A stretch of 64,000 nt of DNA from Rikenellaceae bacterium (GTDB lineage Bacteria; Bacteroidota; Bacteroidia; Bacteroidales; UBA932). This document shows, piece by piece, positions 1 through 64,000 of this stretch; within the stretch, counting starts at the first letter, position 1, and every line of letters starts with the position of its first letter. The DNA is taken from contig CAAGFN010000160.1 in assembly GCA_900769145.1 (NCBI GenBank), forward strand, positions 741 to 64,740. The letters run 5' to 3'. The notes under the pieces were generated by a model. That model made no database searches. It saw only the letters and a list, made by a program, of their open reading frames with translations, and was not told where the DNA came from. The translations under genes and the position numbers were made by a program.

Positions 1-575
1 CATATACAACTTGCCTCTGGTCTCCTCCGACGGCAGGTCATCTATTCTTCTTTCTCCATTGTGCAGAATGGAAGAATCAAAGCCTTTCCTCTTTCCTGCA
101 ACACTGAAATCCTGACAAGGGAAGCCTCCGGTGACAATATCAATATTCGACGGAAAAATACCGGCAATCCCCTCAATATGCATCTTTACAAGATCAACAA
201 TGCTGGTCAAATGATATATCTCAGGATTCACATCATATCTCGACATATACCTCAACCAGGTCTGCCGTGCCTCTTCCAGGATATCACATGCGAATACCGT
301 CCTGAATACGTTGCGGTTCAGCAGAACCCAATTGTCATTAATCTTCCTCCTAATCCAGGCCTGATTGGTCACGGAGCGTCTGTGACAGATAAATCCTCCC
401 TCCAGGCCGATATCCATGCCGCCGCAACCGGAGAACAGGGACAACACCCTCAATGTACCCTCCTCCTGCCGCTCGTTCTCGCCATTATTGAAAAACAATT
501 CATATTGCGGCTCTTCAATCAAATCTGAATATTCCGCAATATCAATCGTCCTATATCCTTTAACTTTGTTCGCCA
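1..575 (-). CDS. DNA (cytosine-5)-methyltransferase, N-terminal ~190 aa. Gene runs off the left edge (5' partial window view; the 3' part is outside).
   Basis: Manual translation of the minus strand from the ATG at 575 gives MANKVKGYRTIDIAEYSDLIEEPQYELFFNNGENERQEEGTLRVLSLFSGCGGMDIGLEGGF...GGFPCQDFSVAGKRKGF. It contains C5-MTase motif I (FSGCGG) and motif IV (PCQ). It is not in the ORF track because there is no in-window stop. Confidence 0.8.
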
Positions 576-623
576 TTATTCCGCTCGTTCCATTATCTCC
601 CTCATCCTATCCGGGATTGTATG

Positions 624-631
624 CAAATATA
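624..631 (-). promoter_or_regulatory. Candidate Bacteroidetes -7 promoter box (TATATTTG on the minus strand) upstream of the methyltransferase gene
   Basis: The plus-strand caaatata at 624..631 is TATATTTG on the minus strand, about 45 nt upstream of the ATG at 575. It matches the TAnnTTTG consensus. Confidence 0.3.
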
Positions 632-691
632 TGCAATTATTTCGATAAGCCATACAATGCGCCGCCTTGCGGAATAATCTTCCAAAGACAG

Positions 692-1876
692 TTATTTCGC
701 CGGGAAGAAGTATTCTTTCAGGACCTTGCCGTCGGAGTCGATGCGCTTTGCGGATATTCCTTCGGAGGTTACGTGGAAATTATGTTTCTCATTGTAGCCG
801 TTTATGAGGACAGGGAAGGAGCAGCCTCGTTTCCCGGCCTCGGAGAAGGAGTATTTGTGGACGTGACCGCTGAGCATTATATCTACGCCCGCCTCCTCAA
901 GAACAGGAATTATTAGCCGGTTCAGTTCAATGTTGCCGTGCCAGCCTCCGACTGATGACGGGACGTGCAGAACTGCAATTTTCACAGGCGCAGTCTTGAA
1001 ATCATCCGACTCGACGATGTTTGCGAGCCACTCGGCCTCAACCTCACGGTACGCATCGCTCTGCATCAAGCCTGAGTAACTGATGTCGCTGTCCGGCTTG
1101 TCCTCACCACAATCGAGAATCAGAATTGCCGCAGGCCCCTGTCTCACAAGATAGTAGGGCAGGCCGTTAGAAGAAGGGAAATAGTCCATGAACCGATAGG
1201 AGAGCCAACCCCGGTTCTCGTGATTGCCCCTGGCATGGAAGAACGGCACGTAGGAGGCGAAAAGCTCGGCAGCGGAGGAAAGATAGCCCTTCAGAATCTG
1301 GTCCTCGCGGTCCATGGCGGAAAGCATATCGCCATTGAAAATGACGAAGTCCAGGCTGTCTTTGCGGACATCCGCCATAAGGCATCTGAAGAGCGAATCC
1401 CTGCCGTGGATATCATTGACAATGGTAAAGTCGCAGCTTTCTGCGGTCTTGTCCAACGTCCTGACCTCGTATGGCTTCTGGCGGAACGGATCATTGCCGG
1501 AAGGTATGCCGAAATACACCTTCTTCTCCCCCACCTTGCTGAGCAGGGCCTGCTGCATCACCCTGTACCTGTAAACTGTTCCTTTCTCAAGCCCGCTCAC
1601 AGTAACCTTGTGAAGCTTGCCTACAGGACGCTTGCCCAGTATGGTCTCATAATATTTCGGTCTGTCACAAGCGAAGAAATGCGAACCGTCATCCGGGGCT
1701 ATCTCAACCCAGGCGGCAGCATCCACGTCAGTCATCCACACGACGGTGAAACTGGTCTCCGTAATAGCCTGAAGATAAGGTCCTACAACAATGTCTGCAC
1801 TGAGTTTGGGCTGTTCCTGGGCCCCTGCTGCAAATATTGCCAAAGCGAGAATTGCAGCTAAAAATATCCTTTTCAT
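692..1876 (-). CDS. Secreted calcineurin-like metallophosphoesterase (purple-acid-phosphatase-like)
   Basis: 394-aa ORF with signal peptide MKRIFLAAILALAIFAAGAQ. Metallophosphatase motifs GDM...GNHE...GHVH are present. The start overlaps the upstream GH gene stop by 4 nt (ATGA). Confidence 0.8.
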   Translation of the reverse strand: MKRIFLAAILALAIFAAGAQEQPKLSADIVVGPYLQAITETSFTVVWMTDVDAAAWVEIAPDDGSHFFACDRPKYYETILGKRPVGKLHKVTVSGLEKGTVYRYRVMQQALLSKVGEKKVYFGIPSGNDPFRQKPYEVRTLDKTAESCDFTIVNDIHGRDSLFRCLMADVRKDSLDFVIFNGDMLSAMDREDQILKGYLSSAAELFASYVPFFHARGNHENRGWLSYRFMDYFPSSNGLPYYLVRQGPAAILILDCGEDKPDSDISYSGLMQSDAYREVEAEWLANIVESDDFKTAPVKIAVLHVPSSVGGWHGNIELNRLIIPVLEEAGVDIMLSGHVHKYSFSEAGKRGCSFPVLINGYNEKHNFHVTSEGISAKRIDSDGKVLKEYFFPAK

Positions 1877-3321
1877 CTCAATCTGATTTTAATCAATGTG
1901 AATGTCCCCGGGTCAATGTCAACCGTATAGACCGCCCCCTCCTTCTTTATTTCCCGAACCTCCGGCACCACATCCATCTTCTCCACATCAGAAACATAGT
2001 TAAGTGCGGAAATGGAGGACGTTCGTGCTCCGGGGCTGAAAGTCAATGTCCTCCTCTCCTTCAAGCGACGGCCGGATATAACCACAGTCATATCCTTCCC
2101 GTCCACGGAGGCGTAGGCGAACACGTCCTCAGGAGACTTGCACTTGACTATGTTGCCCCTCACATTCTCCTGAAGCATCTTCATCACCGTCCACGGGTAC
2201 TGGCGGGCCTTCGAGTCCATCCCAAGCATGCTCCGGTTGTTGGTCGGCTTGCTGCTTCCTCCAATCCTGAGCGGCCAGAAGCAGGCCATATCCACCCCGG
2301 CATTCAGGAAACGGCCAAGAGACTCGGCGAATCCGGACATCCTGAGGTCAGGCTCCGGAGTGTTGCAGTTGTACTCGGAAAGGCAGACCAGATAGTCCTT
2401 GCCAGGTTTCATCTCCTTGAGATATGCCTTCAGTTCATTGATTTTCTTGTCAATATGCTTGAGGACATTGTCGTGGTAATACCAGTGTACGGAAACCATG
2501 TCAATATTGTCACCGCATTCGGTGATGAGATCGTGCCACCATTTGTTCTCCCCGGTGGTCCAGGGCTTGGTCACAAGAGCATCGGTCCTGTCCTTGAAAG
2601 CCTTGTAGTCTGCCTCGGTGCAAAGTCCGAGGTATTCCTGCCTGATGCCCTCCCAGAGCGAGCTGTCGGTGCGCTCCTTGTTGCCGGTCATCTCGATGTC
2701 CCAGCCACCGTTGACGCTGAGGATAATGTCCGGATCCTCGGCCTTCATTGCCTTGGCATAGACATTTGCGAGGGCCCCGTACTCCCTGGCCGTCATCACC
2801 GTGTGCCAATAGGTCTCATTGCCGATTTCCCAATATTTGACCTTGTATCCCTTCTCCTTGCAGTAGCGTACCCACTCGGAAGCCTCCCTGGCTCCTCCCT
2901 CGATATCCCGCTTGAGATACCAGGACTGGGTATTGACAACGAGAAGAGGTTCTGCACCCACCCGGCCGCAGAATGCCATGAACTCGTCGAAGTCACTCTC
3001 GGTTCCGCCTTCTTCGTACGGAAACATGGCCGTGTTGTCCAATGTATTGGTGCGCCAATGGAAATTGTCCGCAACTGTACCTCCCGGATACCTCAACATT
3101 GTGCAGGGCAACTCCTTCAGGGATTTTTCAATGCTTCCATCCGCAAGGGCTGCGTCATCCTCAATCCAGAAAAGAAAGTTCGTACCCCAGAAAAGCGGGC
3201 TCACCTTCGCCACGGATTTGTCCGGACGAACGACGATGTCCGCGTCGGCGGATTCTCCGGAGCATGATAAAAAACCAAGGGTCAGCATCATCGTTGATGC
3301 CAGAATTTGTTTGAAGGTCAT
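1873..3321 (-). CDS. Lipoprotein glycoside hydrolase, clan GH-A TIM barrel (GH30/GH5/GH51-like)
   Basis: 482-aa ORF with lipobox LGFLSCSG. It has the YWEIGNE acid/base motif typical of clan GH-A retaining glycosidases. Exact family assignment needs HMM search. Confidence 0.7.
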   Translation of the reverse strand: MTFKQILASTMMLTLGFLSCSGESADADIVVRPDKSVAKVSPLFWGTNFLFWIEDDAALADGSIEKSLKELPCTMLRYPGGTVADNFHWRTNTLDNTAMFPYEEGGTESDFDEFMAFCGRVGAEPLLVVNTQSWYLKRDIEGGAREASEWVRYCKEKGYKVKYWEIGNETYWHTVMTAREYGALANVYAKAMKAEDPDIILSVNGGWDIEMTGNKERTDSSLWEGIRQEYLGLCTEADYKAFKDRTDALVTKPWTTGENKWWHDLITECGDNIDMVSVHWYYHDNVLKHIDKKINELKAYLKEMKPGKDYLVCLSEYNCNTPEPDLRMSGFAESLGRFLNAGVDMACFWPLRIGGSSKPTNNRSMLGMDSKARQYPWTVMKMLQENVRGNIVKCKSPEDVFAYASVDGKDMTVVISGRRLKERRTLTFSPGARTSSISALNYVSDVEKMDVVPEVREIKKEGAVYTVDIDPGTFTLIKIRLR

Positions 3322-3441
3322 AGTCGATGTATTTCCGCTAATTTACACAAAAAATGCGGCATTTACCTTAATATCCCTGTCCTGAAAGGAATACGGCCTC
3401 TTTTTGAATGGATTTCCAACCTGTAGAAAAAATACTATAGG

Positions 3442-3449
3442 TATATTTG
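3442..3449 (+). promoter_or_regulatory. -7 promoter box TATATTTG for the LRR lipoprotein gene
   Basis: gtatatttgc at 3441..3450, about 25 nt upstream of the ATG at 3474. Confidence 0.4.
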
Positions 3450-3473
3450 CACCAGCCACAATTTGATAACGGT

Positions 3474-4928
3474 ATGAAACGTAGTCTCACTTATCTAGCA
3501 GCCGCAGTCATCATTGCCTCCGGTTGTTCACAAAAAGAAATAACCGCACCGGAAAGATTCATTTCCCCAAAGGATACCGTGGATTTGAGCATCACCGGAC
3601 TCGACCTGCCCGATATGGAATGGAAGGAAGGTGACGGCATATCTCTCTTCTCCACGGCCGACACGAAATCCAACCGTTTGTTCACGGTAGTGTCAAGAGA
3701 AGTAGGAACCGCCACATTCTCCGGGCGCATAGTTCGGGGAAGCCGCCTCTGCGCCGTTTACCCGTACAGTGAGGAAAACTCCGTGACAGTTGACGGGAAA
3801 ATGCTGACTGTCACCGGAATTGTTCCGGCAAGCCAAATCGCCGGGCAACCTTCCGACCTGTATGTAGCAGTTTCTGATGACGGAAATTTCTCTTTCCTGC
3901 CGTCCTGTGCCAAGGCGAGAATCACGGTAAAGGCGGATGGGAGCGAGGAGGAAATCAAGGCCGTATCAGTAACTGCCGCCGGTGGAGAGAACCTGTCCGG
4001 AAAGGCAAGAGTAATGGCATTTGAAGGAGGAATACCTGTAATGCTGCCTTCGACGGACGCAAACGGGTCATCAGCCACACTGAACGGAGAATGGACCATT
4101 GGAGAGGAGCCTTTGACATTGGATATCAGCGTGATACCTGGGGCATTGGCCGAAGGCTACACAATCTCCGTGACCAAGTCCGACGGAATCAAGTCAGAGA
4201 AAAAATATGAGACACCTGTCACCTTCAGGTCCGGGTCCGTGACCGCATTGGCCGACTTTGTCTTCGAGGGTCCGAAATACTATTTCCTTTACACGGCAGA
4301 CGAGAAATTGGCCGTCGAGGGATACAAGCACGAGTTCAGCGACGGAGAAGGCAAGATTTACCTGAATACTCCGGAGATTCCTGCCGGCCTGCTCACCGGG
4401 AATACCGTAATCAAAGGCGTACACATCCCCGCTGACATCGAAACCATCGGCGATCAGGCGTTCGACAACTGCACTTCATTGGCCTCGCTCACCTTCGAGG
4501 AAGGCTCCGTCCTGACCTCAATCGGCAGCCAGGCATTCCGCAAGACCGCAGTCAAGACTGTCAACTTCCCGAAGAGCCTCAATGTACTCGGGGTGCAGTC
4601 CTTCAACAATGCCGCATCACTCGTGACCGTAACCTTCCCGGACGACTCTAATCTCGAGACTATTTCACAGGGCGTGTTCAATGGTGCCGTGTCCCTCAAG
4701 GATGTCGTAATCCCGGCTTCGGTCAAATCTCTGGACAAGGCCTTCAACACCAAGTTCACTACGAAGTTGACAATCACATTCAAGGGTGTGACGCCTCCTA
4801 CCCTCGCAGCCGCAACAGGAATATTCAACCTTTCCTATCTCAATGCCATCTACGTGCCTGCAGAAAGCGTGGATGCCTACAAGACCGCCTGGGGGACGTA
4901 TGCCAAGTATATCAAGGCTATTGAGTAA
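3474..4928 (+). CDS. Surface lipoprotein with BspA-type leucine-rich repeats (LRR_5)
   Basis: The track ORF starts at 3447. The likely true start is MKRSLTYLAAAVIIASGCSQ at 3474 (lipobox), downstream of the -7 box. The C-terminal half carries repeated motifs such as IGDQAFDNCTSLASLTF and IGSQAFRKTAVKTVNFP, typical of BspA-like LRRs. Confidence 0.7.
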   Translation: MKRSLTYLAAAVIIASGCSQKEITAPERFISPKDTVDLSITGLDLPDMEWKEGDGISLFSTADTKSNRLFTVVSREVGTATFSGRIVRGSRLCAVYPYSEENSVTVDGKMLTVTGIVPASQIAGQPSDLYVAVSDDGNFSFLPSCAKARITVKADGSEEEIKAVSVTAAGGENLSGKARVMAFEGGIPVMLPSTDANGSSATLNGEWTIGEEPLTLDISVIPGALAEGYTISVTKSDGIKSEKKYETPVTFRSGSVTALADFVFEGPKYYFLYTADEKLAVEGYKHEFSDGEGKIYLNTPEIPAGLLTGNTVIKGVHIPADIETIGDQAFDNCTSLASLTFEEGSVLTSIGSQAFRKTAVKTVNFPKSLNVLGVQSFNNAASLVTVTFPDDSNLETISQGVFNGAVSLKDVVIPASVKSLDKAFNTKFTTKLTITFKGVTPPTLAAATGIFNLSYLNAIYVPAESVDAYKTAWGTYAKYIKAIE

Positions 4929-4930
4929 TC

Positions 4931-4966
4931 AACTCTCTCCATGCGCTTCGCTTGGTCGAGATGACA
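4931..4966 (-). repeat. Solo arm of the intergenic repeat family, inverted orientation
   Basis: The reverse complement tgtcatctcgaccaagcgaagcgcatggagagagtt matches arm A of the full element. It is closest to the solo arm at 62694..62729. Confidence 0.6.
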
Positions 4967-4969
4967 AAA

Positions 4970-5110
4970 GAGGCTGACCCAAAAGTCGATTAATTGTCAT
5001 CTCGACCGAGTGAAGCGAGCGGAGAGATCTACACAACAGATTGATTATCAATAGATATCTCGACTACGCACTACGTGCTTCGCTCGATATGACAGACTTT
5101 TGGGTCAGCC
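4970..5110 (+). repeat. Intergenic MITE/REP-like element, copy 1 (~141 bp)
   Basis: Perfect 16-bp terminal inverted repeats: ggctgacccaaaagtc at 4972..4987 and gacttttgggtcagcc at 5095..5110. Internal long inverted repeat: tgtcatctcgaccgagtgaagcg ... cgcttcgctcgatatgaca. Copies 2 and 3 share about 85-90% identity by eye. Confidence 0.75.
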
Positions 5111-5141
5111 CCTTCTTCTTTTATCGTATATGTGAGTATCT

Positions 5142-6032
5142 CTACCACTCTTCGAAAACCAGATCCTTCAACGGATCCTGTCTGCGATAAAGGGTCTCAT
5201 CGACTTTGTACCTGATTCCTGCCTTCTCGTAGATGTAGCTGAGAGAAATCTCCATACGCTCTCCGGAATCGTCCCAAGATCCGCTTCCTTCGGCAATAGC
5301 AATTCCGCCGTCAGCAGTGGAAGCTTCTACGGTACCATCCGCATTGAATGTCAGCAGAACCTTCTCTCCGGAAGCAGCCGTATTGGCCACGCCATTGCGT
5401 ACGCTGGTGGTACGGGTCAATGTGGACAGAGGCCTGGTCAGGTTGGTGGACAGGTCATTCCTGGAGTAGGTGATGGTTCCGCTGAGATCTCCGTCCTCTC
5501 CGATAATGGATACGGAACCCTTGACATAATATGTCCCCTGCCATCTGTTGACAAACTTTACGGCCACGATGCTGGTGTTCTTGCCCTCAAGCAGAGAATC
5601 TGCGGAGCTGGAGACCACCCTGAAAGGTATAGCATAGTGCTTGCCCGCGGCCGCCGGGTCATCATAGAATGCCTCGGTAAAACTTACGGTCACGTCCGCA
5701 ATAGGGAGATTGACATTGGAAATGCGCATCTTGCCAGGGTCTTCGAGCGTGTAATAATTCTCGGGCATCATTGTCAGGGATGTTCCCTCAAGCAGTTCAG
5801 GGTCAATGACAAAGTCGGCATAGTCCTTCTTGTCAACTTCCCTGCGGCCACCTATGGTCACACCGACCCTGATGGTCATATCCCTGTCGGCAATCACCGT
5901 CCTGAGCGGCTTCTGGGATGCGAAATATGCAGATGTATAATTGTAGTCATCGAGAAAGTCCTCATAGCAGGATGTAAGTGCCGGCACCAGAGCAAGCAGC
6001 GCAGCAGCTGATATTATCGTTTTCTTGTCCAT
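5142..6032 (-). CDS. PUL-associated lipoprotein of unknown function (DUF1735/DUF4361-like, downstream of SusD)
   Basis: The track ORF is 5142..6056. The likely start is MDKKTIISAAALLALVPALTSC (lipobox) at 6032. Position directly after SusD is typical for this family. Confidence 0.6.
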   Translation of the reverse strand: MDKKTIISAAALLALVPALTSCYEDFLDDYNYTSAYFASQKPLRTVIADRDMTIRVGVTIGGRREVDKKDYADFVIDPELLEGTSLTMMPENYYTLEDPGKMRISNVNLPIADVTVSFTEAFYDDPAAAGKHYAIPFRVVSSSADSLLEGKNTSIVAVKFVNRWQGTYYVKGSVSIIGEDGDLSGTITYSRNDLSTNLTRPLSTLTRTTSVRNGVANTAASGEKVLLTFNADGTVEASTADGGIAIAEGSGSWDDSGERMEISLSYIYEKAGIRYKVDETLYRRQDPLKDLVFEEW

Positions 6033-6046
6033 ATTCTGTCTGTTGA

Positions 6047-7837
6047 TTATTTCCAACCAAGATTGTTTACCATCTCAGGGTTCTTTATGCACTCGTCGTA
6101 AGGCATTGGGGCATAGTAGTATCTTAGATCATTGAACTTCCTTTCCGAAACAAACTTCGGCTCGTATGTGAGTTTGCCGTCCACAAGAGATACCTCGACT
6201 CCCATTGCCGGTTCGGCGAGAGGAAGAAGGCAACGTCTAAGGTCATACCAGCGATGGTTCTCGAAAGCGAGTTCAAGCCGCCTCTCGTTCTGGATGAGAG
6301 TCCTGAATGCATCCTTGCCTTCGGAGGCCACCTTGTCCAGATATTCCGTATCGGTTATGCCTCCGGAACGTTCCCTGATGGTCTTCACTACATCGTATGC
6401 AGAATATATGCAGCTGGCACCCTTTCCGTAAGGTCCCCAGGCCTCATTGGCCGCCTCGGCATAGTTGAGGAAGACCTCGGCCCTGCGGAATTCAGGATAA
6501 TAGTGCTGGGAGTTGGTGGCCTGCGAAGGATTGAGCATCGTGGCATTCCCGGACATGAACTTGGCCAGATAATATCCCGACACTGAGGCATTCTGGTTAT
6601 AATTCAGGCCATCCTTGCCATCTGGCATCACATTGATAGACTCCCCGCTATTGCCGAACGGACAGCCATGATAATAGACATTGAGGTAGAACCTCCTGTC
6701 GCGGCCCACATACGGGTCGGAAGGGTCATATCCGGACTCCTCCTCGGTGATAGGATAGCCGTTGGCCATCGGGAACGCATCCACCAGATTCTGTGACGGG
6801 ACGGTGTTGGCATTGCCCCAATAATAAGGAGGGAAATGCCTTGATTCCATATCCCTGGAATTGAAGAATGTCCTATACAGGAATTCGGACGGGGTGGTAT
6901 TGCCCGCATCTGCGAGATCAGTCGCCCGGAGAGCATAGAACTCCTTGCCAAATCCCGGAAGGTTCAGGACCTCGTCGGCTGCCAGAGCCGCCCTTTCCCA
7001 CTTTGCAGTATATTCTGCATCATCCAACACGGTGAAACTACCCATTCCGTCAATGCGGACCACGGCATCGGTCTGGAAAGCCGGGGAGGCCGCATACAGC
7101 AGGACCCTGCTCCTCAGGGCGGCCGCAGTCAGGGAAGTCGGAAGGCCAATGTTGCTTGCACCCAGCACTACATCTGCTCCGGAGTAGGATGAAGGAAGGT
7201 TCTCCATCGCCGTCTCACAGTCTTTCACTATCTGCTCCACACATTCCTCGTAGGTGTTTCTTTTGAAATCCGTCATATTCTTGGCTTCATCCTCAGTGAT
7301 GAAGTGCAGTGTCAACGGATAGCCGAGAGCCTCGCCGTCATCTGTCTTCCCACCGTATTGCCGAAGAAGACAGAAGCCCCAATATGCCCTGAGGAAATGC
7401 GCCTCGCCGTAAAGACGTTTCTTGTAGGCGGCATCCTGTCCCGCATCCACCTTGTCGTAGAGAATCTCGTCCGTCAGCCCCTTCTCAAGGAAAAGATTGA
7501 TATGCTGGAACTGCGTATAGCATTTTGACCAGTTGGAAAGAGGATGGCTCATGGTTGACCAACTCCCGGAAGTAAGCTTGTACACATCCGAGTTGTAGGA
7601 ATTTGTAAGGGCATTGTCCGTAGCCGCATCGAGGAAGTTTGACCCATAGGAGTCAGGCCTCGTCGGCATTGAGGTATAGGCTGAGTTCAGTACGCCCATA
7701 GCCATGTCAGAGATACGCCAGACATCATCATCTCCCCACTGGTTATTGGTCTTTTCTTTCCAGATGTCAGCGCAGGAGGACATTGCCACAACCGCTGACA
7801 TTACAATGATTATTCTATATATCTTATTCATATTCAA
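6047..7837 (-). CDS. SusD/RagB family nutrient-binding outer membrane lipoprotein
   Basis: 596 aa with lipobox AMSSC. It sits immediately downstream of a SusC gene. Confidence 0.9.
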   Translation of the reverse strand: MNMNKIYRIIIVMSAVVAMSSCADIWKEKTNNQWGDDDVWRISDMAMGVLNSAYTSMPTRPDSYGSNFLDAATDNALTNSYNSDVYKLTSGSWSTMSHPLSNWSKCYTQFQHINLFLEKGLTDEILYDKVDAGQDAAYKKRLYGEAHFLRAYWGFCLLRQYGGKTDDGEALGYPLTLHFITEDEAKNMTDFKRNTYEECVEQIVKDCETAMENLPSSYSGADVVLGASNIGLPTSLTAAALRSRVLLYAASPAFQTDAVVRIDGMGSFTVLDDAEYTAKWERAALAADEVLNLPGFGKEFYALRATDLADAGNTTPSEFLYRTFFNSRDMESRHFPPYYWGNANTVPSQNLVDAFPMANGYPITEEESGYDPSDPYVGRDRRFYLNVYYHGCPFGNSGESINVMPDGKDGLNYNQNASVSGYYLAKFMSGNATMLNPSQATNSQHYYPEFRRAEVFLNYAEAANEAWGPYGKGASCIYSAYDVVKTIRERSGGITDTEYLDKVASEGKDAFRTLIQNERRLELAFENHRWYDLRRCLLPLAEPAMGVEVSLVDGKLTYEPKFVSERKFNDLRYYYAPMPYDECIKNPEMVNNLGWK

Positions 7838-7846
7838 CCCTTTCCA

Positions 7847-10800
7847 TTAGAATGTTATCGACGCTCCACCGGTGATAGTTTTGTAGAGAGGATATGTGGA
7901 TACTCCCGCATTGACCGTCTCCGGATCAAGATGCCCGTCAGCCGAGATAATGAAGAGATTGGTTCCACGGACAAACAGTCTCAGTTTCTTGACACCCGCT
8001 TTCAGGAAATCAAAGGTATAACTGAGTTCCGCATCCTTCAGTCTGAAGAATGACGCATTCTGGAGCCAGAATGTGGAATTGACGAAGTTATTTGCCGCCG
8101 ACCTGGTTGTCAGTGAAGGATATTTTCCGTCCGGATTGTTCTCCGGGTGATATCTTTCCAGGGCAATGACGGAGTACTTGTCCTCACCGTCAATCTGCCA
8201 GAATGAGTTGTCATTGAAGCTCCACTTTCCGGCTTGGGCCGTTCCGCAGAGGAAGAGTTCCCAACCCTTGTAGCCGAGTCTCACATCGATGCCGGAAGTC
8301 AATCTCGGGAAACGGTTTCCTATCATTGTCCTGTCCCTAGAGTCAACGTGGCCATCATTGTTCGTATCTGCATAGGCAATACTGCCGTTGCCATAATCAC
8401 CGAAATGCTGAAGAGGGGCACCGTCAAGGGCTACATCCCTACCGAAGAGTCCGAGAGCAGTGTGTCCGAACATGGCATCCGTCGGTTTGCCTACTGCTAC
8501 AGTACCGCCGTCCGGATAGTTGACCTGGTTCCAGGAGAGGAGTTTGTTGGCAGTCCACGTGGCATTCACACCAATCTCATAGTGGAAATCGCCTACCCTG
8601 TCATTCCAGGAAATCCTGCCGTCCATTCCCCAGTTCCTGACGGAACCGCCGTTCACAACAGTGACGAAGTCACCGTGTACGGCTGCAAGATCAGCAGTCT
8701 GAGCTGTGACGATATTATTTCTTGTCTCCCTGAAGCCGTCGACGGTTACATTAAGACGATGCCCCAGGAATGACCCGTCAATACCGATGTTCAACTCATT
8801 GGAATACTCCCACTTCACATCCTTGCCGAAGCGGACGAATGATGTGGTCCTTTCTACAGTTCCCTTGTTCTGCTCTCCAAGAGTATAGTTTCCTCCGTTC
8901 GACCACGCTGTCTCGTAAAGGAGATAGCCGGTATTTCTGTCAAATCCCAGATGTCCGAAACTTGCCCTCAATTTTAGAAAATCAACGCCCCGTGCCGATT
9001 TCAGGAAAGGTTCATTGGAGATAATCCAGCTCGCTCCGACCGCATATGCCAGGAAATGCCTGTTTCCCTTGGCATATCTGGCACTGCCCATCAATGAACC
9101 GGTCGCCTCAATCGCATAACGCTGGTCATAGTCATATGAAACTCTGAGATTGAGATTCTCATTTCTGTGGTTCTGTCCTGAACCGTTCACCTCATTCTGA
9201 TAGTAGTTATAGAGGAGTCCGGCATCCAAACCGTGCTTGCCAAATACTCTGGAATAGTCCGCGCGGGCATAGAACCCGAGAGTCTGGTTGAAATTGTCGG
9301 ATGTCCTGCTCTGGTTGGACTGAAGGCTCTGTTTGCGCATCTGCACGAACTCAATGTCATCCATATTGGTCCCGCGGATGGCGTATGTAGGATAAATATT
9401 GGTCTGTCCCTGCCCGAAATAACTGTAGTTGTCATACATCAGGGCCGCCTTGGCCTTCAATCCCTTGACGAAGATATCGAAGTCGAAGTCCAGGCCAAGA
9501 TTGACCATACTGTTGATGTACCTCTCGGCATTGAAGCCTCCGTATTCCATATCGGCGAGAAGATTGCCTCCTGACCTGTTGGTACATCCGAAAAACGGAA
9601 CTCCATCCTCATTTGGGGCCAGACCGAGGTCTTCGGCCGATATCATCAACGGGTACTCATTCGGACGGTTGCCTGACAATGCTCCATACACAGAACTCAT
9701 ATTCCTCTGTCCCCACTCACGCACCTCCAGGCGGGCTGCAGCATCGGCGAAGACATTGAGATAGTCAGTGACTTTCACGTCAATGTTGCCCCTGATGTTG
9801 AACCTGTCGAGAGACGGGAGCTTGCCCACAGACTCGAAGCCCGTTCCCCGCTTGTAATTGAGAATAAGGGAGTACCTGATTCTGTCCGTTCCTCCAGTCA
9901 TATCCACCATAAAGTTCTTGTAAGTACTGGTGTTCCTCGTGAAATAGTCATACCAGTCCACATCAGGATAGAGCAGGTCGTTAGGACCTGTAGAATTGCG
10001 GTATCCCTCAATCTGTTCCGGACTGTATTTCGGAGCCAGGCCGTCATTGGCCCTGGCTTCATTGTAGAGTGCGACATATTCATAGGCATTGAGATACTCC
10101 GGCACACGGGCGGCAACATTGACTCCGCACTCTGCAGTGGCCCTGATTACCCTGGTGCCGGCCTTGCCGCGCTTGGTCGTGATGATAAGGACGCCATTGG
10201 CCGCACGCGGTCCGTACAGTATCTTGGCCACGGCATCCTTAAGGACCTCGACTTTCTCCACTTCCTCCGGAACAATGTCGGAGATTGTCCTTTCGAGACC
10301 ATCCACAATGAAGATTGCCCCATTGCCATCATTGCCGTGATTACCCCTGATATAGACATCCGGAACATTGTTGCCCAGACCGCTTGCGCTCAACATTACC
10401 TGAAGTCCCGGGATACGTCCCTGAAGAATATTGGAGAACACCATCTCGGGATAAGCTTCCAATTCATCTCCATCTATGGAAGATATGGCGGCTGCGGACG
10501 TGGATGTCCTTGACCTTATGAGCATTATGCTCTCGGGAACAGTATTCTTTGTCACCGCAAACTGAACTTCCTCGAATCCTTCAGCCTGAAGCAGAAGATT
10601 CTGTTTCGGCTTGGTGGACAGGGATATGACACCTTCATCATCCGCATTCCACACAAAAGCGCCGGCGGAGGACAGTATCCTCGCATTGGTCACCGGCCTC
10701 CCTTCCGGATCCTCGATTCTAATCTTGAATGACAGCAGTTCAGCCTTTGCTCCGCCGGATTTACGGCCGGACTCAGCCGCAAAGGAATATCCGGATACTA

Positions 10801-10849
10801 GAAGCAGGGAGGCCAATGCGCTCACTATTATTTTGTATGTATTCATCAT
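7847..10849 (-). CDS. SusC family TonB-dependent outer membrane transporter
   Basis: 1000 aa with N-terminal signal, carboxypeptidase-regulatory-like domain, plug and barrel motifs (ILYGPRAANGVLIITTKRG), and a C-terminal F. Confidence 0.9.
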   Translation of the reverse strand: MMNTYKIIVSALASLLLVSGYSFAAESGRKSGGAKAELLSFKIRIEDPEGRPVTNARILSSAGAFVWNADDEGVISLSTKPKQNLLLQAEGFEEVQFAVTKNTVPESIMLIRSRTSTSAAAISSIDGDELEAYPEMVFSNILQGRIPGLQVMLSASGLGNNVPDVYIRGNHGNDGNGAIFIVDGLERTISDIVPEEVEKVEVLKDAVAKILYGPRAANGVLIITTKRGKAGTRVIRATAECGVNVAARVPEYLNAYEYVALYNEARANDGLAPKYSPEQIEGYRNSTGPNDLLYPDVDWYDYFTRNTSTYKNFMVDMTGGTDRIRYSLILNYKRGTGFESVGKLPSLDRFNIRGNIDVKVTDYLNVFADAAARLEVREWGQRNMSSVYGALSGNRPNEYPLMISAEDLGLAPNEDGVPFFGCTNRSGGNLLADMEYGGFNAERYINSMVNLGLDFDFDIFVKGLKAKAALMYDNYSYFGQGQTNIYPTYAIRGTNMDDIEFVQMRKQSLQSNQSRTSDNFNQTLGFYARADYSRVFGKHGLDAGLLYNYYQNEVNGSGQNHRNENLNLRVSYDYDQRYAIEATGSLMGSARYAKGNRHFLAYAVGASWIISNEPFLKSARGVDFLKLRASFGHLGFDRNTGYLLYETAWSNGGNYTLGEQNKGTVERTTSFVRFGKDVKWEYSNELNIGIDGSFLGHRLNVTVDGFRETRNNIVTAQTADLAAVHGDFVTVVNGGSVRNWGMDGRISWNDRVGDFHYEIGVNATWTANKLLSWNQVNYPDGGTVAVGKPTDAMFGHTALGLFGRDVALDGAPLQHFGDYGNGSIAYADTNNDGHVDSRDRTMIGNRFPRLTSGIDVRLGYKGWELFLCGTAQAGKWSFNDNSFWQIDGEDKYSVIALERYHPENNPDGKYPSLTTRSAANNFVNSTFWLQNASFFRLKDAELSYTFDFLKAGVKKLRLFVRGTNLFIISADGHLDPETVNAGVSTYPLYKTITGGASITF

Positions 10850-10876
10850 CGTGTGTTTTAGATTTGAAGAAAATCA

Positions 10877-12757
10877 TCACCAGAGCGGGTTCTGTACAAG
10901 ATTGTTCAATGAGGCCACATCGTTCATCGAGAACGGATACCAGTAATTCCTCATTTCGAATACTCTCTGTTCAGGGATCACGTCCACTACCTCGTAAGTG
11001 AACTTGAGAGTGGATTTATCCGCAACTTTGGCGTGATTAGGGTCAAGCGGTATCGCCTTGATTCCCTTGATCGGATACTGTTCCCCGAACAGTTCGTGCG
11101 CAATCATCCATCTGCGGATATCCCACCAACGGTTGTTCTCGAACATCAACTCGACGCAACGCTCGCGGCGATAAGCCTCACGGAACGCCACAGGATCATT
11201 GACTATCACTTCAGGGATATCGCTGACACCGGCCCTCGCGCGTATCACATTAAGAGCCTCCTCGGCGGTCATATCACAGCCGTCAACTTTGGCAGTCGCA
11301 CTTCCTGTCGCCTCAAATGACGCCTCGGCGAAATCCAGATATATCTGGGCAAACCTGATGTAAACCGTTATGTTCCTGTATTTGCGGTATTCACCCATAA
11401 AGGTGTCTGCCCCTTCCCAGATATATTTCTTGCACATATATCCAGTCACCTGACGGTTGTTGGTAGCCTTGTTCTCCGCAGCCTCCTTGTAAAGGTCTCC
11501 TCCCTGATACAATGTGATGTAGAGTTTCTCTCCCGTAACCTTCTGTCCCCACTTCTCGCCCGGGACAAGTATATTGTTGGCGAAGCGCGGATCCCTGTCC
11601 TTGTAAGGGTCCTGCGGATCATATCCTGAGCGGGCATCCGCTATCGGCCAGTATTGTCCGTCCGGGCCGCATTTCTCGAACATATCCACCATGTTCTGGG
11701 TAGGACAGCAATATGCCACTGCGTCATTTCCGGTTCCTTCGGCATACACTCCCGGAAGCCACATTGTCCTGAGATATCTTGTAAATGCCTCATTCTTGTT
11801 CACGGTTGCCCCAGGAGTGGCCTGAGATCTGTTGTACCAGAGATATTCAGGCTGGGTGTATGGGGGTGCGGTCCAGTAGAATATATGCCTGTAGGACTCT
11901 CCGCCAGGCATAAGCGCATAGCCGAACTGCGGATTTCCCGTCACATACTTTATGACATCGTATGCAGCCTTTGCTGCCACCGCGGCTCTTTCCTTGTCAT
12001 AATTCTTAATCTCAATGGTCTTGAGATCATTCTGCATCAGCGGGCTGGCATCATAGAGGCAGGCCATGGACTTCACTGCCATCGCAGCCACCTTGGTAGG
12101 ACGCCCTGTGTTGTCGGTATCCCACACATCGGGCAGGAGGGAAATCGCCTTGTCAAGGTCCGAAACCATCCAGTCGTGAGACTCGTGATATGTCATCCTC
12201 GGACGGTCCTCCTCACCTTCTCCGATGAAGAGCATATCGAATTTCGGCATTCCCCCATATCTCTTTATGAGCTGGAAATAGAACCATGCACGGAGAAAAT
12301 AAGCCTGGCCGAGCAGTTCGTCTTTCTGGGCACCGGTGATGACATTGACCTTGTCAACATCCCTGATGACCCTGTTCACGATACGCAGACCCTTGTAGGA
12401 ATGGTAGATGGACGTGCCGCCATTGTCGGAACTGTTGCCGATTTCGTATGCGGTAATGTTCTGGGAGAGCCAGTTTCCTGAGTTTAGAACCCTGGACTCC
12501 GCACTGTTATAGATACAACCAAGTTCATCCGAGAATGTTCCAGGATGGGAACGTCCGTTATTGGTTCCATGATATTTGTATATCTGGTCAAGATATGCGT
12601 ATGCCCCGTCCAGAAAACCGCGGAAAGAATTGTAATCCTTATAGACATCAGATTCCGACAATCCCATATCAGGAGATTTGTCTAGAAAATCCTCGCAGGA
12701 AGTAAGACATCCTACGGAAATCAGAAGTACCGACAGAATTATTGTAAGTCTTTTCAT
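10877..12757 (-). CDS. SusD/RagB family lipoprotein (second copy)
   Basis: 626 aa with lipobox GCLTSC. SusD-like composition, downstream of the second SusC. Confidence 0.9.
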   Translation of the reverse strand: MKRLTIILSVLLISVGCLTSCEDFLDKSPDMGLSESDVYKDYNSFRGFLDGAYAYLDQIYKYHGTNNGRSHPGTFSDELGCIYNSAESRVLNSGNWLSQNITAYEIGNSSDNGGTSIYHSYKGLRIVNRVIRDVDKVNVITGAQKDELLGQAYFLRAWFYFQLIKRYGGMPKFDMLFIGEGEEDRPRMTYHESHDWMVSDLDKAISLLPDVWDTDNTGRPTKVAAMAVKSMACLYDASPLMQNDLKTIEIKNYDKERAAVAAKAAYDVIKYVTGNPQFGYALMPGGESYRHIFYWTAPPYTQPEYLWYNRSQATPGATVNKNEAFTRYLRTMWLPGVYAEGTGNDAVAYCCPTQNMVDMFEKCGPDGQYWPIADARSGYDPQDPYKDRDPRFANNILVPGEKWGQKVTGEKLYITLYQGGDLYKEAAENKATNNRQVTGYMCKKYIWEGADTFMGEYRKYRNITVYIRFAQIYLDFAEASFEATGSATAKVDGCDMTAEEALNVIRARAGVSDIPEVIVNDPVAFREAYRRERCVELMFENNRWWDIRRWMIAHELFGEQYPIKGIKAIPLDPNHAKVADKSTLKFTYEVVDVIPEQRVFEMRNYWYPFSMNDVASLNNLVQNPLW

Positions 12758-12778
12758 GCTTTCAAAATTTATATTCCA

Positions 12779-15700
12779 TTAGAATGTCAGCCTGAGACCT
12801 GTGTTGTATCTCTTGATCAGCGGATAAACATCATTTCCGGATGTTTCCGGGTCCCTTCTCTTGTCCACTCCGGAGAATGTGAAAAGATTGTTGCCGTTCA
12901 CATAGACCTGAAGCCTGCTGATTCTCGCAGCCCGGAGCCATTTCTTCGGAAGTTCATAACTTAGTTCAACCTCCTTGAGCCTGGCATAAGAATGGTCAAC
13001 ATAGGTGTAGGTGCTGCCTTTGGTATTGTAATGATTCTTCTCCAGATGGGCTGCAGGTCTTGAAACCCCGTTCATACCGGCCTTTGCCACTGTCCATCTG
13101 TCAAGAGTTTTCGGCTGGGCCTTGACATTGGACTCAGGGAAATCCCAGAGGAACTGTGAAAGTTGATCCTTGTACACTCCCGTAGCGGCATATAGCATTG
13201 CACTGAAGCCGAGTCCCTTCCAGTTGAATCCAATACTTAGACTTCCTGTGGTAACAGGGTAGCTCAAGTGCTTCATCGGAATCATATCCTTGTCATTGAT
13301 GACTCCATCGGCATTGTAGTCCATATAGGCGAAGTCACCCGGGTCCAGCTTGTTCTGTGCGGCATTGGTGATATTCACCGTACTGTAGTTGAATATATCA
13401 TCGATTGAGGTCAGATTGCCGGCCACTATATACCTTGTCTGATACCCGATAGGCTTCCCGGCTTTCTTGAGGTAGTCGTCAAGCTTGGACGGATCATCTC
13501 TGAACACCACACGGTTCTCGCTTGTGGAGAAATTGAGTTTTGCGAAATAATGGAAATCCGTCCCGGCTTTCGCCGCCCACCCCATTTCGACATCAATACC
13601 GTGATTCTTGGTCTTGCCTATGTTCACGGACGGGAGGCCTGCTCCCACCCAAGGAGCCACCGTGTTCCTGGACATCAGGATACCGCGTCTCTTCTCGCTG
13701 AACAGGTCAACGGCAATCCTGAGATTGTGGACAAGAGTAAGTTCAATACCGAGATTCTGCTTGATGGCAGTCTCCCATGTCGCATTCGGATAAGCAAGGC
13801 TGCCCTCCGTATATATAGGCCCGAAATTCACGGTCTGGTCGTATCCGAACTGGGCATTGCCGCCTGAACTGTAAAGCTGGATATAGTTGAACCTTCCCGC
13901 ACCCCTGTCGCTACCTACCATACCGTAGGAATAGCGAAGCTTGAGATTGTTGAGCCATTTTTGCTTAAGACTCTTCATAAACGGTTCCTCTGTAACCCTC
14001 CAGCCCACTGAGAACGACGGGAAGAATCCGAATCTCTTGCCCGGGGCAAATTTCTCGGACCCGGTATATGAGGCATTGGCCTCTGCAAGATAGCGTTCCT
14101 TCCAGTTATAGGTCACGCGACCGACCCAGGCCTCCTCGAATGAGGAGAATGCCACTGAGGAGCCGCTTCCGGAGTCGGCCACCCTTCTGTTGAAGAGGGC
14201 CAACGCAGTCACATCGTGTCCCTTGAAGTTCCTGGCATAGTTCAATGCCACTTCATAGTAGAGTTCCCTGGTATGTCTCGAGAAATTGTCATAGGATGTC
14301 CCTACCGGCCTGTCATCCTCAATCTGGGCATCAGGGAACCTGAGTTCGGTAAGCAGCGGATATGTAACGGAGCCGTCTTCGGCTACAATCGGATTGGCAT
14401 AGTCGTATGTCCTGTAGTACCTTACAGCCACGGCCTTGCTGGACTCCGAGTCGGCGATTTCATATATCCTCGCCTTCATGATGCTGGATGACTTGCTCTG
14501 GGAACTGGTATATGATACAGAACCTTTCACAGACAGTCCTTTGGTAATCATGCTGAGGTCCTGATTGAGCACCACGTCATAGAAGCCCTGATAACTTGTG
14601 TATTGTCTCTGCCCCTGAAGGTTCATCTGCACGTAGATATTGCTGCCTCCAAGATTGTCGGAACCGTAATATCCGTCGGAATACATAATAGGGAACATGT
14701 TGGAAGGTGTCTCAAGCAAAGGCTTGAAGATATATGAGTCACCTCCGTCAGGGTCCCTGTAGCCAGGCTGGTTCCTGTAGGACATCTTGCCTGCGATATT
14801 CACGGAGAGCTTGGTCGTCTTCGTAATCTGGAAGTCCATATTGGACCTGAAATTGTACCTCTGATACCAGAAACGCGGATCAAACTCGTCCTGCTTCTGA
14901 ATATTGAATATATCGCCGTCGTTGAGATATCCCAAAGAAGCAAAATAGGTTACTCTGTCCGAACCGCCTCTTACGTTGAGATTGTAATTCTGCGAGAATC
15001 CGAAATTCTTGACAGACTGGTCCCACCAGTCAACTTCCGGAAAATAATCATTGTACGGGCCGTAATTGCCTATACGGTAGGCCTCCTCCCATGCAGAAAC
15101 GGTTGATTCCGGTATAACCTTGTCCCAGAGGCCATCATTTGCGGCAGCCTCATTGAACATCTTCATTGCAGTAGGATAGTCAGCCCATTCATAATCCGTA
15201 GTCGGTTGTTTGAAACCGAAGTTGGCAGAAAAGTTGACGGTAGTCCTGCCGCTATCTCCTCTCTTGGTGGTCAGAAGTATTACTCCGTTCGCACCCTTGA
15301 CTCCGAACACAGCAGTGGCCGAAGCGTCCTTAAGCACTGAGATGGATTCTATTTCATTGATATCCACATCGTTGAAATCACGTTCAATTCCATCCACGAG
15401 GACGAGAGGGGCTGCCGAACCCCAGGTGGCCTTGCCTCGGATGAAAATACTGGCGGCATCACTTCCCGGCTTGGAGTTGGTGCTGATGGATACAACTCCG
15501 GCCAACTGGCCCTGAAGAGCCTCAGAGACTGAATTAACCCTTGTGGCCTTTTCCAGATCCTCACCCTTGGCCGTACTGATGGAACCGACACTGGAAGCCT
15601 TCTTCTGCTGTCCATATCCCACGACCACCGTTTCCTCGAGCATCACGGCATCAGCAGTCATCGCCACGACAACAAAGGCCTGTCCGGCCTTCACCTTGAA

Positions 15701-15952
15701 AGACTCGTCCTCGTATCCGATACAGGAAAATATCAGTTCGGTACCGGGAGCAACCCTCATTGAGAAATTGCCGTCAATGTCAGTACTCGTTCCGGTAGTC
15801 GTCCCCTTCACGGTAACATTGGCACCGATGACAGGCTCGCCGGTAGAGTCATCCCTTACCTCTCCGGAGAGAATTATCTCCTGAGCCTGAAGGGCTGGCG
15901 ATGCCAGTAGCAGAGCAAAGACAAACAGGCATTTGAATACTTTTGTCCTCAT
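12779..15952 (-). CDS. SusC family TonB-dependent transporter (second copy)
   Basis: 1057 aa with signal peptide. Carries the SusC N-terminal extension and TonB-box region (EETVVVGYGQQKKASSVGS). Confidence 0.9.
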   Translation of the reverse strand: MRTKVFKCLFVFALLLASPALQAQEIILSGEVRDDSTGEPVIGANVTVKGTTTGTSTDIDGNFSMRVAPGTELIFSCIGYEDESFKVKAGQAFVVVAMTADAVMLEETVVVGYGQQKKASSVGSISTAKGEDLEKATRVNSVSEALQGQLAGVVSISTNSKPGSDAASIFIRGKATWGSAAPLVLVDGIERDFNDVDINEIESISVLKDASATAVFGVKGANGVILLTTKRGDSGRTTVNFSANFGFKQPTTDYEWADYPTAMKMFNEAAANDGLWDKVIPESTVSAWEEAYRIGNYGPYNDYFPEVDWWDQSVKNFGFSQNYNLNVRGGSDRVTYFASLGYLNDGDIFNIQKQDEFDPRFWYQRYNFRSNMDFQITKTTKLSVNIAGKMSYRNQPGYRDPDGGDSYIFKPLLETPSNMFPIMYSDGYYGSDNLGGSNIYVQMNLQGQRQYTSYQGFYDVVLNQDLSMITKGLSVKGSVSYTSSQSKSSSIMKARIYEIADSESSKAVAVRYYRTYDYANPIVAEDGSVTYPLLTELRFPDAQIEDDRPVGTSYDNFSRHTRELYYEVALNYARNFKGHDVTALALFNRRVADSGSGSSVAFSSFEEAWVGRVTYNWKERYLAEANASYTGSEKFAPGKRFGFFPSFSVGWRVTEEPFMKSLKQKWLNNLKLRYSYGMVGSDRGAGRFNYIQLYSSGGNAQFGYDQTVNFGPIYTEGSLAYPNATWETAIKQNLGIELTLVHNLRIAVDLFSEKRRGILMSRNTVAPWVGAGLPSVNIGKTKNHGIDVEMGWAAKAGTDFHYFAKLNFSTSENRVVFRDDPSKLDDYLKKAGKPIGYQTRYIVAGNLTSIDDIFNYSTVNITNAAQNKLDPGDFAYMDYNADGVINDKDMIPMKHLSYPVTTGSLSIGFNWKGLGFSAMLYAATGVYKDQLSQFLWDFPESNVKAQPKTLDRWTVAKAGMNGVSRPAAHLEKNHYNTKGSTYTYVDHSYARLKEVELSYELPKKWLRAARISRLQVYVNGNNLFTFSGVDKRRDPETSGNDVYPLIKRYNTGLRLTF

Positions 15953-15979
15953 AAGTTATCAATTCTAATGTTATAGCCG

Positions 15980-15987
15980 CAAATATA
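15980..15987 (-). promoter_or_regulatory. -7 box (TATATTTG on the minus strand) for the SusC/SusD operon
   Basis: Plus-strand caaatata at 15980..15987, about 30 nt upstream of the SusC ATG at 15952. Confidence 0.4.
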
Positions 15988-16136
15988 AACATATATAAAT
16001 TGCAGAGCCGACTACATTTCATTCAAAAAGGTTGGAAAATCATTCCCCGGCGCATAAATGCCCGAGGAAACACTCCCTGGCAGATTTTCAATACTATTTG
16101 AATTGAATTTCATCCCGACTACGTCAAATTATCGTC

Positions 16137-16144
16137 TATATTTG
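16137..16144 (+). promoter_or_regulatory. -7 box TATATTTG for the sulfatase operon
   Basis: ctatatttgcgg, about 23 nt upstream of the ATG at 16167. Confidence 0.45.
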
Positions 16145-16166
16145 CGGTTGTATAATAACTTCCACT

Positions 16167-17588
16167 ATGAATACAAAACTGCTTCTGTCATCGGCGGCAT
16201 TGCTCCCGCTGACCCTGACATCCTGCGGAGACAAGACCGCCAAGGCTGAACGGCTCCCCAATGTCATATATATAATGGCTGACGACCTAGGAATCGGAGA
16301 CCTCGGCTGCTACGGGCAGAAAATGATAAAGACGCCCGGCATCGACTCGCTGTCCCGCCTCGGAATGACATTCGCCAACCACTACTCCGGCTCCACCGTC
16401 AGCGCTCCTTCCAGATGCTGCCTGATGACCGGAAAACATACGGGTCACAGTTTCATCCGCGGCAACAAGGGTAATCCCGACACCGTCCTGAAGACCCATT
16501 TCGACTACCCTCTGGACGGAAGCGAGCTGACCGTCGGTGACCTTTTCAAGGAAGCCGGCTACACCACAGCCTGCGTGGGCAAATGGGGTCTTGGAGGACC
16601 GCGTACCACGGGCCATCCGAACCGCAGGGGCTTCGACTACTTCTTCGGCTATCTCGGCCAGGGCCGCGCGCACAGATATTATCCTGACTATCTCTGGGAG
16701 AATGAGGAGCAGGTAATGCTCGACAAAAAAGTATATTCGCACGACCTGATGATGAGCAAGGCCCTCGATTTCGTCAATGAAAATGCGGACAAGCCTTTCT
16801 TCCTATATCTCACCCCTACCATCCCGCACGCCGACCTCATCGTGCCGGAAGGCGAACTCGGGGAATATGACGGAATGTTCGAGGAAAAGCCGTATATCAA
16901 CAAGTCCAAGGACGGCAAGGGCTACACCAGCCAGCCCAAGCCGCGAGCCACATACGCAGCCATGGTGAGCCGCCTCGACAGGGATGTAAGCAGGCTGATG
17001 GGGCTTCTCAGGGCCAAGGGCATAGCCGACAACACCATTGTCATCTTCACCTCCGACAACGGAGTGCACAAGGAAGGCGGACACGACCCTGACTACTTCG
17101 ACTGCAACGGGGACTTCCGCGGAATCAAGCGTGATCTCTATGACGGCGGAATCCACACCCCGTTCATCGTCTATTGGCCGGGAGTAATCGAGCCTGGCAG
17201 CACCACGGACCACGTATCGGCATTCTGGGACTTCATGCCTACAGTCTGCGACCTCATCGGAGTCAAGGCCCCGAAGGACATCGACGGCATCTCATACCTC
17301 CCGACATTGACCGGGAAAGGCAAGCAGAAGAAGCACGACTATCTCTACTACGAGTTCCATGAGAAAGAAGGCCGCAAATGCGTGCTGAAGGACGGCTGGA
17401 AACTGGTCCAGCTCAGGGTCAATGTGCCTGGGGAAACATATTTCGAACTCTACGACCTCAACACCGACCCTGAGGAAAACAACAATGTCCTTGAAGCCAA
17501 TCCTTCCAAGGTCAAGGAACTAAAGAAGATAATGGAGGAGGCCCGCACGGAGAACCCTAACTGGAATTTCACACCGGACGCACCATAA
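16167..17588 (+). CDS. Ser-type sulfatase (arylsulfatase family) lipoprotein
   Basis: 473 aa with lipobox LTSCG. Sulfatase signature is S-A-P-S-R-CCLMTGK, with Ser rather than Cys at the formylglycine position. Confidence 0.9.
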   Translation: MNTKLLLSSAALLPLTLTSCGDKTAKAERLPNVIYIMADDLGIGDLGCYGQKMIKTPGIDSLSRLGMTFANHYSGSTVSAPSRCCLMTGKHTGHSFIRGNKGNPDTVLKTHFDYPLDGSELTVGDLFKEAGYTTACVGKWGLGGPRTTGHPNRRGFDYFFGYLGQGRAHRYYPDYLWENEEQVMLDKKVYSHDLMMSKALDFVNENADKPFFLYLTPTIPHADLIVPEGELGEYDGMFEEKPYINKSKDGKGYTSQPKPRATYAAMVSRLDRDVSRLMGLLRAKGIADNTIVIFTSDNGVHKEGGHDPDYFDCNGDFRGIKRDLYDGGIHTPFIVYWPGVIEPGSTTDHVSAFWDFMPTVCDLIGVKAPKDIDGISYLPTLTGKGKQKKHDYLYYEFHEKEGRKCVLKDGWKLVQLRVNVPGETYFELYDLNTDPEENNNVLEANPSKVKELKKIMEEARTENPNWNFTPDAP

Positions 17589-17591
17589 AAT

Positions 17592-20500
17592 ATGAAATAC
17601 GGAAAAATAATGTCAATGTCTCTGCTGGGCCTTGTCCCGGCGGAGGCTTTCGCCGCTTCCGACGATGCCAGAAAGCCCAATGTGATTGTCATCCTGGCCG
17701 ACGACTACGGCTGGAAGGATGCCGGCTTCATGGGGAGCGACATCTACGAGACTCCTAACCTCGACAGACTCGCATCCCGAAGTGTGGTATTCACCAACGG
17801 ATATGCAGCCTGCTCAGTATCAAGCCCTTCCAGAGGCAGTATCCTCACCGGGCTATATCCGACAAGGCACGGCATAACCACCTGGATAGGCGACCCTTGC
17901 GGAGAGGACTGGAGAGTCAAGGGCAGGCATAACAGGATGCTCCCAGCACAATACGCCTGGGAACTTGACCCTTCCTTCGTAACCATCCCGGAAGTCCTGA
18001 GAGAGCAGGGCTACCGGACATTCATGGCGGGGAAATGGCATCTCGGTGACAAGGTGAATCCGGAAGACCAGGGCTTCGACATCAATGTGGGCGGCTGGGA
18101 GGCCGGCAATCCTAAAGGCGGCTATTTCTCCCCGTATGCCAACCCCGTGCTGGAAGACGGGCCTGCCGGCGAGAATCTCTCCGAAAGACTGTGCAGGGAG
18201 ACCGCACGTTTCATTGAGCAGGAGGCCGGGGAAGGACGTCCGTTCTTCGCCTATCTCTCATTCTACGCAGTCCACGGTCCCATCCAGACCACAGAGGAAC
18301 TCTGGAACAAATACCGCAAGAAAATCACCGACCTGGGGCTCAATGAAGGCGAAGGCTTCTACGTGGACCGCCTGATGCCTGTCAGAAAGTATCAGGACAA
18401 CCCTGTGTATGCAGGTCTCATTGAGCAGATGGACAGGGGCATCGGAATCGTCCTTGACAAGATTGAGGAACTCGGAATCGGTGACAATACTGTAATAATA
18501 TTCACCTCTGACAATGGAGGAGTGACCTCCGGGGACAATTTTGCCACCTCGATCCTCCCTCTCCGCGGAGGTAAGGGCCGTCAATGGGAAGGCGGCACCA
18601 GAGTTCCTTACATTATCCATACTCCCGGGATGGAACGCAGCCGGATAAGCGACACCCCGGTCAGCGGCATTGACATTTTCCCGACTGTTCTGGAAATGGC
18701 GGGAGCCGGCAGCAGGGACGTGGACGGAACCAGCCTCGTGCCTCTGCTTGAGGGCAGGACCACGAAAACACTGAAGACAAGGCCTCTCTTCTGGCATTAT
18801 CCGCATTACGGGAACCAGGGAGGAGAACCGTCATCCACCATACGCAAAGGCGACTGGAAACTGATATGGTATCACGAGGACGGACGCTACGAGCTCTACA
18901 ACCTCGCGGAGGACATTGGGGAACACAACCCGGTTCAGAATCCTGAGAAGGAGGAGGAACTCAAGGCCGGACTTCAGGCCTGGCTCAGCGAAACCAATGC
19001 CAAACTGCCGTCACAGGACCCTGAATGGACAGCCGAAATAGAGAAGGCCTATCTGGACAAGGTCATTCCTAAATCCCTTGAGAGACAGGAGGATATAAGA
19101 CACGCCATGCTGGACCCGAACTGGGCTCCGGATGCATCCTGGTGGGGTTCCAGACCGTTCTGCAATGGCTGGAAATTCATTCTTGACGACATTGCCGAAG
19201 CATCATCAAAGGACTTCGACGACAGCGGCTGGAGAACACTCAACGTGCCTCACGACTGGGCCTTCGAACAGGGGTACAGTCCGGATGCCGCACAGGAGGA
19301 CAAGGGCGGCTACGCCTGCGGAGGAACAGGCTGGTACAGAAAGCATTTCGCATTGTACGCCAATGAGATACAGGACCGCCAACTATTCGTGGACTTCGAT
19401 GGAGTCTACATGAACAGCGAGGTCTGGATCAACGGGCATTATCTAGGGAAACGGCCTTACGGCTATATCAGTTTCACATACGACATCACCCCTTACATCA
19501 AGGCCGGGGACAATGTTCTCAGCGTCAGGGTGGACAACAGCAGGGAGCCAAGCGCAAGGTGGTATCACGGCTGCGGTATCTACGGCGACGTAAGACTCCG
19601 CTACGAGAAGCCTCTTCATTTCGTAAAGGACGGCATTTACATAACAACGCCAGTTGCTGACAGTCTCAAGTCCACAGTATCAGTCACTTATGAATTGAGC
19701 CAAGTCCCGGATGCGAAAGTCAGGGCATGGATTGAAAAGGACGGAAGAAGCGTCTCGGACACATTGTCATCGACCAGTGGAAAATTGCTCTTTACGTTGG
19801 GAAAGACCTCCCTTTGGAGTCCTGAGACCCCGGTACTCTACACATTGAAAATGAGGGTTCATGACAGCGATGGCAGGGTCAGCGACTCGGAGTCCATCGA
19901 CTTCGGCATAAGAAGCATAAAATGGGTGGCAGGCAAAGGATTCTTCCTCAATGGCAGGCAGACCAAGCTCAGGGGCGTTTGCGAACATCTGGAGGGTGGA
20001 CCTGTCGGGGCAGCCTGGACAAGGGACCTCCTGGAGTGGAAACTTCGTATGCTCAAGGAGATGGGCTGCAATGCAATACGCACTGCCCATAATCCCCAGG
20101 TCCCGATGTTCTACGACATCTGCGACCGTATCGGCCTAATGGTGATGGACGAGGCATTCGACGGATGGAAGGCCAAGGCACCTCAGGATTATGGCGCACA
20201 GGCATTTGCGGAATGGTGGGAAAGAGATCTCAGGGCAATGCTGAGGCGCGACCGGAACCATCCTTGCGTAGTGGTCTGGAGTGTCGGCAATGAGACATCC
20301 GGGGACGTGGCTGGAAGCCTCGTAAAGGTTTGCCGATCTGAGGATCCTACCAGGCTGGTAACATCCGGGGATGCCGGAGCCGACCAGATGGACGTCATCG
20401 GAATCAACGGCAAGAGCGAGAGGCAGAATTTCTACAAAAACTATAAGCCGGGCCTCAGGGCATTCGTCGGGACTGAGACCCCGCACACTTGGCAGACAAG

Positions 20501-22088
20501 GGGATATTACCGTACAATGACTTGGTATAGAGACGGTTATCCAAACAAGGGACAGGACCCGTTCCTGATTCCTGACCTGACGGAGAAAGAAGTATTCGGC
20601 TATGACTGGACTTCCCCGGAGGAGAGGAGAAATGTCAAGCAGATCTTCAATTCCTCATACGACAATGCCACCGTACGTCTCACCGCAAGGCATAACCTGG
20701 CATTCCTCCGTAACCTCGACTGGTACTCCGGCCACTTCCGCTGGACAGGATTCGACTACCCTGGCGAGGCAGGATATGTACACGGAGGATGGCCTTTCAG
20801 GACATTCCAGGGCGGAGTCATTGACCTGGCAGGATTCAAGAAAGACCATTTCTACCTATACCAGAGCCAGTGGCGGGAAGACATTGATATGGTCCACATT
20901 CTACCACATTGGACCCATCCTGACATTGCCGAAGGCACCATCATACCTGTCTGGGTCTATACCACGGGAGACGAGGCGGAACTTCTGCTGAACGGCAGAA
21001 GCCTCGGGCGTGTGAAGAAGGGCCTTGACTGGGACAAGATGCAATGCGGCTGGGATGTCCCATGGACCCCTGGAAAACTCACTGCCATAGCCTATCGGAA
21101 CGGCATGGAGATATGCAGGGAAAGCATTTCCACAGCCGGGGCGCCGGCCACGTTCTCGGTGAAGAAAGAGGGAAACATTGAGAATGGAAACGCCATCCTG
21201 ACATTCACCCAGAAGGACAAGGGGGGCAACATTTTCCCGTACGGGGACAACCGGCTCTTCCTGTCCCTGACGAATGCCACGGTGCAGTCATTCGAGAACG
21301 GCAATCCGGTCGATACGGAATGTCGCTGGCAGGCTCCTTCACTGAGATGCTTCTTCGGTATGTCCAGGGCATTCATCCGCAGAAACGAGAGCGTCGGCAA
21401 TGTGGTGGCTCTAGCCGGAATGATCTGCGGGGACAGGTCCTGCAAGGTCTCCGACGAGGCATCCATCGTTATCCATGAGATAACTTTGAAGGGCAAGAAT
21501 GCAAGGCATCAGTTCGAGGTCAGATATACTCTGGACGGCAGCGAGCCGGGAAGGGAATCGGCCTTGTACACGGGTCCTTTCCGCATTGCTCCGGGAATGA
21601 AGGTAAGGGCTAAGGTCTGGTGCAACGGCAATGAGGTCCTGTCAATGGAGGAGGACTTCGGAAACGGCATCTTCTGGGGTGTTCCGGGTGCCGCCCCATG
21701 CAAGGATGAAGGGTCCCAGGCTGAATACATGGATTTGTCAGGTGCGGTAGTACGCAACACCTCCGGCCTCGATGTCTATGGAGGAGGCTATGTGCTCTTC
21801 AAGGAGAAGGGCGGTTCGATTTCCTGGTACCAGGAGAATGACGGGGCGGCGTACGACTCTGTCCTGAAAATAAGATATTCACAGGGCAGGACAGCCACCG
21901 GAGTCACCAGGGCAGAACTGACTAACAATGGAGCCTCAGTGTGCATTATCGATTTCAAGGATACCGGAAGCGAGAACAGCGACTGGACAGAACTGGAAGT
22001 CCCGGTCACATTGATTTCCGGAGCCAATAATCTGAGAATCAAGATATTGGACAAGAGCGGTCCGTCCATTGACAGCATCAGTCTCTGA
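17592..22088 (+). CDS. Multidomain enzyme in one ORF: N-terminal Ser-type sulfatase, GH2 glycoside hydrolase, and a C-terminal beta-sandwich (CBM-like)
   Basis: Single uninterrupted 1498-aa ORF. Signal peptide is followed by a sulfatase domain (SSPSRGSILTGLYPTRHG; PLRGGKG). From about aa 500 a GH2 module follows (NGWKFILDD...WRTLNVPHDWA...WINGHYLG...SVGNETSG), then a putative CBM. The start lies 3 nt after the upstream sulfatase stop. Confidence 0.8.
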   Translation: MKYGKIMSMSLLGLVPAEAFAASDDARKPNVIVILADDYGWKDAGFMGSDIYETPNLDRLASRSVVFTNGYAACSVSSPSRGSILTGLYPTRHGITTWIGDPCGEDWRVKGRHNRMLPAQYAWELDPSFVTIPEVLREQGYRTFMAGKWHLGDKVNPEDQGFDINVGGWEAGNPKGGYFSPYANPVLEDGPAGENLSERLCRETARFIEQEAGEGRPFFAYLSFYAVHGPIQTTEELWNKYRKKITDLGLNEGEGFYVDRLMPVRKYQDNPVYAGLIEQMDRGIGIVLDKIEELGIGDNTVIIFTSDNGGVTSGDNFATSILPLRGGKGRQWEGGTRVPYIIHTPGMERSRISDTPVSGIDIFPTVLEMAGAGSRDVDGTSLVPLLEGRTTKTLKTRPLFWHYPHYGNQGGEPSSTIRKGDWKLIWYHEDGRYELYNLAEDIGEHNPVQNPEKEEELKAGLQAWLSETNAKLPSQDPEWTAEIEKAYLDKVIPKSLERQEDIRHAMLDPNWAPDASWWGSRPFCNGWKFILDDIAEASSKDFDDSGWRTLNVPHDWAFEQGYSPDAAQEDKGGYACGGTGWYRKHFALYANEIQDRQLFVDFDGVYMNSEVWINGHYLGKRPYGYISFTYDITPYIKAGDNVLSVRVDNSREPSARWYHGCGIYGDVRLRYEKPLHFVKDGIYITTPVADSLKSTVSVTYELSQVPDAKVRAWIEKDGRSVSDTLSSTSGKLLFTLGKTSLWSPETPVLYTLKMRVHDSDGRVSDSESIDFGIRSIKWVAGKGFFLNGRQTKLRGVCEHLEGGPVGAAWTRDLLEWKLRMLKEMGCNAIRTAHNPQVPMFYDICDRIGLMVMDEAFDGWKAKAPQDYGAQAFAEWWERDLRAMLRRDRNHPCVVVWSVGNETSGDVAGSLVKVCRSEDPTRLVTSGDAGADQMDVIGINGKSERQNFYKNYKPGLRAFVGTETPHTWQTRGYYRTMTWYRDGYPNKGQDPFLIPDLTEKEVFGYDWTSPEERRNVKQIFNSSYDNATVRLTARHNLAFLRNLDWYSGHFRWTGFDYPGEAGYVHGGWPFRTFQGGVIDLAGFKKDHFYLYQSQWREDIDMVHILPHWTHPDIAEGTIIPVWVYTTGDEAELLLNGRSLGRVKKGLDWDKMQCGWDVPWTPGKLTAIAYRNGMEICRESISTAGAPATFSVKKEGNIENGNAILTFTQKDKGGNIFPYGDNRLFLSLTNATVQSFENGNPVDTECRWQAPSLRCFFGMSRAFIRRNESVGNVVALAGMICGDRSCKVSDEASIVIHEITLKGKNARHQFEVRYTLDGSEPGRESALYTGPFRIAPGMKVRAKVWCNGNEVLSMEEDFGNGIFWGVPGAAPCKDEGSQAEYMDLSGAVVRNTSGLDVYGGGYVLFKEKGGSISWYQENDGAAYDSVLKIRYSQGRTATGVTRAELTNNGASVCIIDFKDTGSENSDWTELEVPVTLISGANNLRIKILDKSGPSIDSISL

Positions 22089-22103
22089 GAATAAGTTTAT
22101 AAA

Positions 22104-22148
22104 ATGTTGCCCCAAAGTTGGTGTATTTCCGCAACTTTGGGGCAACAT
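22104..22148. terminator. Bidirectional rho-independent terminator with a perfect 17-bp stem
   Basis: atgttgccccaaagttg at 22104..22120, loop gtgtatttccg, then caactttggggcaacat at 22132..22148. It is flanked by T/A-rich runs and lies between convergent genes. Confidence 0.7.
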
Positions 22149-22170
22149 TTATGCTGGACGGGGGCCTTTT

Positions 22171-23556
22171 CTACCAAGTGAACTCAGTGCTCTCCGTGTG
22201 GCATTCCGTGGCGAGACGGCGCAGACGGTCAGCCTTGGCCGGATACTTCCCGATCAGATCATTCTCCTCGGCAGGGTCATCATTGAGGTTGTAGAGTTCC
22301 TCCTTCAGTTCTTCCGGATTGGACATATTCAGACGCACCAGTTTCCAGCCGTCTTTCAGAACCGACTGCTTGCCGCCTTTCTCATAGAACTCGTAGTAGA
22401 TGTGATCGTGCTGCCTCTGGCGGCCTTTTCCTGTCAATGTCGGCAGATATGAGATGCCGTCAATGCCTTCAGGCTTCTCCGCCCCTACGATATCGCAGAC
22501 GGTCGGCAGGAAATCCCAGAATGCGGAAATGTGGTCTGTGACGCAGCCAGAATGGATTTTCTCCGGCCAGGAGACGATGAACGGCGCCCTGACACCGCCC
22601 TCGTAGAGATCTCTCTTGTAGCCGCGGAACGGTCCGTTGCTGTCGAAGAAGTCCGGGTCGTGGCCGCCGACCATGTGAACACCGTTGTCGGATGAGACGA
22701 TTAGAATCGTGTTCTCCCAGATGCCCAGTTCCTTGAGAAGTCCGATTACCTGGCCGACATTGCGGTCAAACTCGCTGACCATCGAGGCGTAGGCAGCCTT
22801 GGGCTTAGGCTGGGACATATAACCCTTGCCGTCCTTGCTCTTGTTGATGTACGGGGTCTCAGGGAAGGCCTCCTCATAATCCCTGAAATCCGGATAATCC
22901 AGGTCGGCGTGCGGAGTCGTCACGGCAAAATACGTGAAGAACGGCCGGCCGGCATTGTCCCGGATGAACTGCAGGCCCTTCTCCATTATGGCGAAATGAC
23001 TGTACACCTCTCCGTTAAGCATATCCTTGCTCTCATTCTCATAGAGATACTCAGGATAATACCTGTGCGCAGCCCCCTGCGAGAGATATCCGTAGAAATA
23101 ATCGTATCCCTGATTCACCGGACTGCCCTCGGTACCAGGCCCGCCCAATCCCCATTTGCCGACGCAGGCGGTGGCATAGCCCTGGGACTTAAGTATCTCG
23201 GCAACAGTTACTTCCGAACCCGGAAGATGAATATCGAATCCGCCCTGCGGGGTCTTCTCGCCCTTGTTCCCGCGCACGAAGGCGTGTCCGGTATGCTTAC
23301 CTGTCATCAGACAGCAACGTGACGGAGCGCTGACGGTCGAGCCGGAATAATGATGGGTGAACAACATCGACTCCCCCGCCAGAGCATCAATGTTCGGAGT
23401 CTGAATCAGTTTCTGCCCATAGCAGCCGACATCGCCGATTCCCATGTCGTCAGCGAGCATAAATACGATATTCGGTTTCTGCGGTGTCTCCGCCGGAGCG
23501 GTTCCGCAAGCGGTCGCCAGCAACGCCGGGACCATCAGCAGTTTGTCATTTTTCAT
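22171..23556 (-). CDS. Ser-type sulfatase, paralog of 16167..17588
   Basis: 461 aa with lipobox LATACG. Carries the STVSAPSRCCLMTGKHTGH signature and is highly similar to the first sulfatase. Confidence 0.9.
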   Translation of the reverse strand: MKNDKLLMVPALLATACGTAPAETPQKPNIVFMLADDMGIGDVGCYGQKLIQTPNIDALAGESMLFTHHYSGSTVSAPSRCCLMTGKHTGHAFVRGNKGEKTPQGGFDIHLPGSEVTVAEILKSQGYATACVGKWGLGGPGTEGSPVNQGYDYFYGYLSQGAAHRYYPEYLYENESKDMLNGEVYSHFAIMEKGLQFIRDNAGRPFFTYFAVTTPHADLDYPDFRDYEEAFPETPYINKSKDGKGYMSQPKPKAAYASMVSEFDRNVGQVIGLLKELGIWENTILIVSSDNGVHMVGGHDPDFFDSNGPFRGYKRDLYEGGVRAPFIVSWPEKIHSGCVTDHISAFWDFLPTVCDIVGAEKPEGIDGISYLPTLTGKGRQRQHDHIYYEFYEKGGKQSVLKDGWKLVRLNMSNPEELKEELYNLNDDPAEENDLIGKYPAKADRLRRLATECHTESTEFTW

Positions 23557-23640
23557 AGCAACTCATTTCCAGATTACCTGATGCAAAATTAACTCAAAAG
23601 CGTGACCTCCGAGGTTACAATTCATTCATTTTACGTATAG

Positions 23641-27764
<4,124 letters not shown>

Positions 27765-27938
27765 CAGTCATACCCGCTTACAAAACTGATAATACGCAAT
27801 TCGTACATGTGGTCTTGGTTCTGTGGGATCTTGATTTGGCGCTGTCACGTGGCCGGCGACATTCAGGGGCTCGAACACGACACGCTGTAGAAAGTCACAA
27901 AGCCGGCGGAGCGAAACTTGGGCGGAGCTTGCGAACAA

Positions 27939-28730
27939 CTATAGTTTCCTGACGAAATTCAGGAGGATGTTGAAAGCCGGGTCGGCCATTGAGCCGTGGT
28001 CGTGGCCGCCCAGCTCGTAGATGTTCGTGGTGGTGCTGCCGACCAGCTTCATCATGCGCCAGAGATAGGCATTCTCCTCGTAGCGGCCGAACAGTTCAAG
28101 CTCACGGTCGCCGACAATGAGTTCCATCGGAGGGCAATCCTTGCGTACCCAGTACAATGGGGCGTATTCGTCAATGGTAGGCTGGAGATTGCCTATGCCA
28201 TTCATCTCACGGTAGGAGAAATGGCTGATGGCCTGGCCGCTGAATGGGACGTAGCCGGCAATGTCGTCGGCATCGACACCGTAATTGGCTAGCCACTTCT
28301 TGTCCAGGGCCAGCATCATTGAAAGATAACCGCCGGCAGAATGCCCTGAGACGACTATTTTGCCGGGATCTCCGCCGTAGCGAGCAATATTGTTCCGCAC
28401 CCAGGCAACGGCCTCGGCGGCATCGTCAATGGTCTTGTCAATGGTAACTTTCGGGAGCAGCCTGTAGTTCACTCCCACGACGACAATGCCCTTTTCCTTC
28501 AGTTTCCAGGGAATCTCCTTCTTCCCCTGGACAAGTCCACCGCCATGAAACCAAACGACCACTGGAGCGTCCTCTGTTCCCTTGGGATAATATACATCAA
28601 GCTTGAGTCTTTCCGTCGAGTAGTCATCTGTCTTGGCGGTGTAACTTATGTCCTGGTCGGTCTTGTAGGTCTGCGCCCAGGCGGTCTGGACAGCGAGGAG
28701 GACCAGAAGAAATGAGAGAAACTTTTTCAT
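27939..28730 (-). CDS. Alpha/beta-hydrolase esterase (second copy)
   Basis: 263 aa with signal peptide. Motifs VWFHGGG and GHSAGG are present. Confidence 0.8.
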   Translation of the reverse strand: MKKFLSFLLVLLAVQTAWAQTYKTDQDISYTAKTDDYSTERLKLDVYYPKGTEDAPVVVWFHGGGLVQGKKEIPWKLKEKGIVVVGVNYRLLPKVTIDKTIDDAAEAVAWVRNNIARYGGDPGKIVVSGHSAGGYLSMMLALDKKWLANYGVDADDIAGYVPFSGQAISHFSYREMNGIGNLQPTIDEYAPLYWVRKDCPPMELIVGDRELELFGRYEENAYLWRMMKLVGSTTTNIYELGGHDHGSMADPAFNILLNFVRKL

Positions 28731-28752
28731 TGTTCTAGTGTTTATGTTAGGC

Positions 28753-30744
28753 CTACCTGGTAATCTTGGCCACCCAGCCGCCGCCAGGGGCCATCTTTAC
28801 GCTTACCTTGCCGTCGGCAGGGACCGGAACAATCTCGTGGGCGAAATCGCGGGCGGCCTTGTCGGCATTGGCACCGTCACGGAAAATCTCCATTGTCCAG
28901 CGGCCTTCGCCGAGGAAACCCAGGTCCAGAGTCAGTTCTCGGGCATCCCAGCCGGTCAGGGAACCGACATACCAGGTGTCACCGCTGCGGCGGGCAATGG
29001 AAATGTACTTGCCAATCTCGCCGTTCAGGCCCACAGACTCGTCCCAGACAACCGGAATCTCGGCAATGAAACGGGTGCAAAGAGGCTCGGCCAGATAGTT
29101 GGACGGAGAATCGCAGAGCATATTGAGAGGCGACTCGAAAATCACGTACTCGGCCAGCTGGCGGCAACGTGTACCCTGGCTCATCGGCTCATTGTTAACC
29201 GGAGTATAATTGCCCTTGGTGGCATTGCGCATTGCCCCCTGGGTATAGTCCATCGGGCCGGCGGCCATCCTGATGAACGGAACGGTCACATCGTAGGTAA
29301 CCTGGTCGGCCTTGCTCCACTTCATCTGCTCAAGACCATGGACACCCTCAAAATTGACTACATTCGGATAAGTCCTGGTCAGGCCGGCCGGCTTGAAGGC
29401 ACCGTGGAAATCCAGCATCATCCCGTACTTCGCAGCCACACGGGCGGCCTCCTCGCAGAAGTCCACCATCTGCTGGTCATCCCTGTCGAGGAAATCCACC
29501 TTGAAGCCCTTGAAGCCCATCTCGGAATAATGACGGCAGACATTCTCAATATCACGTGCAAATGCCTGGTAACCAGCCCAGAGAATCAGACCCACGCCCC
29601 TTTCGCGGGCATAGTCGGAGAGCATTTTCAGGTCAATCTCCGGAACCACCTGCATAAGGTCAGCCTGGAGGTTCACGGCCCAGCCCTCATCGAGAATCAC
29701 ATACTCGATGCCCTGGGCGGCTGCAAAGTCAATGTAATACTTGTATGTATCGTTGTTCACGCCGGTCTTGAAGTCAACCCCGTAGAGATTCCAGTCATTC
29801 CACCAGTCCCAGGCCACCTTGCCGGGACGCACCCAGCTGTAGTCGGATCCGTCGTCCGGAGTCGCCAGCTTCCATACCATATCATTGACAGCCAGGTCAA
29901 TGTCATTGTCCACCACCATCACGATACGCCAAGGGAATGATTTTCCGGCCTCGGCAGTGGCAATGTAATCCTCACGGGACCTGACAAGCATCTGGAGATT
30001 GTTATGTCCGCCCTGCTGGGTCTCGCGCGGATATGCGGCGAAACGGGCGGTCAGCCTCGTGGAAGCATCCCCATTGTAGAGATACATTCCCGGATAGCCC
30101 AGAAGGTCGGACTCCATCACCAGCACCTTGCGGCCATTGTCAGCGGACAGGGCCACAGGGAGGAATGCCATCCTGCCCTTGTTCCAGTCGGATACCGGAA
30201 TAACCTCGTAAGTATTCTCGAAGGAATTGAAGAACTGGGCCTCAAAATTGCCCTCATTCTTCTTCACGTATGGCACAAATGCCTGATAGTCACCGGCCAT
30301 CACGAACTCAGCCTGCTCCGACACCACGTAAGAGTCAGTCTTGAGAGCATTGCGGAAACGGTAGGCTACACCCTCATTGTAAGCCCTGAAAATGAGGGAG
30401 AACTCCTTGAAGACGAGCTCCATCTCATTGTAGTTGTCACGCACCTCGGCACTCTTGTACACAACCGGATGAAGGACCTCGTCCACCGAACGCCTGATGA
30501 CCTTGCGGACCTTGTCATTGAGACCGAAGACAATGTCACCGGTAAGGTTCATCGAGATGGCCGACGGAGCTAGAATCTCGTCTCCGGCCTTGCGTACGGA
30601 ATAAGTAATCCCCTCCCCGACCACGACATTGGCCTTGAGGCTGCCGTCCGGAGATGCAACCTGATAGTTCACATCGGCTGCGGAGACAACTGTCCCTGCT
30701 GCTGCCAAAGCTATTAATGAAATTGCTAATGATTTGATAGTCAT
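28753..30744 (-). CDS. GH97 family glycoside hydrolase (alpha-glucosidase / alpha-galactosidase)
   Basis: 663 aa with signal peptide. GH97-typical stretches are present (IDFAAAQGIEYVILDEGW; FKVDFLDRDDQ). Confidence 0.85.
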   Translation of the reverse strand: MTIKSLAISLIALAAAGTVVSAADVNYQVASPDGSLKANVVVGEGITYSVRKAGDEILAPSAISMNLTGDIVFGLNDKVRKVIRRSVDEVLHPVVYKSAEVRDNYNEMELVFKEFSLIFRAYNEGVAYRFRNALKTDSYVVSEQAEFVMAGDYQAFVPYVKKNEGNFEAQFFNSFENTYEVIPVSDWNKGRMAFLPVALSADNGRKVLVMESDLLGYPGMYLYNGDASTRLTARFAAYPRETQQGGHNNLQMLVRSREDYIATAEAGKSFPWRIVMVVDNDIDLAVNDMVWKLATPDDGSDYSWVRPGKVAWDWWNDWNLYGVDFKTGVNNDTYKYYIDFAAAQGIEYVILDEGWAVNLQADLMQVVPEIDLKMLSDYARERGVGLILWAGYQAFARDIENVCRHYSEMGFKGFKVDFLDRDDQQMVDFCEEAARVAAKYGMMLDFHGAFKPAGLTRTYPNVVNFEGVHGLEQMKWSKADQVTYDVTVPFIRMAAGPMDYTQGAMRNATKGNYTPVNNEPMSQGTRCRQLAEYVIFESPLNMLCDSPSNYLAEPLCTRFIAEIPVVWDESVGLNGEIGKYISIARRSGDTWYVGSLTGWDARELTLDLGFLGEGRWTMEIFRDGANADKAARDFAHEIVPVPADGKVSVKMAPGGGWVAKITR

Positions 30745-30785
30745 ATCGTTATTGTTTTAGTTCCAACATAATCCAAGGGACACTT

Positions 30786-33443
30786 TCATATCCCAAGTTC
30801 CTTCTTCATATCCCGGAGCAGGTCGAAGGCCTGGAGAGGAGTCATATTGTTGATATCCACCGCATTGAGCCTGTCCCTAATGGAGGACAATGTAGGGTCG
30901 TCGAGCTGGAACAGTGACAGCTGAATCGACCCGTCACTCTCCACTGTGCCCTCCTTGATGTTGTATGGTTTGACAATCTTCCCGCAGGCCGAACCTTCAG
31001 GCTTGGCAATGGTTCCCGGAGCGGAGGACTCCAATGCGGCAAGGGTATCCTCGGCCGACTTGATGACCTCCTTCGGCATTCCCGCCATACGGGCCACGTG
31101 GATACCGAAGCTGTGGGCCGTGCCGCCCTCCTTGAGCTTGCGGAGGAAAATCACCTCCCTGCCCACCTCCTTGACGGCCACGTGGAAATTCTTCACGCGG
31201 GGATAAATGCCCTCCAGGTCATTGAGTTCATGGTAATGGGTGGCGAACAGGGTCATTGCCCCCTTGCCATACTCGTGAATGTACTCCACAATAGCCCTGG
31301 CAATCGACATTCCGTCGTATGTGGATGTTCCGCGGCCGATTTCGTCCAGGAGCACCAGCGAACGCTCAGAGAGATTGTGCAGAATCATCGATGTCTCGAG
31401 CATCTCCACCATGAACGTGGACTCGCCCCGGGAGATGTTGTCGGAGGCCCCAACGCGGGTGAAAAGCTTGTCGAAGAAGCCGAACTTAACCTGGTCCGCC
31501 GGCACGAATGAGCCTATCTGGGCCATCAGGACAATGAGGGCAGTCTGTCGGAGCAGAGCTGATTTTCCGGACATGTTCGGACCCGTCAGTACGATAATCT
31601 GCTGGCTGTCCTTGTCCAGATAAATGTCGTTCGGAACATATTCCTCGCCCGGCTTCATCAATGTCTCAATAACCGGGTGACGCCCCGCCTTGATGCTCAG
31701 GGAATGGCTCCTGTCAATCTCCGGCCTGCAATAATGCCTCTCCAATGCCTGCTCCGCAAAGCCTGCCAGCACGTCAATGCGGGCAAGCGCAAGAGCATTG
31801 ACCTGGATGGTGCGGATGAATGACTGGAGACGGGTTATGAGGGCATTGTAAATGGAAGTCTCGAGGGCGTAAATCTTGTCCTCCGCAGAGAGAATCTGCT
31901 CCTCGTATTCCTTAAGTTCCTGGGTGATATATCTTTCGGCATTGACCAGAGTCTGCTTGCGGATCCAGTCCTCCGGGACCTTGTCCTTGTGGGTATTGCG
32001 GACCTCGATGTAGTAGCCGAAAACATTGTTGTAACTGATTTTGAGAGAAGGGATTCCGGTGCGCTCCGTCTCGCGCTGCTGCATTTCGATGAGATATTGC
32101 TTCCCGCCCCTCGAAATTTCCCTGAGGCGGTCCAGCTCGGCATCCACTCCGGACGCAATTACGTCGCCCTTTCCAATGGCGGATGCGGCCTCCGGGCTGA
32201 TTGTCCTGCGGATATCCTCCAGCAGGGCCGAACAGTCATCAATCCCGTCCACAAGGGTCCTGAGGGCATTGCAGCAGCTGGCTGAGCCATTGACAATCTC
32301 CCTTATCGGGCCTGTCTGCGCAAGTCCGCGGCCAAGCTGAAGAATCTCCCTCGGGAAAATCTTTCCGGTCGCAGCCCTGGAAAGAATGCGGTCCAGGTCG
32401 CCGATTTCGCCCAGACGCATCTGGAGAGCGTCAAGCCGCTCACGGTCAGAGCAAAGGTCCTCCACAATGTCATGGCGGGAACGGATTTCGTCAATGTCCA
32501 ATGACGGCATTGCCAGCCAGGTCCTGAGAAGCCTGGAGCCCATAGGCGAAGAACATTTGTCAATGACATCCACCAATGAGACCCCTTCCCCGCCGACCGA
32601 GGCGCTGAACACTTCAAGATTGCGCACCGTAAAGCGGTCCATCCAGACGAAACTGCCCCCGTCAATCCTGGAGATGGAGCAGATATTGGCCAGCCCGGCG
32701 TGGTGAGTCTGCTCCAGATACACGACCAGAGCCCCCGCAGCACAGATGCCAAGCGGGTGACGTTCAATGCCATAGCCCTTGAGGGAATCCACCTTGAGCT
32801 GCTTCTTGAGCCTCTCCGCGGCGGAATCATGGACAAAGGCCCACTCATCAATGGTGGAGATATAGGCCTTGTCCCCGAAGAGTTCCCTGACCCGCTTTTC
32901 CTCGCCCCTCTCGACCACAAGTTCCTTCGGCGAAAGGGATGATATCAACGTGCCGATGAACTCCGGGCTGCCCTGGGCCACCTCGAATGTACCCGTGGAG
33001 GCATCCAGGAAGGCGGCTCCGCATTCGTTCCGGGAGAATGTCAGCCCGGCGAGGTAGTTGTGTTCCTTCTGCTCCAGCATCTGTTCCCCGAATGCCAGGC
33101 CCGGGGTGACGAGCTCGGTCACTCCCCGCTTTACCAATGTCTTGGTGAGTTTCGGGTCCTCCAGCTGGTCGCAGACTGCCACCTTGTACCCCGCCCTGAT
33201 GAGTTTGGTGAGATAGAGTTCGATGGCGTGGTGCGGGAAGCCGGCCATGGCCACGTGGCCCTTGTCCCCGTTGGAACGCTTCGTCAGGACAATGCCGAGC
33301 ACCTTGCTCGCAAGCACGGCATCATCGGAATAGGTCTCGTAGAAGTCCCCTACCCTGTACAGAAGAATGGCCTCAGGGTTCTGGGCCTTCACGGAAAAAT
33401 ATTGTTTCAGTAGAGGGGTGTCCTCCGCTTGTTTTTTCGCCAT
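30786..33443 (-). CDS. mutS: DNA mismatch repair protein MutS
   Basis: The track ORF extends to 34070 only because no stop occurs. The true start is MAKKQAEDTPLLKQYF (aa 210 of the ORF, near 33443). Walker A GPNMSGKS and motif FATHYHEL are present. Confidence 0.9.
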   Translation of the reverse strand: MAKKQAEDTPLLKQYFSVKAQNPEAILLYRVGDFYETYSDDAVLASKVLGIVLTKRSNGDKGHVAMAGFPHHAIELYLTKLIRAGYKVAVCDQLEDPKLTKTLVKRGVTELVTPGLAFGEQMLEQKEHNYLAGLTFSRNECGAAFLDASTGTFEVAQGSPEFIGTLISSLSPKELVVERGEEKRVRELFGDKAYISTIDEWAFVHDSAAERLKKQLKVDSLKGYGIERHPLGICAAGALVVYLEQTHHAGLANICSISRIDGGSFVWMDRFTVRNLEVFSASVGGEGVSLVDVIDKCSSPMGSRLLRTWLAMPSLDIDEIRSRHDIVEDLCSDRERLDALQMRLGEIGDLDRILSRAATGKIFPREILQLGRGLAQTGPIREIVNGSASCCNALRTLVDGIDDCSALLEDIRRTISPEAASAIGKGDVIASGVDAELDRLREISRGGKQYLIEMQQRETERTGIPSLKISYNNVFGYYIEVRNTHKDKVPEDWIRKQTLVNAERYITQELKEYEEQILSAEDKIYALETSIYNALITRLQSFIRTIQVNALALARIDVLAGFAEQALERHYCRPEIDRSHSLSIKAGRHPVIETLMKPGEEYVPNDIYLDKDSQQIIVLTGPNMSGKSALLRQTALIVLMAQIGSFVPADQVKFGFFDKLFTRVGASDNISRGESTFMVEMLETSMILHNLSERSLVLLDEIGRGTSTYDGMSIARAIVEYIHEYGKGAMTLFATHYHELNDLEGIYPRVKNFHVAVKEVGREVIFLRKLKEGGTAHSFGIHVARMAGMPKEVIKSAEDTLAALESSAPGTIAKPEGSACGKIVKPYNIKEGTVESDGSIQLSLFQLDDPTLSSIRDRLNAVDINNMTPLQAFDLLRDMKKELGI

Positions 33444-33530
33444 AAGAGATGAGTAATCCTTCAGAAGGGGAATTTTTCCCCAACATCCTGACAAAAATAC
33501 AATTTTTCTTGCTACTTTTGGGACATTGTT

Positions 33531-34850
33531 ATGAAAAAAGTTCTGGTCATCACATATTACTGGCCTCCGACCGGAGGCTCCGGGGTACAGCGATGGGTGA
33601 AATTCGCCAAATATCTGCCGCAATTCGGATGGCAGCCGGTCATCTATACGCCCGAGAATCCGGAAATGACTTCGGTGGACAAGACGCTGGAAGGCGACAT
33701 TCCCCCGGAGGCTATAGTAATCAAGAGGCCGATAACCGAGTTCTACACACTCTACCGCCGCCTGATGGGACGCGGGGACAGCAGCGTGAAGGAGGTCAAT
33801 CCCATCAACAACAGGGAGAGGACCTTCAAGCAGAAACTTATGCTCGCCCTGAGGGGCAATCTCTTCATCCCCGACCCGAGGGTGACCTGGGTGGGACCGT
33901 CCGTCCGCTTCCTGAAGAAGTATCTGAAGGAGAATCCCGTGGACATAATCGTCAGCACCGGCCCTCCGCATTCTATGCATCTCATAGCAATGAAGGTGGC
34001 AGCCGCTACAGGCATTCCGTGGGTTGCTGACTTCCGTGACCCGTGGACCAAGATGTTCTATTTCAAACATTTATGTCTGTCCAGCTGGGCGGAGCGAAAG
34101 CATCAGCGCCTGGAAAAGGAAGTGCTTGACAATGCCGATGTGGTGGTGGCAGTCTCCCCTCTTGTCCAGGACGAGTTCAAGACAATGACAGATACCCCCG
34201 TGGAACTGATTACCAACGGTTTCGACGAGGATGATTTCGAGCAGGTGGTGGAGCCGGACGGATATTTCAATGTTACCCACACCGGGCTTTTCGCCGCCGA
34301 CGGCAATCCTGAAGTAATCTGGAAGGTACTGGCGGAAAAATGCGCTGCCGAGCCGGAGTTCCGGAAAATGCTGAGAATCCGCCTGGCCGGGAAGACCGAC
34401 CCCGAAATCATTGCCTCAATCAGGGCAGCCGGGCTGGAGGACAACCTCATTGACCTCGGCTACCAGAGCCATAACAATGCCGTCCGCGAGCAGAAAAATG
34501 CCTCCCTCCTGATTCTCCCCCTCCGCAAGGAACCAGAATACAGGGCCACTCTGCCGGGCAAACTCTTCGAATATCTGGCCTCGATGGTCCCTGTGCTCGG
34601 TATCGGCCAGACTGACGGGGCCATGGCCCGCATCATCAATGAAACCCGGGCAGGAGTAGTATTCAACTGGGATGACGAGGAATCAGTCCGCACATACATC
34701 AACCATTGCTGGCAGGATTTCTCCTCCGAAAATGAGACTCCGGCCAGAAGGGACAATGCAGACGCCATCCTCCGCTATTCCCGCAGGAATACTGCCGGGC
34801 AGATGGCCGAACTGTTCCAGCGGCTCCAAGTAATTTTTGAAGATTACTAA
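33531..34850 (+). CDS. Glycosyltransferase (GT4-like, group 1)
   Basis: 439 aa. The N-terminus VLVITYYWPPTGGSGVQRW is typical of a GT4 N-domain. The C-terminal domain has EYLASMVPVLG. Confidence 0.75.
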   Translation: MKKVLVITYYWPPTGGSGVQRWVKFAKYLPQFGWQPVIYTPENPEMTSVDKTLEGDIPPEAIVIKRPITEFYTLYRRLMGRGDSSVKEVNPINNRERTFKQKLMLALRGNLFIPDPRVTWVGPSVRFLKKYLKENPVDIIVSTGPPHSMHLIAMKVAAATGIPWVADFRDPWTKMFYFKHLCLSSWAERKHQRLEKEVLDNADVVVAVSPLVQDEFKTMTDTPVELITNGFDEDDFEQVVEPDGYFNVTHTGLFAADGNPEVIWKVLAEKCAAEPEFRKMLRIRLAGKTDPEIIASIRAAGLEDNLIDLGYQSHNNAVREQKNASLLILPLRKEPEYRATLPGKLFEYLASMVPVLGIGQTDGAMARIINETRAGVVFNWDDEESVRTYINHCWQDFSSENETPARRDNADAILRYSRRNTAGQMAELFQRLQVIFEDY

Positions 34851-36538
34851 ATCAACATGATAATCTGGGCGGAGATAACCCTAAGGAACATGCAGACAGG
34901 ATAAACCGTGGCGTAGGCTACGGAAGGCTTGTCGTCGTCAACTGTGCTCAGGGCATATTCCAGGGCTATCGGATTGGCCATTGAGCCGCAGAGCATACCC
35001 ACATTGGAGGAATAGTCCGTGCCAAGGACGCGGGAGGCCAGGAAACCTACCAGAAGGACAGGGACAATGGCCATTACCAGGCTGGCTCCAATCCAGAGCA
35101 AACCCTCCGGCCTGAAAACCATTGAGAAAAACTCCGGACCTGCGCTGAGACCAAGGCCGGCCAGATAGACAGTGATGCCGAACTGCCTGAGCATAAGGCT
35201 GGCACTATGGGTAGTATAGGTCGTCAGATGAATACGCGGCCCGAATGCGCCCATCAGGATGCCGACAATAATAGGACCGCCGGCAATGCCCAGCTTGATC
35301 GGGGAACTCATCCCCGGAATCATTATCGGAATACTTCCGAGGAGAAGACCCAGGACAATGCCTATGAACAGCGACAGCAGATTAGGTGTCCTGAGTTCTT
35401 TCTCTTGATTACCAAGTACTTCTGCAACCCTGTCAATGGCACTTTCCCTGCCGACAACAGTCAGTTTGTCACCCATCTGGAGATGCAGGCCGCTGGACGG
35501 AAGAATGTCAATTCCGGCGCGGTTCACCCTTGTGATATTGACTCCGAAGGCATTGCGAAGATGAAGGTCACCAAGCTTTACCCCGTTCTTGTCAGGCCTT
35601 GTCACCAGCACGTGGCGGGACACCAGGACACCGTCTATGGAGTTCCAGTCAATGTTGCGGCTGTTCCAGTCCTTGTTAACCTTCTGGCCGAAAATCATTT
35701 CCACGGCATCCACGTCCTTCTCCTTGGACAATACGAGCACGTGCTCTCCCTCCTCAAGCAATGTCTCCCCGTCCGGGATGATGACCTTGCCCTGCCGCCC
35801 GTCATTCTCATCGGCCCCATGGCTGAACTTCCAGACCCTGGACACCACCAGGCGGACAGGCACCGCATTCATTATCTCCTTGATAGTCTTGCCGAAAATG
35901 GAAGGATTGCTGACCCTGAACTCGGTGACGAATGCCGGGCTGTCGTGCTGGTCAACATTGTCACGGCGCCGGCTGAAAAGTACCTTGAGTATTATCACAC
36001 AGAGGATTACGCCAATGACACCGAAGGGATAACCCACAGCACAGGCTACGGCCATGCCGTTGGATTCGGCCAATGCCGAAGGGTCAGCCTGAAGAAGCGA
36101 CTGCTGGGCCGCTCCCAGCATCGGAGTATTGGTCACGGCTCCGGAAAACAAGCCCATGGAAACGTACAGAGGCATGTCCCCAATCCAGACAAAGGCCAGC
36201 ATAATGAATATGCCCAGGACCATGACGGCCACGGCCAGCAGGTTCAGCTTCATGCCGCCCTTCTTCAATGAAGGGAAGAAACTCGGCCCCACCTGAAGTC
36301 CAAGGGAATAGACGAAGAGAATGAGGCCGAAATTCTGGGCCAGCACAAGCATCTGCGGGTCAATGCTGAGGCCGAGATGCCCTGCCAGGATGCCGGCGAA
36401 GAAAACGAATGTCACGCCAAGGGATACTCCCTTGATTTTCAATTTATTACAGGCAAGTCCCGCCGCGCAGATGAGCGACAGGACCAAAATTGCCTGAATG
36501 AAACTGTGTTCAAACAGTATGTCAGTGAACCACTGCAT
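34847..36538 (-). CDS. Putative transporter of the YidE/YbjL/AspT duplication family, with two central TrkA-C (RCK_C) domains
   Basis: 563 aa. Five to six TM segments are present at each end, with a soluble middle region. Confidence 0.8.
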   Translation of the reverse strand: MQWFTDILFEHSFIQAILVLSLICAAGLACNKLKIKGVSLGVTFVFFAGILAGHLGLSIDPQMLVLAQNFGLILFVYSLGLQVGPSFFPSLKKGGMKLNLLAVAVMVLGIFIMLAFVWIGDMPLYVSMGLFSGAVTNTPMLGAAQQSLLQADPSALAESNGMAVACAVGYPFGVIGVILCVIILKVLFSRRRDNVDQHDSPAFVTEFRVSNPSIFGKTIKEIMNAVPVRLVVSRVWKFSHGADENDGRQGKVIIPDGETLLEEGEHVLVLSKEKDVDAVEMIFGQKVNKDWNSRNIDWNSIDGVLVSRHVLVTRPDKNGVKLGDLHLRNAFGVNITRVNRAGIDILPSSGLHLQMGDKLTVVGRESAIDRVAEVLGNQEKELRTPNLLSLFIGIVLGLLLGSIPIMIPGMSSPIKLGIAGGPIIVGILMGAFGPRIHLTTYTTHSASLMLRQFGITVYLAGLGLSAGPEFFSMVFRPEGLLWIGASLVMAIVPVLLVGFLASRVLGTDYSSNVGMLCGSMANPIALEYALSTVDDDKPSVAYATVYPVCMFLRVISAQIIMLI

Positions 36539-36544
36539 TGAGAA

Positions 36545-38326
36545 TTATTTCACCTCTACTTTCTTGACGGTTTCGCCGTGAAAGTGAGCCACGGCCTCTT
36601 TCCAGTACTCTGTGTAGCCCGGCTGGGTCAGCCCGTCCGGAATATGCTCTGACTCAGGGCTGTGTACGAATGAGCCATCCTCGTTCTGAGCCTTCACATT
36701 GCCGTCGATAAACTTGACGAGAAGGGTTTCCTCCAGCTTTACCCATTCATTGAAAATGGCATCGGCGGTACTGACTGTGTATGATGTAAGATATTGTTTT
36801 ACACTCGCAAAAGCATTGCCGGTATCAGTCATCGGGTCATAGCCCGGATTCTTCTTCGACTGCTTCCTGGCCTCCTTGGCGGCGATTGCATTGTACATCT
36901 CCAATGCCTTCGCATCGGCCTGTGGCACACCTTCATTGAGCTGGGCATTCTCGAAATTGTCGATATGCTCCCTCACATACGGGGCCATATAGTTGTACAT
37001 CTTGTAGCAGGCGTTGGATACCCTGTTGTTTACCCAGAATGAGGAAGTCGGAGAGTAGGTGAGAAGGTCTCCGTTGCCGACTCTGAAGCATTCAGGGACA
37101 ATCTCGACATTGGTATAAACAGGTGTAACATAAGAGGTTGCAGCATCGTCGGTACCGAACCAGAGAATACCGCCCATCACGTCAGGATAGTTTCCGCGGG
37201 CCTGGCCCACGAACCAGAATCCGGTCTGCTGGGTGGCGATGGCCCTCTCATTGGTGTATTCCTTGCCGTCGTAGGAGAAGCCCATCGGCCTCCATCTATA
37301 AGGAAGGGCGTTTCCGCCGGCACCGATATCCTGGGTCATATCCATCGGGGTACCCTCGTAATGATCCCTCATCACATCGGCTATATCCTTGACTGTCAAC
37401 TTGGTGGCAGGCTTGATCCAGAGAGGCATATTGTTGGCCGGGTTGTGGCCCATAGCGTAATCCACGAAGTCGTAGGAATCCTTCTCCACGAGGCTGCCGC
37501 CATTTTCATAGACGAACTTGCCCTTGCCGAGAATATTGAATGCGCTCCAGACCCTGGCCTCGCAGCCCCTGAGCCCGCCGAAATCGGGAGGGCAGTAGGT
37601 ATCCCTGAAGCTGAACTCCTCATCCTTGCCGTCGAACCAGCCCATCTTCCTGGCAAAAGAAATCACATCCTTGGCATAGAGGCAGTTTTCCGGGTCGTCG
37701 AGAGGGAAGGTGGTGATGCGGGCCTGATTGGCATGGCCGCTGATGTATCCGTCCGGAATGCGGCGGGCCACCCATACGGAGCCCTTCTCCTTGCCCTTTC
37801 CGACCATTTCCATTATCCAGGCCTCCTCCTTGTCAGCGATGGAGAATGACTCGCCCTCGGAAAAATAGCCGTATTTCTGGGTCAGTTCATCCATCAGCTT
37901 TATGGCCTCTCTTGCGGTCCTGGCCCTCTGGAGGGTAATGTAGATAAGCGAGCCGTAGTCCATCCTGGCATCCGGATTGTCGAGTCCGTGACGTCCTCCG
38001 AATGTGGTCTCTGCTATTATGAGCTGGTGCTCATTCATGTTGCCCACGGTCTTGTAGGTATGCGGAACCTGCTCAATTTCACCTAGATACTTGCCTGAAT
38101 CCCAGTTATACACCTTGAGCTTGGTACCGTCTGCCCAGTCGGCCTGGGGCTTGAAGTACAACTCTCCGTAAAGCCAATGTGAATCAGCTGCATACGAGAC
38201 GAGGCAGGAGCCGTCGGCGCTTGCTCCGCGGGTAACGATGACATTGGTGCAGGCCTCGGACCTGTTGCCTGCGGCGAAAAAAAGCGAGGCGACCATTGCG
38301 GCGGCCAGGATTGTTCTATATTTCAT
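36545..38326 (-). CDS. Peptidase family C69 dipeptidase, secreted
   Basis: 593 aa with signal peptide. The N-terminal nucleophile after cleavage is ...SEACTNVIV. C69-like length and composition. Confidence 0.8.
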   Translation of the reverse strand: MKYRTILAAAMVASLFFAAGNRSEACTNVIVTRGASADGSCLVSYAADSHWLYGELYFKPQADWADGTKLKVYNWDSGKYLGEIEQVPHTYKTVGNMNEHQLIIAETTFGGRHGLDNPDARMDYGSLIYITLQRARTAREAIKLMDELTQKYGYFSEGESFSIADKEEAWIMEMVGKGKEKGSVWVARRIPDGYISGHANQARITTFPLDDPENCLYAKDVISFARKMGWFDGKDEEFSFRDTYCPPDFGGLRGCEARVWSAFNILGKGKFVYENGGSLVEKDSYDFVDYAMGHNPANNMPLWIKPATKLTVKDIADVMRDHYEGTPMDMTQDIGAGGNALPYRWRPMGFSYDGKEYTNERAIATQQTGFWFVGQARGNYPDVMGGILWFGTDDAATSYVTPVYTNVEIVPECFRVGNGDLLTYSPTSSFWVNNRVSNACYKMYNYMAPYVREHIDNFENAQLNEGVPQADAKALEMYNAIAAKEARKQSKKNPGYDPMTDTGNAFASVKQYLTSYTVSTADAIFNEWVKLEETLLVKFIDGNVKAQNEDGSFVHSPESEHIPDGLTQPGYTEYWKEAVAHFHGETVKKVEVK

Positions 38327-38405
38327 CTTGCACTATAATATTTATTTGTTAAATTTGCCCGCTCAGTAATCCAATTTGATGCTTACTAAAAACGATTGCA
38401 AATCT

Positions 38406-38873
38406 ATGAAATTTTTCGCTAAGAGACTGACCTTTTCGGCAGTATTGTCCATTTTATTTCTGATACCTGCTTTTTCTTACGCCCAGGAGCAGCAGAAAGA
38501 GCCTACGCCTGAAGAGATGGCGGCCAAGGAGGCTGACCGTCTCGCAGAACTTCTGGACCTTGACCCGGGACAGGTTTTCTACGTGGATTCGACCCTCCAG
38601 CACGACTATGCGGCATGGAAGGAGGAAGTGACCAAACTCCAGAAATCCAGGGTGGACAACATTGATATGTACACTGCGACACGCGACAAGTGGATGCAGC
38701 AGATTGATGACACCTACCGCCGGATTTTCACCGACGAGCAATGGGCCGCCTATCTCAAGAGCGGGGCTGCCAAGAGCCAGAAGGCCAGGGAGAAGCGCAA
38801 GGCCAAGATTGAGAAGGCCAATGGGATGAGCCATGAGGCCGCCCCCGGGAAGAAAAAGCCCGAGGGCAAATGA
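38406..38873 (+). CDS. Hypothetical secreted/periplasmic protein with a charged C-terminus
   Basis: The track ORF starts at 38376. The likely start is MKFFAKRLTFSAVLSILFLIPAFSYAQ (signal peptide). No recognisable catalytic motif. Confidence 0.5.
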   Translation: MKFFAKRLTFSAVLSILFLIPAFSYAQEQQKEPTPEEMAAKEADRLAELLDLDPGQVFYVDSTLQHDYAAWKEEVTKLQKSRVDNIDMYTATRDKWMQQIDDTYRRIFTDEQWAAYLKSGAAKSQKAREKRKAKIEKANGMSHEAAPGKKKPEGK

Positions 38874-38895
38874 TGAATGATTGCTGAAAAATCAT

Positions 38896-38903
38896 TACAT
38901 TTG
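38896..38903 (+). promoter_or_regulatory. -7 box TACATTTG for pheS
   Basis: It lies just upstream of the 38909 TTG, 38915 ATG and 38927 ATG candidate starts. Confidence 0.35.
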
Positions 38904-38914
38904 CATTCTTGAAA

Positions 38915-39961
38915 ATGAATTTGACAATGAAAGAGCAGATTGAACAGTTGCTTGAGGAGGTGAGAAACCTCACTTGCAAGACGGAGAAAGATATTGAGGA
39001 CGCCAGGGTGCGTCTTTTGGGCAAGAAAGGTGAGATTACGAAACTTTTCGACGAGTTCCGTACCATCGCCCCTGATCTCAAGAGAGAGTTCGGCCAGAAG
39101 TTGAATGTCCTGAAGAAGGAAGCGAGCGCCAAGATTGAGGAGCTCAAGGCTTCTGCACAGTCAGCGGGTCAGGCTGCGGATGACTCGTTCGACGCCACCC
39201 TTCCCGGAGATATCAGGGACCTCGGTTCAAGGCATCCTGTATCCATTGCACGGCAGCAGATTGTCAGCATTTTCCGCAAGTTCGGCTACGACGTGGCCGA
39301 GGGTCCGGAGATTGAAGACGACTATCATGTTTTCGAGGCCCTGAACTTCCCTCCGAACCATCCGGCCAGGGATATGCAGGATACATTCTTCGTGTCTGCG
39401 GGCCATCCGAACCCGCTTCTGCTCCGTACCCATACTTCCAGCGTACAGGTTAGGGCAATGGAGAAGATGCAGCTTCCGATTCGTGTCATCTGCCCTGGAC
39501 GTGTGTTCAGGAACGAGGCCATCTCGGCCCGTGCGCACTGCATTTTCCATCAGGTGGAGGGTCTCTACATTGACGAGAATGTCACCTTCGCTGACTTGAA
39601 GCAGGCCATCCTGCTTTTTGCCCGCGAGATGTTCGGCCCTGATACACAGATACGTATGAGGCCATCTTACTTCCCGTTCACGGAGCCGTCCGCCGAGGTG
39701 GACGTAAGCTGCAACATCTGCCACGGCAAGGGTTGCAATATCTGCAAGGGAACCGGCTGGCTGGAGATTCTCGGCTGCGGCATGGTGGATCCTAATGTGC
39801 TTGAGGCTTCGGGCATTGACAGCAAGAAGTACTCCGGATTCGCATTCGGAATGGGTATTGAGCGTATCGCAATGCTGAAGTGGCAGGTCAATGACCTCCG
39901 TCACTATTTCGAGAACGACATGCGCTTCCTGAGGGAGTTCTCTACCTGCGTTGAGGTTTAG
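38915..39961 (+). CDS. pheS: Phenylalanine--tRNA ligase alpha subunit
   Basis: The track start at 38909 is a TTG. ATG candidates are at 38915 and 38927. Class II aaRS motifs FPFTEPSAEVDV and GMGIERIAML are present. Confidence 0.9.
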   Translation: MNLTMKEQIEQLLEEVRNLTCKTEKDIEDARVRLLGKKGEITKLFDEFRTIAPDLKREFGQKLNVLKKEASAKIEELKASAQSAGQAADDSFDATLPGDIRDLGSRHPVSIARQQIVSIFRKFGYDVAEGPEIEDDYHVFEALNFPPNHPARDMQDTFFVSAGHPNPLLLRTHTSSVQVRAMEKMQLPIRVICPGRVFRNEAISARAHCIFHQVEGLYIDENVTFADLKQAILLFAREMFGPDTQIRMRPSYFPFTEPSAEVDVSCNICHGKGCNICKGTGWLEILGCGMVDPNVLEASGIDSKKYSGFAFGMGIERIAMLKWQVNDLRHYFENDMRFLREFSTCVEV

Positions 39962-39975
39962 TTTTCTCTATCTGA

Positions 39976-40734
39976 TTACTTGGCGGGAGTCTCGATGATG
40001 TTCCTGGCCAATGTGTTGGAACACAGGAACTCACGGAGTTGAGGGCATTCGGTGGAGAGGATTGAATGGCGGTCGCCCTGCCAGATAATCTCCCCCTTGT
40101 AGAGGAAGCCGATATTGTCCCCGATTTCCATTATCGAGTTCAGGTCGTGGGTATTCATAATAGTGGTGATGCCCAGCTCCTTGGTAAGCGAACTGATAAG
40201 ATGGTCGATTACAATGGCCGTTTCCGGGTCAAGTCCGGAATTCGGCTCATCACAGAATAGAAAGGTCGGATTCAGGGCTATGGCTCTTGCGATTCCGACC
40301 CTTTTTTGCATTCCGCCGGAAAGCTCGTCAGGATACTTACCCTCGGAATCCTTGACATTGACCTTGTCCAGAAGATATCTGGCACGCTCCTCCTTCTCGG
40401 CCTTGCTCCAGTCGGTGAGGAAATCCATCGGAAACATCACATTGCCCAGGACGGTCCGGAAGTCGAAGAGGGCGCTGCCCTGGAAGAGCATACCAATCTG
40501 CTGGTGAAGATGTTTCTTCTCGTCGCGGTTCATCCGGGTCATCTCCCTGTCGCCGTACCACACCTCGCCGCAGTCAGGCTCGACCAGGCCCGAGATAATG
40601 TTCAGCAGCACAGTCTTGCCGGAGCCGCTCGCCCCGATGAGCATATTGCATTTCCCCGGCTCGAAATTCATGTTTATGTCTTTCAGGACGGTCTTCTCAC
40701 CGAAACTCTTCCTGACATCCTTCACTCTTATCAT
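39976..40734 (-). CDS. ABC transporter ATP-binding protein (MlaF-like)
   Basis: 252 aa with Walker A GASGSGKT, signature LSGGMQKRV and Walker B LFCDEP. Confidence 0.85.
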   Translation of the reverse strand: MIRVKDVRKSFGEKTVLKDINMNFEPGKCNMLIGASGSGKTVLLNIISGLVEPDCGEVWYGDREMTRMNRDEKKHLHQQIGMLFQGSALFDFRTVLGNVMFPMDFLTDWSKAEKEERARYLLDKVNVKDSEGKYPDELSGGMQKRVGIARAIALNPTFLFCDEPNSGLDPETAIVIDHLISSLTKELGITTIMNTHDLNSIMEIGDNIGFLYKGEIIWQGDRHSILSTECPQLREFLCSNTLARNIIETPAK

Positions 40735-40770
40735 ATACTATCTATCTTAAAATCAATGGTTTGGTATTGC

Positions 40771-41169
40771 TCAGCCCTTTTTACGCCTCACAACCGGTAC
40801 CAATAATACGGAGACCATCACAATCACCAGTACAGTTATTGTGATGATACCCGCCAGCGAATGCATCTTCAACAAGAAGATTGTCAAAACAATCAGTCCC
40901 TGAATCGTCACCAGCCACCTGAATATCGGCCGGGCAAGGACAGGCCGGGCCTTGTCCATCGATACCAACGTCTGCCTTACAAATGCCAACACCGCCAATA
41001 CTATGCCTGCAGCAAACATGGCAACATACAGACCTTTCGGCAAAGTGACAAAAGAGCAAAACAGCAACAGGAAGATGGAGGATTCGTACAATGCGAATGA
41101 CAGTCCATCCTTCTTCGCATTCTCAATGCTGTCAAGCATTCTTTTATCTTCATCACTCAGCTTTCTCAT
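40771..41169 (-). CDS. Small integral membrane protein, hypothetical
   Basis: 132 aa with three predicted TM helices, ending RRKKG. It lies between the MlaE-like and MlaF-like genes, 1 nt after the MlaE stop. Confidence 0.5.
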   Translation of the reverse strand: MRKLSDEDKRMLDSIENAKKDGLSFALYESSIFLLLFCSFVTLPKGLYVAMFAAGIVLAVLAFVRQTLVSMDKARPVLARPIFRWLVTIQGLIVLTIFLLKMHSLAGIITITVLVIVMVSVLLVPVVRRKKG

Positions 41170-41170
41170 A

Positions 41171-41977
41171 TCAGTACAGCATCAGCTGGGTCATGATGAG
41201 GTCTGACATAAGGATGAGGATGCTGGCGGCGACAATGGCTTTGGTGCTGGATTTGCCGACGCCGAGGGAGCCGTCCTTGGCATTGAAGCCGTGATAGGCC
41301 GCCACGGAGGAGATTATGAAGCAGAACACCGCAGTCTTGATGCAGCTGTAGACCATATAAAATCCTGTAAAACAATACCTCAGGCCATCCATGTACTTCA
41401 CGAACGGAATGATTTCCGTCAGCCAGGTGACAAGGCCTCCTCCCACTAGTCCTAGCGCGAAACTCATCAGGCAGAGAAGCGGACTGACCAGCGTGGCGGC
41501 AATAATTTTCGGCCTGGCCACGAACGAAGCGCTGTTGATGCCCATCATCTCTATGGCGTCCAGCTGCTGCGTAATCCTCATGCTGCCGATTTCCGAAGCA
41601 ATGCTGGAGCCCATCTTGCCCGCCAGAATCAATGCCACCATCGTCGAGCTGAACTCCAAAATCATGCTCTCGCGGACCATATAGCCTATAAGCATCTTGT
41701 CAAGTATCGGATTTGACATATTCGAGGCCGTCTGGATGACCAGCACACCTCCCATAAAGAGCGAAATGACACCGACAATGACGATTGACGACAAAATCAG
41801 CCTGTCAATCTCCTCGATTACCTGCCTGCGAATCATCTTCCGGCTGTCAGGCTTGCGGAAAACCTGGAACAGGAACATGCAGTATCTTCCTATTGAACTG
41901 AAAAATCTGTCTTCCATAATCTGTATTTTCTCTTCCGGCCGGGCAATTTCTCCCCATATTGAGGAATTACGCCACAT
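41171..41977 (-). CDS. ABC transporter permease, MlaE family
   Basis: 268 aa, polytopic. MlaE-like composition. An alternative start is MEDRFF at 41915. Confidence 0.85.
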   Translation of the reverse strand: MWRNSSIWGEIARPEEKIQIMEDRFFSSIGRYCMFLFQVFRKPDSRKMIRRQVIEEIDRLILSSIVIVGVISLFMGGVLVIQTASNMSNPILDKMLIGYMVRESMILEFSSTMVALILAGKMGSSIASEIGSMRITQQLDAIEMMGINSASFVARPKIIAATLVSPLLCLMSFALGLVGGGLVTWLTEIIPFVKYMDGLRYCFTGFYMVYSCIKTAVFCFIISSVAAYHGFNAKDGSLGVGKSSTKAIVAASILILMSDLIMTQLMLY

Positions 41978-42062
41978 TTGGAAGAATCTTTAATTTTCCA
42001 CTGTAAATTTTAAATTTTTTGGACGGAATCCGGGCATAAATTTATGAAAAATTCTCAAAATT

Positions 42063-43628
42063 ATGCTAATCAACATCAATTGTGCGAAATGTTCCGGTAT
42101 CCAGGCCGTGCCGGTGACAGTGGAGGTGGACATAAGCAGCGGCATTGGAATCCACCTTGTGGGCCTTGCCGACATTGCCGTGAAAGAGAGCCTGCTGAGG
42201 ATAATGACGGCACTTCACAGCCTCGGGTACAAGGTCCCGGGCAAAAAGATAGTAATCAATCTCGCCCCCGCCGACGTGCGGAAAAACGGCAGCGGATACG
42301 ACCTCCCCATTGCCGTGGGAATACTTGCCGCTTCAGGTCAATGCGACATTCCCGACATTGACAAATACTTGATAATGGGAGAGTTGGGCCTGGATGGTTC
42401 TCTAAGACCAGTACCCGGGGCAATCCCGATTGCGGAATACGCATCACTGGCAGGATTCGACGGTTGCATTCTCCCGGCCGATTCAGCCTACGAGGCTGCG
42501 GAACTGTCCTCCGGCATCCTCTATGCGGCCAGGGACCTCGGAGACGTGCTGCGCATTCTGGAAGAGAAAGAAGATGTTTCCGGGCTGATGGTCGAGAAAG
42601 GCTTCCATCCCGCTTCTGTCACGGGAGGCCCGTCGGACGACTATATGGACTTCTCGGAAATCATTGGCCAGAAATCAGCCAAGAGGGGACTTGAAATAGC
42701 TGCGGCAGGCGGGCACAATGTAATTATGGTAGGTTCCCCGGGTTGCGGAAAAACATCTCTTGCCAAGGCAATGGTGGGGATAATGCCACCCCTGCGGAAG
42801 GAGGAAGCCATCGTAACCAGCAAGATTTACTCGGTATCCGGAATCACGGCCCTGGAGGGCGGACTGGTCAAGAAAAGGCCATTCCGCGCCCCGCATTACA
42901 GCGCATCCCTTGCAGCCATAATCGGCGGCGGCAACGGAGACAATATCCAGCCCGGCGAGGTTTCCCTGGCCCACAACGGAATTTTGTTCCTGGACGAGTT
43001 CGCCCAGATGCCGAAAAGCGTCACGGAGGCCCTCAGAGGCCCGCTTGAGGACAGGAAGGTGGTGATTTCCCGCCTGCGTTCCAAAATAGAATACCCGGCC
43101 TCGTTCACCTTGGTGGCCGCCGCAAATCCCTGTCCCTGCGGCTATTACGGAGTCGGAGACAAGTGCACTTGTACGCCATCCCAGAGGCAGTCCTATATGA
43201 GCCGGCTGTCCGGCCCGATAATGGACAGGATTGATATTCAGCTATATATGGAGATGGTCAGCCCGGAGAAGCTGGTAAACCGGGTTCGGGAGGAATCGTC
43301 TGCGGACGTGGCTGCCAGGGTAATGGCCGCACGAAACATCCAGATGGAAAGATTCGCAGGGACTGAGGTTTTCGTCAATGCGGAGATGACCAATGCGATG
43401 ATGGAACGCTTCTGCCATCTTTCTCCTGAATGTCGCGGGATAATGGAGAGAATGTCGGAGTCGATGGGATTCTCGGCCCGTGCCTACGGACGTATCCTGA
43501 AGATAGCCAGGACAATAGCAGACCTGGAAGCGGTGAACTGCGGTTTCAGCCGGGCCGGAGAAATCAGCCCGGAACATCTCATTGAGGCCGCCGGGTTCAG
43601 ATTTCTCGACCGGTTCCGGGGGATTTGA
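42063..43628 (+). CDS. YifB/ComM family Mg-chelatase-like AAA ATPase
   Basis: 521 aa. Lon-like N-domain (GLADIAVKES), Walker A GSPGCGKT, motif ILFLDEF, and C-terminal PCPCGYYG. Confidence 0.9.
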   Translation: MLININCAKCSGIQAVPVTVEVDISSGIGIHLVGLADIAVKESLLRIMTALHSLGYKVPGKKIVINLAPADVRKNGSGYDLPIAVGILAASGQCDIPDIDKYLIMGELGLDGSLRPVPGAIPIAEYASLAGFDGCILPADSAYEAAELSSGILYAARDLGDVLRILEEKEDVSGLMVEKGFHPASVTGGPSDDYMDFSEIIGQKSAKRGLEIAAAGGHNVIMVGSPGCGKTSLAKAMVGIMPPLRKEEAIVTSKIYSVSGITALEGGLVKKRPFRAPHYSASLAAIIGGGNGDNIQPGEVSLAHNGILFLDEFAQMPKSVTEALRGPLEDRKVVISRLRSKIEYPASFTLVAAANPCPCGYYGVGDKCTCTPSQRQSYMSRLSGPIMDRIDIQLYMEMVSPEKLVNRVREESSADVAARVMAARNIQMERFAGTEVFVNAEMTNAMMERFCHLSPECRGIMERMSESMGFSARAYGRILKIARTIADLEAVNCGFSRAGEISPEHLIEAAGFRFLDRFRGI

Positions 43629-44798
43629 TCAGCGGAGCCAGAGCTCCGGGTTCTGCGGCTTGGTACCCTGCCAAATCTGGAAATGAAGCTGGGTCATGTT
43701 GTCGATGGTGTCAACCTTGCCGATGACATCACCGGTGGAAACCTTGTCCCCGGCCTTGACTGAGACAGCTCCCAGACGGCAATAGAATGAGAAATAGTTG
43801 CCGTGCTGCACCAGAACGCATTTACCGTATCCCGGCATCACGACAATTTGCTTCACTACTCCATTGAACACGGCCTTTATGTCGGTACCCTTCGCCAGGG
43901 CGATATTGACACCGTTGTTGAAAGGAAGCTTGACCTTGGTGAATACTGGATGATAATGCTGGCCGAAATGGTCTACAACAGGTCCTGTGGCCGGCCAAGG
44001 CAGTTTGCCCTTATTCTTGGCGAACTCCGCATCCAGCTTGACATCCACAGGTTTGGAGGTCTTGGAACCGGACTTGCCGCCCACTGCGGATGCAATAATC
44101 CTCTCGATTTCACGGTTCAGGGCATCCACCTGCTTCTTCTTGGCCGCCAGCTGCTGCTGATACCGGGTCTGGTTGCGTTTCAGAGTGGTGACCAGTGCCG
44201 CAGCCTCCTTCTCCTCGGCCTGCAGGGAAGCCAGGTCAGCCGCCCTCTGGTTCCTGACTTTCTGGGCCTCGCTCTTCAACACCAGAAGGGAATCGGTCTC
44301 AGACTGGAGTTCTGCACGGGCAGCCTTGATTTTGTCGCCCTGCCGGTTCAGATTGGAAGAGAGGTTGCGCATGTAGCCAATGCGCCTGAAGGCCTGGCCG
44401 ACATTGTCGCTGGCCAGTATGTACATATACCAGACACGGGAGTCACGGTTTCGGTATGCGCTGGAAATCAGCTTGGTATAATATGCGGAGAGGGTATCCA
44501 GACGGCTCTGGATCCGGTCAATCTCAGCCTTCTTTGACTTGACCGCAGCATTGATACGGGACAATTCCCTCTCGCTCTCCGCCAGCAGTTCCTTCCTGTC
44601 TGCGACCTTCTTACGGACCAGTGTCAATGTATTCAGAGCATTGTCACTCTTCTTCGCATTCTCTTTCAACTGGCTGTCTATCAATGCTATCTCCCGCTCC
44701 AGGGCAGCCTTGCGGCTTTCCTGCGCCCTCGTGTCCTGAGCCATTGACCTCAACGGCAGAAGCAGCGACAATATCAGTATGACAATGACTTTTCTCAT
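43629..44798 (-). CDS. M23 family peptidase (EnvC-like: coiled coil plus LytM domain)
   Basis: 389 aa with signal peptide, a long coiled-coil region and a C-terminal LytM-like domain (GYGKCVLVQHGNYFSFY). Confidence 0.8.
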   Translation of the reverse strand: MRKVIVILILSLLLPLRSMAQDTRAQESRKAALEREIALIDSQLKENAKKSDNALNTLTLVRKKVADRKELLAESERELSRINAAVKSKKAEIDRIQSRLDTLSAYYTKLISSAYRNRDSRVWYMYILASDNVGQAFRRIGYMRNLSSNLNRQGDKIKAARAELQSETDSLLVLKSEAQKVRNQRAADLASLQAEEKEAAALVTTLKRNQTRYQQQLAAKKKQVDALNREIERIIASAVGGKSGSKTSKPVDVKLDAEFAKNKGKLPWPATGPVVDHFGQHYHPVFTKVKLPFNNGVNIALAKGTDIKAVFNGVVKQIVVMPGYGKCVLVQHGNYFSFYCRLGAVSVKAGDKVSTGDVIGKVDTIDNMTQLHFQIWQGTKPQNPELWLR

Positions 44799-46471
44799 TC
44801 CTCTTCCTCCTCCCCTGCCTTGGCCTCGGCCTGCTTCCTGTAAACCGCAGCGAGATCGTTCTCTCCAAGAGCCTCCAGGACAATGGCATAATGCTTCATT
44901 ATCGTGGCGCTTTCCTTGCCCCCGTACATCATGGCATGCTTGAAAACCGGCTTGGCATCTGCCGGACGGCCAAGGAGATAAAGTATCCAGCCGTAAGTGT
45001 CCAGGTAAGTTACATTGTCAGGCTCGGCATCCACAGTCTTCTTGCTCATTGCCAATGCCTTCTTGAGTTTCTTCCCGTCTTCGGCAAGGAACCAGGCGTA
45101 GTTGTTAAGCGCCGGAGAATAGTCCGGATACAGCTTCAGCAGGGTGTCGTAGGCCTTGAAGGCAGCCTTGTCGTTCCCAAGCTTGTGTTCCATATCCCCG
45201 ATTGTACTCCAGGACGATACGAATACCGCACTGTCGCCAGGGCTGGCAATCAGCATTTTCGAGCAGTTTTCAATGATTTTGCCGTAATTTTTCAACTGGT
45301 ACTCAGCCGTGTTCGCAAAATCCAGGAAGCCGGGCTCATAGTCGAACTTCTTGAAGGCAGCCTCGCTCTCCTCCACGGCTTTTTCCCATTCCCTGCTGAA
45401 CAGGAGAATGCGGATGTACTCGGCAGCGGGAACCGGATTGTCAGGATTGAGCTCCTTCATTGTCCTGAATGCCTCGGCGGATTTCTCCTTGCGCCCGGTC
45501 GAGAAATAATAAAGTCCCGCCGTCTCAAGTATCGAGGTGTCATTGGGGTGCACCCGTGAAGCAATGCTCATGGTCGTGTCGAACTGCGGCCTGAAAGTAT
45601 TGATGAACTGCCTGTCAGCCTGCCTGAATACGGCCTGGAGATAGTCAGCCTTGGCTCCTGCCGGCACCTGGGGATTGGACGTGAGGGCATCCAGGGCAGT
45701 AAAATAATCACTGTATTTCCTCGTCATCCTGTAGGTCTCCGCCTTGCCCAGAAGCGCAGGGGCATAATCCCTGTCAATGTCCAGCGCTGCGTCATAGCGG
45801 GCCAATGCCGTAGAGTCGTCATACATCCCTATCGCATAGTCGCCAAGCACCGTAAGTACCTGAGGGGAAGAATATTCCTTGCTGTATTCATCCAGGACCC
45901 GGAAGGCTTCCTCACCCTTGTCCTGGCGACGGAGAATATTGAATTTGGTCATCACGGTACCGTCATTGCGTCCGAACTGGGTCTCGATTTTTTCAATGGT
46001 CCCGAGGGCCTCGGCCAGGTCGTTCTGGCCAATGTAAATCTGCGCGAGGCTGTAGTACAGATCGGTCTTCTTCGGGAAATCCTTCATCAGTTCCTTGTAC
46101 ATGTCGATGGTCAGTTCCGTCCTGCCCGTCATCCCATAAAGCCCGGCGAGCATATAGCGGTACCAGAAATTGCCCTTGTCCAGGGAAACGGCCTTCTTCA
46201 GGTCAGCCTCCGCTCCGGCGGCATTGTCAAGTTTCAGCCTGGTCATGCCCCGGTAATACCAGGCAGCATCATTGTCCGGGGAAGCGGAACATATCCCGCT
46301 TAGCAGGGACTCGGCCTCCCGGAAATGTCCTTCATTGTAGAGCGAGACTGCATCAATCAATTGATTGTCAATAATATCCCTGTTCTTTTGTGCAAATGCG
46401 CAGTAGTCGGGAATGAGACTGAGTAATAGAGTAATGACGGTCACTGCCGCCGCTGTCGATATCTTTTTCAT
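44795..46471 (-). CDS. Tetratricopeptide-repeat protein, secreted
   Basis: 558 aa with signal peptide, multiple TPR-like repeats and an acidic tail EEEEE. It overlaps the M23 gene by 4 nt. Confidence 0.8.
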   Translation of the reverse strand: MKKISTAAAVTVITLLLSLIPDYCAFAQKNRDIIDNQLIDAVSLYNEGHFREAESLLSGICSASPDNDAAWYYRGMTRLKLDNAAGAEADLKKAVSLDKGNFWYRYMLAGLYGMTGRTELTIDMYKELMKDFPKKTDLYYSLAQIYIGQNDLAEALGTIEKIETQFGRNDGTVMTKFNILRRQDKGEEAFRVLDEYSKEYSSPQVLTVLGDYAIGMYDDSTALARYDAALDIDRDYAPALLGKAETYRMTRKYSDYFTALDALTSNPQVPAGAKADYLQAVFRQADRQFINTFRPQFDTTMSIASRVHPNDTSILETAGLYYFSTGRKEKSAEAFRTMKELNPDNPVPAAEYIRILLFSREWEKAVEESEAAFKKFDYEPGFLDFANTAEYQLKNYGKIIENCSKMLIASPGDSAVFVSSWSTIGDMEHKLGNDKAAFKAYDTLLKLYPDYSPALNNYAWFLAEDGKKLKKALAMSKKTVDAEPDNVTYLDTYGWILYLLGRPADAKPVFKHAMMYGGKESATIMKHYAIVLEALGENDLAAVYRKQAEAKAGEEEEE

Positions 46472-46492
46472 TGATTCAATTTCCTATAATAC

Positions 46493-46511
46493 GGCCCCTC
46501 ACGGAGAGGCC
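46493..46511 (-). other. Leader-region hairpin (ggcccctc acg gagaggcc) at the predicted transcription start of the TPR-M23 operon
   Basis: 8-bp stem with one mismatch. It lies between the -7 box at 46519..46526 and the ATG at 46471. Confidence 0.3.
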
Positions 46512-46518
46512 TGAAGGG

Positions 46519-46526
46519 CAAATATA
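46519..46526 (-). promoter_or_regulatory. -7 box (TATATTTG on the minus strand) for the TPR-M23 operon
   Basis: Plus-strand caaatata, about 48 nt upstream of the ATG at 46471. Confidence 0.4.
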
Positions 46527-46615
46527 TGAATTATCTGTCAAGCCTCAAAAGATATGCCGTCAAACACCAATGTATTGTCAATGAAAATGACTAATTTTGG
46601 GTCCTGCGGGATATT

Positions 46616-46755
46616 GAGGCTGACTCAAAAGTTCCTTTTCTGTCATCTCGACCGAGCAAAGCGAGTGGAGAGATCTTCCGTAAAGATTTGATTACCAACA
46701 GATATCTCGACTACGCACTGCGTGCTTCGCTCGATATGACAGGCTTTTGGACCAG
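46616..46755 (+). repeat. Intergenic MITE/REP-like element, copy 2
   Basis: gaggctgactcaaaag ... tgtcatctcgaccgagcaaagcgagtggagagatct ... agatatctcgactacgcactgcgtgcttcgctcgatatgacaggcttttggaccag. Same orientation and architecture as copy 1, with a degenerate right terminal repeat. Confidence 0.75.
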
Positions 46756-46824
46756 ATTCATGCAACATTTCCGCTTAAACTTGCATCTTATTAACCGGAC
46801 TATTTCACCGAATGCCCCGTAGGA

Positions 46825-47361
46825 ATGGAGAAGCCTGATTACACAGAGCTCATCGAAGGCTGCAGGAATGGTGACAGGGCGGCACAGAGAAGTCTGTACA
46901 ATGCTCTGGCATCCAAGATGTTCGCTGTTTGCATGCGATATATGGGCAGCAGGGATGAGGCACAGGACATTCTCCAGGACGGTTTCGTAACATTGTTCTC
47001 CAAAATCGGGAACTATGACGAGAGGGGGTCATTCGAGGGATGGGCAAGAAAGATCTTCGTCAATACTGCACTTATGTCCCTTCGGAAGAATGACGCCCTG
47101 AAAGTGAGCGATTCCATAGAGACGGCCTGGGGTCTTGGCGACAGCCAGCCTACGCCTGTCCAGGAAATGGGATATAAGGAAATGATGCGTCTGGTAATGT
47201 CTCTGCCTGCCGGCTACAGGACTGTTTTCAATATGTTCGTAGTCGAGGGATATTCACACAAGGAAATCGCGGAGGCACTCGGAATAACATCCGCCACCTC
47301 CCGGTCCCAGCTGAACAGAGCCCGCCAGATGCTGCAGGAAATGATAAAGAACAGAACGTGA
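46825..47361 (+). CDS. RNA polymerase ECF-type sigma-70 factor
   Basis: 178 aa with sigma-70 region 2 (DILQDGFVTLF) and region 4 (EGYSHKEIAEALGITSATSRSQLNRAR). Confidence 0.9.
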   Translation: MEKPDYTELIEGCRNGDRAAQRSLYNALASKMFAVCMRYMGSRDEAQDILQDGFVTLFSKIGNYDERGSFEGWARKIFVNTALMSLRKNDALKVSDSIETAWGLGDSQPTPVQEMGYKEMMRLVMSLPAGYRTVFNMFVVEGYSHKEIAEALGITSATSRSQLNRARQMLQEMIKNRT

Positions 47362-48650
47362 TGAGTGACAATTATAAAGATTTCGACGAACGCTTCAGGA
47401 CAATGCTGGAGAATGCTGAGGAGGATGTCCCTCCGCAGCTTGCCGACAATGTCTTCTTAAGGCTGGATGCCATGGCCGGGGAGGAAGAACGCAGACGCGT
47501 CCTGCCTCTGTGGCTGCGCCGCATTTCTGCCGTGACAGCCGCTGCGGCAGCTGTTCTTCTGGCAGTGGTTCTCTGGCCTGGAGAAAATGAGGAAAGTCTT
47601 GTGTCTGAAGACATTGCAATAGACAAGGAGAAGACAGGGGAGGCGTTGGCAGACGTGGTGGAAATGCATCAGGCTATCACTGCTGCCGAAGATACAAAGG
47701 CTGAGGCCGGCGGGGCAGTTTCCGGGGAGAAGAGAGAGGCTTCCGGAACGACTTCCGTAAGTGGCGCAGTGAAGGTGATAGAAGATGACGTGCAGTACGG
47801 TGCTGACCTGCAGGAGAATGCTGCCGAAACTCAGGACGAGGCTGATCCGGAGACTCCGGCAAACGTGGATGATGAAGCCCAAAGTATCCGGGAAGACATT
47901 GACAATGAGAAGGTTGTGGATGACGTGGCAGATTCCGGAGACGGAGATGACGAGCTTGAATACATTGATTGGGAGGAGCCAAATGACAAACGTTCTGCCG
48001 GAAAGGCTGCCATTGTCCTGAACGGGGATCTTTCAAGCAACGGCAATGCCAGGTCACTTAGCCGTTTCAGCGGGCTGAGAGCCCCCGCAGCCGGAGTCAG
48101 GGACCGCACTTGGATAGAGCAGACAGGCAAGGATTCCAGATATGCCATACCGTTGTCCGTCGGAATCGGAGCCAGATATCAGTTCACCAGAAGATGGTCT
48201 GTCGGTGCAGGAATCAACTACACACTTCTCAGCAGGACATTCTCAGGCGTCTATACCAAGATTGAGACCGGAGTCACTCTTTCCCGCATCAGCACGGATA
48301 TCAGGCACAACATTCATTATATCGGAATCCCTGTCAATGTCTATTACAACATTCTCGACTCGAAGAGGGTGAAATTTTACGCCTATGGAGGCGGGGCCCT
48401 GGATTTTCCGGTATCGAATATTTACAGGGTCAAGGCATCGACGGAAGATATTGTCATGAAGGAGAAGACAAAGGGAGTACAGTACTCGCTGGGTGCCGGA
48501 GTCGGAGTGGAGTTCATGCTGGCCAACCATCTCGGCCTCTATCTTGACCCGGGTTTCAGATATTATTTCGACAACGACCAGCCTGTGAGCATCCGCACTC
48601 AGCAGCCGTTTATGATGAATTTCGAACTCGGCTTCCGTTTCGACATCTAG
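47358..48650 (+). CDS. ECF-associated membrane protein: short cytoplasmic N-terminus, one TM helix, acidic linker, C-terminal outer-membrane beta-barrel (porin-family) domain. Putative anti-sigma factor.
   Basis: 4-nt overlap with the sigma gene. TM segment is ISAVTAAAAAVLLAVVLW. The D/E-rich region spans about aa 130-210. The C-terminal 200 aa show alternating-hydrophobic beta-strand patterning and end FELGFRFDI. Confidence 0.65.
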   Translation: MMSDNYKDFDERFRTMLENAEEDVPPQLADNVFLRLDAMAGEEERRRVLPLWLRRISAVTAAAAAVLLAVVLWPGENEESLVSEDIAIDKEKTGEALADVVEMHQAITAAEDTKAEAGGAVSGEKREASGTTSVSGAVKVIEDDVQYGADLQENAAETQDEADPETPANVDDEAQSIREDIDNEKVVDDVADSGDGDDELEYIDWEEPNDKRSAGKAAIVLNGDLSSNGNARSLSRFSGLRAPAAGVRDRTWIEQTGKDSRYAIPLSVGIGARYQFTRRWSVGAGINYTLLSRTFSGVYTKIETGVTLSRISTDIRHNIHYIGIPVNVYYNILDSKRVKFYAYGGGALDFPVSNIYRVKASTEDIVMKEKTKGVQYSLGAGVGVEFMLANHLGLYLDPGFRYYFDNDQPVSIRTQQPFMMNFELGFRFDI

Positions 48651-48885
48651 AAATCTGCAAGATTGCAGGCCTCATATTACTTGGCAAGGTGGAATTCCCA
48701 TTAAAAGGCTGCCGAACGCCAATAAGGTTTATCCGTCTGCAACTCAATAAGTTATAATGGTCACCACAACATAGTGGAATCTTCTAACCTAAAAAATTCA
48801 TACATTTGTGGTGTAAAGTCCCGTATATTGGTGAAATATTTCGGGGCTTTGTTTTTTATGCTTTTCTTCGCCAAAAAACTTGACG

Positions 48886-50184
48886 ATGAAGAAGTGTTCA
48901 TTAATTACCAGAAGCCTGGCCGCATTGGCCATTCTGACTGCTGCGGGAGCCTGCGCCTGGCTCGATGACGTAACAGGATTTACAAAATCGAGATTGGAGA
49001 CGGGGCCTCCTGCCGGCGGGAACAGAGGATCAACAGGCGTACCGGCATCACCCAAAGACAGCTCCCTGATGGTAACCGCCGTGGTATTTCCCGAAGGATA
49101 TTGCTGGCAGAGAGACAGTTCTGGGGAAAAGGCGGAATGCCGGATAGTGCTGTTCTGCAACGGGTCCGTGATTGTCGATATCCCTGCAGGTGCGGGTCAT
49201 CCTGCCAGCAGTGACCCTGACATGCACAGATGCATTGACGGGAAACTCTACACCGATTTTTCGACTGCGGACAGAACTGCCGTGTATGAGAACGGGAATC
49301 TCCTGTTCAGTTATGAGGGACGGGAAATGATTTGCGGCTTCCTGGTCAGGGATGGGGATATCTACACCCTGGGGCAGAACCGCAGCGGAGAAGGCTTTTC
49401 CTTCAGGAAGAACGGCAAAGCCATCTATTCATCCATGACCGGCCGGGTTTTCGGGACGTCGGGCAACCCATCCGGCAAGACAGGTGCATTGTACGAAGAT
49501 GCGGGGGATATAGTATTCTGCTTCAGCAGCACGGTGGTGTCGCAGGGAAGCGCCACGACATCCTACCACATTGTACGTGAGGGAGTTCCGGAGACATTGA
49601 CCTTCCCTGACGCTGTCAAAAAAGTCTATGACATCAGGCAGATTGAAGGCAGTATCGTGGCGGCTGTCCAGCACATTACTCCGGCAAGATATCCGGCCCT
49701 GTTAGTCGACGGGAAATTGAAGTCACTGCCTGTATCATTGAACAACAGCCTGATTGGCAACTGCCAGCTGCGCTGGGACGGAACCGGAAGTATATGGTTC
49801 AATGTCACTTACAGCCAGGACAACTGGAAAAGTATTCGGTATATGCTCATCAGGACATCCAACAATTCCAGGATAATGTTCAATGCCGGAGTGACCGTCT
49901 ATGATTTGTGGACAAGCGGTGTGGACTATGCCTTTGCGCTTGATACAAACGGCAGTATATCATTGATTTACACTATTGGAGGCGCAAAAAGGGAGGTGGA
50001 ACTGAAGGATGCCCGCTACTCATTGCTCAGCCCCGCCTGCATGAAATTCAACGGGAAGAAAATCATCGCCGGCCTCTCTCCTCGGGACTCGACAGGATTC
50101 CCCGTGATAATCAACGGTACCGGGACGGAGACCCTGAAAATCAACGGATATATTACTTCCGTGGATTATTACGAGACGAAATAA
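48886..50184 (+). CDS. Hypothetical lipoprotein
   Basis: The track start at 48880 is a TTG; the ATG is at 48886 (MKKCSLITRSLAALAILTAAGACAW, lipobox). No recognised domain. Confidence 0.6.
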   Translation: MKKCSLITRSLAALAILTAAGACAWLDDVTGFTKSRLETGPPAGGNRGSTGVPASPKDSSLMVTAVVFPEGYCWQRDSSGEKAECRIVLFCNGSVIVDIPAGAGHPASSDPDMHRCIDGKLYTDFSTADRTAVYENGNLLFSYEGREMICGFLVRDGDIYTLGQNRSGEGFSFRKNGKAIYSSMTGRVFGTSGNPSGKTGALYEDAGDIVFCFSSTVVSQGSATTSYHIVREGVPETLTFPDAVKKVYDIRQIEGSIVAAVQHITPARYPALLVDGKLKSLPVSLNNSLIGNCQLRWDGTGSIWFNVTYSQDNWKSIRYMLIRTSNNSRIMFNAGVTVYDLWTSGVDYAFALDTNGSISLIYTIGGAKREVELKDARYSLLSPACMKFNGKKIIAGLSPRDSTGFPVIINGTGTETLKINGYITSVDYYETK

Positions 50185-50240
50185 TTCCCCGGCATTCCCG
50201 GCAGTCGGGACGTAGCAGGGAAAGCATTGGAAAACCGTGC

Positions 50241-50666
50241 CTAGTCCTCCCAGGACAGGGTGCGGGACTCGTCCGGGTTGACTCTGATGCTGACCCGCAG
50301 AGTCTCCTCCGGAAGGAGGTCCTCAATGTTCTCAGGCCACTCAATGAGGCAGAGGCAACCGCTGTCCACATAGTCGTAGAAGCCTATGTCCAGTGCCTCG
50401 GCTATATTCTCAATGCGATAGAAATCAAAATGATAGAGCGACTCGCCGGCCGCCGTCCTGTATTCATTGACAATTGAGAATGTCGGAGAACTTACGGCAT
50501 CCTCATTGACCCCGAGTACACCGCAGATGGCGGAAGTAAAGGTGGTTTTCCCGGCCCCCATCGGAGCGAAGAAGGCTATTATCTTCCTGTCCCCGATCTC
50601 CTGGAGAAAGGTCCGGGCAGCCCCGGCCAGATGCGCCGGGTCCTTGATAAGAATTTCGTGCTTCAA
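50241..50666 (-). CDS. tsaE: tRNA threonylcarbamoyladenosine biosynthesis ATPase TsaE
   Basis: 141 aa with P-loop GAGKTTF. TsaE/YjeE-like. Confidence 0.85.
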   Translation of the reverse strand: MKHEILIKDPAHLAGAARTFLQEIGDRKIIAFFAPMGAGKTTFTSAICGVLGVNEDAVSSPTFSIVNEYRTAAGESLYHFDFYRIENIAEALDIGFYDYVDSGCLCLIEWPENIEDLLPEETLRVSIRVNPDESRTLSWED

Positions 50667-50675
50667 TGTATAAGA

Positions 50676-51320
50676 TTATTCAGACTCTCCGACAACCCAT
50701 ACAAGGACGTGCCTGTCGAACGTAATGTATTCAAGGTCAAACTCTTCCTCGTATCCATCCTTGGACACGAATGTAGCCTCGAGCTCGCCCTCCCCTCTCG
50801 GGTGGAAACGCTCCACCTCAATTTGCTCGGCGAAGTCAACATTGTAGAGGGACACCCTTTTGAATACGGCTTCCTTGGCACACCAGTAGATGGCCAGCTG
50901 CTCATTTCTCTTGTCATCGTCGAGGTCCTCGATTTCCTCCTCTGACAATGCCTTGAGCTCCACAGCGGAGAAATCCCTGTCGAGGGACTCGATGTCAATG
51001 CCGACATCCTCATAGTCGTGAAGAATGATGGCGACGTATTTGTCGGTGTGGGTGATGCTTATATTTGTCACCATATTCTCGAGGAAAGGCTTGCCATTGT
51101 CGTGATGGCTGAGATATACCTTCTCGTCGAACATTTCGTCAAGCAGGGCGCGGACTGCAAGTCTCTGCTTGCGCATGGACTCGCTCTTGATCCAGGAAAT
51201 CTCCTCCATCTCATCATTCGGAACCGAACACAGGGACTTGAGCTCCTCTTCGGTCTCCTCTATTTTCCAGACAGCAATTTCAGCTTCGTTTTCAAGTGTT
51301 TTCTTAAGATATAGTGCCAT
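50676..51320 (-). CDS. 4'-phosphopantetheinyl transferase (Sfp/EntD type)
   Basis: PPTase motifs VGIDIESL and WCAKEAVFKRV are present. The track ORF extends to 51344; MALYLKK at 51320 is the more typical start. Confidence 0.7.
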   Translation of the reverse strand: MALYLKKTLENEAEIAVWKIEETEEELKSLCSVPNDEMEEISWIKSESMRKQRLAVRALLDEMFDEKVYLSHHDNGKPFLENMVTNISITHTDKYVAIILHDYEDVGIDIESLDRDFSAVELKALSEEEIEDLDDDKRNEQLAIYWCAKEAVFKRVSLYNVDFAEQIEVERFHPRGEGELEATFVSKDGYEEEFDLEYITFDRHVLVWVVGESE

Positions 51321-51333
51321 AATATTCAATGCC

Positions 51334-51543
51334 TTATGATTCAATGTGACCGCCAGTTCCCAAATACATCAAACCAGTGAGCGGGGAGTACTCGCATACA
51401 ACGTAACCACCATCCTGAGGGTCATCAGGATGGCAGGTCACTATAAGATATGTGTCGCTGCAATTGAATTCCGACAATGGATCGTCCGCAGGTTTGCCTG
51501 CTGACATTGTCTTATCACTATTTACAGAACTGGGAGGTTCCAT
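51334..51543 (-). CDS. Hypothetical small protein (69 aa)
   Basis: ORF preceded by a perfect -7 box. No homology recognised. It could alternatively be an untranslated leader of the PPTase gene. Confidence 0.3.
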   Translation of the reverse strand: MEPPSSVNSDKTMSAGKPADDPLSEFNCSDTYLIVTCHPDDPQDGGYVVCEYSPLTGLMYLGTGGHIES

Positions 51544-51570
51544 TTTTTAAAGGCGTAATTGTTACGGCTG

Positions 51571-51578
51571 CAAATATA
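51571..51578 (-). promoter_or_regulatory. -7 box (TATATTTG on the minus strand) upstream of the small ORF / PPTase gene
   Basis: Plus-strand caaatata at 51571..51578. Reads gcacTATATTTGcagcc on the minus strand, about 30 nt upstream of the ATG at 51543. Confidence 0.45.
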
Positions 51579-51613
51579 GTGCTTTTTTTTCAATGCAGAA
51601 AATAATTCGGTCC

Positions 51614-52408
51614 CTATTCCCCTTCAGCCTCCTCGACAGCCTTGAAATAGCGGTATGAATTGACCTTGAGCTCGCCGACGGAGAGTTCATCACATACAAT
51701 GGTTCCGTCAGGATGGGCCTGAAGGCCGGAAACTGTGCAGTAATGTGAATATGGGCCTTCCACGGCATCCTTGATGGCGCGCGCCTTCTTGCTTCCAAAA
51801 GCCAGGATTACCACCTCCTTGGCACCGAGCACGGTGGCTACGCCGACGCTGAGGGCCTGCTTCGGAACCTGGTTCACATCATTGTCGAAGAAGCGGGAGT
51901 TGACCACGCGGGTGTCGTAGGTAAGGGTAACGACCCTTGTCCTGGACTGGAGTGAGGAGAACGGCTCGTTGAATGCGATGTGTCCGTCCTCGCCGATGCC
52001 TCCGAGGAAGAGGTCGAATCCGCCGGCCTCCTCGATGGCCTTCTCATAGTTCTCGCACTCTGCCTTGAGGTCAGGTGCATTGCCATTGAGAATATGGATA
52101 TTTTCAGCAGGCTCGTCAATGTGATCGAAGAGATATTTGTGCATGAATGAGTGGTAGCTCTCCGGATGCGACTCCGGAAGGCCCACGTACTCGTCCATGT
52201 TGAAAGAAATAACATTCTTGAAGGATACCTCGCCGGCCTTCACCATGCGTATCAGTTCGGCGTATGTCTCTATCGGAGTGGAGCCGGTGCAGAGTCCGAG
52301 TACGAAAGGCTTGTCGCTGACGGCCGCCTTCTCATTGATTTTCCTTGCTATGTGATGTGCGGCCCAGAGCGAGCCGGCCTTGCTGTCATCTCTGATTATA
52401 AGTCTCAT
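51614..52408 (-). CDS. nagB: Glucosamine-6-phosphate deaminase
   Basis: 264 aa. NagB motifs are present (LGLCTGSTP; FNMDEYVGL; [13 protein letters not shown]). Confidence 0.9.
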
Positions 52409-52423
52409 TGTATTTATCGTTTA

Positions 52424-52563
52424 TGAGGCTGACTCAAAAGCCCATCAATTGTCATCTCGACCGAGCGAAGCGAGTGGAGAGATCTTCCATAAAATTCTGA
52501 TTATCAGATATCTCGACTACGCACTGCGTGCTTCGCTCGATATGACAGGCTATTGGGTCAGTC
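52424..52563 (+). repeat. Intergenic MITE/REP-like element, copy 3
   Basis: gaggctgactcaaaagcc ... tgtcatctcgaccgagcgaagcgagtggagagatct ... agatatctcgactacgcactgcgtgcttcgctcgatatgacaggctattgggtcagtcc. It sits between the stop of the NagB-like/PIG-L gene and the start of nagB. Confidence 0.75.
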
Positions 52564-52572
52564 CCGGGTTTT

Positions 52573-54495
52573 CTAGTAAAGTTTGAGGAATACTTCCATT
52601 GCCTGGTACTCCGCCATTCCGAGCTCGTCATAGATGCGGGCGGTGTTCTGCGTACGGTCCTCCGCTCTCTGCCAGAACTCGCGAGGGTCGTCTCCAGGGA
52701 ACGGCACGATGTCCTTCTGAGAGAGATGGCGGAAGATGGCGTGACGTTTCTCCACTACCTCGTCCGGGCTGAGAGGCACGGCCATATCCACGCGGCCTAT
52801 TTCCCACTCCATCCAGGCTCCCCTGTAGAGCCATACATGGGTGTTCTCAAGCCAGGTCTCCCCTTCTTCCTTGAGCTGCTCAATGGCCTCCAGGGCAGCC
52901 TCGGTGCAGACGCGGTGGGTTCCGTGAGGGTCCGCAAGGTCTCCGGCCATGAACACCTGGTCAGGACGCAGCCTCTTCAGGAGATCCTTGATGATGTCAA
53001 GGTCGGCCTGGGTACGAGGCATCTTCTTCACGCCGCCGGACTCGTAGAACGGAAGGTCGAGGAAATGCACATTGGTATTGTCATTGAGGCCGAAAGAACG
53101 GTCAGCACCACGGGCCTCGCTGCGGCGTATCGCACCCTTGAGAGCGAGAAGTTCCTTCGGCTCAGGCTCCCCGGGCACCTTGGAGTCGATTATCGCCTTG
53201 ACCCTGTCGAACTCATCCCCGAAGCCGAGCTGGTGGGCGGCATCCATGTGCTGGAGGACCACGTCATCGTGAACGGCGAGGTCTCCGGATGTCTCGTAAG
53301 CCACGTGGACATCGTGTCCCTGATGGACGAGACGGATGAATGTACCTCCCATTGAAATCACATCGTCGTCCGGATGCGGTGAGAAGATGAGGACTTTCTT
53401 AGGATAAGGCTCGGCTGAAACAGGTCTCTGGCTGTCATCGGCATTGGGTTTTCCGCCCGGCCATCCGGTGATGGTATGCTGGAGATCATTGAAAACGTCA
53501 ATATTAATCTTGTCGAACGGTCCCCTCTGGTCGAGAAGCTCGCCGAGAGAATGCTCAAGATAATCTTTCTGCGTGAGTTTGAGAATTGGCTTGTGAACCT
53601 CCTGGCAGAGCCAAACCACAGCTTTTCTCATAAACTTCCTGGTCCAGTCGCAAGGTCCTACCATCCAAGGAGATACGACTCTGGTAAGGAGAGATGCGCC
53701 GGTCTCGTCGGTGTAGCATGTGATATCCGGATGTGACTGGAGCAATGACGCCGGATATTCAGAGTCAGGCTTCATTTCCGTGACTCTCTTCACGGCTTCA
53801 GCCTTGTCCTCGCCCCAAGCCATGAGGATAATCTTCCCGGCTGTCATTATGGTGTCGAGGCCGACTGTCAATGCTGCCGCAGGGGTATGCTTGAAGTCGC
53901 CGTTGAAGAACCTGCCCTGGCGTTTCCTGGACTGGTATGAAAGAAGCACCGTCCTGGTGCGGCTCTTGAGCGAGGTGCCGGCTTCATTGAAACCAATCTG
54001 TCCCTGTTCGCCCATTCCCACGACGAGGAGGTCAAGTCCCCTGAAGGTCTTGTCATATTCTGCGCAATATTCGCTGATTCGCTCCTGCGGGACGCTGCCG
54101 TCCGGAATGTGGATGTTCTCCTCCGGGATGTCAATGCCGTCGAGCAGGGCTGAGCGGAGCCTCATATTGCGGCTCTGCGGCTCATCTTTTCCGTAAGGAT
54201 AGTACTCGTCAATGGAGAATACCTCGACATTTTTGAATGATACCCGTCCTTCGTCGAAGGCCCTCTTGAGCCTCGTGTAGAGTGATGCCGGGGTGGAACC
54301 CGTGGTGAGACCGAGCCTGAATTTCCTGTCCTTGCAGGAATTGATGGCATTTACAATGATGTCGGCGATTTTGTCGCTCGCGGTTGAAGACTGGTCGTAG
54401 ATTTCCGTGCGTATCCTCTCGAAACCGTGAAGAATGTCCGCAGGAATACCTTTCTCAATGAGACCGCCTTCCTTTGGCAACGTAAAGTGTTTCAT
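52573..54495 (-). CDS. Bifunctional-looking protein: N-terminal NagB/6-phosphogluconolactonase-fold domain fused to a LmbE/PIG-L family deacetylase domain
   Basis: 640 aa. The N-terminal half has LGLTTGSTP and GMGEQGQIGFNE. The C-terminal half carries the PIG-L signature LIFSPHPDDDVISMGGT. Confidence 0.8.
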   Translation of the reverse strand: MKHFTLPKEGGLIEKGIPADILHGFERIRTEIYDQSSTASDKIADIIVNAINSCKDRKFRLGLTTGSTPASLYTRLKRAFDEGRVSFKNVEVFSIDEYYPYGKDEPQSRNMRLRSALLDGIDIPEENIHIPDGSVPQERISEYCAEYDKTFRGLDLLVVGMGEQGQIGFNEAGTSLKSRTRTVLLSYQSRKRQGRFFNGDFKHTPAAALTVGLDTIMTAGKIILMAWGEDKAEAVKRVTEMKPDSEYPASLLQSHPDITCYTDETGASLLTRVVSPWMVGPCDWTRKFMRKAVVWLCQEVHKPILKLTQKDYLEHSLGELLDQRGPFDKINIDVFNDLQHTITGWPGGKPNADDSQRPVSAEPYPKKVLIFSPHPDDDVISMGGTFIRLVHQGHDVHVAYETSGDLAVHDDVVLQHMDAAHQLGFGDEFDRVKAIIDSKVPGEPEPKELLALKGAIRRSEARGADRSFGLNDNTNVHFLDLPFYESGGVKKMPRTQADLDIIKDLLKRLRPDQVFMAGDLADPHGTHRVCTEAALEAIEQLKEEGETWLENTHVWLYRGAWMEWEIGRVDMAVPLSPDEVVEKRHAIFRHLSQKDIVPFPGDDPREFWQRAEDRTQNTARIYDELGMAEYQAMEVFLKLY

Positions 54496-54587
54496 AAACT
54501 ATGCAATTATTTACTCCTGTTATTTCGGGTGTACAAATATATTGAAAATATTTTGAATGATTATTCAGATTGTTCAAGTATCGGGAT

Positions 54588-54618
54588 AAAAAACGGGCGG
54601 AGCATTTGCCCCGCCCGG
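54588..54618 (-). terminator. Rho-independent terminator for the surface-lipoprotein gene
   Basis: The minus strand reads ccgggcgg-ggcaaatgct-ccgcccg followed by tttttt, 20 nt after the stop at 54639. Confidence 0.65.
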
Positions 54619-54638
54619 AATGGTATGTGTTACATCCG

Positions 54639-56843
54639 CTACTCGGTATAGTTGATTGTTATCGTCTGGAGACCAATCTGAGCGGAAGTAGAACTCAATG
54701 TCATCTTGAAGGCATTGGTTCCCTCCGGCATCGTCACATTGTCAAGGGAGAATGCAGATGACTCTGCTTCAGCCGTCGATGCAAAGGTGCTTCCGCCATC
54801 GGTGCTTGAGAAAATAGAGGCCTTCTGCGCCTTTGTATTCCACTGCTTGAGCAAAACAGATACGGATACAATCTTTGCATTACCCACCATCTTCACTACA
54901 AGAGGAGGGTCTCCCGCACCCTTTGTTACTGGGCAATTATCAATAGCTTGACCTGCCGCCTGTTTATCCCACTTATTAAACTGAATGGTACAAACTTCAG
55001 TTTCTACAGTATGGTCTTCGTATGCAGATCCCCAAGTATCAGCTCCCGGGAACAGCCAATCAACGAAAGTGATTGTCGCAGTTTTCACTCCCTCTGACAA
55101 CGGAGCAGCCTGTGTCAACTTCAGTTCAAGGGTATATCCCGGAATTTCAAGAGATGTCACCTTTATAGTATAATGGCGCGCTTCTCCAGTATTAGGACCA
55201 TCGTCAATTCTAATATGCAAATCTTGGGTGCCAACTGCGCTACCTGTATACTTAATACTCGGTTCCGCATAATCTGCTTCAATACTAACCTCCCATGATA
55301 CATTTGACAGAATCTTGAAATTTGCCTCAGTCTGCGTAGCCGGGATGGTAATTTCAGTCTTCTCAGCCATGAGATATGGTTCGGCCTCGACGCTGACAGG
55401 GATAACCTGGAAGTATTTGCTGCCTGAGTTATAACCGTAAATGTAACCTGTAACGGTCATCTCAGCACCGGCAAGTTCAGTATAGCTCTCGTAGATATTG
55501 CTGAGCTGGATATCATTGTTGGCCCCGTCCCTCTTGAGGAAGTATCCGTTACTCTGCATTACACCGGAGAGCTTGGCATATTTAATCTCAATCTTCTCGG
55601 TATTGACGGTGTAGGCATTGAATGCGTCAAGAGTGGTGAGGTCAACTGGTGAAGGATAAGTAGGAGCAGCTGTTGCGCCGTCATTCTCATCTACAGAAGG
55701 TGACTTGATCTGGACTGTACCGTAGTAATTGTCAGTTGTTCCGGAAAGGACGAGATTGTTGCCGACAGCTACGGTAGGCTCTGAGTTGGTATATACGTAG
55801 ATGGCTGCGCTTGCATCAGCAAGGATGAAGCCCTTCTTGTGAATTGCCATTACTGTACCCTGTGTCTTGACAAGAGATCCCTTGTCTGCGGCAATTACCT
55901 CAGCGATGGTAGATGCAGGAGTTTCAGGCTCGCCACCGTCTTCAACCTTGACAGCCATCACATTGCGGTAGTTGGCATTGTTTCCGCCGGCGAAGTAACC
56001 GTAAACAGTGATAATGTGTCCGTTCAGGTCGGTGAGGCCGAGAGATGCGAGAGGATAGCTAATGGAACCCTGTACAGTTGTACCATCTATTGTGATATTG
56101 TAGTAATTGCCTGATACTGTGAGGACTCCGGTCATCTTGACAGGCTGGCACTTAGTCAGGTCGAGGTCGGCGATATTGTCCTTGGTGACATCAAGCCAAG
56201 TCGGCTCAGCCACATTGACTCCGGTCTCGAGAGTGGTCACGTTAGCAGGGGTAAGCTGAGGAAGGTCACCATAGACGGAAGTGGTACCGCTTACCTTTAC
56301 CTTTGAGTTGAGTTCAACACCCGGCTCAGTGTAGTCCTTTCCGTAAACGAGCAGATAGCCGGTCTCGTCCATAATGACGAAGCCCTTGTTGTATGTGCCT
56401 ACAACGACGCCCTCTGTCTCGGCCTCGACGCCTGAAGAGAGAGCAAGCACCTCGGCAATGCTCTTGAGGTTGCCCTGGGCACCTTCCTGGGAGATGGAAA
56501 CAATAGCTGTGAGGGTAGCGGAAGCTGTGAACTTGATGGTGGCAGTCCTGTTCTTGCCATCATTCTTGGCAGCGGTCACTGTGATAGTGACAGGGTTGTT
56601 GGAACCTTTGCCGGAGAGAGGAGATACCTCAATGCCCTCTACATCGGTTCCGATAAGCTCTGCTGACCAGTCTCTGGTAGCCTTGAGCTCGAATGTTTTT
56701 GTTTCACCGGCGGCGGAAAGTTTGATTTCCGACACTTCGGCCTTGAGCGAGGCAGGTCCGAGGACTTCTTCCTCTTTGCCGTCGCAAGAAGTCATTGCCG
56801 CAGCAATCACGGCTGACATCGCAAGATAAAAGAATTTCTTCAT
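54639..56843 (-). CDS. Large cell-surface lipoprotein with a BACON-like N-terminal domain and internally repeated beta-rich modules
   Basis: 734 aa with lipobox AAMTSC. Repeated segments include GVVVGTYNKGFVIMDETGYLLVYGKDY and GTVMAIHKKGFILADASAAIYVYTNSE. No catalytic motif recognised. Confidence 0.65.
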   Translation of the reverse strand: MKKFFYLAMSAVIAAAMTSCDGKEEEVLGPASLKAEVSEIKLSAAGETKTFELKATRDWSAELIGTDVEGIEVSPLSGKGSNNPVTITVTAAKNDGKNRTATIKFTASATLTAIVSISQEGAQGNLKSIAEVLALSSGVEAETEGVVVGTYNKGFVIMDETGYLLVYGKDYTEPGVELNSKVKVSGTTSVYGDLPQLTPANVTTLETGVNVAEPTWLDVTKDNIADLDLTKCQPVKMTGVLTVSGNYYNITIDGTTVQGSISYPLASLGLTDLNGHIITVYGYFAGGNNANYRNVMAVKVEDGGEPETPASTIAEVIAADKGSLVKTQGTVMAIHKKGFILADASAAIYVYTNSEPTVAVGNNLVLSGTTDNYYGTVQIKSPSVDENDGATAAPTYPSPVDLTTLDAFNAYTVNTEKIEIKYAKLSGVMQSNGYFLKRDGANNDIQLSNIYESYTELAGAEMTVTGYIYGYNSGSKYFQVIPVSVEAEPYLMAEKTEITIPATQTEANFKILSNVSWEVSIEADYAEPSIKYTGSAVGTQDLHIRIDDGPNTGEARHYTIKVTSLEIPGYTLELKLTQAAPLSEGVKTATITFVDWLFPGADTWGSAYEDHTVETEVCTIQFNKWDKQAAGQAIDNCPVTKGAGDPPLVVKMVGNAKIVSVSVLLKQWNTKAQKASIFSSTDGGSTFASTAEAESSAFSLDNVTMPEGTNAFKMTLSSTSAQIGLQTITINYTE

Positions 56844-56902
56844 TTCAGATGTATAAAATTAATGATTATTTATCACAACCCGCTCAAAAAAATGCGTAAC
56901 CG

Positions 56903-56910
56903 CAAATATA
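56903..56910 (-). promoter_or_regulatory. Candidate -7 box (minus strand) for the surface-lipoprotein gene
   Basis: Plus-strand caaatata, about 60 nt upstream of the ATG at 56843. Confidence 0.3.
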
Positions 56911-56970
56911 ACAAAGATATATTTCATTTCCAATCCCGGAATGAACAGTATGGAAGCGGAGAAAAATGAC

Positions 56971-56978
56971 TAACTTTG
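56971..56978 (+). promoter_or_regulatory. Candidate -7 box TAACTTTG for the methyltransferase-ubiE operon
   Basis: taactttgcgg, about 17 nt upstream of the ATG at 56995. Confidence 0.35.
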
Positions 56979-56994
56979 CGGAAACGATTAATTT

Positions 56995-57981
56995 ATGAGC
57001 ATTGAATATCCTGGAAAATATTGGAAAGACTATGAGCTGGTGGATTCCGGCGACGGGGAGAAGCTTGAGAGATTCGGCAACTACTATATGATAAGGCCGG
57101 AGCCCAAGGCATTGTGGTCCAAGACATTGCCTGCAGGAGAATGGGAGAGGGCGGCACATACCCGCTTCCGTCCGGGAGCAGGGTTCGGCAAGGCTGGCAA
57201 GGAGGACAGCGGCACCTGGGAGAGACTGAAACGGACTGATGACCAATGGTATATACGGTACAGCGGGGCGCAGAAGGGGCTTGATTTCACATTGAGGCTC
57301 GGCCTGACCTCATTCAAGCACGTGGGCGTATTCCCGGAGCAGGCAGCCAACTGGGAGTACATTTTCCGGGAAACTTCTGCATTGGTTTCCAAGGCCGGGA
57401 CTGACGCCGAGGGCAGGATCATCCGCCCTAAGGTGCTGAACCTGTTCGCCTACACCGGTGCGGCATCGCTTGCGGCGAAGGCTGCCGGAGCTGACGTGAC
57501 GCATCTCGACTCTGTCAGGCAGGTGGTGACCTGGGCCAGGGGCAATATGGAGAGCAGCCGTCTCGACGGCATACGCTGGGTCGTGGAGGACGCATTGAAG
57601 TTCGCCAGACGTGAGGCCCGCAGGGGCAATGTGTATCAAGGCATTATCCTTGACCCGCCGGCTTACGGCCACGGTCCGGACGGGGAGAAATGGAAGCTGG
57701 ACGAATGCCTCTACGACATGATGAAATGTGTCAGCGCAATCCTGGCCCCGAAGGACAGTTTTATGGTCCTGAACCTGTATTCCAATGGCTTCTCGCCGCT
57801 TCTCGGGGAGACGGTGGTCAGAGAGGCGTTCGGGCTGGGAGGTTCAGTCAAGAACGATGAGGGATTGCCGCAGGACAATGCAGGAAAGCCATCCGCAATC
57901 CTCGAATCCGGCGAGCTCGCCCTCAGTGACCGTACAGGTAAAGCATTGCCTCTCAGCATTTTCGTAAGACTCAAAAGATAG
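56995..57981 (+). CDS. Class I SAM-dependent methyltransferase (RlmI/YccW-like catalytic domain)
   Basis: 328 aa. SAM-binding region is LNLFAYTGAASLAAKAAGA, followed by ILDPPAYGHGP (DPP motif). Confidence 0.7.
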   Translation: MSIEYPGKYWKDYELVDSGDGEKLERFGNYYMIRPEPKALWSKTLPAGEWERAAHTRFRPGAGFGKAGKEDSGTWERLKRTDDQWYIRYSGAQKGLDFTLRLGLTSFKHVGVFPEQAANWEYIFRETSALVSKAGTDAEGRIIRPKVLNLFAYTGAASLAAKAAGADVTHLDSVRQVVTWARGNMESSRLDGIRWVVEDALKFARREARRGNVYQGIILDPPAYGHGPDGEKWKLDECLYDMMKCVSAILAPKDSFMVLNLYSNGFSPLLGETVVREAFGLGGSVKNDEGLPQDNAGKPSAILESGELALSDRTGKALPLSIFVRLKR

Positions 57982-57986
57982 AAGCC

Positions 57987-58814
57987 ATGCCTCGCAAGGA
58001 GAAAATTCACGATATGTTCAACAGCATTGCCGGGGACTACGACAAGCTGAATCACTTAATGTCCCTTGATATTGACAAGAGCTGGAGGAAGAGGGCGCTC
58101 AAGAGGATTCTGAAATCCACCAGGGAGGAACGCCGGGCCGGAAGGGAGATTGACGACAACAGGCGGCTCAAGAGCATTGAAGTGCTGGATGTGGCCTGCG
58201 GCACAGGAGACTTCAGCATTGCGATAGCGGAGGCAATGAGAAAGGCAGCCAAGGCCGACAAGCCTTGCGGCGGTTCGGAACGGGCCGGCAGGGAACCGGA
58301 CAAGACTGTCTCAAAAGAAGCGGGGCACGTCACCGGAGTTGACCTCTCCGAGGGAATGCTGGAGGTGATGGAAAAGAAGGTTGCCAAGGCCGGATTGGAA
58401 AACATAATCTCTTGTGAAACAGGAGATTGTGAAAATTTAAGATTCGCCGATGGCAGTTTCGACCGTGTCACCGTGGCGTTCGGGGTAAGGAACTTCGAAA
58501 ACAGGGAGAAGGGTCTCAGGGAAATGCTCCGTGTCCTCAAGCCGGGCGGAAAACTGGTGATTCTGGAACTCTCCGTCCCTTCCAATGCCTTTATGCGCTG
58601 GCTGTTCAATCTCTATTTCGTCCATATTCTCCCGTTCATCGGCGGAAAAATCTCAGGCGACAAGGCGGCCTACAAATATCTCCCTGCATCGGTCCTGAAT
58701 TTCCCGGGCAAGAAAGAATTCTGCGGCATACTGCGTGACTGCGGATATGCCGCTGTCACCCACAAGGCCTTCACTCTCGGCATCTGCAGGATGTATTGCG
58801 GCATCAAGCCTTGA
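57987..58814 (+). CDS. ubiE: Demethylmenaquinone / ubiquinone methyltransferase UbiE/MenG family
   Basis: 275 aa with N-terminal HDMFNSIAGDYDKLNHLMSLDIDKSWR, and the stretches VLDVACGTGD and LKPGGKLVILE. Two charged low-complexity insertions relative to typical ~245-aa UbiE. Confidence 0.8.
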   Translation: MPRKEKIHDMFNSIAGDYDKLNHLMSLDIDKSWRKRALKRILKSTREERRAGREIDDNRRLKSIEVLDVACGTGDFSIAIAEAMRKAAKADKPCGGSERAGREPDKTVSKEAGHVTGVDLSEGMLEVMEKKVAKAGLENIISCETGDCENLRFADGSFDRVTVAFGVRNFENREKGLREMLRVLKPGGKLVILELSVPSNAFMRWLFNLYFVHILPFIGGKISGDKAAYKYLPASVLNFPGKKEFCGILRDCGYAAVTHKAFTLGICRMYCGIKP

Positions 58815-58822
58815 CCCTCCGG

Positions 58823-58868
58823 AAAATCAGCCAAAATCATCAAAATCGCACTATTTTGGCTGACTTTT
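58823..58868. repeat. Palindromic unit 1 upstream of the AAA-ATPase gene
   Basis: aaaatcagccaaaat, then a 15-nt spacer, then attttggctgactttt. 15/16 nt pair, with a 1-nt bulge. Confidence 0.5.
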
Positions 58869-58927
58869 ATAAAATAAAAATCATAATACATTGATATTTA
58901 GAGGAATCTAGTCCAACCTTACAGTAT

Positions 58928-58974
58928 CAAAAGTCAGCCAAAAACGCAAAAATATCTGCATTTTGGCTGATTTT
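58928..58974. repeat. Palindromic unit 2 upstream of the AAA-ATPase gene
   Basis: caaaagtcagccaaaaa, then a 15-nt spacer, then attttggctgatttt. It uses the same 15-16-nt word as unit 1 with a different spacer, and lies 40 nt upstream of the ATG at 59014. Confidence 0.5.
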
Positions 58975-59013
58975 CTGTAAATAATCACTATATTCGCAGA
59001 AAAGAGAAATAAG

Positions 59014-60459
59014 ATGAACACTGAAAATATCATTGGCAGGCAAGAAGAACTTGCAACATTGGAAAGACTCTATAACTCCGACAAGTCGGAATTTCTTGCG
59101 ATATACGGAAGGCGAAGAGTCGGCAAATCCTATCTTGTCGATGAGGCTTTCAGAGGCGAAATAGCATTCTCGGCAGTAGGAATATTCTCAACATCTCCTG
59201 AGGCAAGCCGGAGAAAAATCCAACTCAGGCATTTCTACAACAATCTGCTTGAGTACGGCCTCAACCCAGCTTACAAAGAGCCTGACGACTGGATGGAAGC
59301 ATTCTCTCTGTTGAGAAACCTCCTTTCCCGGAACAACAGCAGACGCATTGTCATTTTCCTGGACGAATTGCCGTGGATGGCAGGCCCCCAGTCCTCCGAA
59401 CTTGTAGAGGAACTGGGATTCTTCTGGAACAACTGGGCAGTGAAGCAGAGAAACATTCTCCTTATCGTCTGCGGCTCCGCTACAAGTTGGATGCTCGACA
59501 ATATTATCCGGGATTATGGCGGATTGCATAGTCGCCTGACGGAGAAGATGTTCCTTTCACCTTTTACTCTCGGGGAAAGCCGGGAATACTACAAAAGGCG
59601 TGGATTCCTGATGTCAGACTATGAAATCGCCCTGTGTCAGATGGCCATAGGCGGAATTCCATATTACATGGACAGGATGTCGCCAGACCGCACATTGACA
59701 CAAAACATCAACAATTTCTATTTCGATAACAAAAGCATTGACCAGGAATTCACTGATGTCTATGCAGGTCTATTTCAGTCCGCCACAAGATACATTGATG
59801 TAGTATGCGCATTGGGCAGGAAATTCTACGGGATGACCCGGAATGAAATCCTTGCAGCAACCAAAATCAGCGGAGGAGGGACATTTACCAAAATAATTGA
59901 CAATCTGAAAGAATGCGGAATCATCCGGTTATATCCACGCTACGGAAAGGGCAGAAAAGAAACAGTCTATCAACTATGCGACTACTTCACATTGTTCTAT
60001 TTGAACTTCGTAAAGAACTCACATTCAAGCAGGGACTGGGGGTCATTCCAGCGCTCACACGAGTACGAAAGTTGGAGCGGAAGGACTTTCGAACTTCTGT
60101 GTTCGCAACATATACGTCAGATAAAGAAAGCCCTTATGGTCAAGTTCGCCGACAAGGAATACTGCTGGTCAGGAGCAACACCTGAGGGGCAAGGCGTACA
60201 AATAGATATGATAATCCCTTCCCCGAACGAAAGGACAGACTATATCTGCGAAATGAAATTTTCCGAAAGCAAATATCTCATCTCCAGCAGTTATGAGGAA
60301 GATATCTTCCGCAAAATCAATGCTTTCAGAAGTTCAAGCCGCCACAAGGCGTCTCATTCCCTGCTATTCGTAATGATTACGTCACTGGGGCTAGTAGAAT
60401 CTGTTCACAACCGGGCAGTCAATATCAGGCTCAGCCTCGATGACCTGTTCAGCCTCTAA
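59014..60459 (+). CDS. AAA+ ATPase (ATPase_2 / Arch_ATPase type) fused to a C-terminal DUF234-like PD-(D/E)xK nuclease-fold domain
   Basis: 481 aa. Walker A GRRRVGKS and Walker B IVIFLDELPW are present. The C-terminus has D...E-x-K spacing (IDMIIP...ICEMKF). The 3' end overlaps sufD by 11 nt, convergently. Confidence 0.8.
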   Translation: MNTENIIGRQEELATLERLYNSDKSEFLAIYGRRRVGKSYLVDEAFRGEIAFSAVGIFSTSPEASRRKIQLRHFYNNLLEYGLNPAYKEPDDWMEAFSLLRNLLSRNNSRRIVIFLDELPWMAGPQSSELVEELGFFWNNWAVKQRNILLIVCGSATSWMLDNIIRDYGGLHSRLTEKMFLSPFTLGESREYYKRRGFLMSDYEIALCQMAIGGIPYYMDRMSPDRTLTQNINNFYFDNKSIDQEFTDVYAGLFQSATRYIDVVCALGRKFYGMTRNEILAATKISGGGTFTKIIDNLKECGIIRLYPRYGKGRKETVYQLCDYFTLFYLNFVKNSHSSRDWGSFQRSHEYESWSGRTFELLCSQHIRQIKKALMVKFADKEYCWSGATPEGQGVQIDMIIPSPNERTDYICEMKFSESKYLISSSYEEDIFRKINAFRSSSRHKASHSLLFVMITSLGLVESVHNRAVNIRLSLDDLFSL

Positions 60460-61210
60460 CGGCGGCCTCGACTTCGGCTGAGAGGTGTTCCCTGGCCTGT
60501 TCGTCAGGAATTGCGGCCAGGACCGGGGCAAGGAAGGAGATTATCTGAAGGACACGGGCCTCGTTCTCCGGGATGCCCCTGGAGCGCATGTAGAACTGTT
60601 CATCCTCATTGAGCTGGCCCACAGTGGCACCGTGGGAGCATTTCACATCATCAGCATAGATTTCGAGCTGGGGCTTGGTCTCGGCGTGTGCGGCCGTGGA
60701 TACCACCAGATTGCGGTTGGTCTGGTAGGCCTCGGTCTTCTGGGCATCCGGAGCCACGACAATCTTGCCGAAGAAGTTGACACGGGAAGAGCCACCGGCA
60801 ACCCCGTTGAAAAGTTGGGAGGAAAGGCATTCAGGCACACGGTGACGCAGGTCGGTGCGGATAGAGAGACGCTCATCCGCATTGCAGAGATAAAGACCGG
60901 AAATCTTCACCTCGGAATGCGGCCCGACAAGGTCAACGGCAATCCTGACATCGGCGGAAACACCCGGAAGCACAACTATCACCATGTTGAGACGGGCATT
61001 GCCGCCCACCACCACATTGCTGAAAGGCAGTTCCTGAACCTGGCCGGGAGCAGCATCGGGGCCAATAGTATAGACACTGCTTACCTCCTGGCCATCAAGC
61101 ACTTCCAAGGTATCAGGCCCAATATAGACCGGAAGGTCCTGATAATGCCCTGCATCGGTCTTTGGAGAAGGGTCGAGGCGGGCAGGTATGGTATTGTCGT
61201 ACTTAATCAT
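60449..61210 (-). CDS. sufD: Fe-S cluster assembly protein SufD, short form (253 aa)
   Basis: The C-terminal SufBD core is present (HGATVGQLNEDEQFYMRSRGIPENEARVL). The start lies 3 nt after the sufC stop. The N-terminal region is much shorter than ~440-aa SufD proteins. Confidence 0.75.
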   Translation of the reverse strand: MIKYDNTIPARLDPSPKTDAGHYQDLPVYIGPDTLEVLDGQEVSSVYTIGPDAAPGQVQELPFSNVVVGGNARLNMVIVVLPGVSADVRIAVDLVGPHSEVKISGLYLCNADERLSIRTDLRHRVPECLSSQLFNGVAGGSSRVNFFGKIVVAPDAQKTEAYQTNRNLVVSTAAHAETKPQLEIYADDVKCSHGATVGQLNEDEQFYMRSRGIPENEARVLQIISFLAPVLAAIPDEQAREHLSAEVEAAVRG

Positions 61211-61212
61211 AA

Positions 61213-61962
61213 TCAGAATATATCGTAGCCCTTTTCCTCAATGATGTCCACAAGTTCACGGCCTCCCGTCTCGACAATGCGGCCGTCCTTCAGCACGTGC
61301 ACGATATCCGGCACAATATAGTCCAGAAGTCTCTTGTAATGGGTAATAACAATGGCTGATTTCTCAGGGGTATGCAGCGACCTGACACCCTCTGCTACAA
61401 TGCGGAGAGCATCCACGTCCAGGCCGCTGTCAGTCTCGTCGAGTATGGACAGTGTCGGATCCAGCATTGCCATCTGGAAAATCTCATTGCGCTTCTTCTC
61501 GCCTCCGGAAAATCCCACATTGACCTCCCTCTTGGCGAACTCCGGACGCATCTGGACGAAGGCCATCTTTTCCTTCATAAGTTTCAGGAAATCACCGGCT
61601 TTCATCGGTTCCTCGCCGGCTGCCTTTCGCTTGGCATTGATGGCGGTCTTCATAAAATTGGTGATTGTCACGCCCGGGATTTCAACCGGGTACTGGAACG
61701 ACATGAAAATGCCGGCCCAGGCCCTCTCCTCCGGCGACATTGCCAGAAGGTCCTGTCCTATGAACTCAATGCTGCCGCCGGTCACGGTGTAAAGCGGCTT
61801 GCCGGTCAGGACGGAGGACAATGTGCTCTTGCCAGCCCCGTTCGGCCCCATTACCGCATGGATTTCGCCCTTGCGGATAGTCAGGTCAATGCCCTTGAGA
61901 ATTTCCTTGTCACCTACAGCAGCGTGCAATCCGCTAATCTGCAGCAATATATCATTTGCCAT
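61213..61962 (-). CDS. sufC: Fe-S cluster assembly ATPase SufC
   Basis: 249 aa with Walker A GPNGAGKST, signature FSGGEKKR and Walker B ILDETDSGLD. Confidence 0.9.
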   Translation of the reverse strand: MANDILLQISGLHAAVGDKEILKGIDLTIRKGEIHAVMGPNGAGKSTLSSVLTGKPLYTVTGGSIEFIGQDLLAMSPEERAWAGIFMSFQYPVEIPGVTITNFMKTAINAKRKAAGEEPMKAGDFLKLMKEKMAFVQMRPEFAKREVNVGFSGGEKKRNEIFQMAMLDPTLSILDETDSGLDVDALRIVAEGVRSLHTPEKSAIVITHYKRLLDYIVPDIVHVLKDGRIVETGGRELVDIIEEKGYDIF

Positions 61963-62006
61963 AAACTATGCTGTGTTTTTCAATGTTGTCAAAAATATCG
62001 GTCCGG

Positions 62007-62663
62007 CTAAGCGTTTTTGCGGTAGAGCCGGGCCCAGGTAATCAGCGACCAGATGCCGTTGATAAGGTAGAGCGAGCAGACTACCGGCATGAAAATGTGG
62101 CCTACGGATATGTGGAGGATGAGTTGGGAGATGTTGACCATCAGCCAGGCTATCCAGCAATCCCATTTCTTCAGGGCGGAGAGCAACTGCGCCACAAGAA
62201 TCAGAATCGTCACGCAGGCATCGAGATAAGGTACCGGGTCCGACGGGAACTTGCCAGGGAATACGGCATTGCCTATGAGGCTTATTACCCAGCCCCAAAT
62301 GCCCGCAAGCAGGAAGATGGAGGCTATGGCAATGACTCTCTGCCGCCAGTCCAGCATTGTCACTTTCAATGCGGTGCTGTCGTCCGAGCTCTGCTCCCCT
62401 GCCTTCGGATGCGTCCAGCGATAATGCCCCAATATATTGATTCCCAATGATATAGGCTGAAGAATGAGATTGGCGTAGAGGTTCTTGTTCCAGAACATCA
62501 GGAAGAGGAGGACGGAGTAGAGGTAGCCCACCCAGAAATTGTACTTGCTGTTGCGGCCCGCAAGGAATACGCAGGTTAGGCCTGCCAATGATGTGAGCAG
62601 GTCAATTAGAAGTACCGGGGTGTCCCCGCCTATTGTAAACAATGTGTAGTTTATCCAGTTCAT
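62007..62663 (-). CDS. pnuC: Nicotinamide riboside / NMN transporter PnuC family
   Basis: 218 aa with seven to eight TM helices. PnuC-like composition and conserved W/N-rich segments (ILGHYRWTHP; WIAWLMVNISQL). Confidence 0.8.
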   Translation of the reverse strand: MNWINYTLFTIGGDTPVLLIDLLTSLAGLTCVFLAGRNSKYNFWVGYLYSVLLFLMFWNKNLYANLILQPISLGINILGHYRWTHPKAGEQSSDDSTALKVTMLDWRQRVIAIASIFLLAGIWGWVISLIGNAVFPGKFPSDPVPYLDACVTILILVAQLLSALKKWDCWIAWLMVNISQLILHISVGHIFMPVVCSLYLINGIWSLITWARLYRKNA

Positions 62664-62693
62664 CTGAAAAATTTTACTTATTAGTGCCTAAGC

Positions 62694-62729
62694 TGTCATC
62701 TCGACCAAGCGAAGCGCGTGGAGAGATCT
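62694..62729 (+). repeat. Solo arm of the intergenic repeat family, between sufB and pnuC
   Basis: tgtcatctcgaccaagcgaagcgcgtggagagatct is nearly identical to arm A of the full elements and to the inverted solo arm at 4931..4966. Confidence 0.6.
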
Positions 62730-62739
62730 CCCGGCCTTA

Positions 62740-64000
62740 CTATCCCACAGACCCCTCCAGCGATACCTGGAGCAGTTTCTGTGCCTCGACAGCGAACTCC
62801 ATAGGGAGCTTGCTGAGCACCTCGCGAGCATATCCGTTGACAATCAGCCCGACGGCTTCCTCCGGCCCGATTCCTCTCTGATTGCAGAAGAAAAGCTGGT
62901 CATCGCTAATCTTGGACGTGGTAGCCTCGTGCTCCACCACAGCCGTGGAATTGTCCGTCCGGATGTCCGGGAAGGTGTGGGCCCCGCATTGGGAACCTAT
63001 CAGGAGGCTGTCGCATTGGGAGAAATTCCTTGCGCCGGCGGCCCCGGGAAGCATTCTCACAAGACCTCTGTAGCTGTTCTGGCTATGTCCTGCCGAGATT
63101 CCCTTGCTGACAATGCGGCTGCGGGTGTTCCTTCCGGCGTGAATCATCTTCGTCCCGGTGTCGGCCTGCTGGTAATTGTTGGTCACTGCTACGGAATAGA
63201 ACTCCGACGAAGAATTGTCGCCCTTGAGGATGGTGCTCGGATATTTCCAGGTGATGGCTGAGCCGGTCTCGACCTGGGTCCAGGAAAGATGTGCCCCTTC
63301 GTGGCATATTCCCCTCTTGGTCACGAGGTTGAGAATGCCTCCGCGGCCTTCCGCATCGCCCGGATACCAGTTCTGGACTGTGCTGTACTTGACATCCGCA
63401 TCCTTGAGAACCACGATTTCCACCACGGCGGCGTGAAGCTGGTTCTCGTCACGCATCGGGGCCGTGCAGCCCTCCATATAACTTACATACGAGCCCTCGT
63501 CGGCCACTATCAATGTCCTCTCGAACTGTCCCGTTCCCTTGGCATTGATACGGAAATAGGAGGAGAGTTCCATCGGGCAGCGGACTCCCTTCGGAATGTA
63601 GCAGAACGAACCGTCGCTGAAAACAGCGGAATTCAGGGCGGCGAAATAATTGTCCCCGGCGGGAACCACGGTGGCGAGATATTTCCGCACCAGGTCAGGG
63701 TGTTCCTTCACGGCCTCGCTGAACGAGCAGAAGATTATTCCCTTGTCAGCCAATTCCTTACGGAATGTCGTGGCCACGGACACTGAGTCGAAGACCGCAT
63801 CCACGGCGGCCACTCCGGCTAAGACTTCCCTCTCCTTCAGGGGAATGCCGAGCTTGTCGAATGTCTCTGCGAGTTTCGGGTCAATCTCCTTCGGCCTGTC
63901 GGCGTCCTTCTTCGGGGCAGCGTAATATATAATGTCCTGATAATCAATATGCGGCATATCCAGGTGACCCCATTCCGGAGCCTCCATCGCCTGCCATTTG
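62740..64000 (-). CDS. sufB: Fe-S cluster assembly protein SufB (N-terminal few residues lie beyond the window)
   Basis: The track ORF is 62740..63987, but the frame stays open to the window edge (...[10 protein letters not shown]). Strong SufB similarity throughout ([13 protein letters not shown]; [18 protein letters not shown]). Confidence 0.9.

What the first reader, a model, noticed from the sequence alone, without database searches (positions are those of the whole stretch)
17592..22088. Single 1498-aa ORF fusing a Ser-type sulfatase to a GH2 glycoside hydrolase and a C-terminal beta-sandwich
The reading frame runs uninterrupted from a signal peptide through a complete sulfatase domain (S-S-P-S-R formylglycine motif; aa ~25-490). 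It continues directly into GH2 sugar-binding, Ig-like and TIM-barrel modules (aa ~500-1150), followed by a putative carbohydrate-binding module. A covalent sulfatase-glycosidase pair suggests processive desulfation then cleavage of a sulfated beta-galactoside-type glycan by one secreted enzyme. The gene starts 3 nt after another Ser-type sulfatase, so it is translationally coupled to it. Such fusions are uncommon, and a sequencing frameshift or lost stop should be excluded.
Basis: partly seen in the sequence, partly recalled or inferred. Interest (0 to 1): 0.6.

Follow-up and report, generated by a model that had tools for sequence, protein, structure and literature searches.

The report
Conserved sulfatase–β-galactosidase fusion enzyme
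One gene of an uncultured animal-gut Bacteroidales bacterium really does join a sulfate-removing enzyme to a galactose-cleaving enzyme and a sugar-binding module; the design principle is already known from a marine enzyme, but this particular pairing appears not to have been described.

Summary
The 1498-aa ORF at 17592-22088 (+) is real. It encodes a signal peptide, a Ser-type S1 sulfatase, a complete GH2 with both catalytic glutamates, a small β-sandwich and a CBM35-fold module.

It is not an assembly artefact. The same fusion is intact in at least 24 contigs read from several different samples at 95% identity. It also occurs in homologues at 72, 69, 68 and 45% identity.

Stand-alone relatives of the sulfatase stop exactly where the GH2 part begins. 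Stand-alone relatives of the GH2 part carry a signal peptide there. There is therefore no added linker.

The sulfatase is closest to S1_16 exo-sulfatases that act on Gal/GalNAc sulfate. The GH2 is closest to exo-β-galactosidases that work only on desulfated ends.

The gene lies in a polysaccharide utilisation locus (PUL) of a Candidatus Cryptobacteroides genome, between two S1_20-like sulfatases.

Most likely it is a periplasmic two-step exo-enzyme: it desulfates a terminal β-galactose, then removes it. Substrate and sulfate position are inferred, not shown.

The principle is known from the GH78–S1_25 enzyme of Formosa agariphila. This S1_16–GH2 pairing is rare, has arisen repeatedly, and was not found in the literature searched. 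Interest is moderate.

The parts
17592..22088 (+). Whole fusion gene: 1498 codons plus stop.
   Evidence: The fusion is conserved in P0001-P0005.
17592..17657 (+). Predicted signal peptide, aa 1-22 (MKYGKIMSMSLLGLVPAEAFA|AS). AxA type, with no lipobox cysteine.
   Evidence: By inspection. The N-terminus is conserved in orthologues. AF2 pLDDT is below 50 for residues 1-25. No signal-peptide predictor was run.
17670..19016 (+). S1 formylglycine-dependent sulfatase catalytic module, aa 27-475, S1_16-like.
   Evidence: Pfam PF00884 and PF16347. phmmer hits: 6UST E 3e-111, 9FO1 (S1_16) E 3e-110. Foldseek to 6UST: TM normalised to target 0.89.
17820..17834 (+). Formylglycine motif S77-S-P-S-R81. Ser type, so it needs an anaerobic maturase.
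   Evidence: The fused homologue P0005 has C-S-P-S-R at the same place.
19017..19154 (+). C-terminal tail of the sulfatase clade, aa 476-521. Predicted long helix 481-507, then a short low-confidence hinge 513-518. The fusion point is at its end.
   Evidence: Stand-alone relatives end ...WWGS(R/K/M)xx(x)D-stop (or WWDSKTVD-stop) exactly here. AF2 secondary structure and pLDDT.
19167..19913 (+). GH2 sugar-binding β-sandwich (aa 526-673) and Ig-like domain (aa 682-774).
   Evidence: Pfam PF02837 and PF00703.
19929..20906 (+). GH2 TIM-barrel catalytic domain, aa ~780-1105. Acid/base E901 lies in N-E (nt 20292-20294). Nucleophile E962 lies in G-T-E-T (nt 20475-20477).
   Evidence: Pfam PF02836. 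Alignments to 3GM8, 5T98, 9BEY, 7CWD and 4YPJ. Both Glu are invariant in A1.
20934..21404 (+). GH2 accessory β-domains: DUF4982 (aa 1115-1175) and a weak GH2 C-terminal domain 5 (aa 1202-1271).
   Evidence: The precomputed Pfam domains of homologues include PF18565.
21408..21656 (+). Small β-sandwich, aa 1273-1355 (CHB_HEX_C_1 / Fn3_assoc-like).
   Evidence: Pfam hits. AF2 strands in model residues 2-83, pLDDT ~90.
21699..22085 (+). CBM35-fold module, aa ~1370-1498.
   Evidence: AF2 pLDDT above 90. Foldseek to the CBM35 structures 2VZR, 2VZP and 2W1W: E ~1e-8 or better, TM normalised to target 0.83-0.88. Pfam CBM_6 E 0.002, below the cut-off. Some homologues carry precomputed PF03422 or PF16990.
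16167..17588 (+). Upstream Ser-type sulfatase, 473 aa, S1_20-like, with a lipoprotein-type N-terminus. It ends 3 nt before the fusion gene.
   Evidence: Pfam. Nearest PDB chains are 7ANA and 7AN1. Motif and N-terminus. Gap.
22171..23556 (-). Convergent downstream Ser-type sulfatase, 461 aa, S1_20-like, with a lipoprotein-type N-terminus.
   Evidence: Syntenic in L001-L004 and L087-L092.
6047..15952 (-). Two SusC/SusD-like pairs, divergent from the sulfatase operon: SusD 6047-7837, SusC 7847-10849, SusD 10877-12757, SusC 12779-15952.
   Evidence: Pfam. Conserved with the fusion in the orthologous loci.
23644..30744 (.). Variable right arm of the locus: LacZ-type GH2 (23644-26826 +), two BD-FAE esterases (26823-27764 +, 27939-28730 -) and GH97 (28753-30744 -).
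   Evidence: Pfam. This arm is absent from the 69% orthologue locus and partly decayed in the 95% relatives.

Best explanation
This is a genuine, vertically conserved gene fusion in a gut Bacteroidales bacterium (Candidatus Cryptobacteroides).

Origin: a stand-alone S1_16-type sulfatase gene lost its stop codon and was joined in frame to the mature N-terminus of a widespread ~1000-aa GH2. The GH2 lost its own signal peptide in the process.

Proposed mechanism: the product is exported to the periplasm. There it acts on imported oligosaccharides that carry a sulfated β-galactose at the non-reducing end.
- Step 1: the sulfatase module, with Ser77 converted to formylglycine by an anaerobic maturase encoded elsewhere, removes the sulfate from the terminal Gal. 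The 4-O position is most likely.
- Step 2: the GH2 module (E901 acid/base, E962 nucleophile) releases the now unsubstituted β-galactose.
- The CBM35-fold module holds the glycan.
- The two flanking S1_20-like lipoprotein sulfatases would take off other Gal sulfates (3-O type).

Shown: the fusion, the domain identities, the intact catalytic residues and the conservation.

Inferred: cellular location, order of the steps, sulfate position and substrate (host mucin-type or dietary sulfated galactan).
For: The fusion is real:
- It is intact at 95% identity in at least 24 contigs read, from several different samples.
- It is also intact at 72, 69 and 68% identity and at 45% (P0005).
- GC3 is uniform across the junction.

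Junction anatomy: stand-alone sulfatase relatives end ...WWGSxx(x)D-stop at aa 521. Stand-alone GH2 relatives have a signal peptide up to the residue that aligns with aa ~522.

Sulfatase half:
- It is ~50% identical to 6UST and to 9FO1.
- 9FO1 is AMOR_S1_16A, an exo-sulfatase that removes the 4-sulfate from non-reducing Gal4S of κ-carrageenan oligomers (PMC11760155).
- W98 aligns with the stacking Trp that is critical in the 4S-Gal/GalNAc sulfatases BT3057 and BT3796 (bioRxiv 10.1101/2021.07.23.453482).
- D37, D38, S77, R81, K148, H150, H228, D307, N308 and K328 are all present. All except position 77 (Ser, or Cys in P0005) are invariant among the fused homologues.

GH2 half:
- Its nearest solved relatives are 3GM8, BuGH2A (5T98), the λ-carrageenan GH2 (9BEY) and the B. 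circulans β-galactosidases.
- The 9BEY enzyme releases Gal only after an exo-sulfatase has desulfated the terminal residue (PMC12549532).
- The NCBIfam best hits are the β-galactosidases GalA and GalB.

Context:
- The core cassette is conserved: 2x SusC/D, an S1_20-like sulfatase, the fusion, and a second S1_20-like sulfatase.
- The same pair occurs as adjacent separate genes in Pontiella, S1 followed by GH2 (L035).
- Unrelated S1-GH2 fusions also exist: P0005, P0133, P0150 and P0196.
- A characterised precedent with the same logic is the F. agariphila GH78-S1_25 enzyme (PMC8360166).
Against: - No activity data exist.
- S1_16 also holds an enzyme described as 6S-GalNAc-specific (6UST). AMOR H149, which lies near the substrate sugar, is N173 here. 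The sulfate position is therefore open.
- 3GM8, the closest GH2 structure, is uncharacterised. Identity to characterised β-galactosidases is only 30-36%. The NCBIfam GalA/GalB scores (544 and 515 bits) are below the 900-bit cut-off.
- Only 8 of 80 loci with stand-alone relatives of the sulfatase have a GH2 homologue within the fetched flank of about 10 kb. The pairing is not a general property of this sulfatase clade.
- AF2 gives pTM 0.62 for aa 1-1200, with a low-confidence hinge at 513-518. There is no evidence for a fixed geometry or for channelling between the two sites.
- No anSME gene and no regulator were found in the window.
Confidence: 0.6

Rival explanations
1. Assembly or sequencing artefact: two adjacent genes, a sulfatase and a GH2, were merged by a lost stop codon or a frameshift.
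For: Related genomes do carry the two as separate neighbouring genes, for example Pontiella L035. The nearest unfused GH2, P0266, follows a sulfatase gene.
Against: - The identical architecture is present in at least 24 contigs read, from several different samples, at 95% identity.
- It is also present in 6 contigs at 69%, and in further clusters at 68, 72 and 45%.
- The junction residues are conserved.
- No remnant of a GH2 signal peptide lies at the junction.
- Composition is uniform across the junction.
Confidence: 0.02
2. Both modules are active but do not act in sequence on the same terminal residue. For example, the GH2 may remove an unsulfated β-Gal first and the sulfatase may then act on the newly exposed GalNAc/GlcNAc sulfate. 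Alternatively the two may act on different branches. In either case the fusion would serve only co-localisation and 1:1 stoichiometry.
For: - S1_16 members act on GalNAc as well as Gal, and one is described as 6S-GalNAc-specific.
- The predicted hinge and the pTM of 0.62 give no fixed inter-site geometry.
- Most stand-alone relatives of the sulfatase have no GH2 nearby.
Against: - The known exo-sulfatase/exo-glycosidase pairs work in the order sulfatase then glycosidase on the same terminal sugar (PMC12549532, PMC8360166).
- The Trp that closes the S1_16 pocket (the exo mode) is conserved as W98.
Confidence: 0.25
3. The GH2 module is not a β-galactosidase. It could be a β-glucuronidase or another β-glycosidase, so the target would be a different sulfated glycan, for example a glycosaminoglycan.
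For: - The closest structure, 3GM8, has no assigned activity.
- The best CBM35 structural matches are uronic-acid-binding modules.
- The NCBIfam β-galactosidase models are matched below their cut-off.
Against: - All characterised near relatives are β-galactosidases: 5T98/5T99, 9BEY, 7CWD, 4YPJ and 4CU6, with E 1e-95 to 1e-128. β-Glucuronidases score far lower, E 1e-55 or worse.
- By eye, the segment that aligns with the N-x-K carboxylate-binding motif of E. coli GUS reads F-Q-G here. This is my own alignment from memory, not a tool result.
Confidence: 0.12
4. One of the two catalytic modules is dead and now serves as a binding or scaffold domain.
For: None specific. This is a general possibility in multi-domain CAZymes.
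Against: - All metal-binding and catalytic residues of the sulfatase and both GH2 glutamates are present.
- Both halves are conserved at a similar level: 72-73% in each half in P0002 and P0003.
Confidence: 0.04

Closest known systems
Formosa agariphila P36, a multimodular GH78 α-L-rhamnosidase / S1_25 sulfatase of the ulvan pathway (PDB 6HR5 is its sulfatase part).
   Same: One polypeptide joins an S1 exo-sulfatase to an exo-glycosidase. The sulfatase desulfates the non-reducing-end sugar, which the glycosidase then removes (PMC8360166). It is encoded in a Bacteroidota PUL.
   Different: - Different families: S1_25 + GH78 there, S1_16-like + GH2 here.
- Different sugar: rhamnose-3-sulfate there, presumably a galactose sulfate here.
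- Marine ulvan degrader there, animal-gut anaerobe with Ser-type sulfatases here.
- The enzyme here carries an additional CBM35-fold module.
AMOR_S1_16A (PDB 9FO1) and the S1_16 sulfatases BT3057 and BT3796 of Bacteroides thetaiotaomicron.
   Same: These are the nearest characterised relatives of the sulfatase half (E 3e-110 to 9FO1). They are exo-acting on 4-sulfated Gal/GalNAc. The pocket-closing and stacking Trp is conserved as W98. BT3057 is also Ser type.
   Different: - They are single-module proteins of ~460-520 aa.
- They lack the 45-aa helical tail (aa 476-521) and any fused glycosidase.
- AMOR H149 is N173 here.
The exo-β-galactosidase GH2 of the Pseudoalteromonas λ-carrageenan locus (PDB 9BEY), BuGH2A (5T98/5T99), and the uncharacterised B. 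vulgatus GH2 3GM8.
   Same: These are the nearest solved relatives of the GH2 half. They share the domain order, including DUF4982 and the C-terminal Ig domains. The 9BEY enzyme needs prior exo-desulfation of the terminal Gal by a separate S1_8 sulfatase (PMC12549532).
   Different: In those systems the sulfatase and the GH2 are separate proteins. Identity to the GH2 part here is only 32-40%.
Stand-alone ~1000-1035-aa GH2 proteins of Rikenellaceae and Bacteroidales MAGs (P0266-P0381).
   Same: They are 50-64% identical over the whole GH2 + β-sandwich + CBM35 part (aa 522-1498). They lie in sulfatase-rich loci, directly after an S1_20-like sulfatase in L093, and after one plus a second GH2 in L094.
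   Different: They carry their own signal peptide and no sulfatase module.

Membership tests
S1 formylglycine-dependent sulfatases | Sulfatase (alkaline-phosphatase-like) domain. | tested here: met
   PF00884 E 2.6e-57 over profile positions 1-301 of 301. Foldseek to 6UST: TM normalised to target 0.89.
S1 formylglycine-dependent sulfatases | C/S-x-P-x-R motif at the formylglycine position. | tested here: met
   S77-S-P-S-R81.
S1 formylglycine-dependent sulfatases | Metal-binding Asp/Asp/Asp/Asn and the catalytic Lys/His residues. | tested here: met
   D37, D38, D307, N308, K148, H150, H228 and K328 are present and invariant in A1. D37/D38 and H150 align with D18/D19 and H125 of AMOR_S1_16A.
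S1 formylglycine-dependent sulfatases | A maturation enzyme for a Ser-type motif (anSME) in the same organism. | not testable with these tools
   No radical-SAM/SPASM gene was found among the window ORFs scanned. The rest of the genome is not available.
SulfAtlas subfamily S1_16 | The nearest characterised or solved relatives belong to S1_16. | tested here: met
   6UST E 3e-111, 9FO1 E 3e-110, 7STT E 8e-83; 7OZA and 7OZ9 also match. The S1_19 relatives reach only E 1e-61.
SulfAtlas subfamily S1_16 | Conserved Trp that stacks on the sugar and closes the pocket (AMOR W79, BT3057 W109). | tested here: met
   W98 aligns with it and is invariant in the fused homologues.
SulfAtlas subfamily S1_16 | Assignment by SulfAtlas BLAST, HMM or phylogeny. 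| not testable with these tools
   No SulfAtlas library is available here.
Glycoside hydrolase family 2 | GH2 sugar-binding, Ig-like and TIM-barrel domains in that order. | tested here: met
   PF02837, PF00703 and PF02836 are all above their gathering scores.
Glycoside hydrolase family 2 | Acid/base Glu in the N-E motif, and a nucleophile Glu. | tested here: met
   E901 (N900-E901) and E962 align with the N-E motif and with the G-S/T-E-T motif of 3GM8, 5T98 and 9BEY. In 4YPJ the N-E motif aligns; its G-S-E-T motif was located by its spacing of 85 residues, which matches E447/E532 of BgaD-D (numbering from my memory).
GH2 β-galactosidases (GalA/GalB type) | Score above the equivalog cut-off, or measured β-galactosidase activity. 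| tested here: inconclusive
   NF041463 544 bits and NF041462 515 bits, against a cut-off of 900. The nearest characterised relatives are all β-galactosidases.
CBM35 / CBM6 β-sandwich modules | CBM35 fold. | tested here: met
   AF2 mean pLDDT 90.9. Foldseek hits to 2VZR, 2VZP, 2W1W and 4QB1: E 4e-9 to 1e-7, TM normalised to target 0.83-0.88.
CBM35 / CBM6 β-sandwich modules | Sequence-profile membership. | tested here: not met
   Pfam CBM_6 18.8 bits against a cut-off of 28.9. Only some homologues carry precomputed PF03422 or PF16990.
Multimodular sulfatase-glycosidase exo-enzymes (F. agariphila P36 type) | Both catalytic modules in one polypeptide, conserved in relatives. | tested here: met
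Multimodular sulfatase-glycosidase exo-enzymes (F. agariphila P36 type) | The sulfatase desulfates the same terminal residue that the glycosidase removes. | not testable with these tools
   Needs enzymology.
Bacteroidota polysaccharide utilisation locus | An adjacent SusC/SusD-like pair with the degradative enzymes. | tested here: met
   Two SusC/D pairs at 6047-15952, next to the sulfatase/GH2 genes. They are syntenic in the orthologous loci.

The most novel reading that the evidence does not exclude
Joining an S1 exo-sulfatase to a GH2 exo-β-galactosidase may be a recurrent, independently evolved solution. On this reading the gut S1_16-GH2-CBM35 enzyme is a two-headed machine that hands the freshly desulfated chain end from one active site to the other, which would give a kinetic advantage over separate enzymes.

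At least three origins are indicated: the gut Cryptobacteroides clade, the marine P0005, and the LacZ-type P0196 (with P0133 and P0150 as further candidates).

The fusion would also work as a 'Rosetta stone'. It would fix the so far uncertain specificity of a large gut branch of S1_16 as terminal β-Gal sulfate of host or dietary glycans.
Probability: 0.25. Interest if true: 0.5.

Novelty: new variant of a known kind. Interest (0 to 1): 0.35.

Why it matters
Sulfated glycans such as mucins, glycosaminoglycans and algal galactans can be eaten by gut and marine bacteria only if each sulfate is removed before the matching exo-glycosidase acts. Which sulfatase serves which glycosidase is mostly unknown, and S1_16 is a large subfamily with few characterised members.

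A conserved covalent S1_16-GH2 pair names the partner directly. That gives a concrete, testable hypothesis for the substrate: a non-reducing-end β-Gal sulfate.

It is also a natural test case for whether fusing the two steps speeds up degradation. If that were confirmed, it could serve as a compact tool enzyme for trimming sulfated galactosides.

It does not change the general picture of how such glycans are degraded.

Tried and rejected
- Exact look-up of the window protein in the contig index: not on record. The 95% relative P0001 was used instead.
- GTDB genome scan with the fused alignment: the 80 loci kept hold no single ORF with both halves.
- Neighbourhood statistics: only 8 of 80 stand-alone relatives of the sulfatase have a GH2 homologue in the fetched flank. 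I therefore dropped the idea that this whole sulfatase clade is GH2-linked.
- The L094 sulfatase-esterase fusion was checked as a possible further fusion of the same sulfatase. Its sulfatase is only ~25% identical, so it is unrelated.
- Promoter and terminator scans around the operon gave counts no higher than shuffled sequence. No Rfam family was found in the window.
- No T9SS C-terminal sorting domain was found in NCBIfam.
- Literature searches for an S1-GH2 fusion found none. Neither SulfAtlas paper mentions one. The library is incomplete, so this does not prove that none has been described.
- The AF2 model of aa 1-1200 was meant to show the relative position of the two active sites. pTM is 0.62, the hinge has low confidence, and coordinates are not returned, so nothing can be said. 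No PDB chain matches both halves.

Full report
**Observation.** The window holds one ORF at 17592..22088 (+) of 1498 codons with an ATG start and no internal stop.
- Pfam finds a full-length Sulfatase domain (aa 29-372, E 2.6e-57) with the SGSH_C sub-domain (332-469).
- Next come the three GH2 domains in canonical order: sugar-binding 526-673, Ig-like 682-774 and TIM barrel 780-942.
- After them lie DUF4982 (1115-1175), a weak GH2 C-terminal domain 5 (1202-1271) and a CHB_HEX_C_1/Fn3_assoc-like stretch (1304-1344).
- The formylglycine motif is S77-S-P-S-R81, that is Ser type.
- The upstream gene (16167-17588) is another Ser-type sulfatase. It ends TAA, followed by AAT and the ATG of the fusion, a 3-nt gap.

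**Is the fusion real?** Yes.
- A search of 5.8 billion proteins returns the same architecture at 95% identity (P0001; 35 member sequences, 31 contigs). It also returns it at 69% (P0002), 68% (P0003), 72% (P0004, a truncated NCBI MAG protein) and 45% (P0005).
- Contig look-ups show P0001 intact in at least 24 contigs read, from several different samples, up to 325 kb long. P0002 is intact in 6 contigs and P0005 in 2.
- In the alignment of the six fused proteins the junction region is conserved, and both sets of catalytic residues are invariant.
- GC3 is 0.658, 0.662 and 0.655 in the sulfatase, GH2 and C-terminal parts.
- A lost stop codon in this one assembly is excluded.

**Anatomy of the junction.**
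- Stand-alone relatives of the sulfatase are about 530 aa long and 47-62% identical. They come from an Alistipes MAG, Pontiella, Maribellus and others, and they cover query residues 1-521.
- They end ...WWGS(R/K/M)xx(x)D-stop (or WWDSKTVD-stop) exactly where the GH2 part starts in the fusion (...SWWGSRPF|CNGWKF...).
- Stand-alone relatives of the GH2 part carry a signal peptide up to that same point.
- So there is no inserted linker. Residues 476-521 are the natural tail of this sulfatase clade, which the crystallised S1_16 enzymes lack.
- AF2 predicts this tail as a long helix (481-507) followed by a six-residue low-confidence hinge (513-518). For aa 1-1200 mean pLDDT is 79 and pTM 0.62. This gives no confident relative placement of the two catalytic modules.
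- No solved structure covers both halves.

**The sulfatase half.**
- The nearest solved relatives are 6UST (Hungatella hathewayi, E 3e-111) and 9FO1 (E 3e-110), at about 50% identity. Next come 7STT and the B. thetaiotaomicron S1_16 enzymes 7OZA and 7OZ9. S1_19 carrageenan sulfatases follow at E 1e-61.
- 9FO1 is AMOR_S1_16A. It removes the 4-sulfate from the non-reducing Gal4S of κ-carrageenan oligomers in exo mode (PMC11760155).
- BT3057 and BT3796 are 4S-Gal/GalNAc sulfatases in which a stacking Trp (W109) is critical (bioRxiv 10.1101/2021.07.23.453482).
- That Trp (AMOR W79) aligns with W98 here and is invariant in the fused family.
- D37, D38, R81, K148, H150, H228, D307, N308 and K328 are all in place.
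- One sugar-proximal residue differs: AMOR H149 is N173 here. S1_16 also contains an enzyme described as 6S-GalNAc-specific. The sulfate position is therefore not settled.
- Ser-type motifs need an anaerobic maturase, which fits a strict gut anaerobe. No such gene lies in the window.

**The GH2 half and the C-terminus.**
- Nearest structures are 3GM8 (B. vulgatus, uncharacterised; E 8e-166), BuGH2A (5T98/5T99), the λ-carrageenan GH2 9BEY, the B. circulans β-galactosidases 7CWD and 4YPJ, and S. pneumoniae BgaA. β-Glucuronidases score far lower.
- The acid/base (N900-E901) and the nucleophile (E962 in G-T-E-T) align with the corresponding motifs of these enzymes.
- The best NCBIfam models are the β-galactosidases GalB and GalA, but below their cut-offs.
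- The 9BEY enzyme releases galactose only after an exo-sulfatase has desulfated the terminal residue, because its -1 subsite cannot take a sulfated Gal (PMC12549532).
- An AF2 model of aa 1273-1498 (pLDDT 90.9) shows two β-sandwiches. The second matches CBM35 modules (2VZR, 2W1W, 4QB1; TM normalised to target 0.83-0.88). At sequence level it is only a sub-threshold CBM_6 hit.
- The whole GH2 + β-sandwich + CBM35 unit is common as a stand-alone ~1000-1035-aa protein in Rikenellaceae and Bacteroidales MAGs, at 50-64% identity over 100% of aa 522-1498.

**Context and organism.**
- PheS from the window is 98% identical to proteins named Candidatus Cryptobacteroides sp.. This is an uncultured Bacteroidales genus whose named species come from chicken and horse faeces.
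- The fusion lies in a PUL. Two SusC/SusD pairs (6047-15952, minus strand) diverge from the operon made of an S1 sulfatase and the fusion. A third sulfatase converges at 22171-23556.
- Both flanking sulfatases are nearest to 7ANA and 7AN1. From my own knowledge these are the S1_20 3S-Gal enzymes BT1622 and BT1636 of B. thetaiotaomicron.
- Both flanking sulfatases have lipoprotein-type N-termini, whereas the fusion has an AxA-type signal.
- This core cassette is syntenic in the 95% and 69% orthologous loci.
- The right arm (LacZ-type GH2, two BD-FAE esterases, GH97) is variable.
- The 3-nt spacing is kept at 95% identity, but it is 44 nt at 69%. Co-transcription is likely and strict translational coupling is not implied.

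**Evolution.**
- In the nearest unfused relative (L093), an orthologue of the upstream S1_20-like sulfatase (72% identical) is followed directly by the GH2 (68% in the core).
- In Pontiella (L035) an S1_16-like gene is followed by a GH2 gene, with the reading frames overlapping.
- Other fused S1-GH2 proteins exist with very different halves: P0005 (55% / 41% identity in the sulfatase / GH2 halves; marine, in a rhamnosidase-rich locus that also has a sulfatase-GH78 fusion), P0133 (41/31), P0150 (31/32) and P0196, which has a LacZ-type GH2.
- In NJ trees these fall apart from the gut clade. The fusion therefore arose several times.
- It is nevertheless rare. Four fused clusters were recognised among the best 150 of 1.84 billion representatives.
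- Only 8 of 80 loci with stand-alone relatives of the sulfatase have any GH2 homologue in the fetched flank.

**Mechanism proposed.** The protein is a periplasmic two-step exo-enzyme.
- The S1_16-like module removes the sulfate from the non-reducing-end β-Gal of imported oligosaccharides. The 4-O position is most likely.
- The GH2 module then releases the galactose.
- The CBM35-fold module contributes binding.
- The flanking S1_20-like lipoproteins remove other Gal sulfates.
- Shown here: the architecture, its conservation and the intact catalytic residues.
- Inferred: location, order of steps, sulfate position and substrate (host mucin-type or dietary sulfated galactan).
- Confidence in the full statement is about 0.6. 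That the fusion is real is about 0.98.

**Comparison with what is known, and novelty.**
- The design principle is established. The F. agariphila ulvan enzyme combines GH78 with an S1_25 sulfatase that desulfates the terminal rhamnose which the GH78 then removes. The same combination was reported for N. ulvanivorans (PMC8360166).
- In the carrageenan pathways the sulfatase and the GH2 do the same job as separate proteins.
- I found no description of an S1-GH2 fusion in the papers searched.
- Each module is an ordinary member of its family, and what is new is the combination. I therefore rate it as a new variant of a known kind and of moderate interest. It is a good target for enzymology and a useful clue to S1_16 specificity, but it is not a surprise to specialists.

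Noticed in passing
window 23644-27764; loci L087-L092 16018-19327: The LacZ-type GH2 is intact here (1060 aa). In all six loci of the 95% relative it is broken into two ORFs (902+170 or 862+148 aa), and the esterase at 26823-27764 is reduced to a 29-aa ORF. The right arm of the locus seems to be decaying in those strains while the fusion stays intact.
   Followed up: partly
L093 3859-6966 (P0266): The nearest unfused GH2 nests inside the fused gut clade in an NJ tree of the GH2 part. It starts MKYTRAM..., like the fusion (MKYGKIM...). It also keeps 'GSMPF' just before the first GH2 strand, where the fusion has WWGSRPF. It may have lost the sulfatase module secondarily.
   Followed up: partly
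L094 1664-4456; L005 14040-15504: Other sulfatase fusions lie in related loci. One is a 930-aa sulfatase + BD-FAE esterase, whose sulfatase is only ~25% identical to those of the window. The other is an 1180-aa sulfatase + GH78 gene 8.5 kb downstream of the fused homologue P0005, in the same gene array.
   Followed up: partly
window 16167-16230 and 23497-23556 (-): Both flanking S1_20-like sulfatases have lipoprotein-type N-termini (...LTSC|GDK and ...ATAC|GT). The fusion has none. This suggests different cellular locations within one locus.
   Followed up: no
window 20487-20816 (aa 966-1075 of the fusion): The segment after the GH2 nucleophile is strongly conserved in homologues (for example SSYDNATVR and FRWTGFDY). 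AF2 nevertheless gives it pLDDT below 50 over long stretches.
   Followed up: no
window 52573-54495 (-): A 640-aa ORF combines a Glucosamine_iso (NagB-like) domain with a PIG-L deacetylase domain. Next to it, at 54639-56843, is a 734-aa BACON-domain protein.
   Followed up: no
window 30786-34070 (-): The mechanical MutS ORF is 1094 aa, but the called gene in the 95% relatives is 885 aa and the Pfam domains start at residue 218. The true start is probably well downstream of the first ATG.
   Followed up: no
window 1873-3321 (-) and 48880-50184 (+): Two long ORFs (482 and 434 aa) have no Pfam match. At 5142-6056 lies a BT_3987-like/BT_3044-like protein directly after the outer SusD gene, possibly a surface glycan-binding protein of the PUL.
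   Followed up: no
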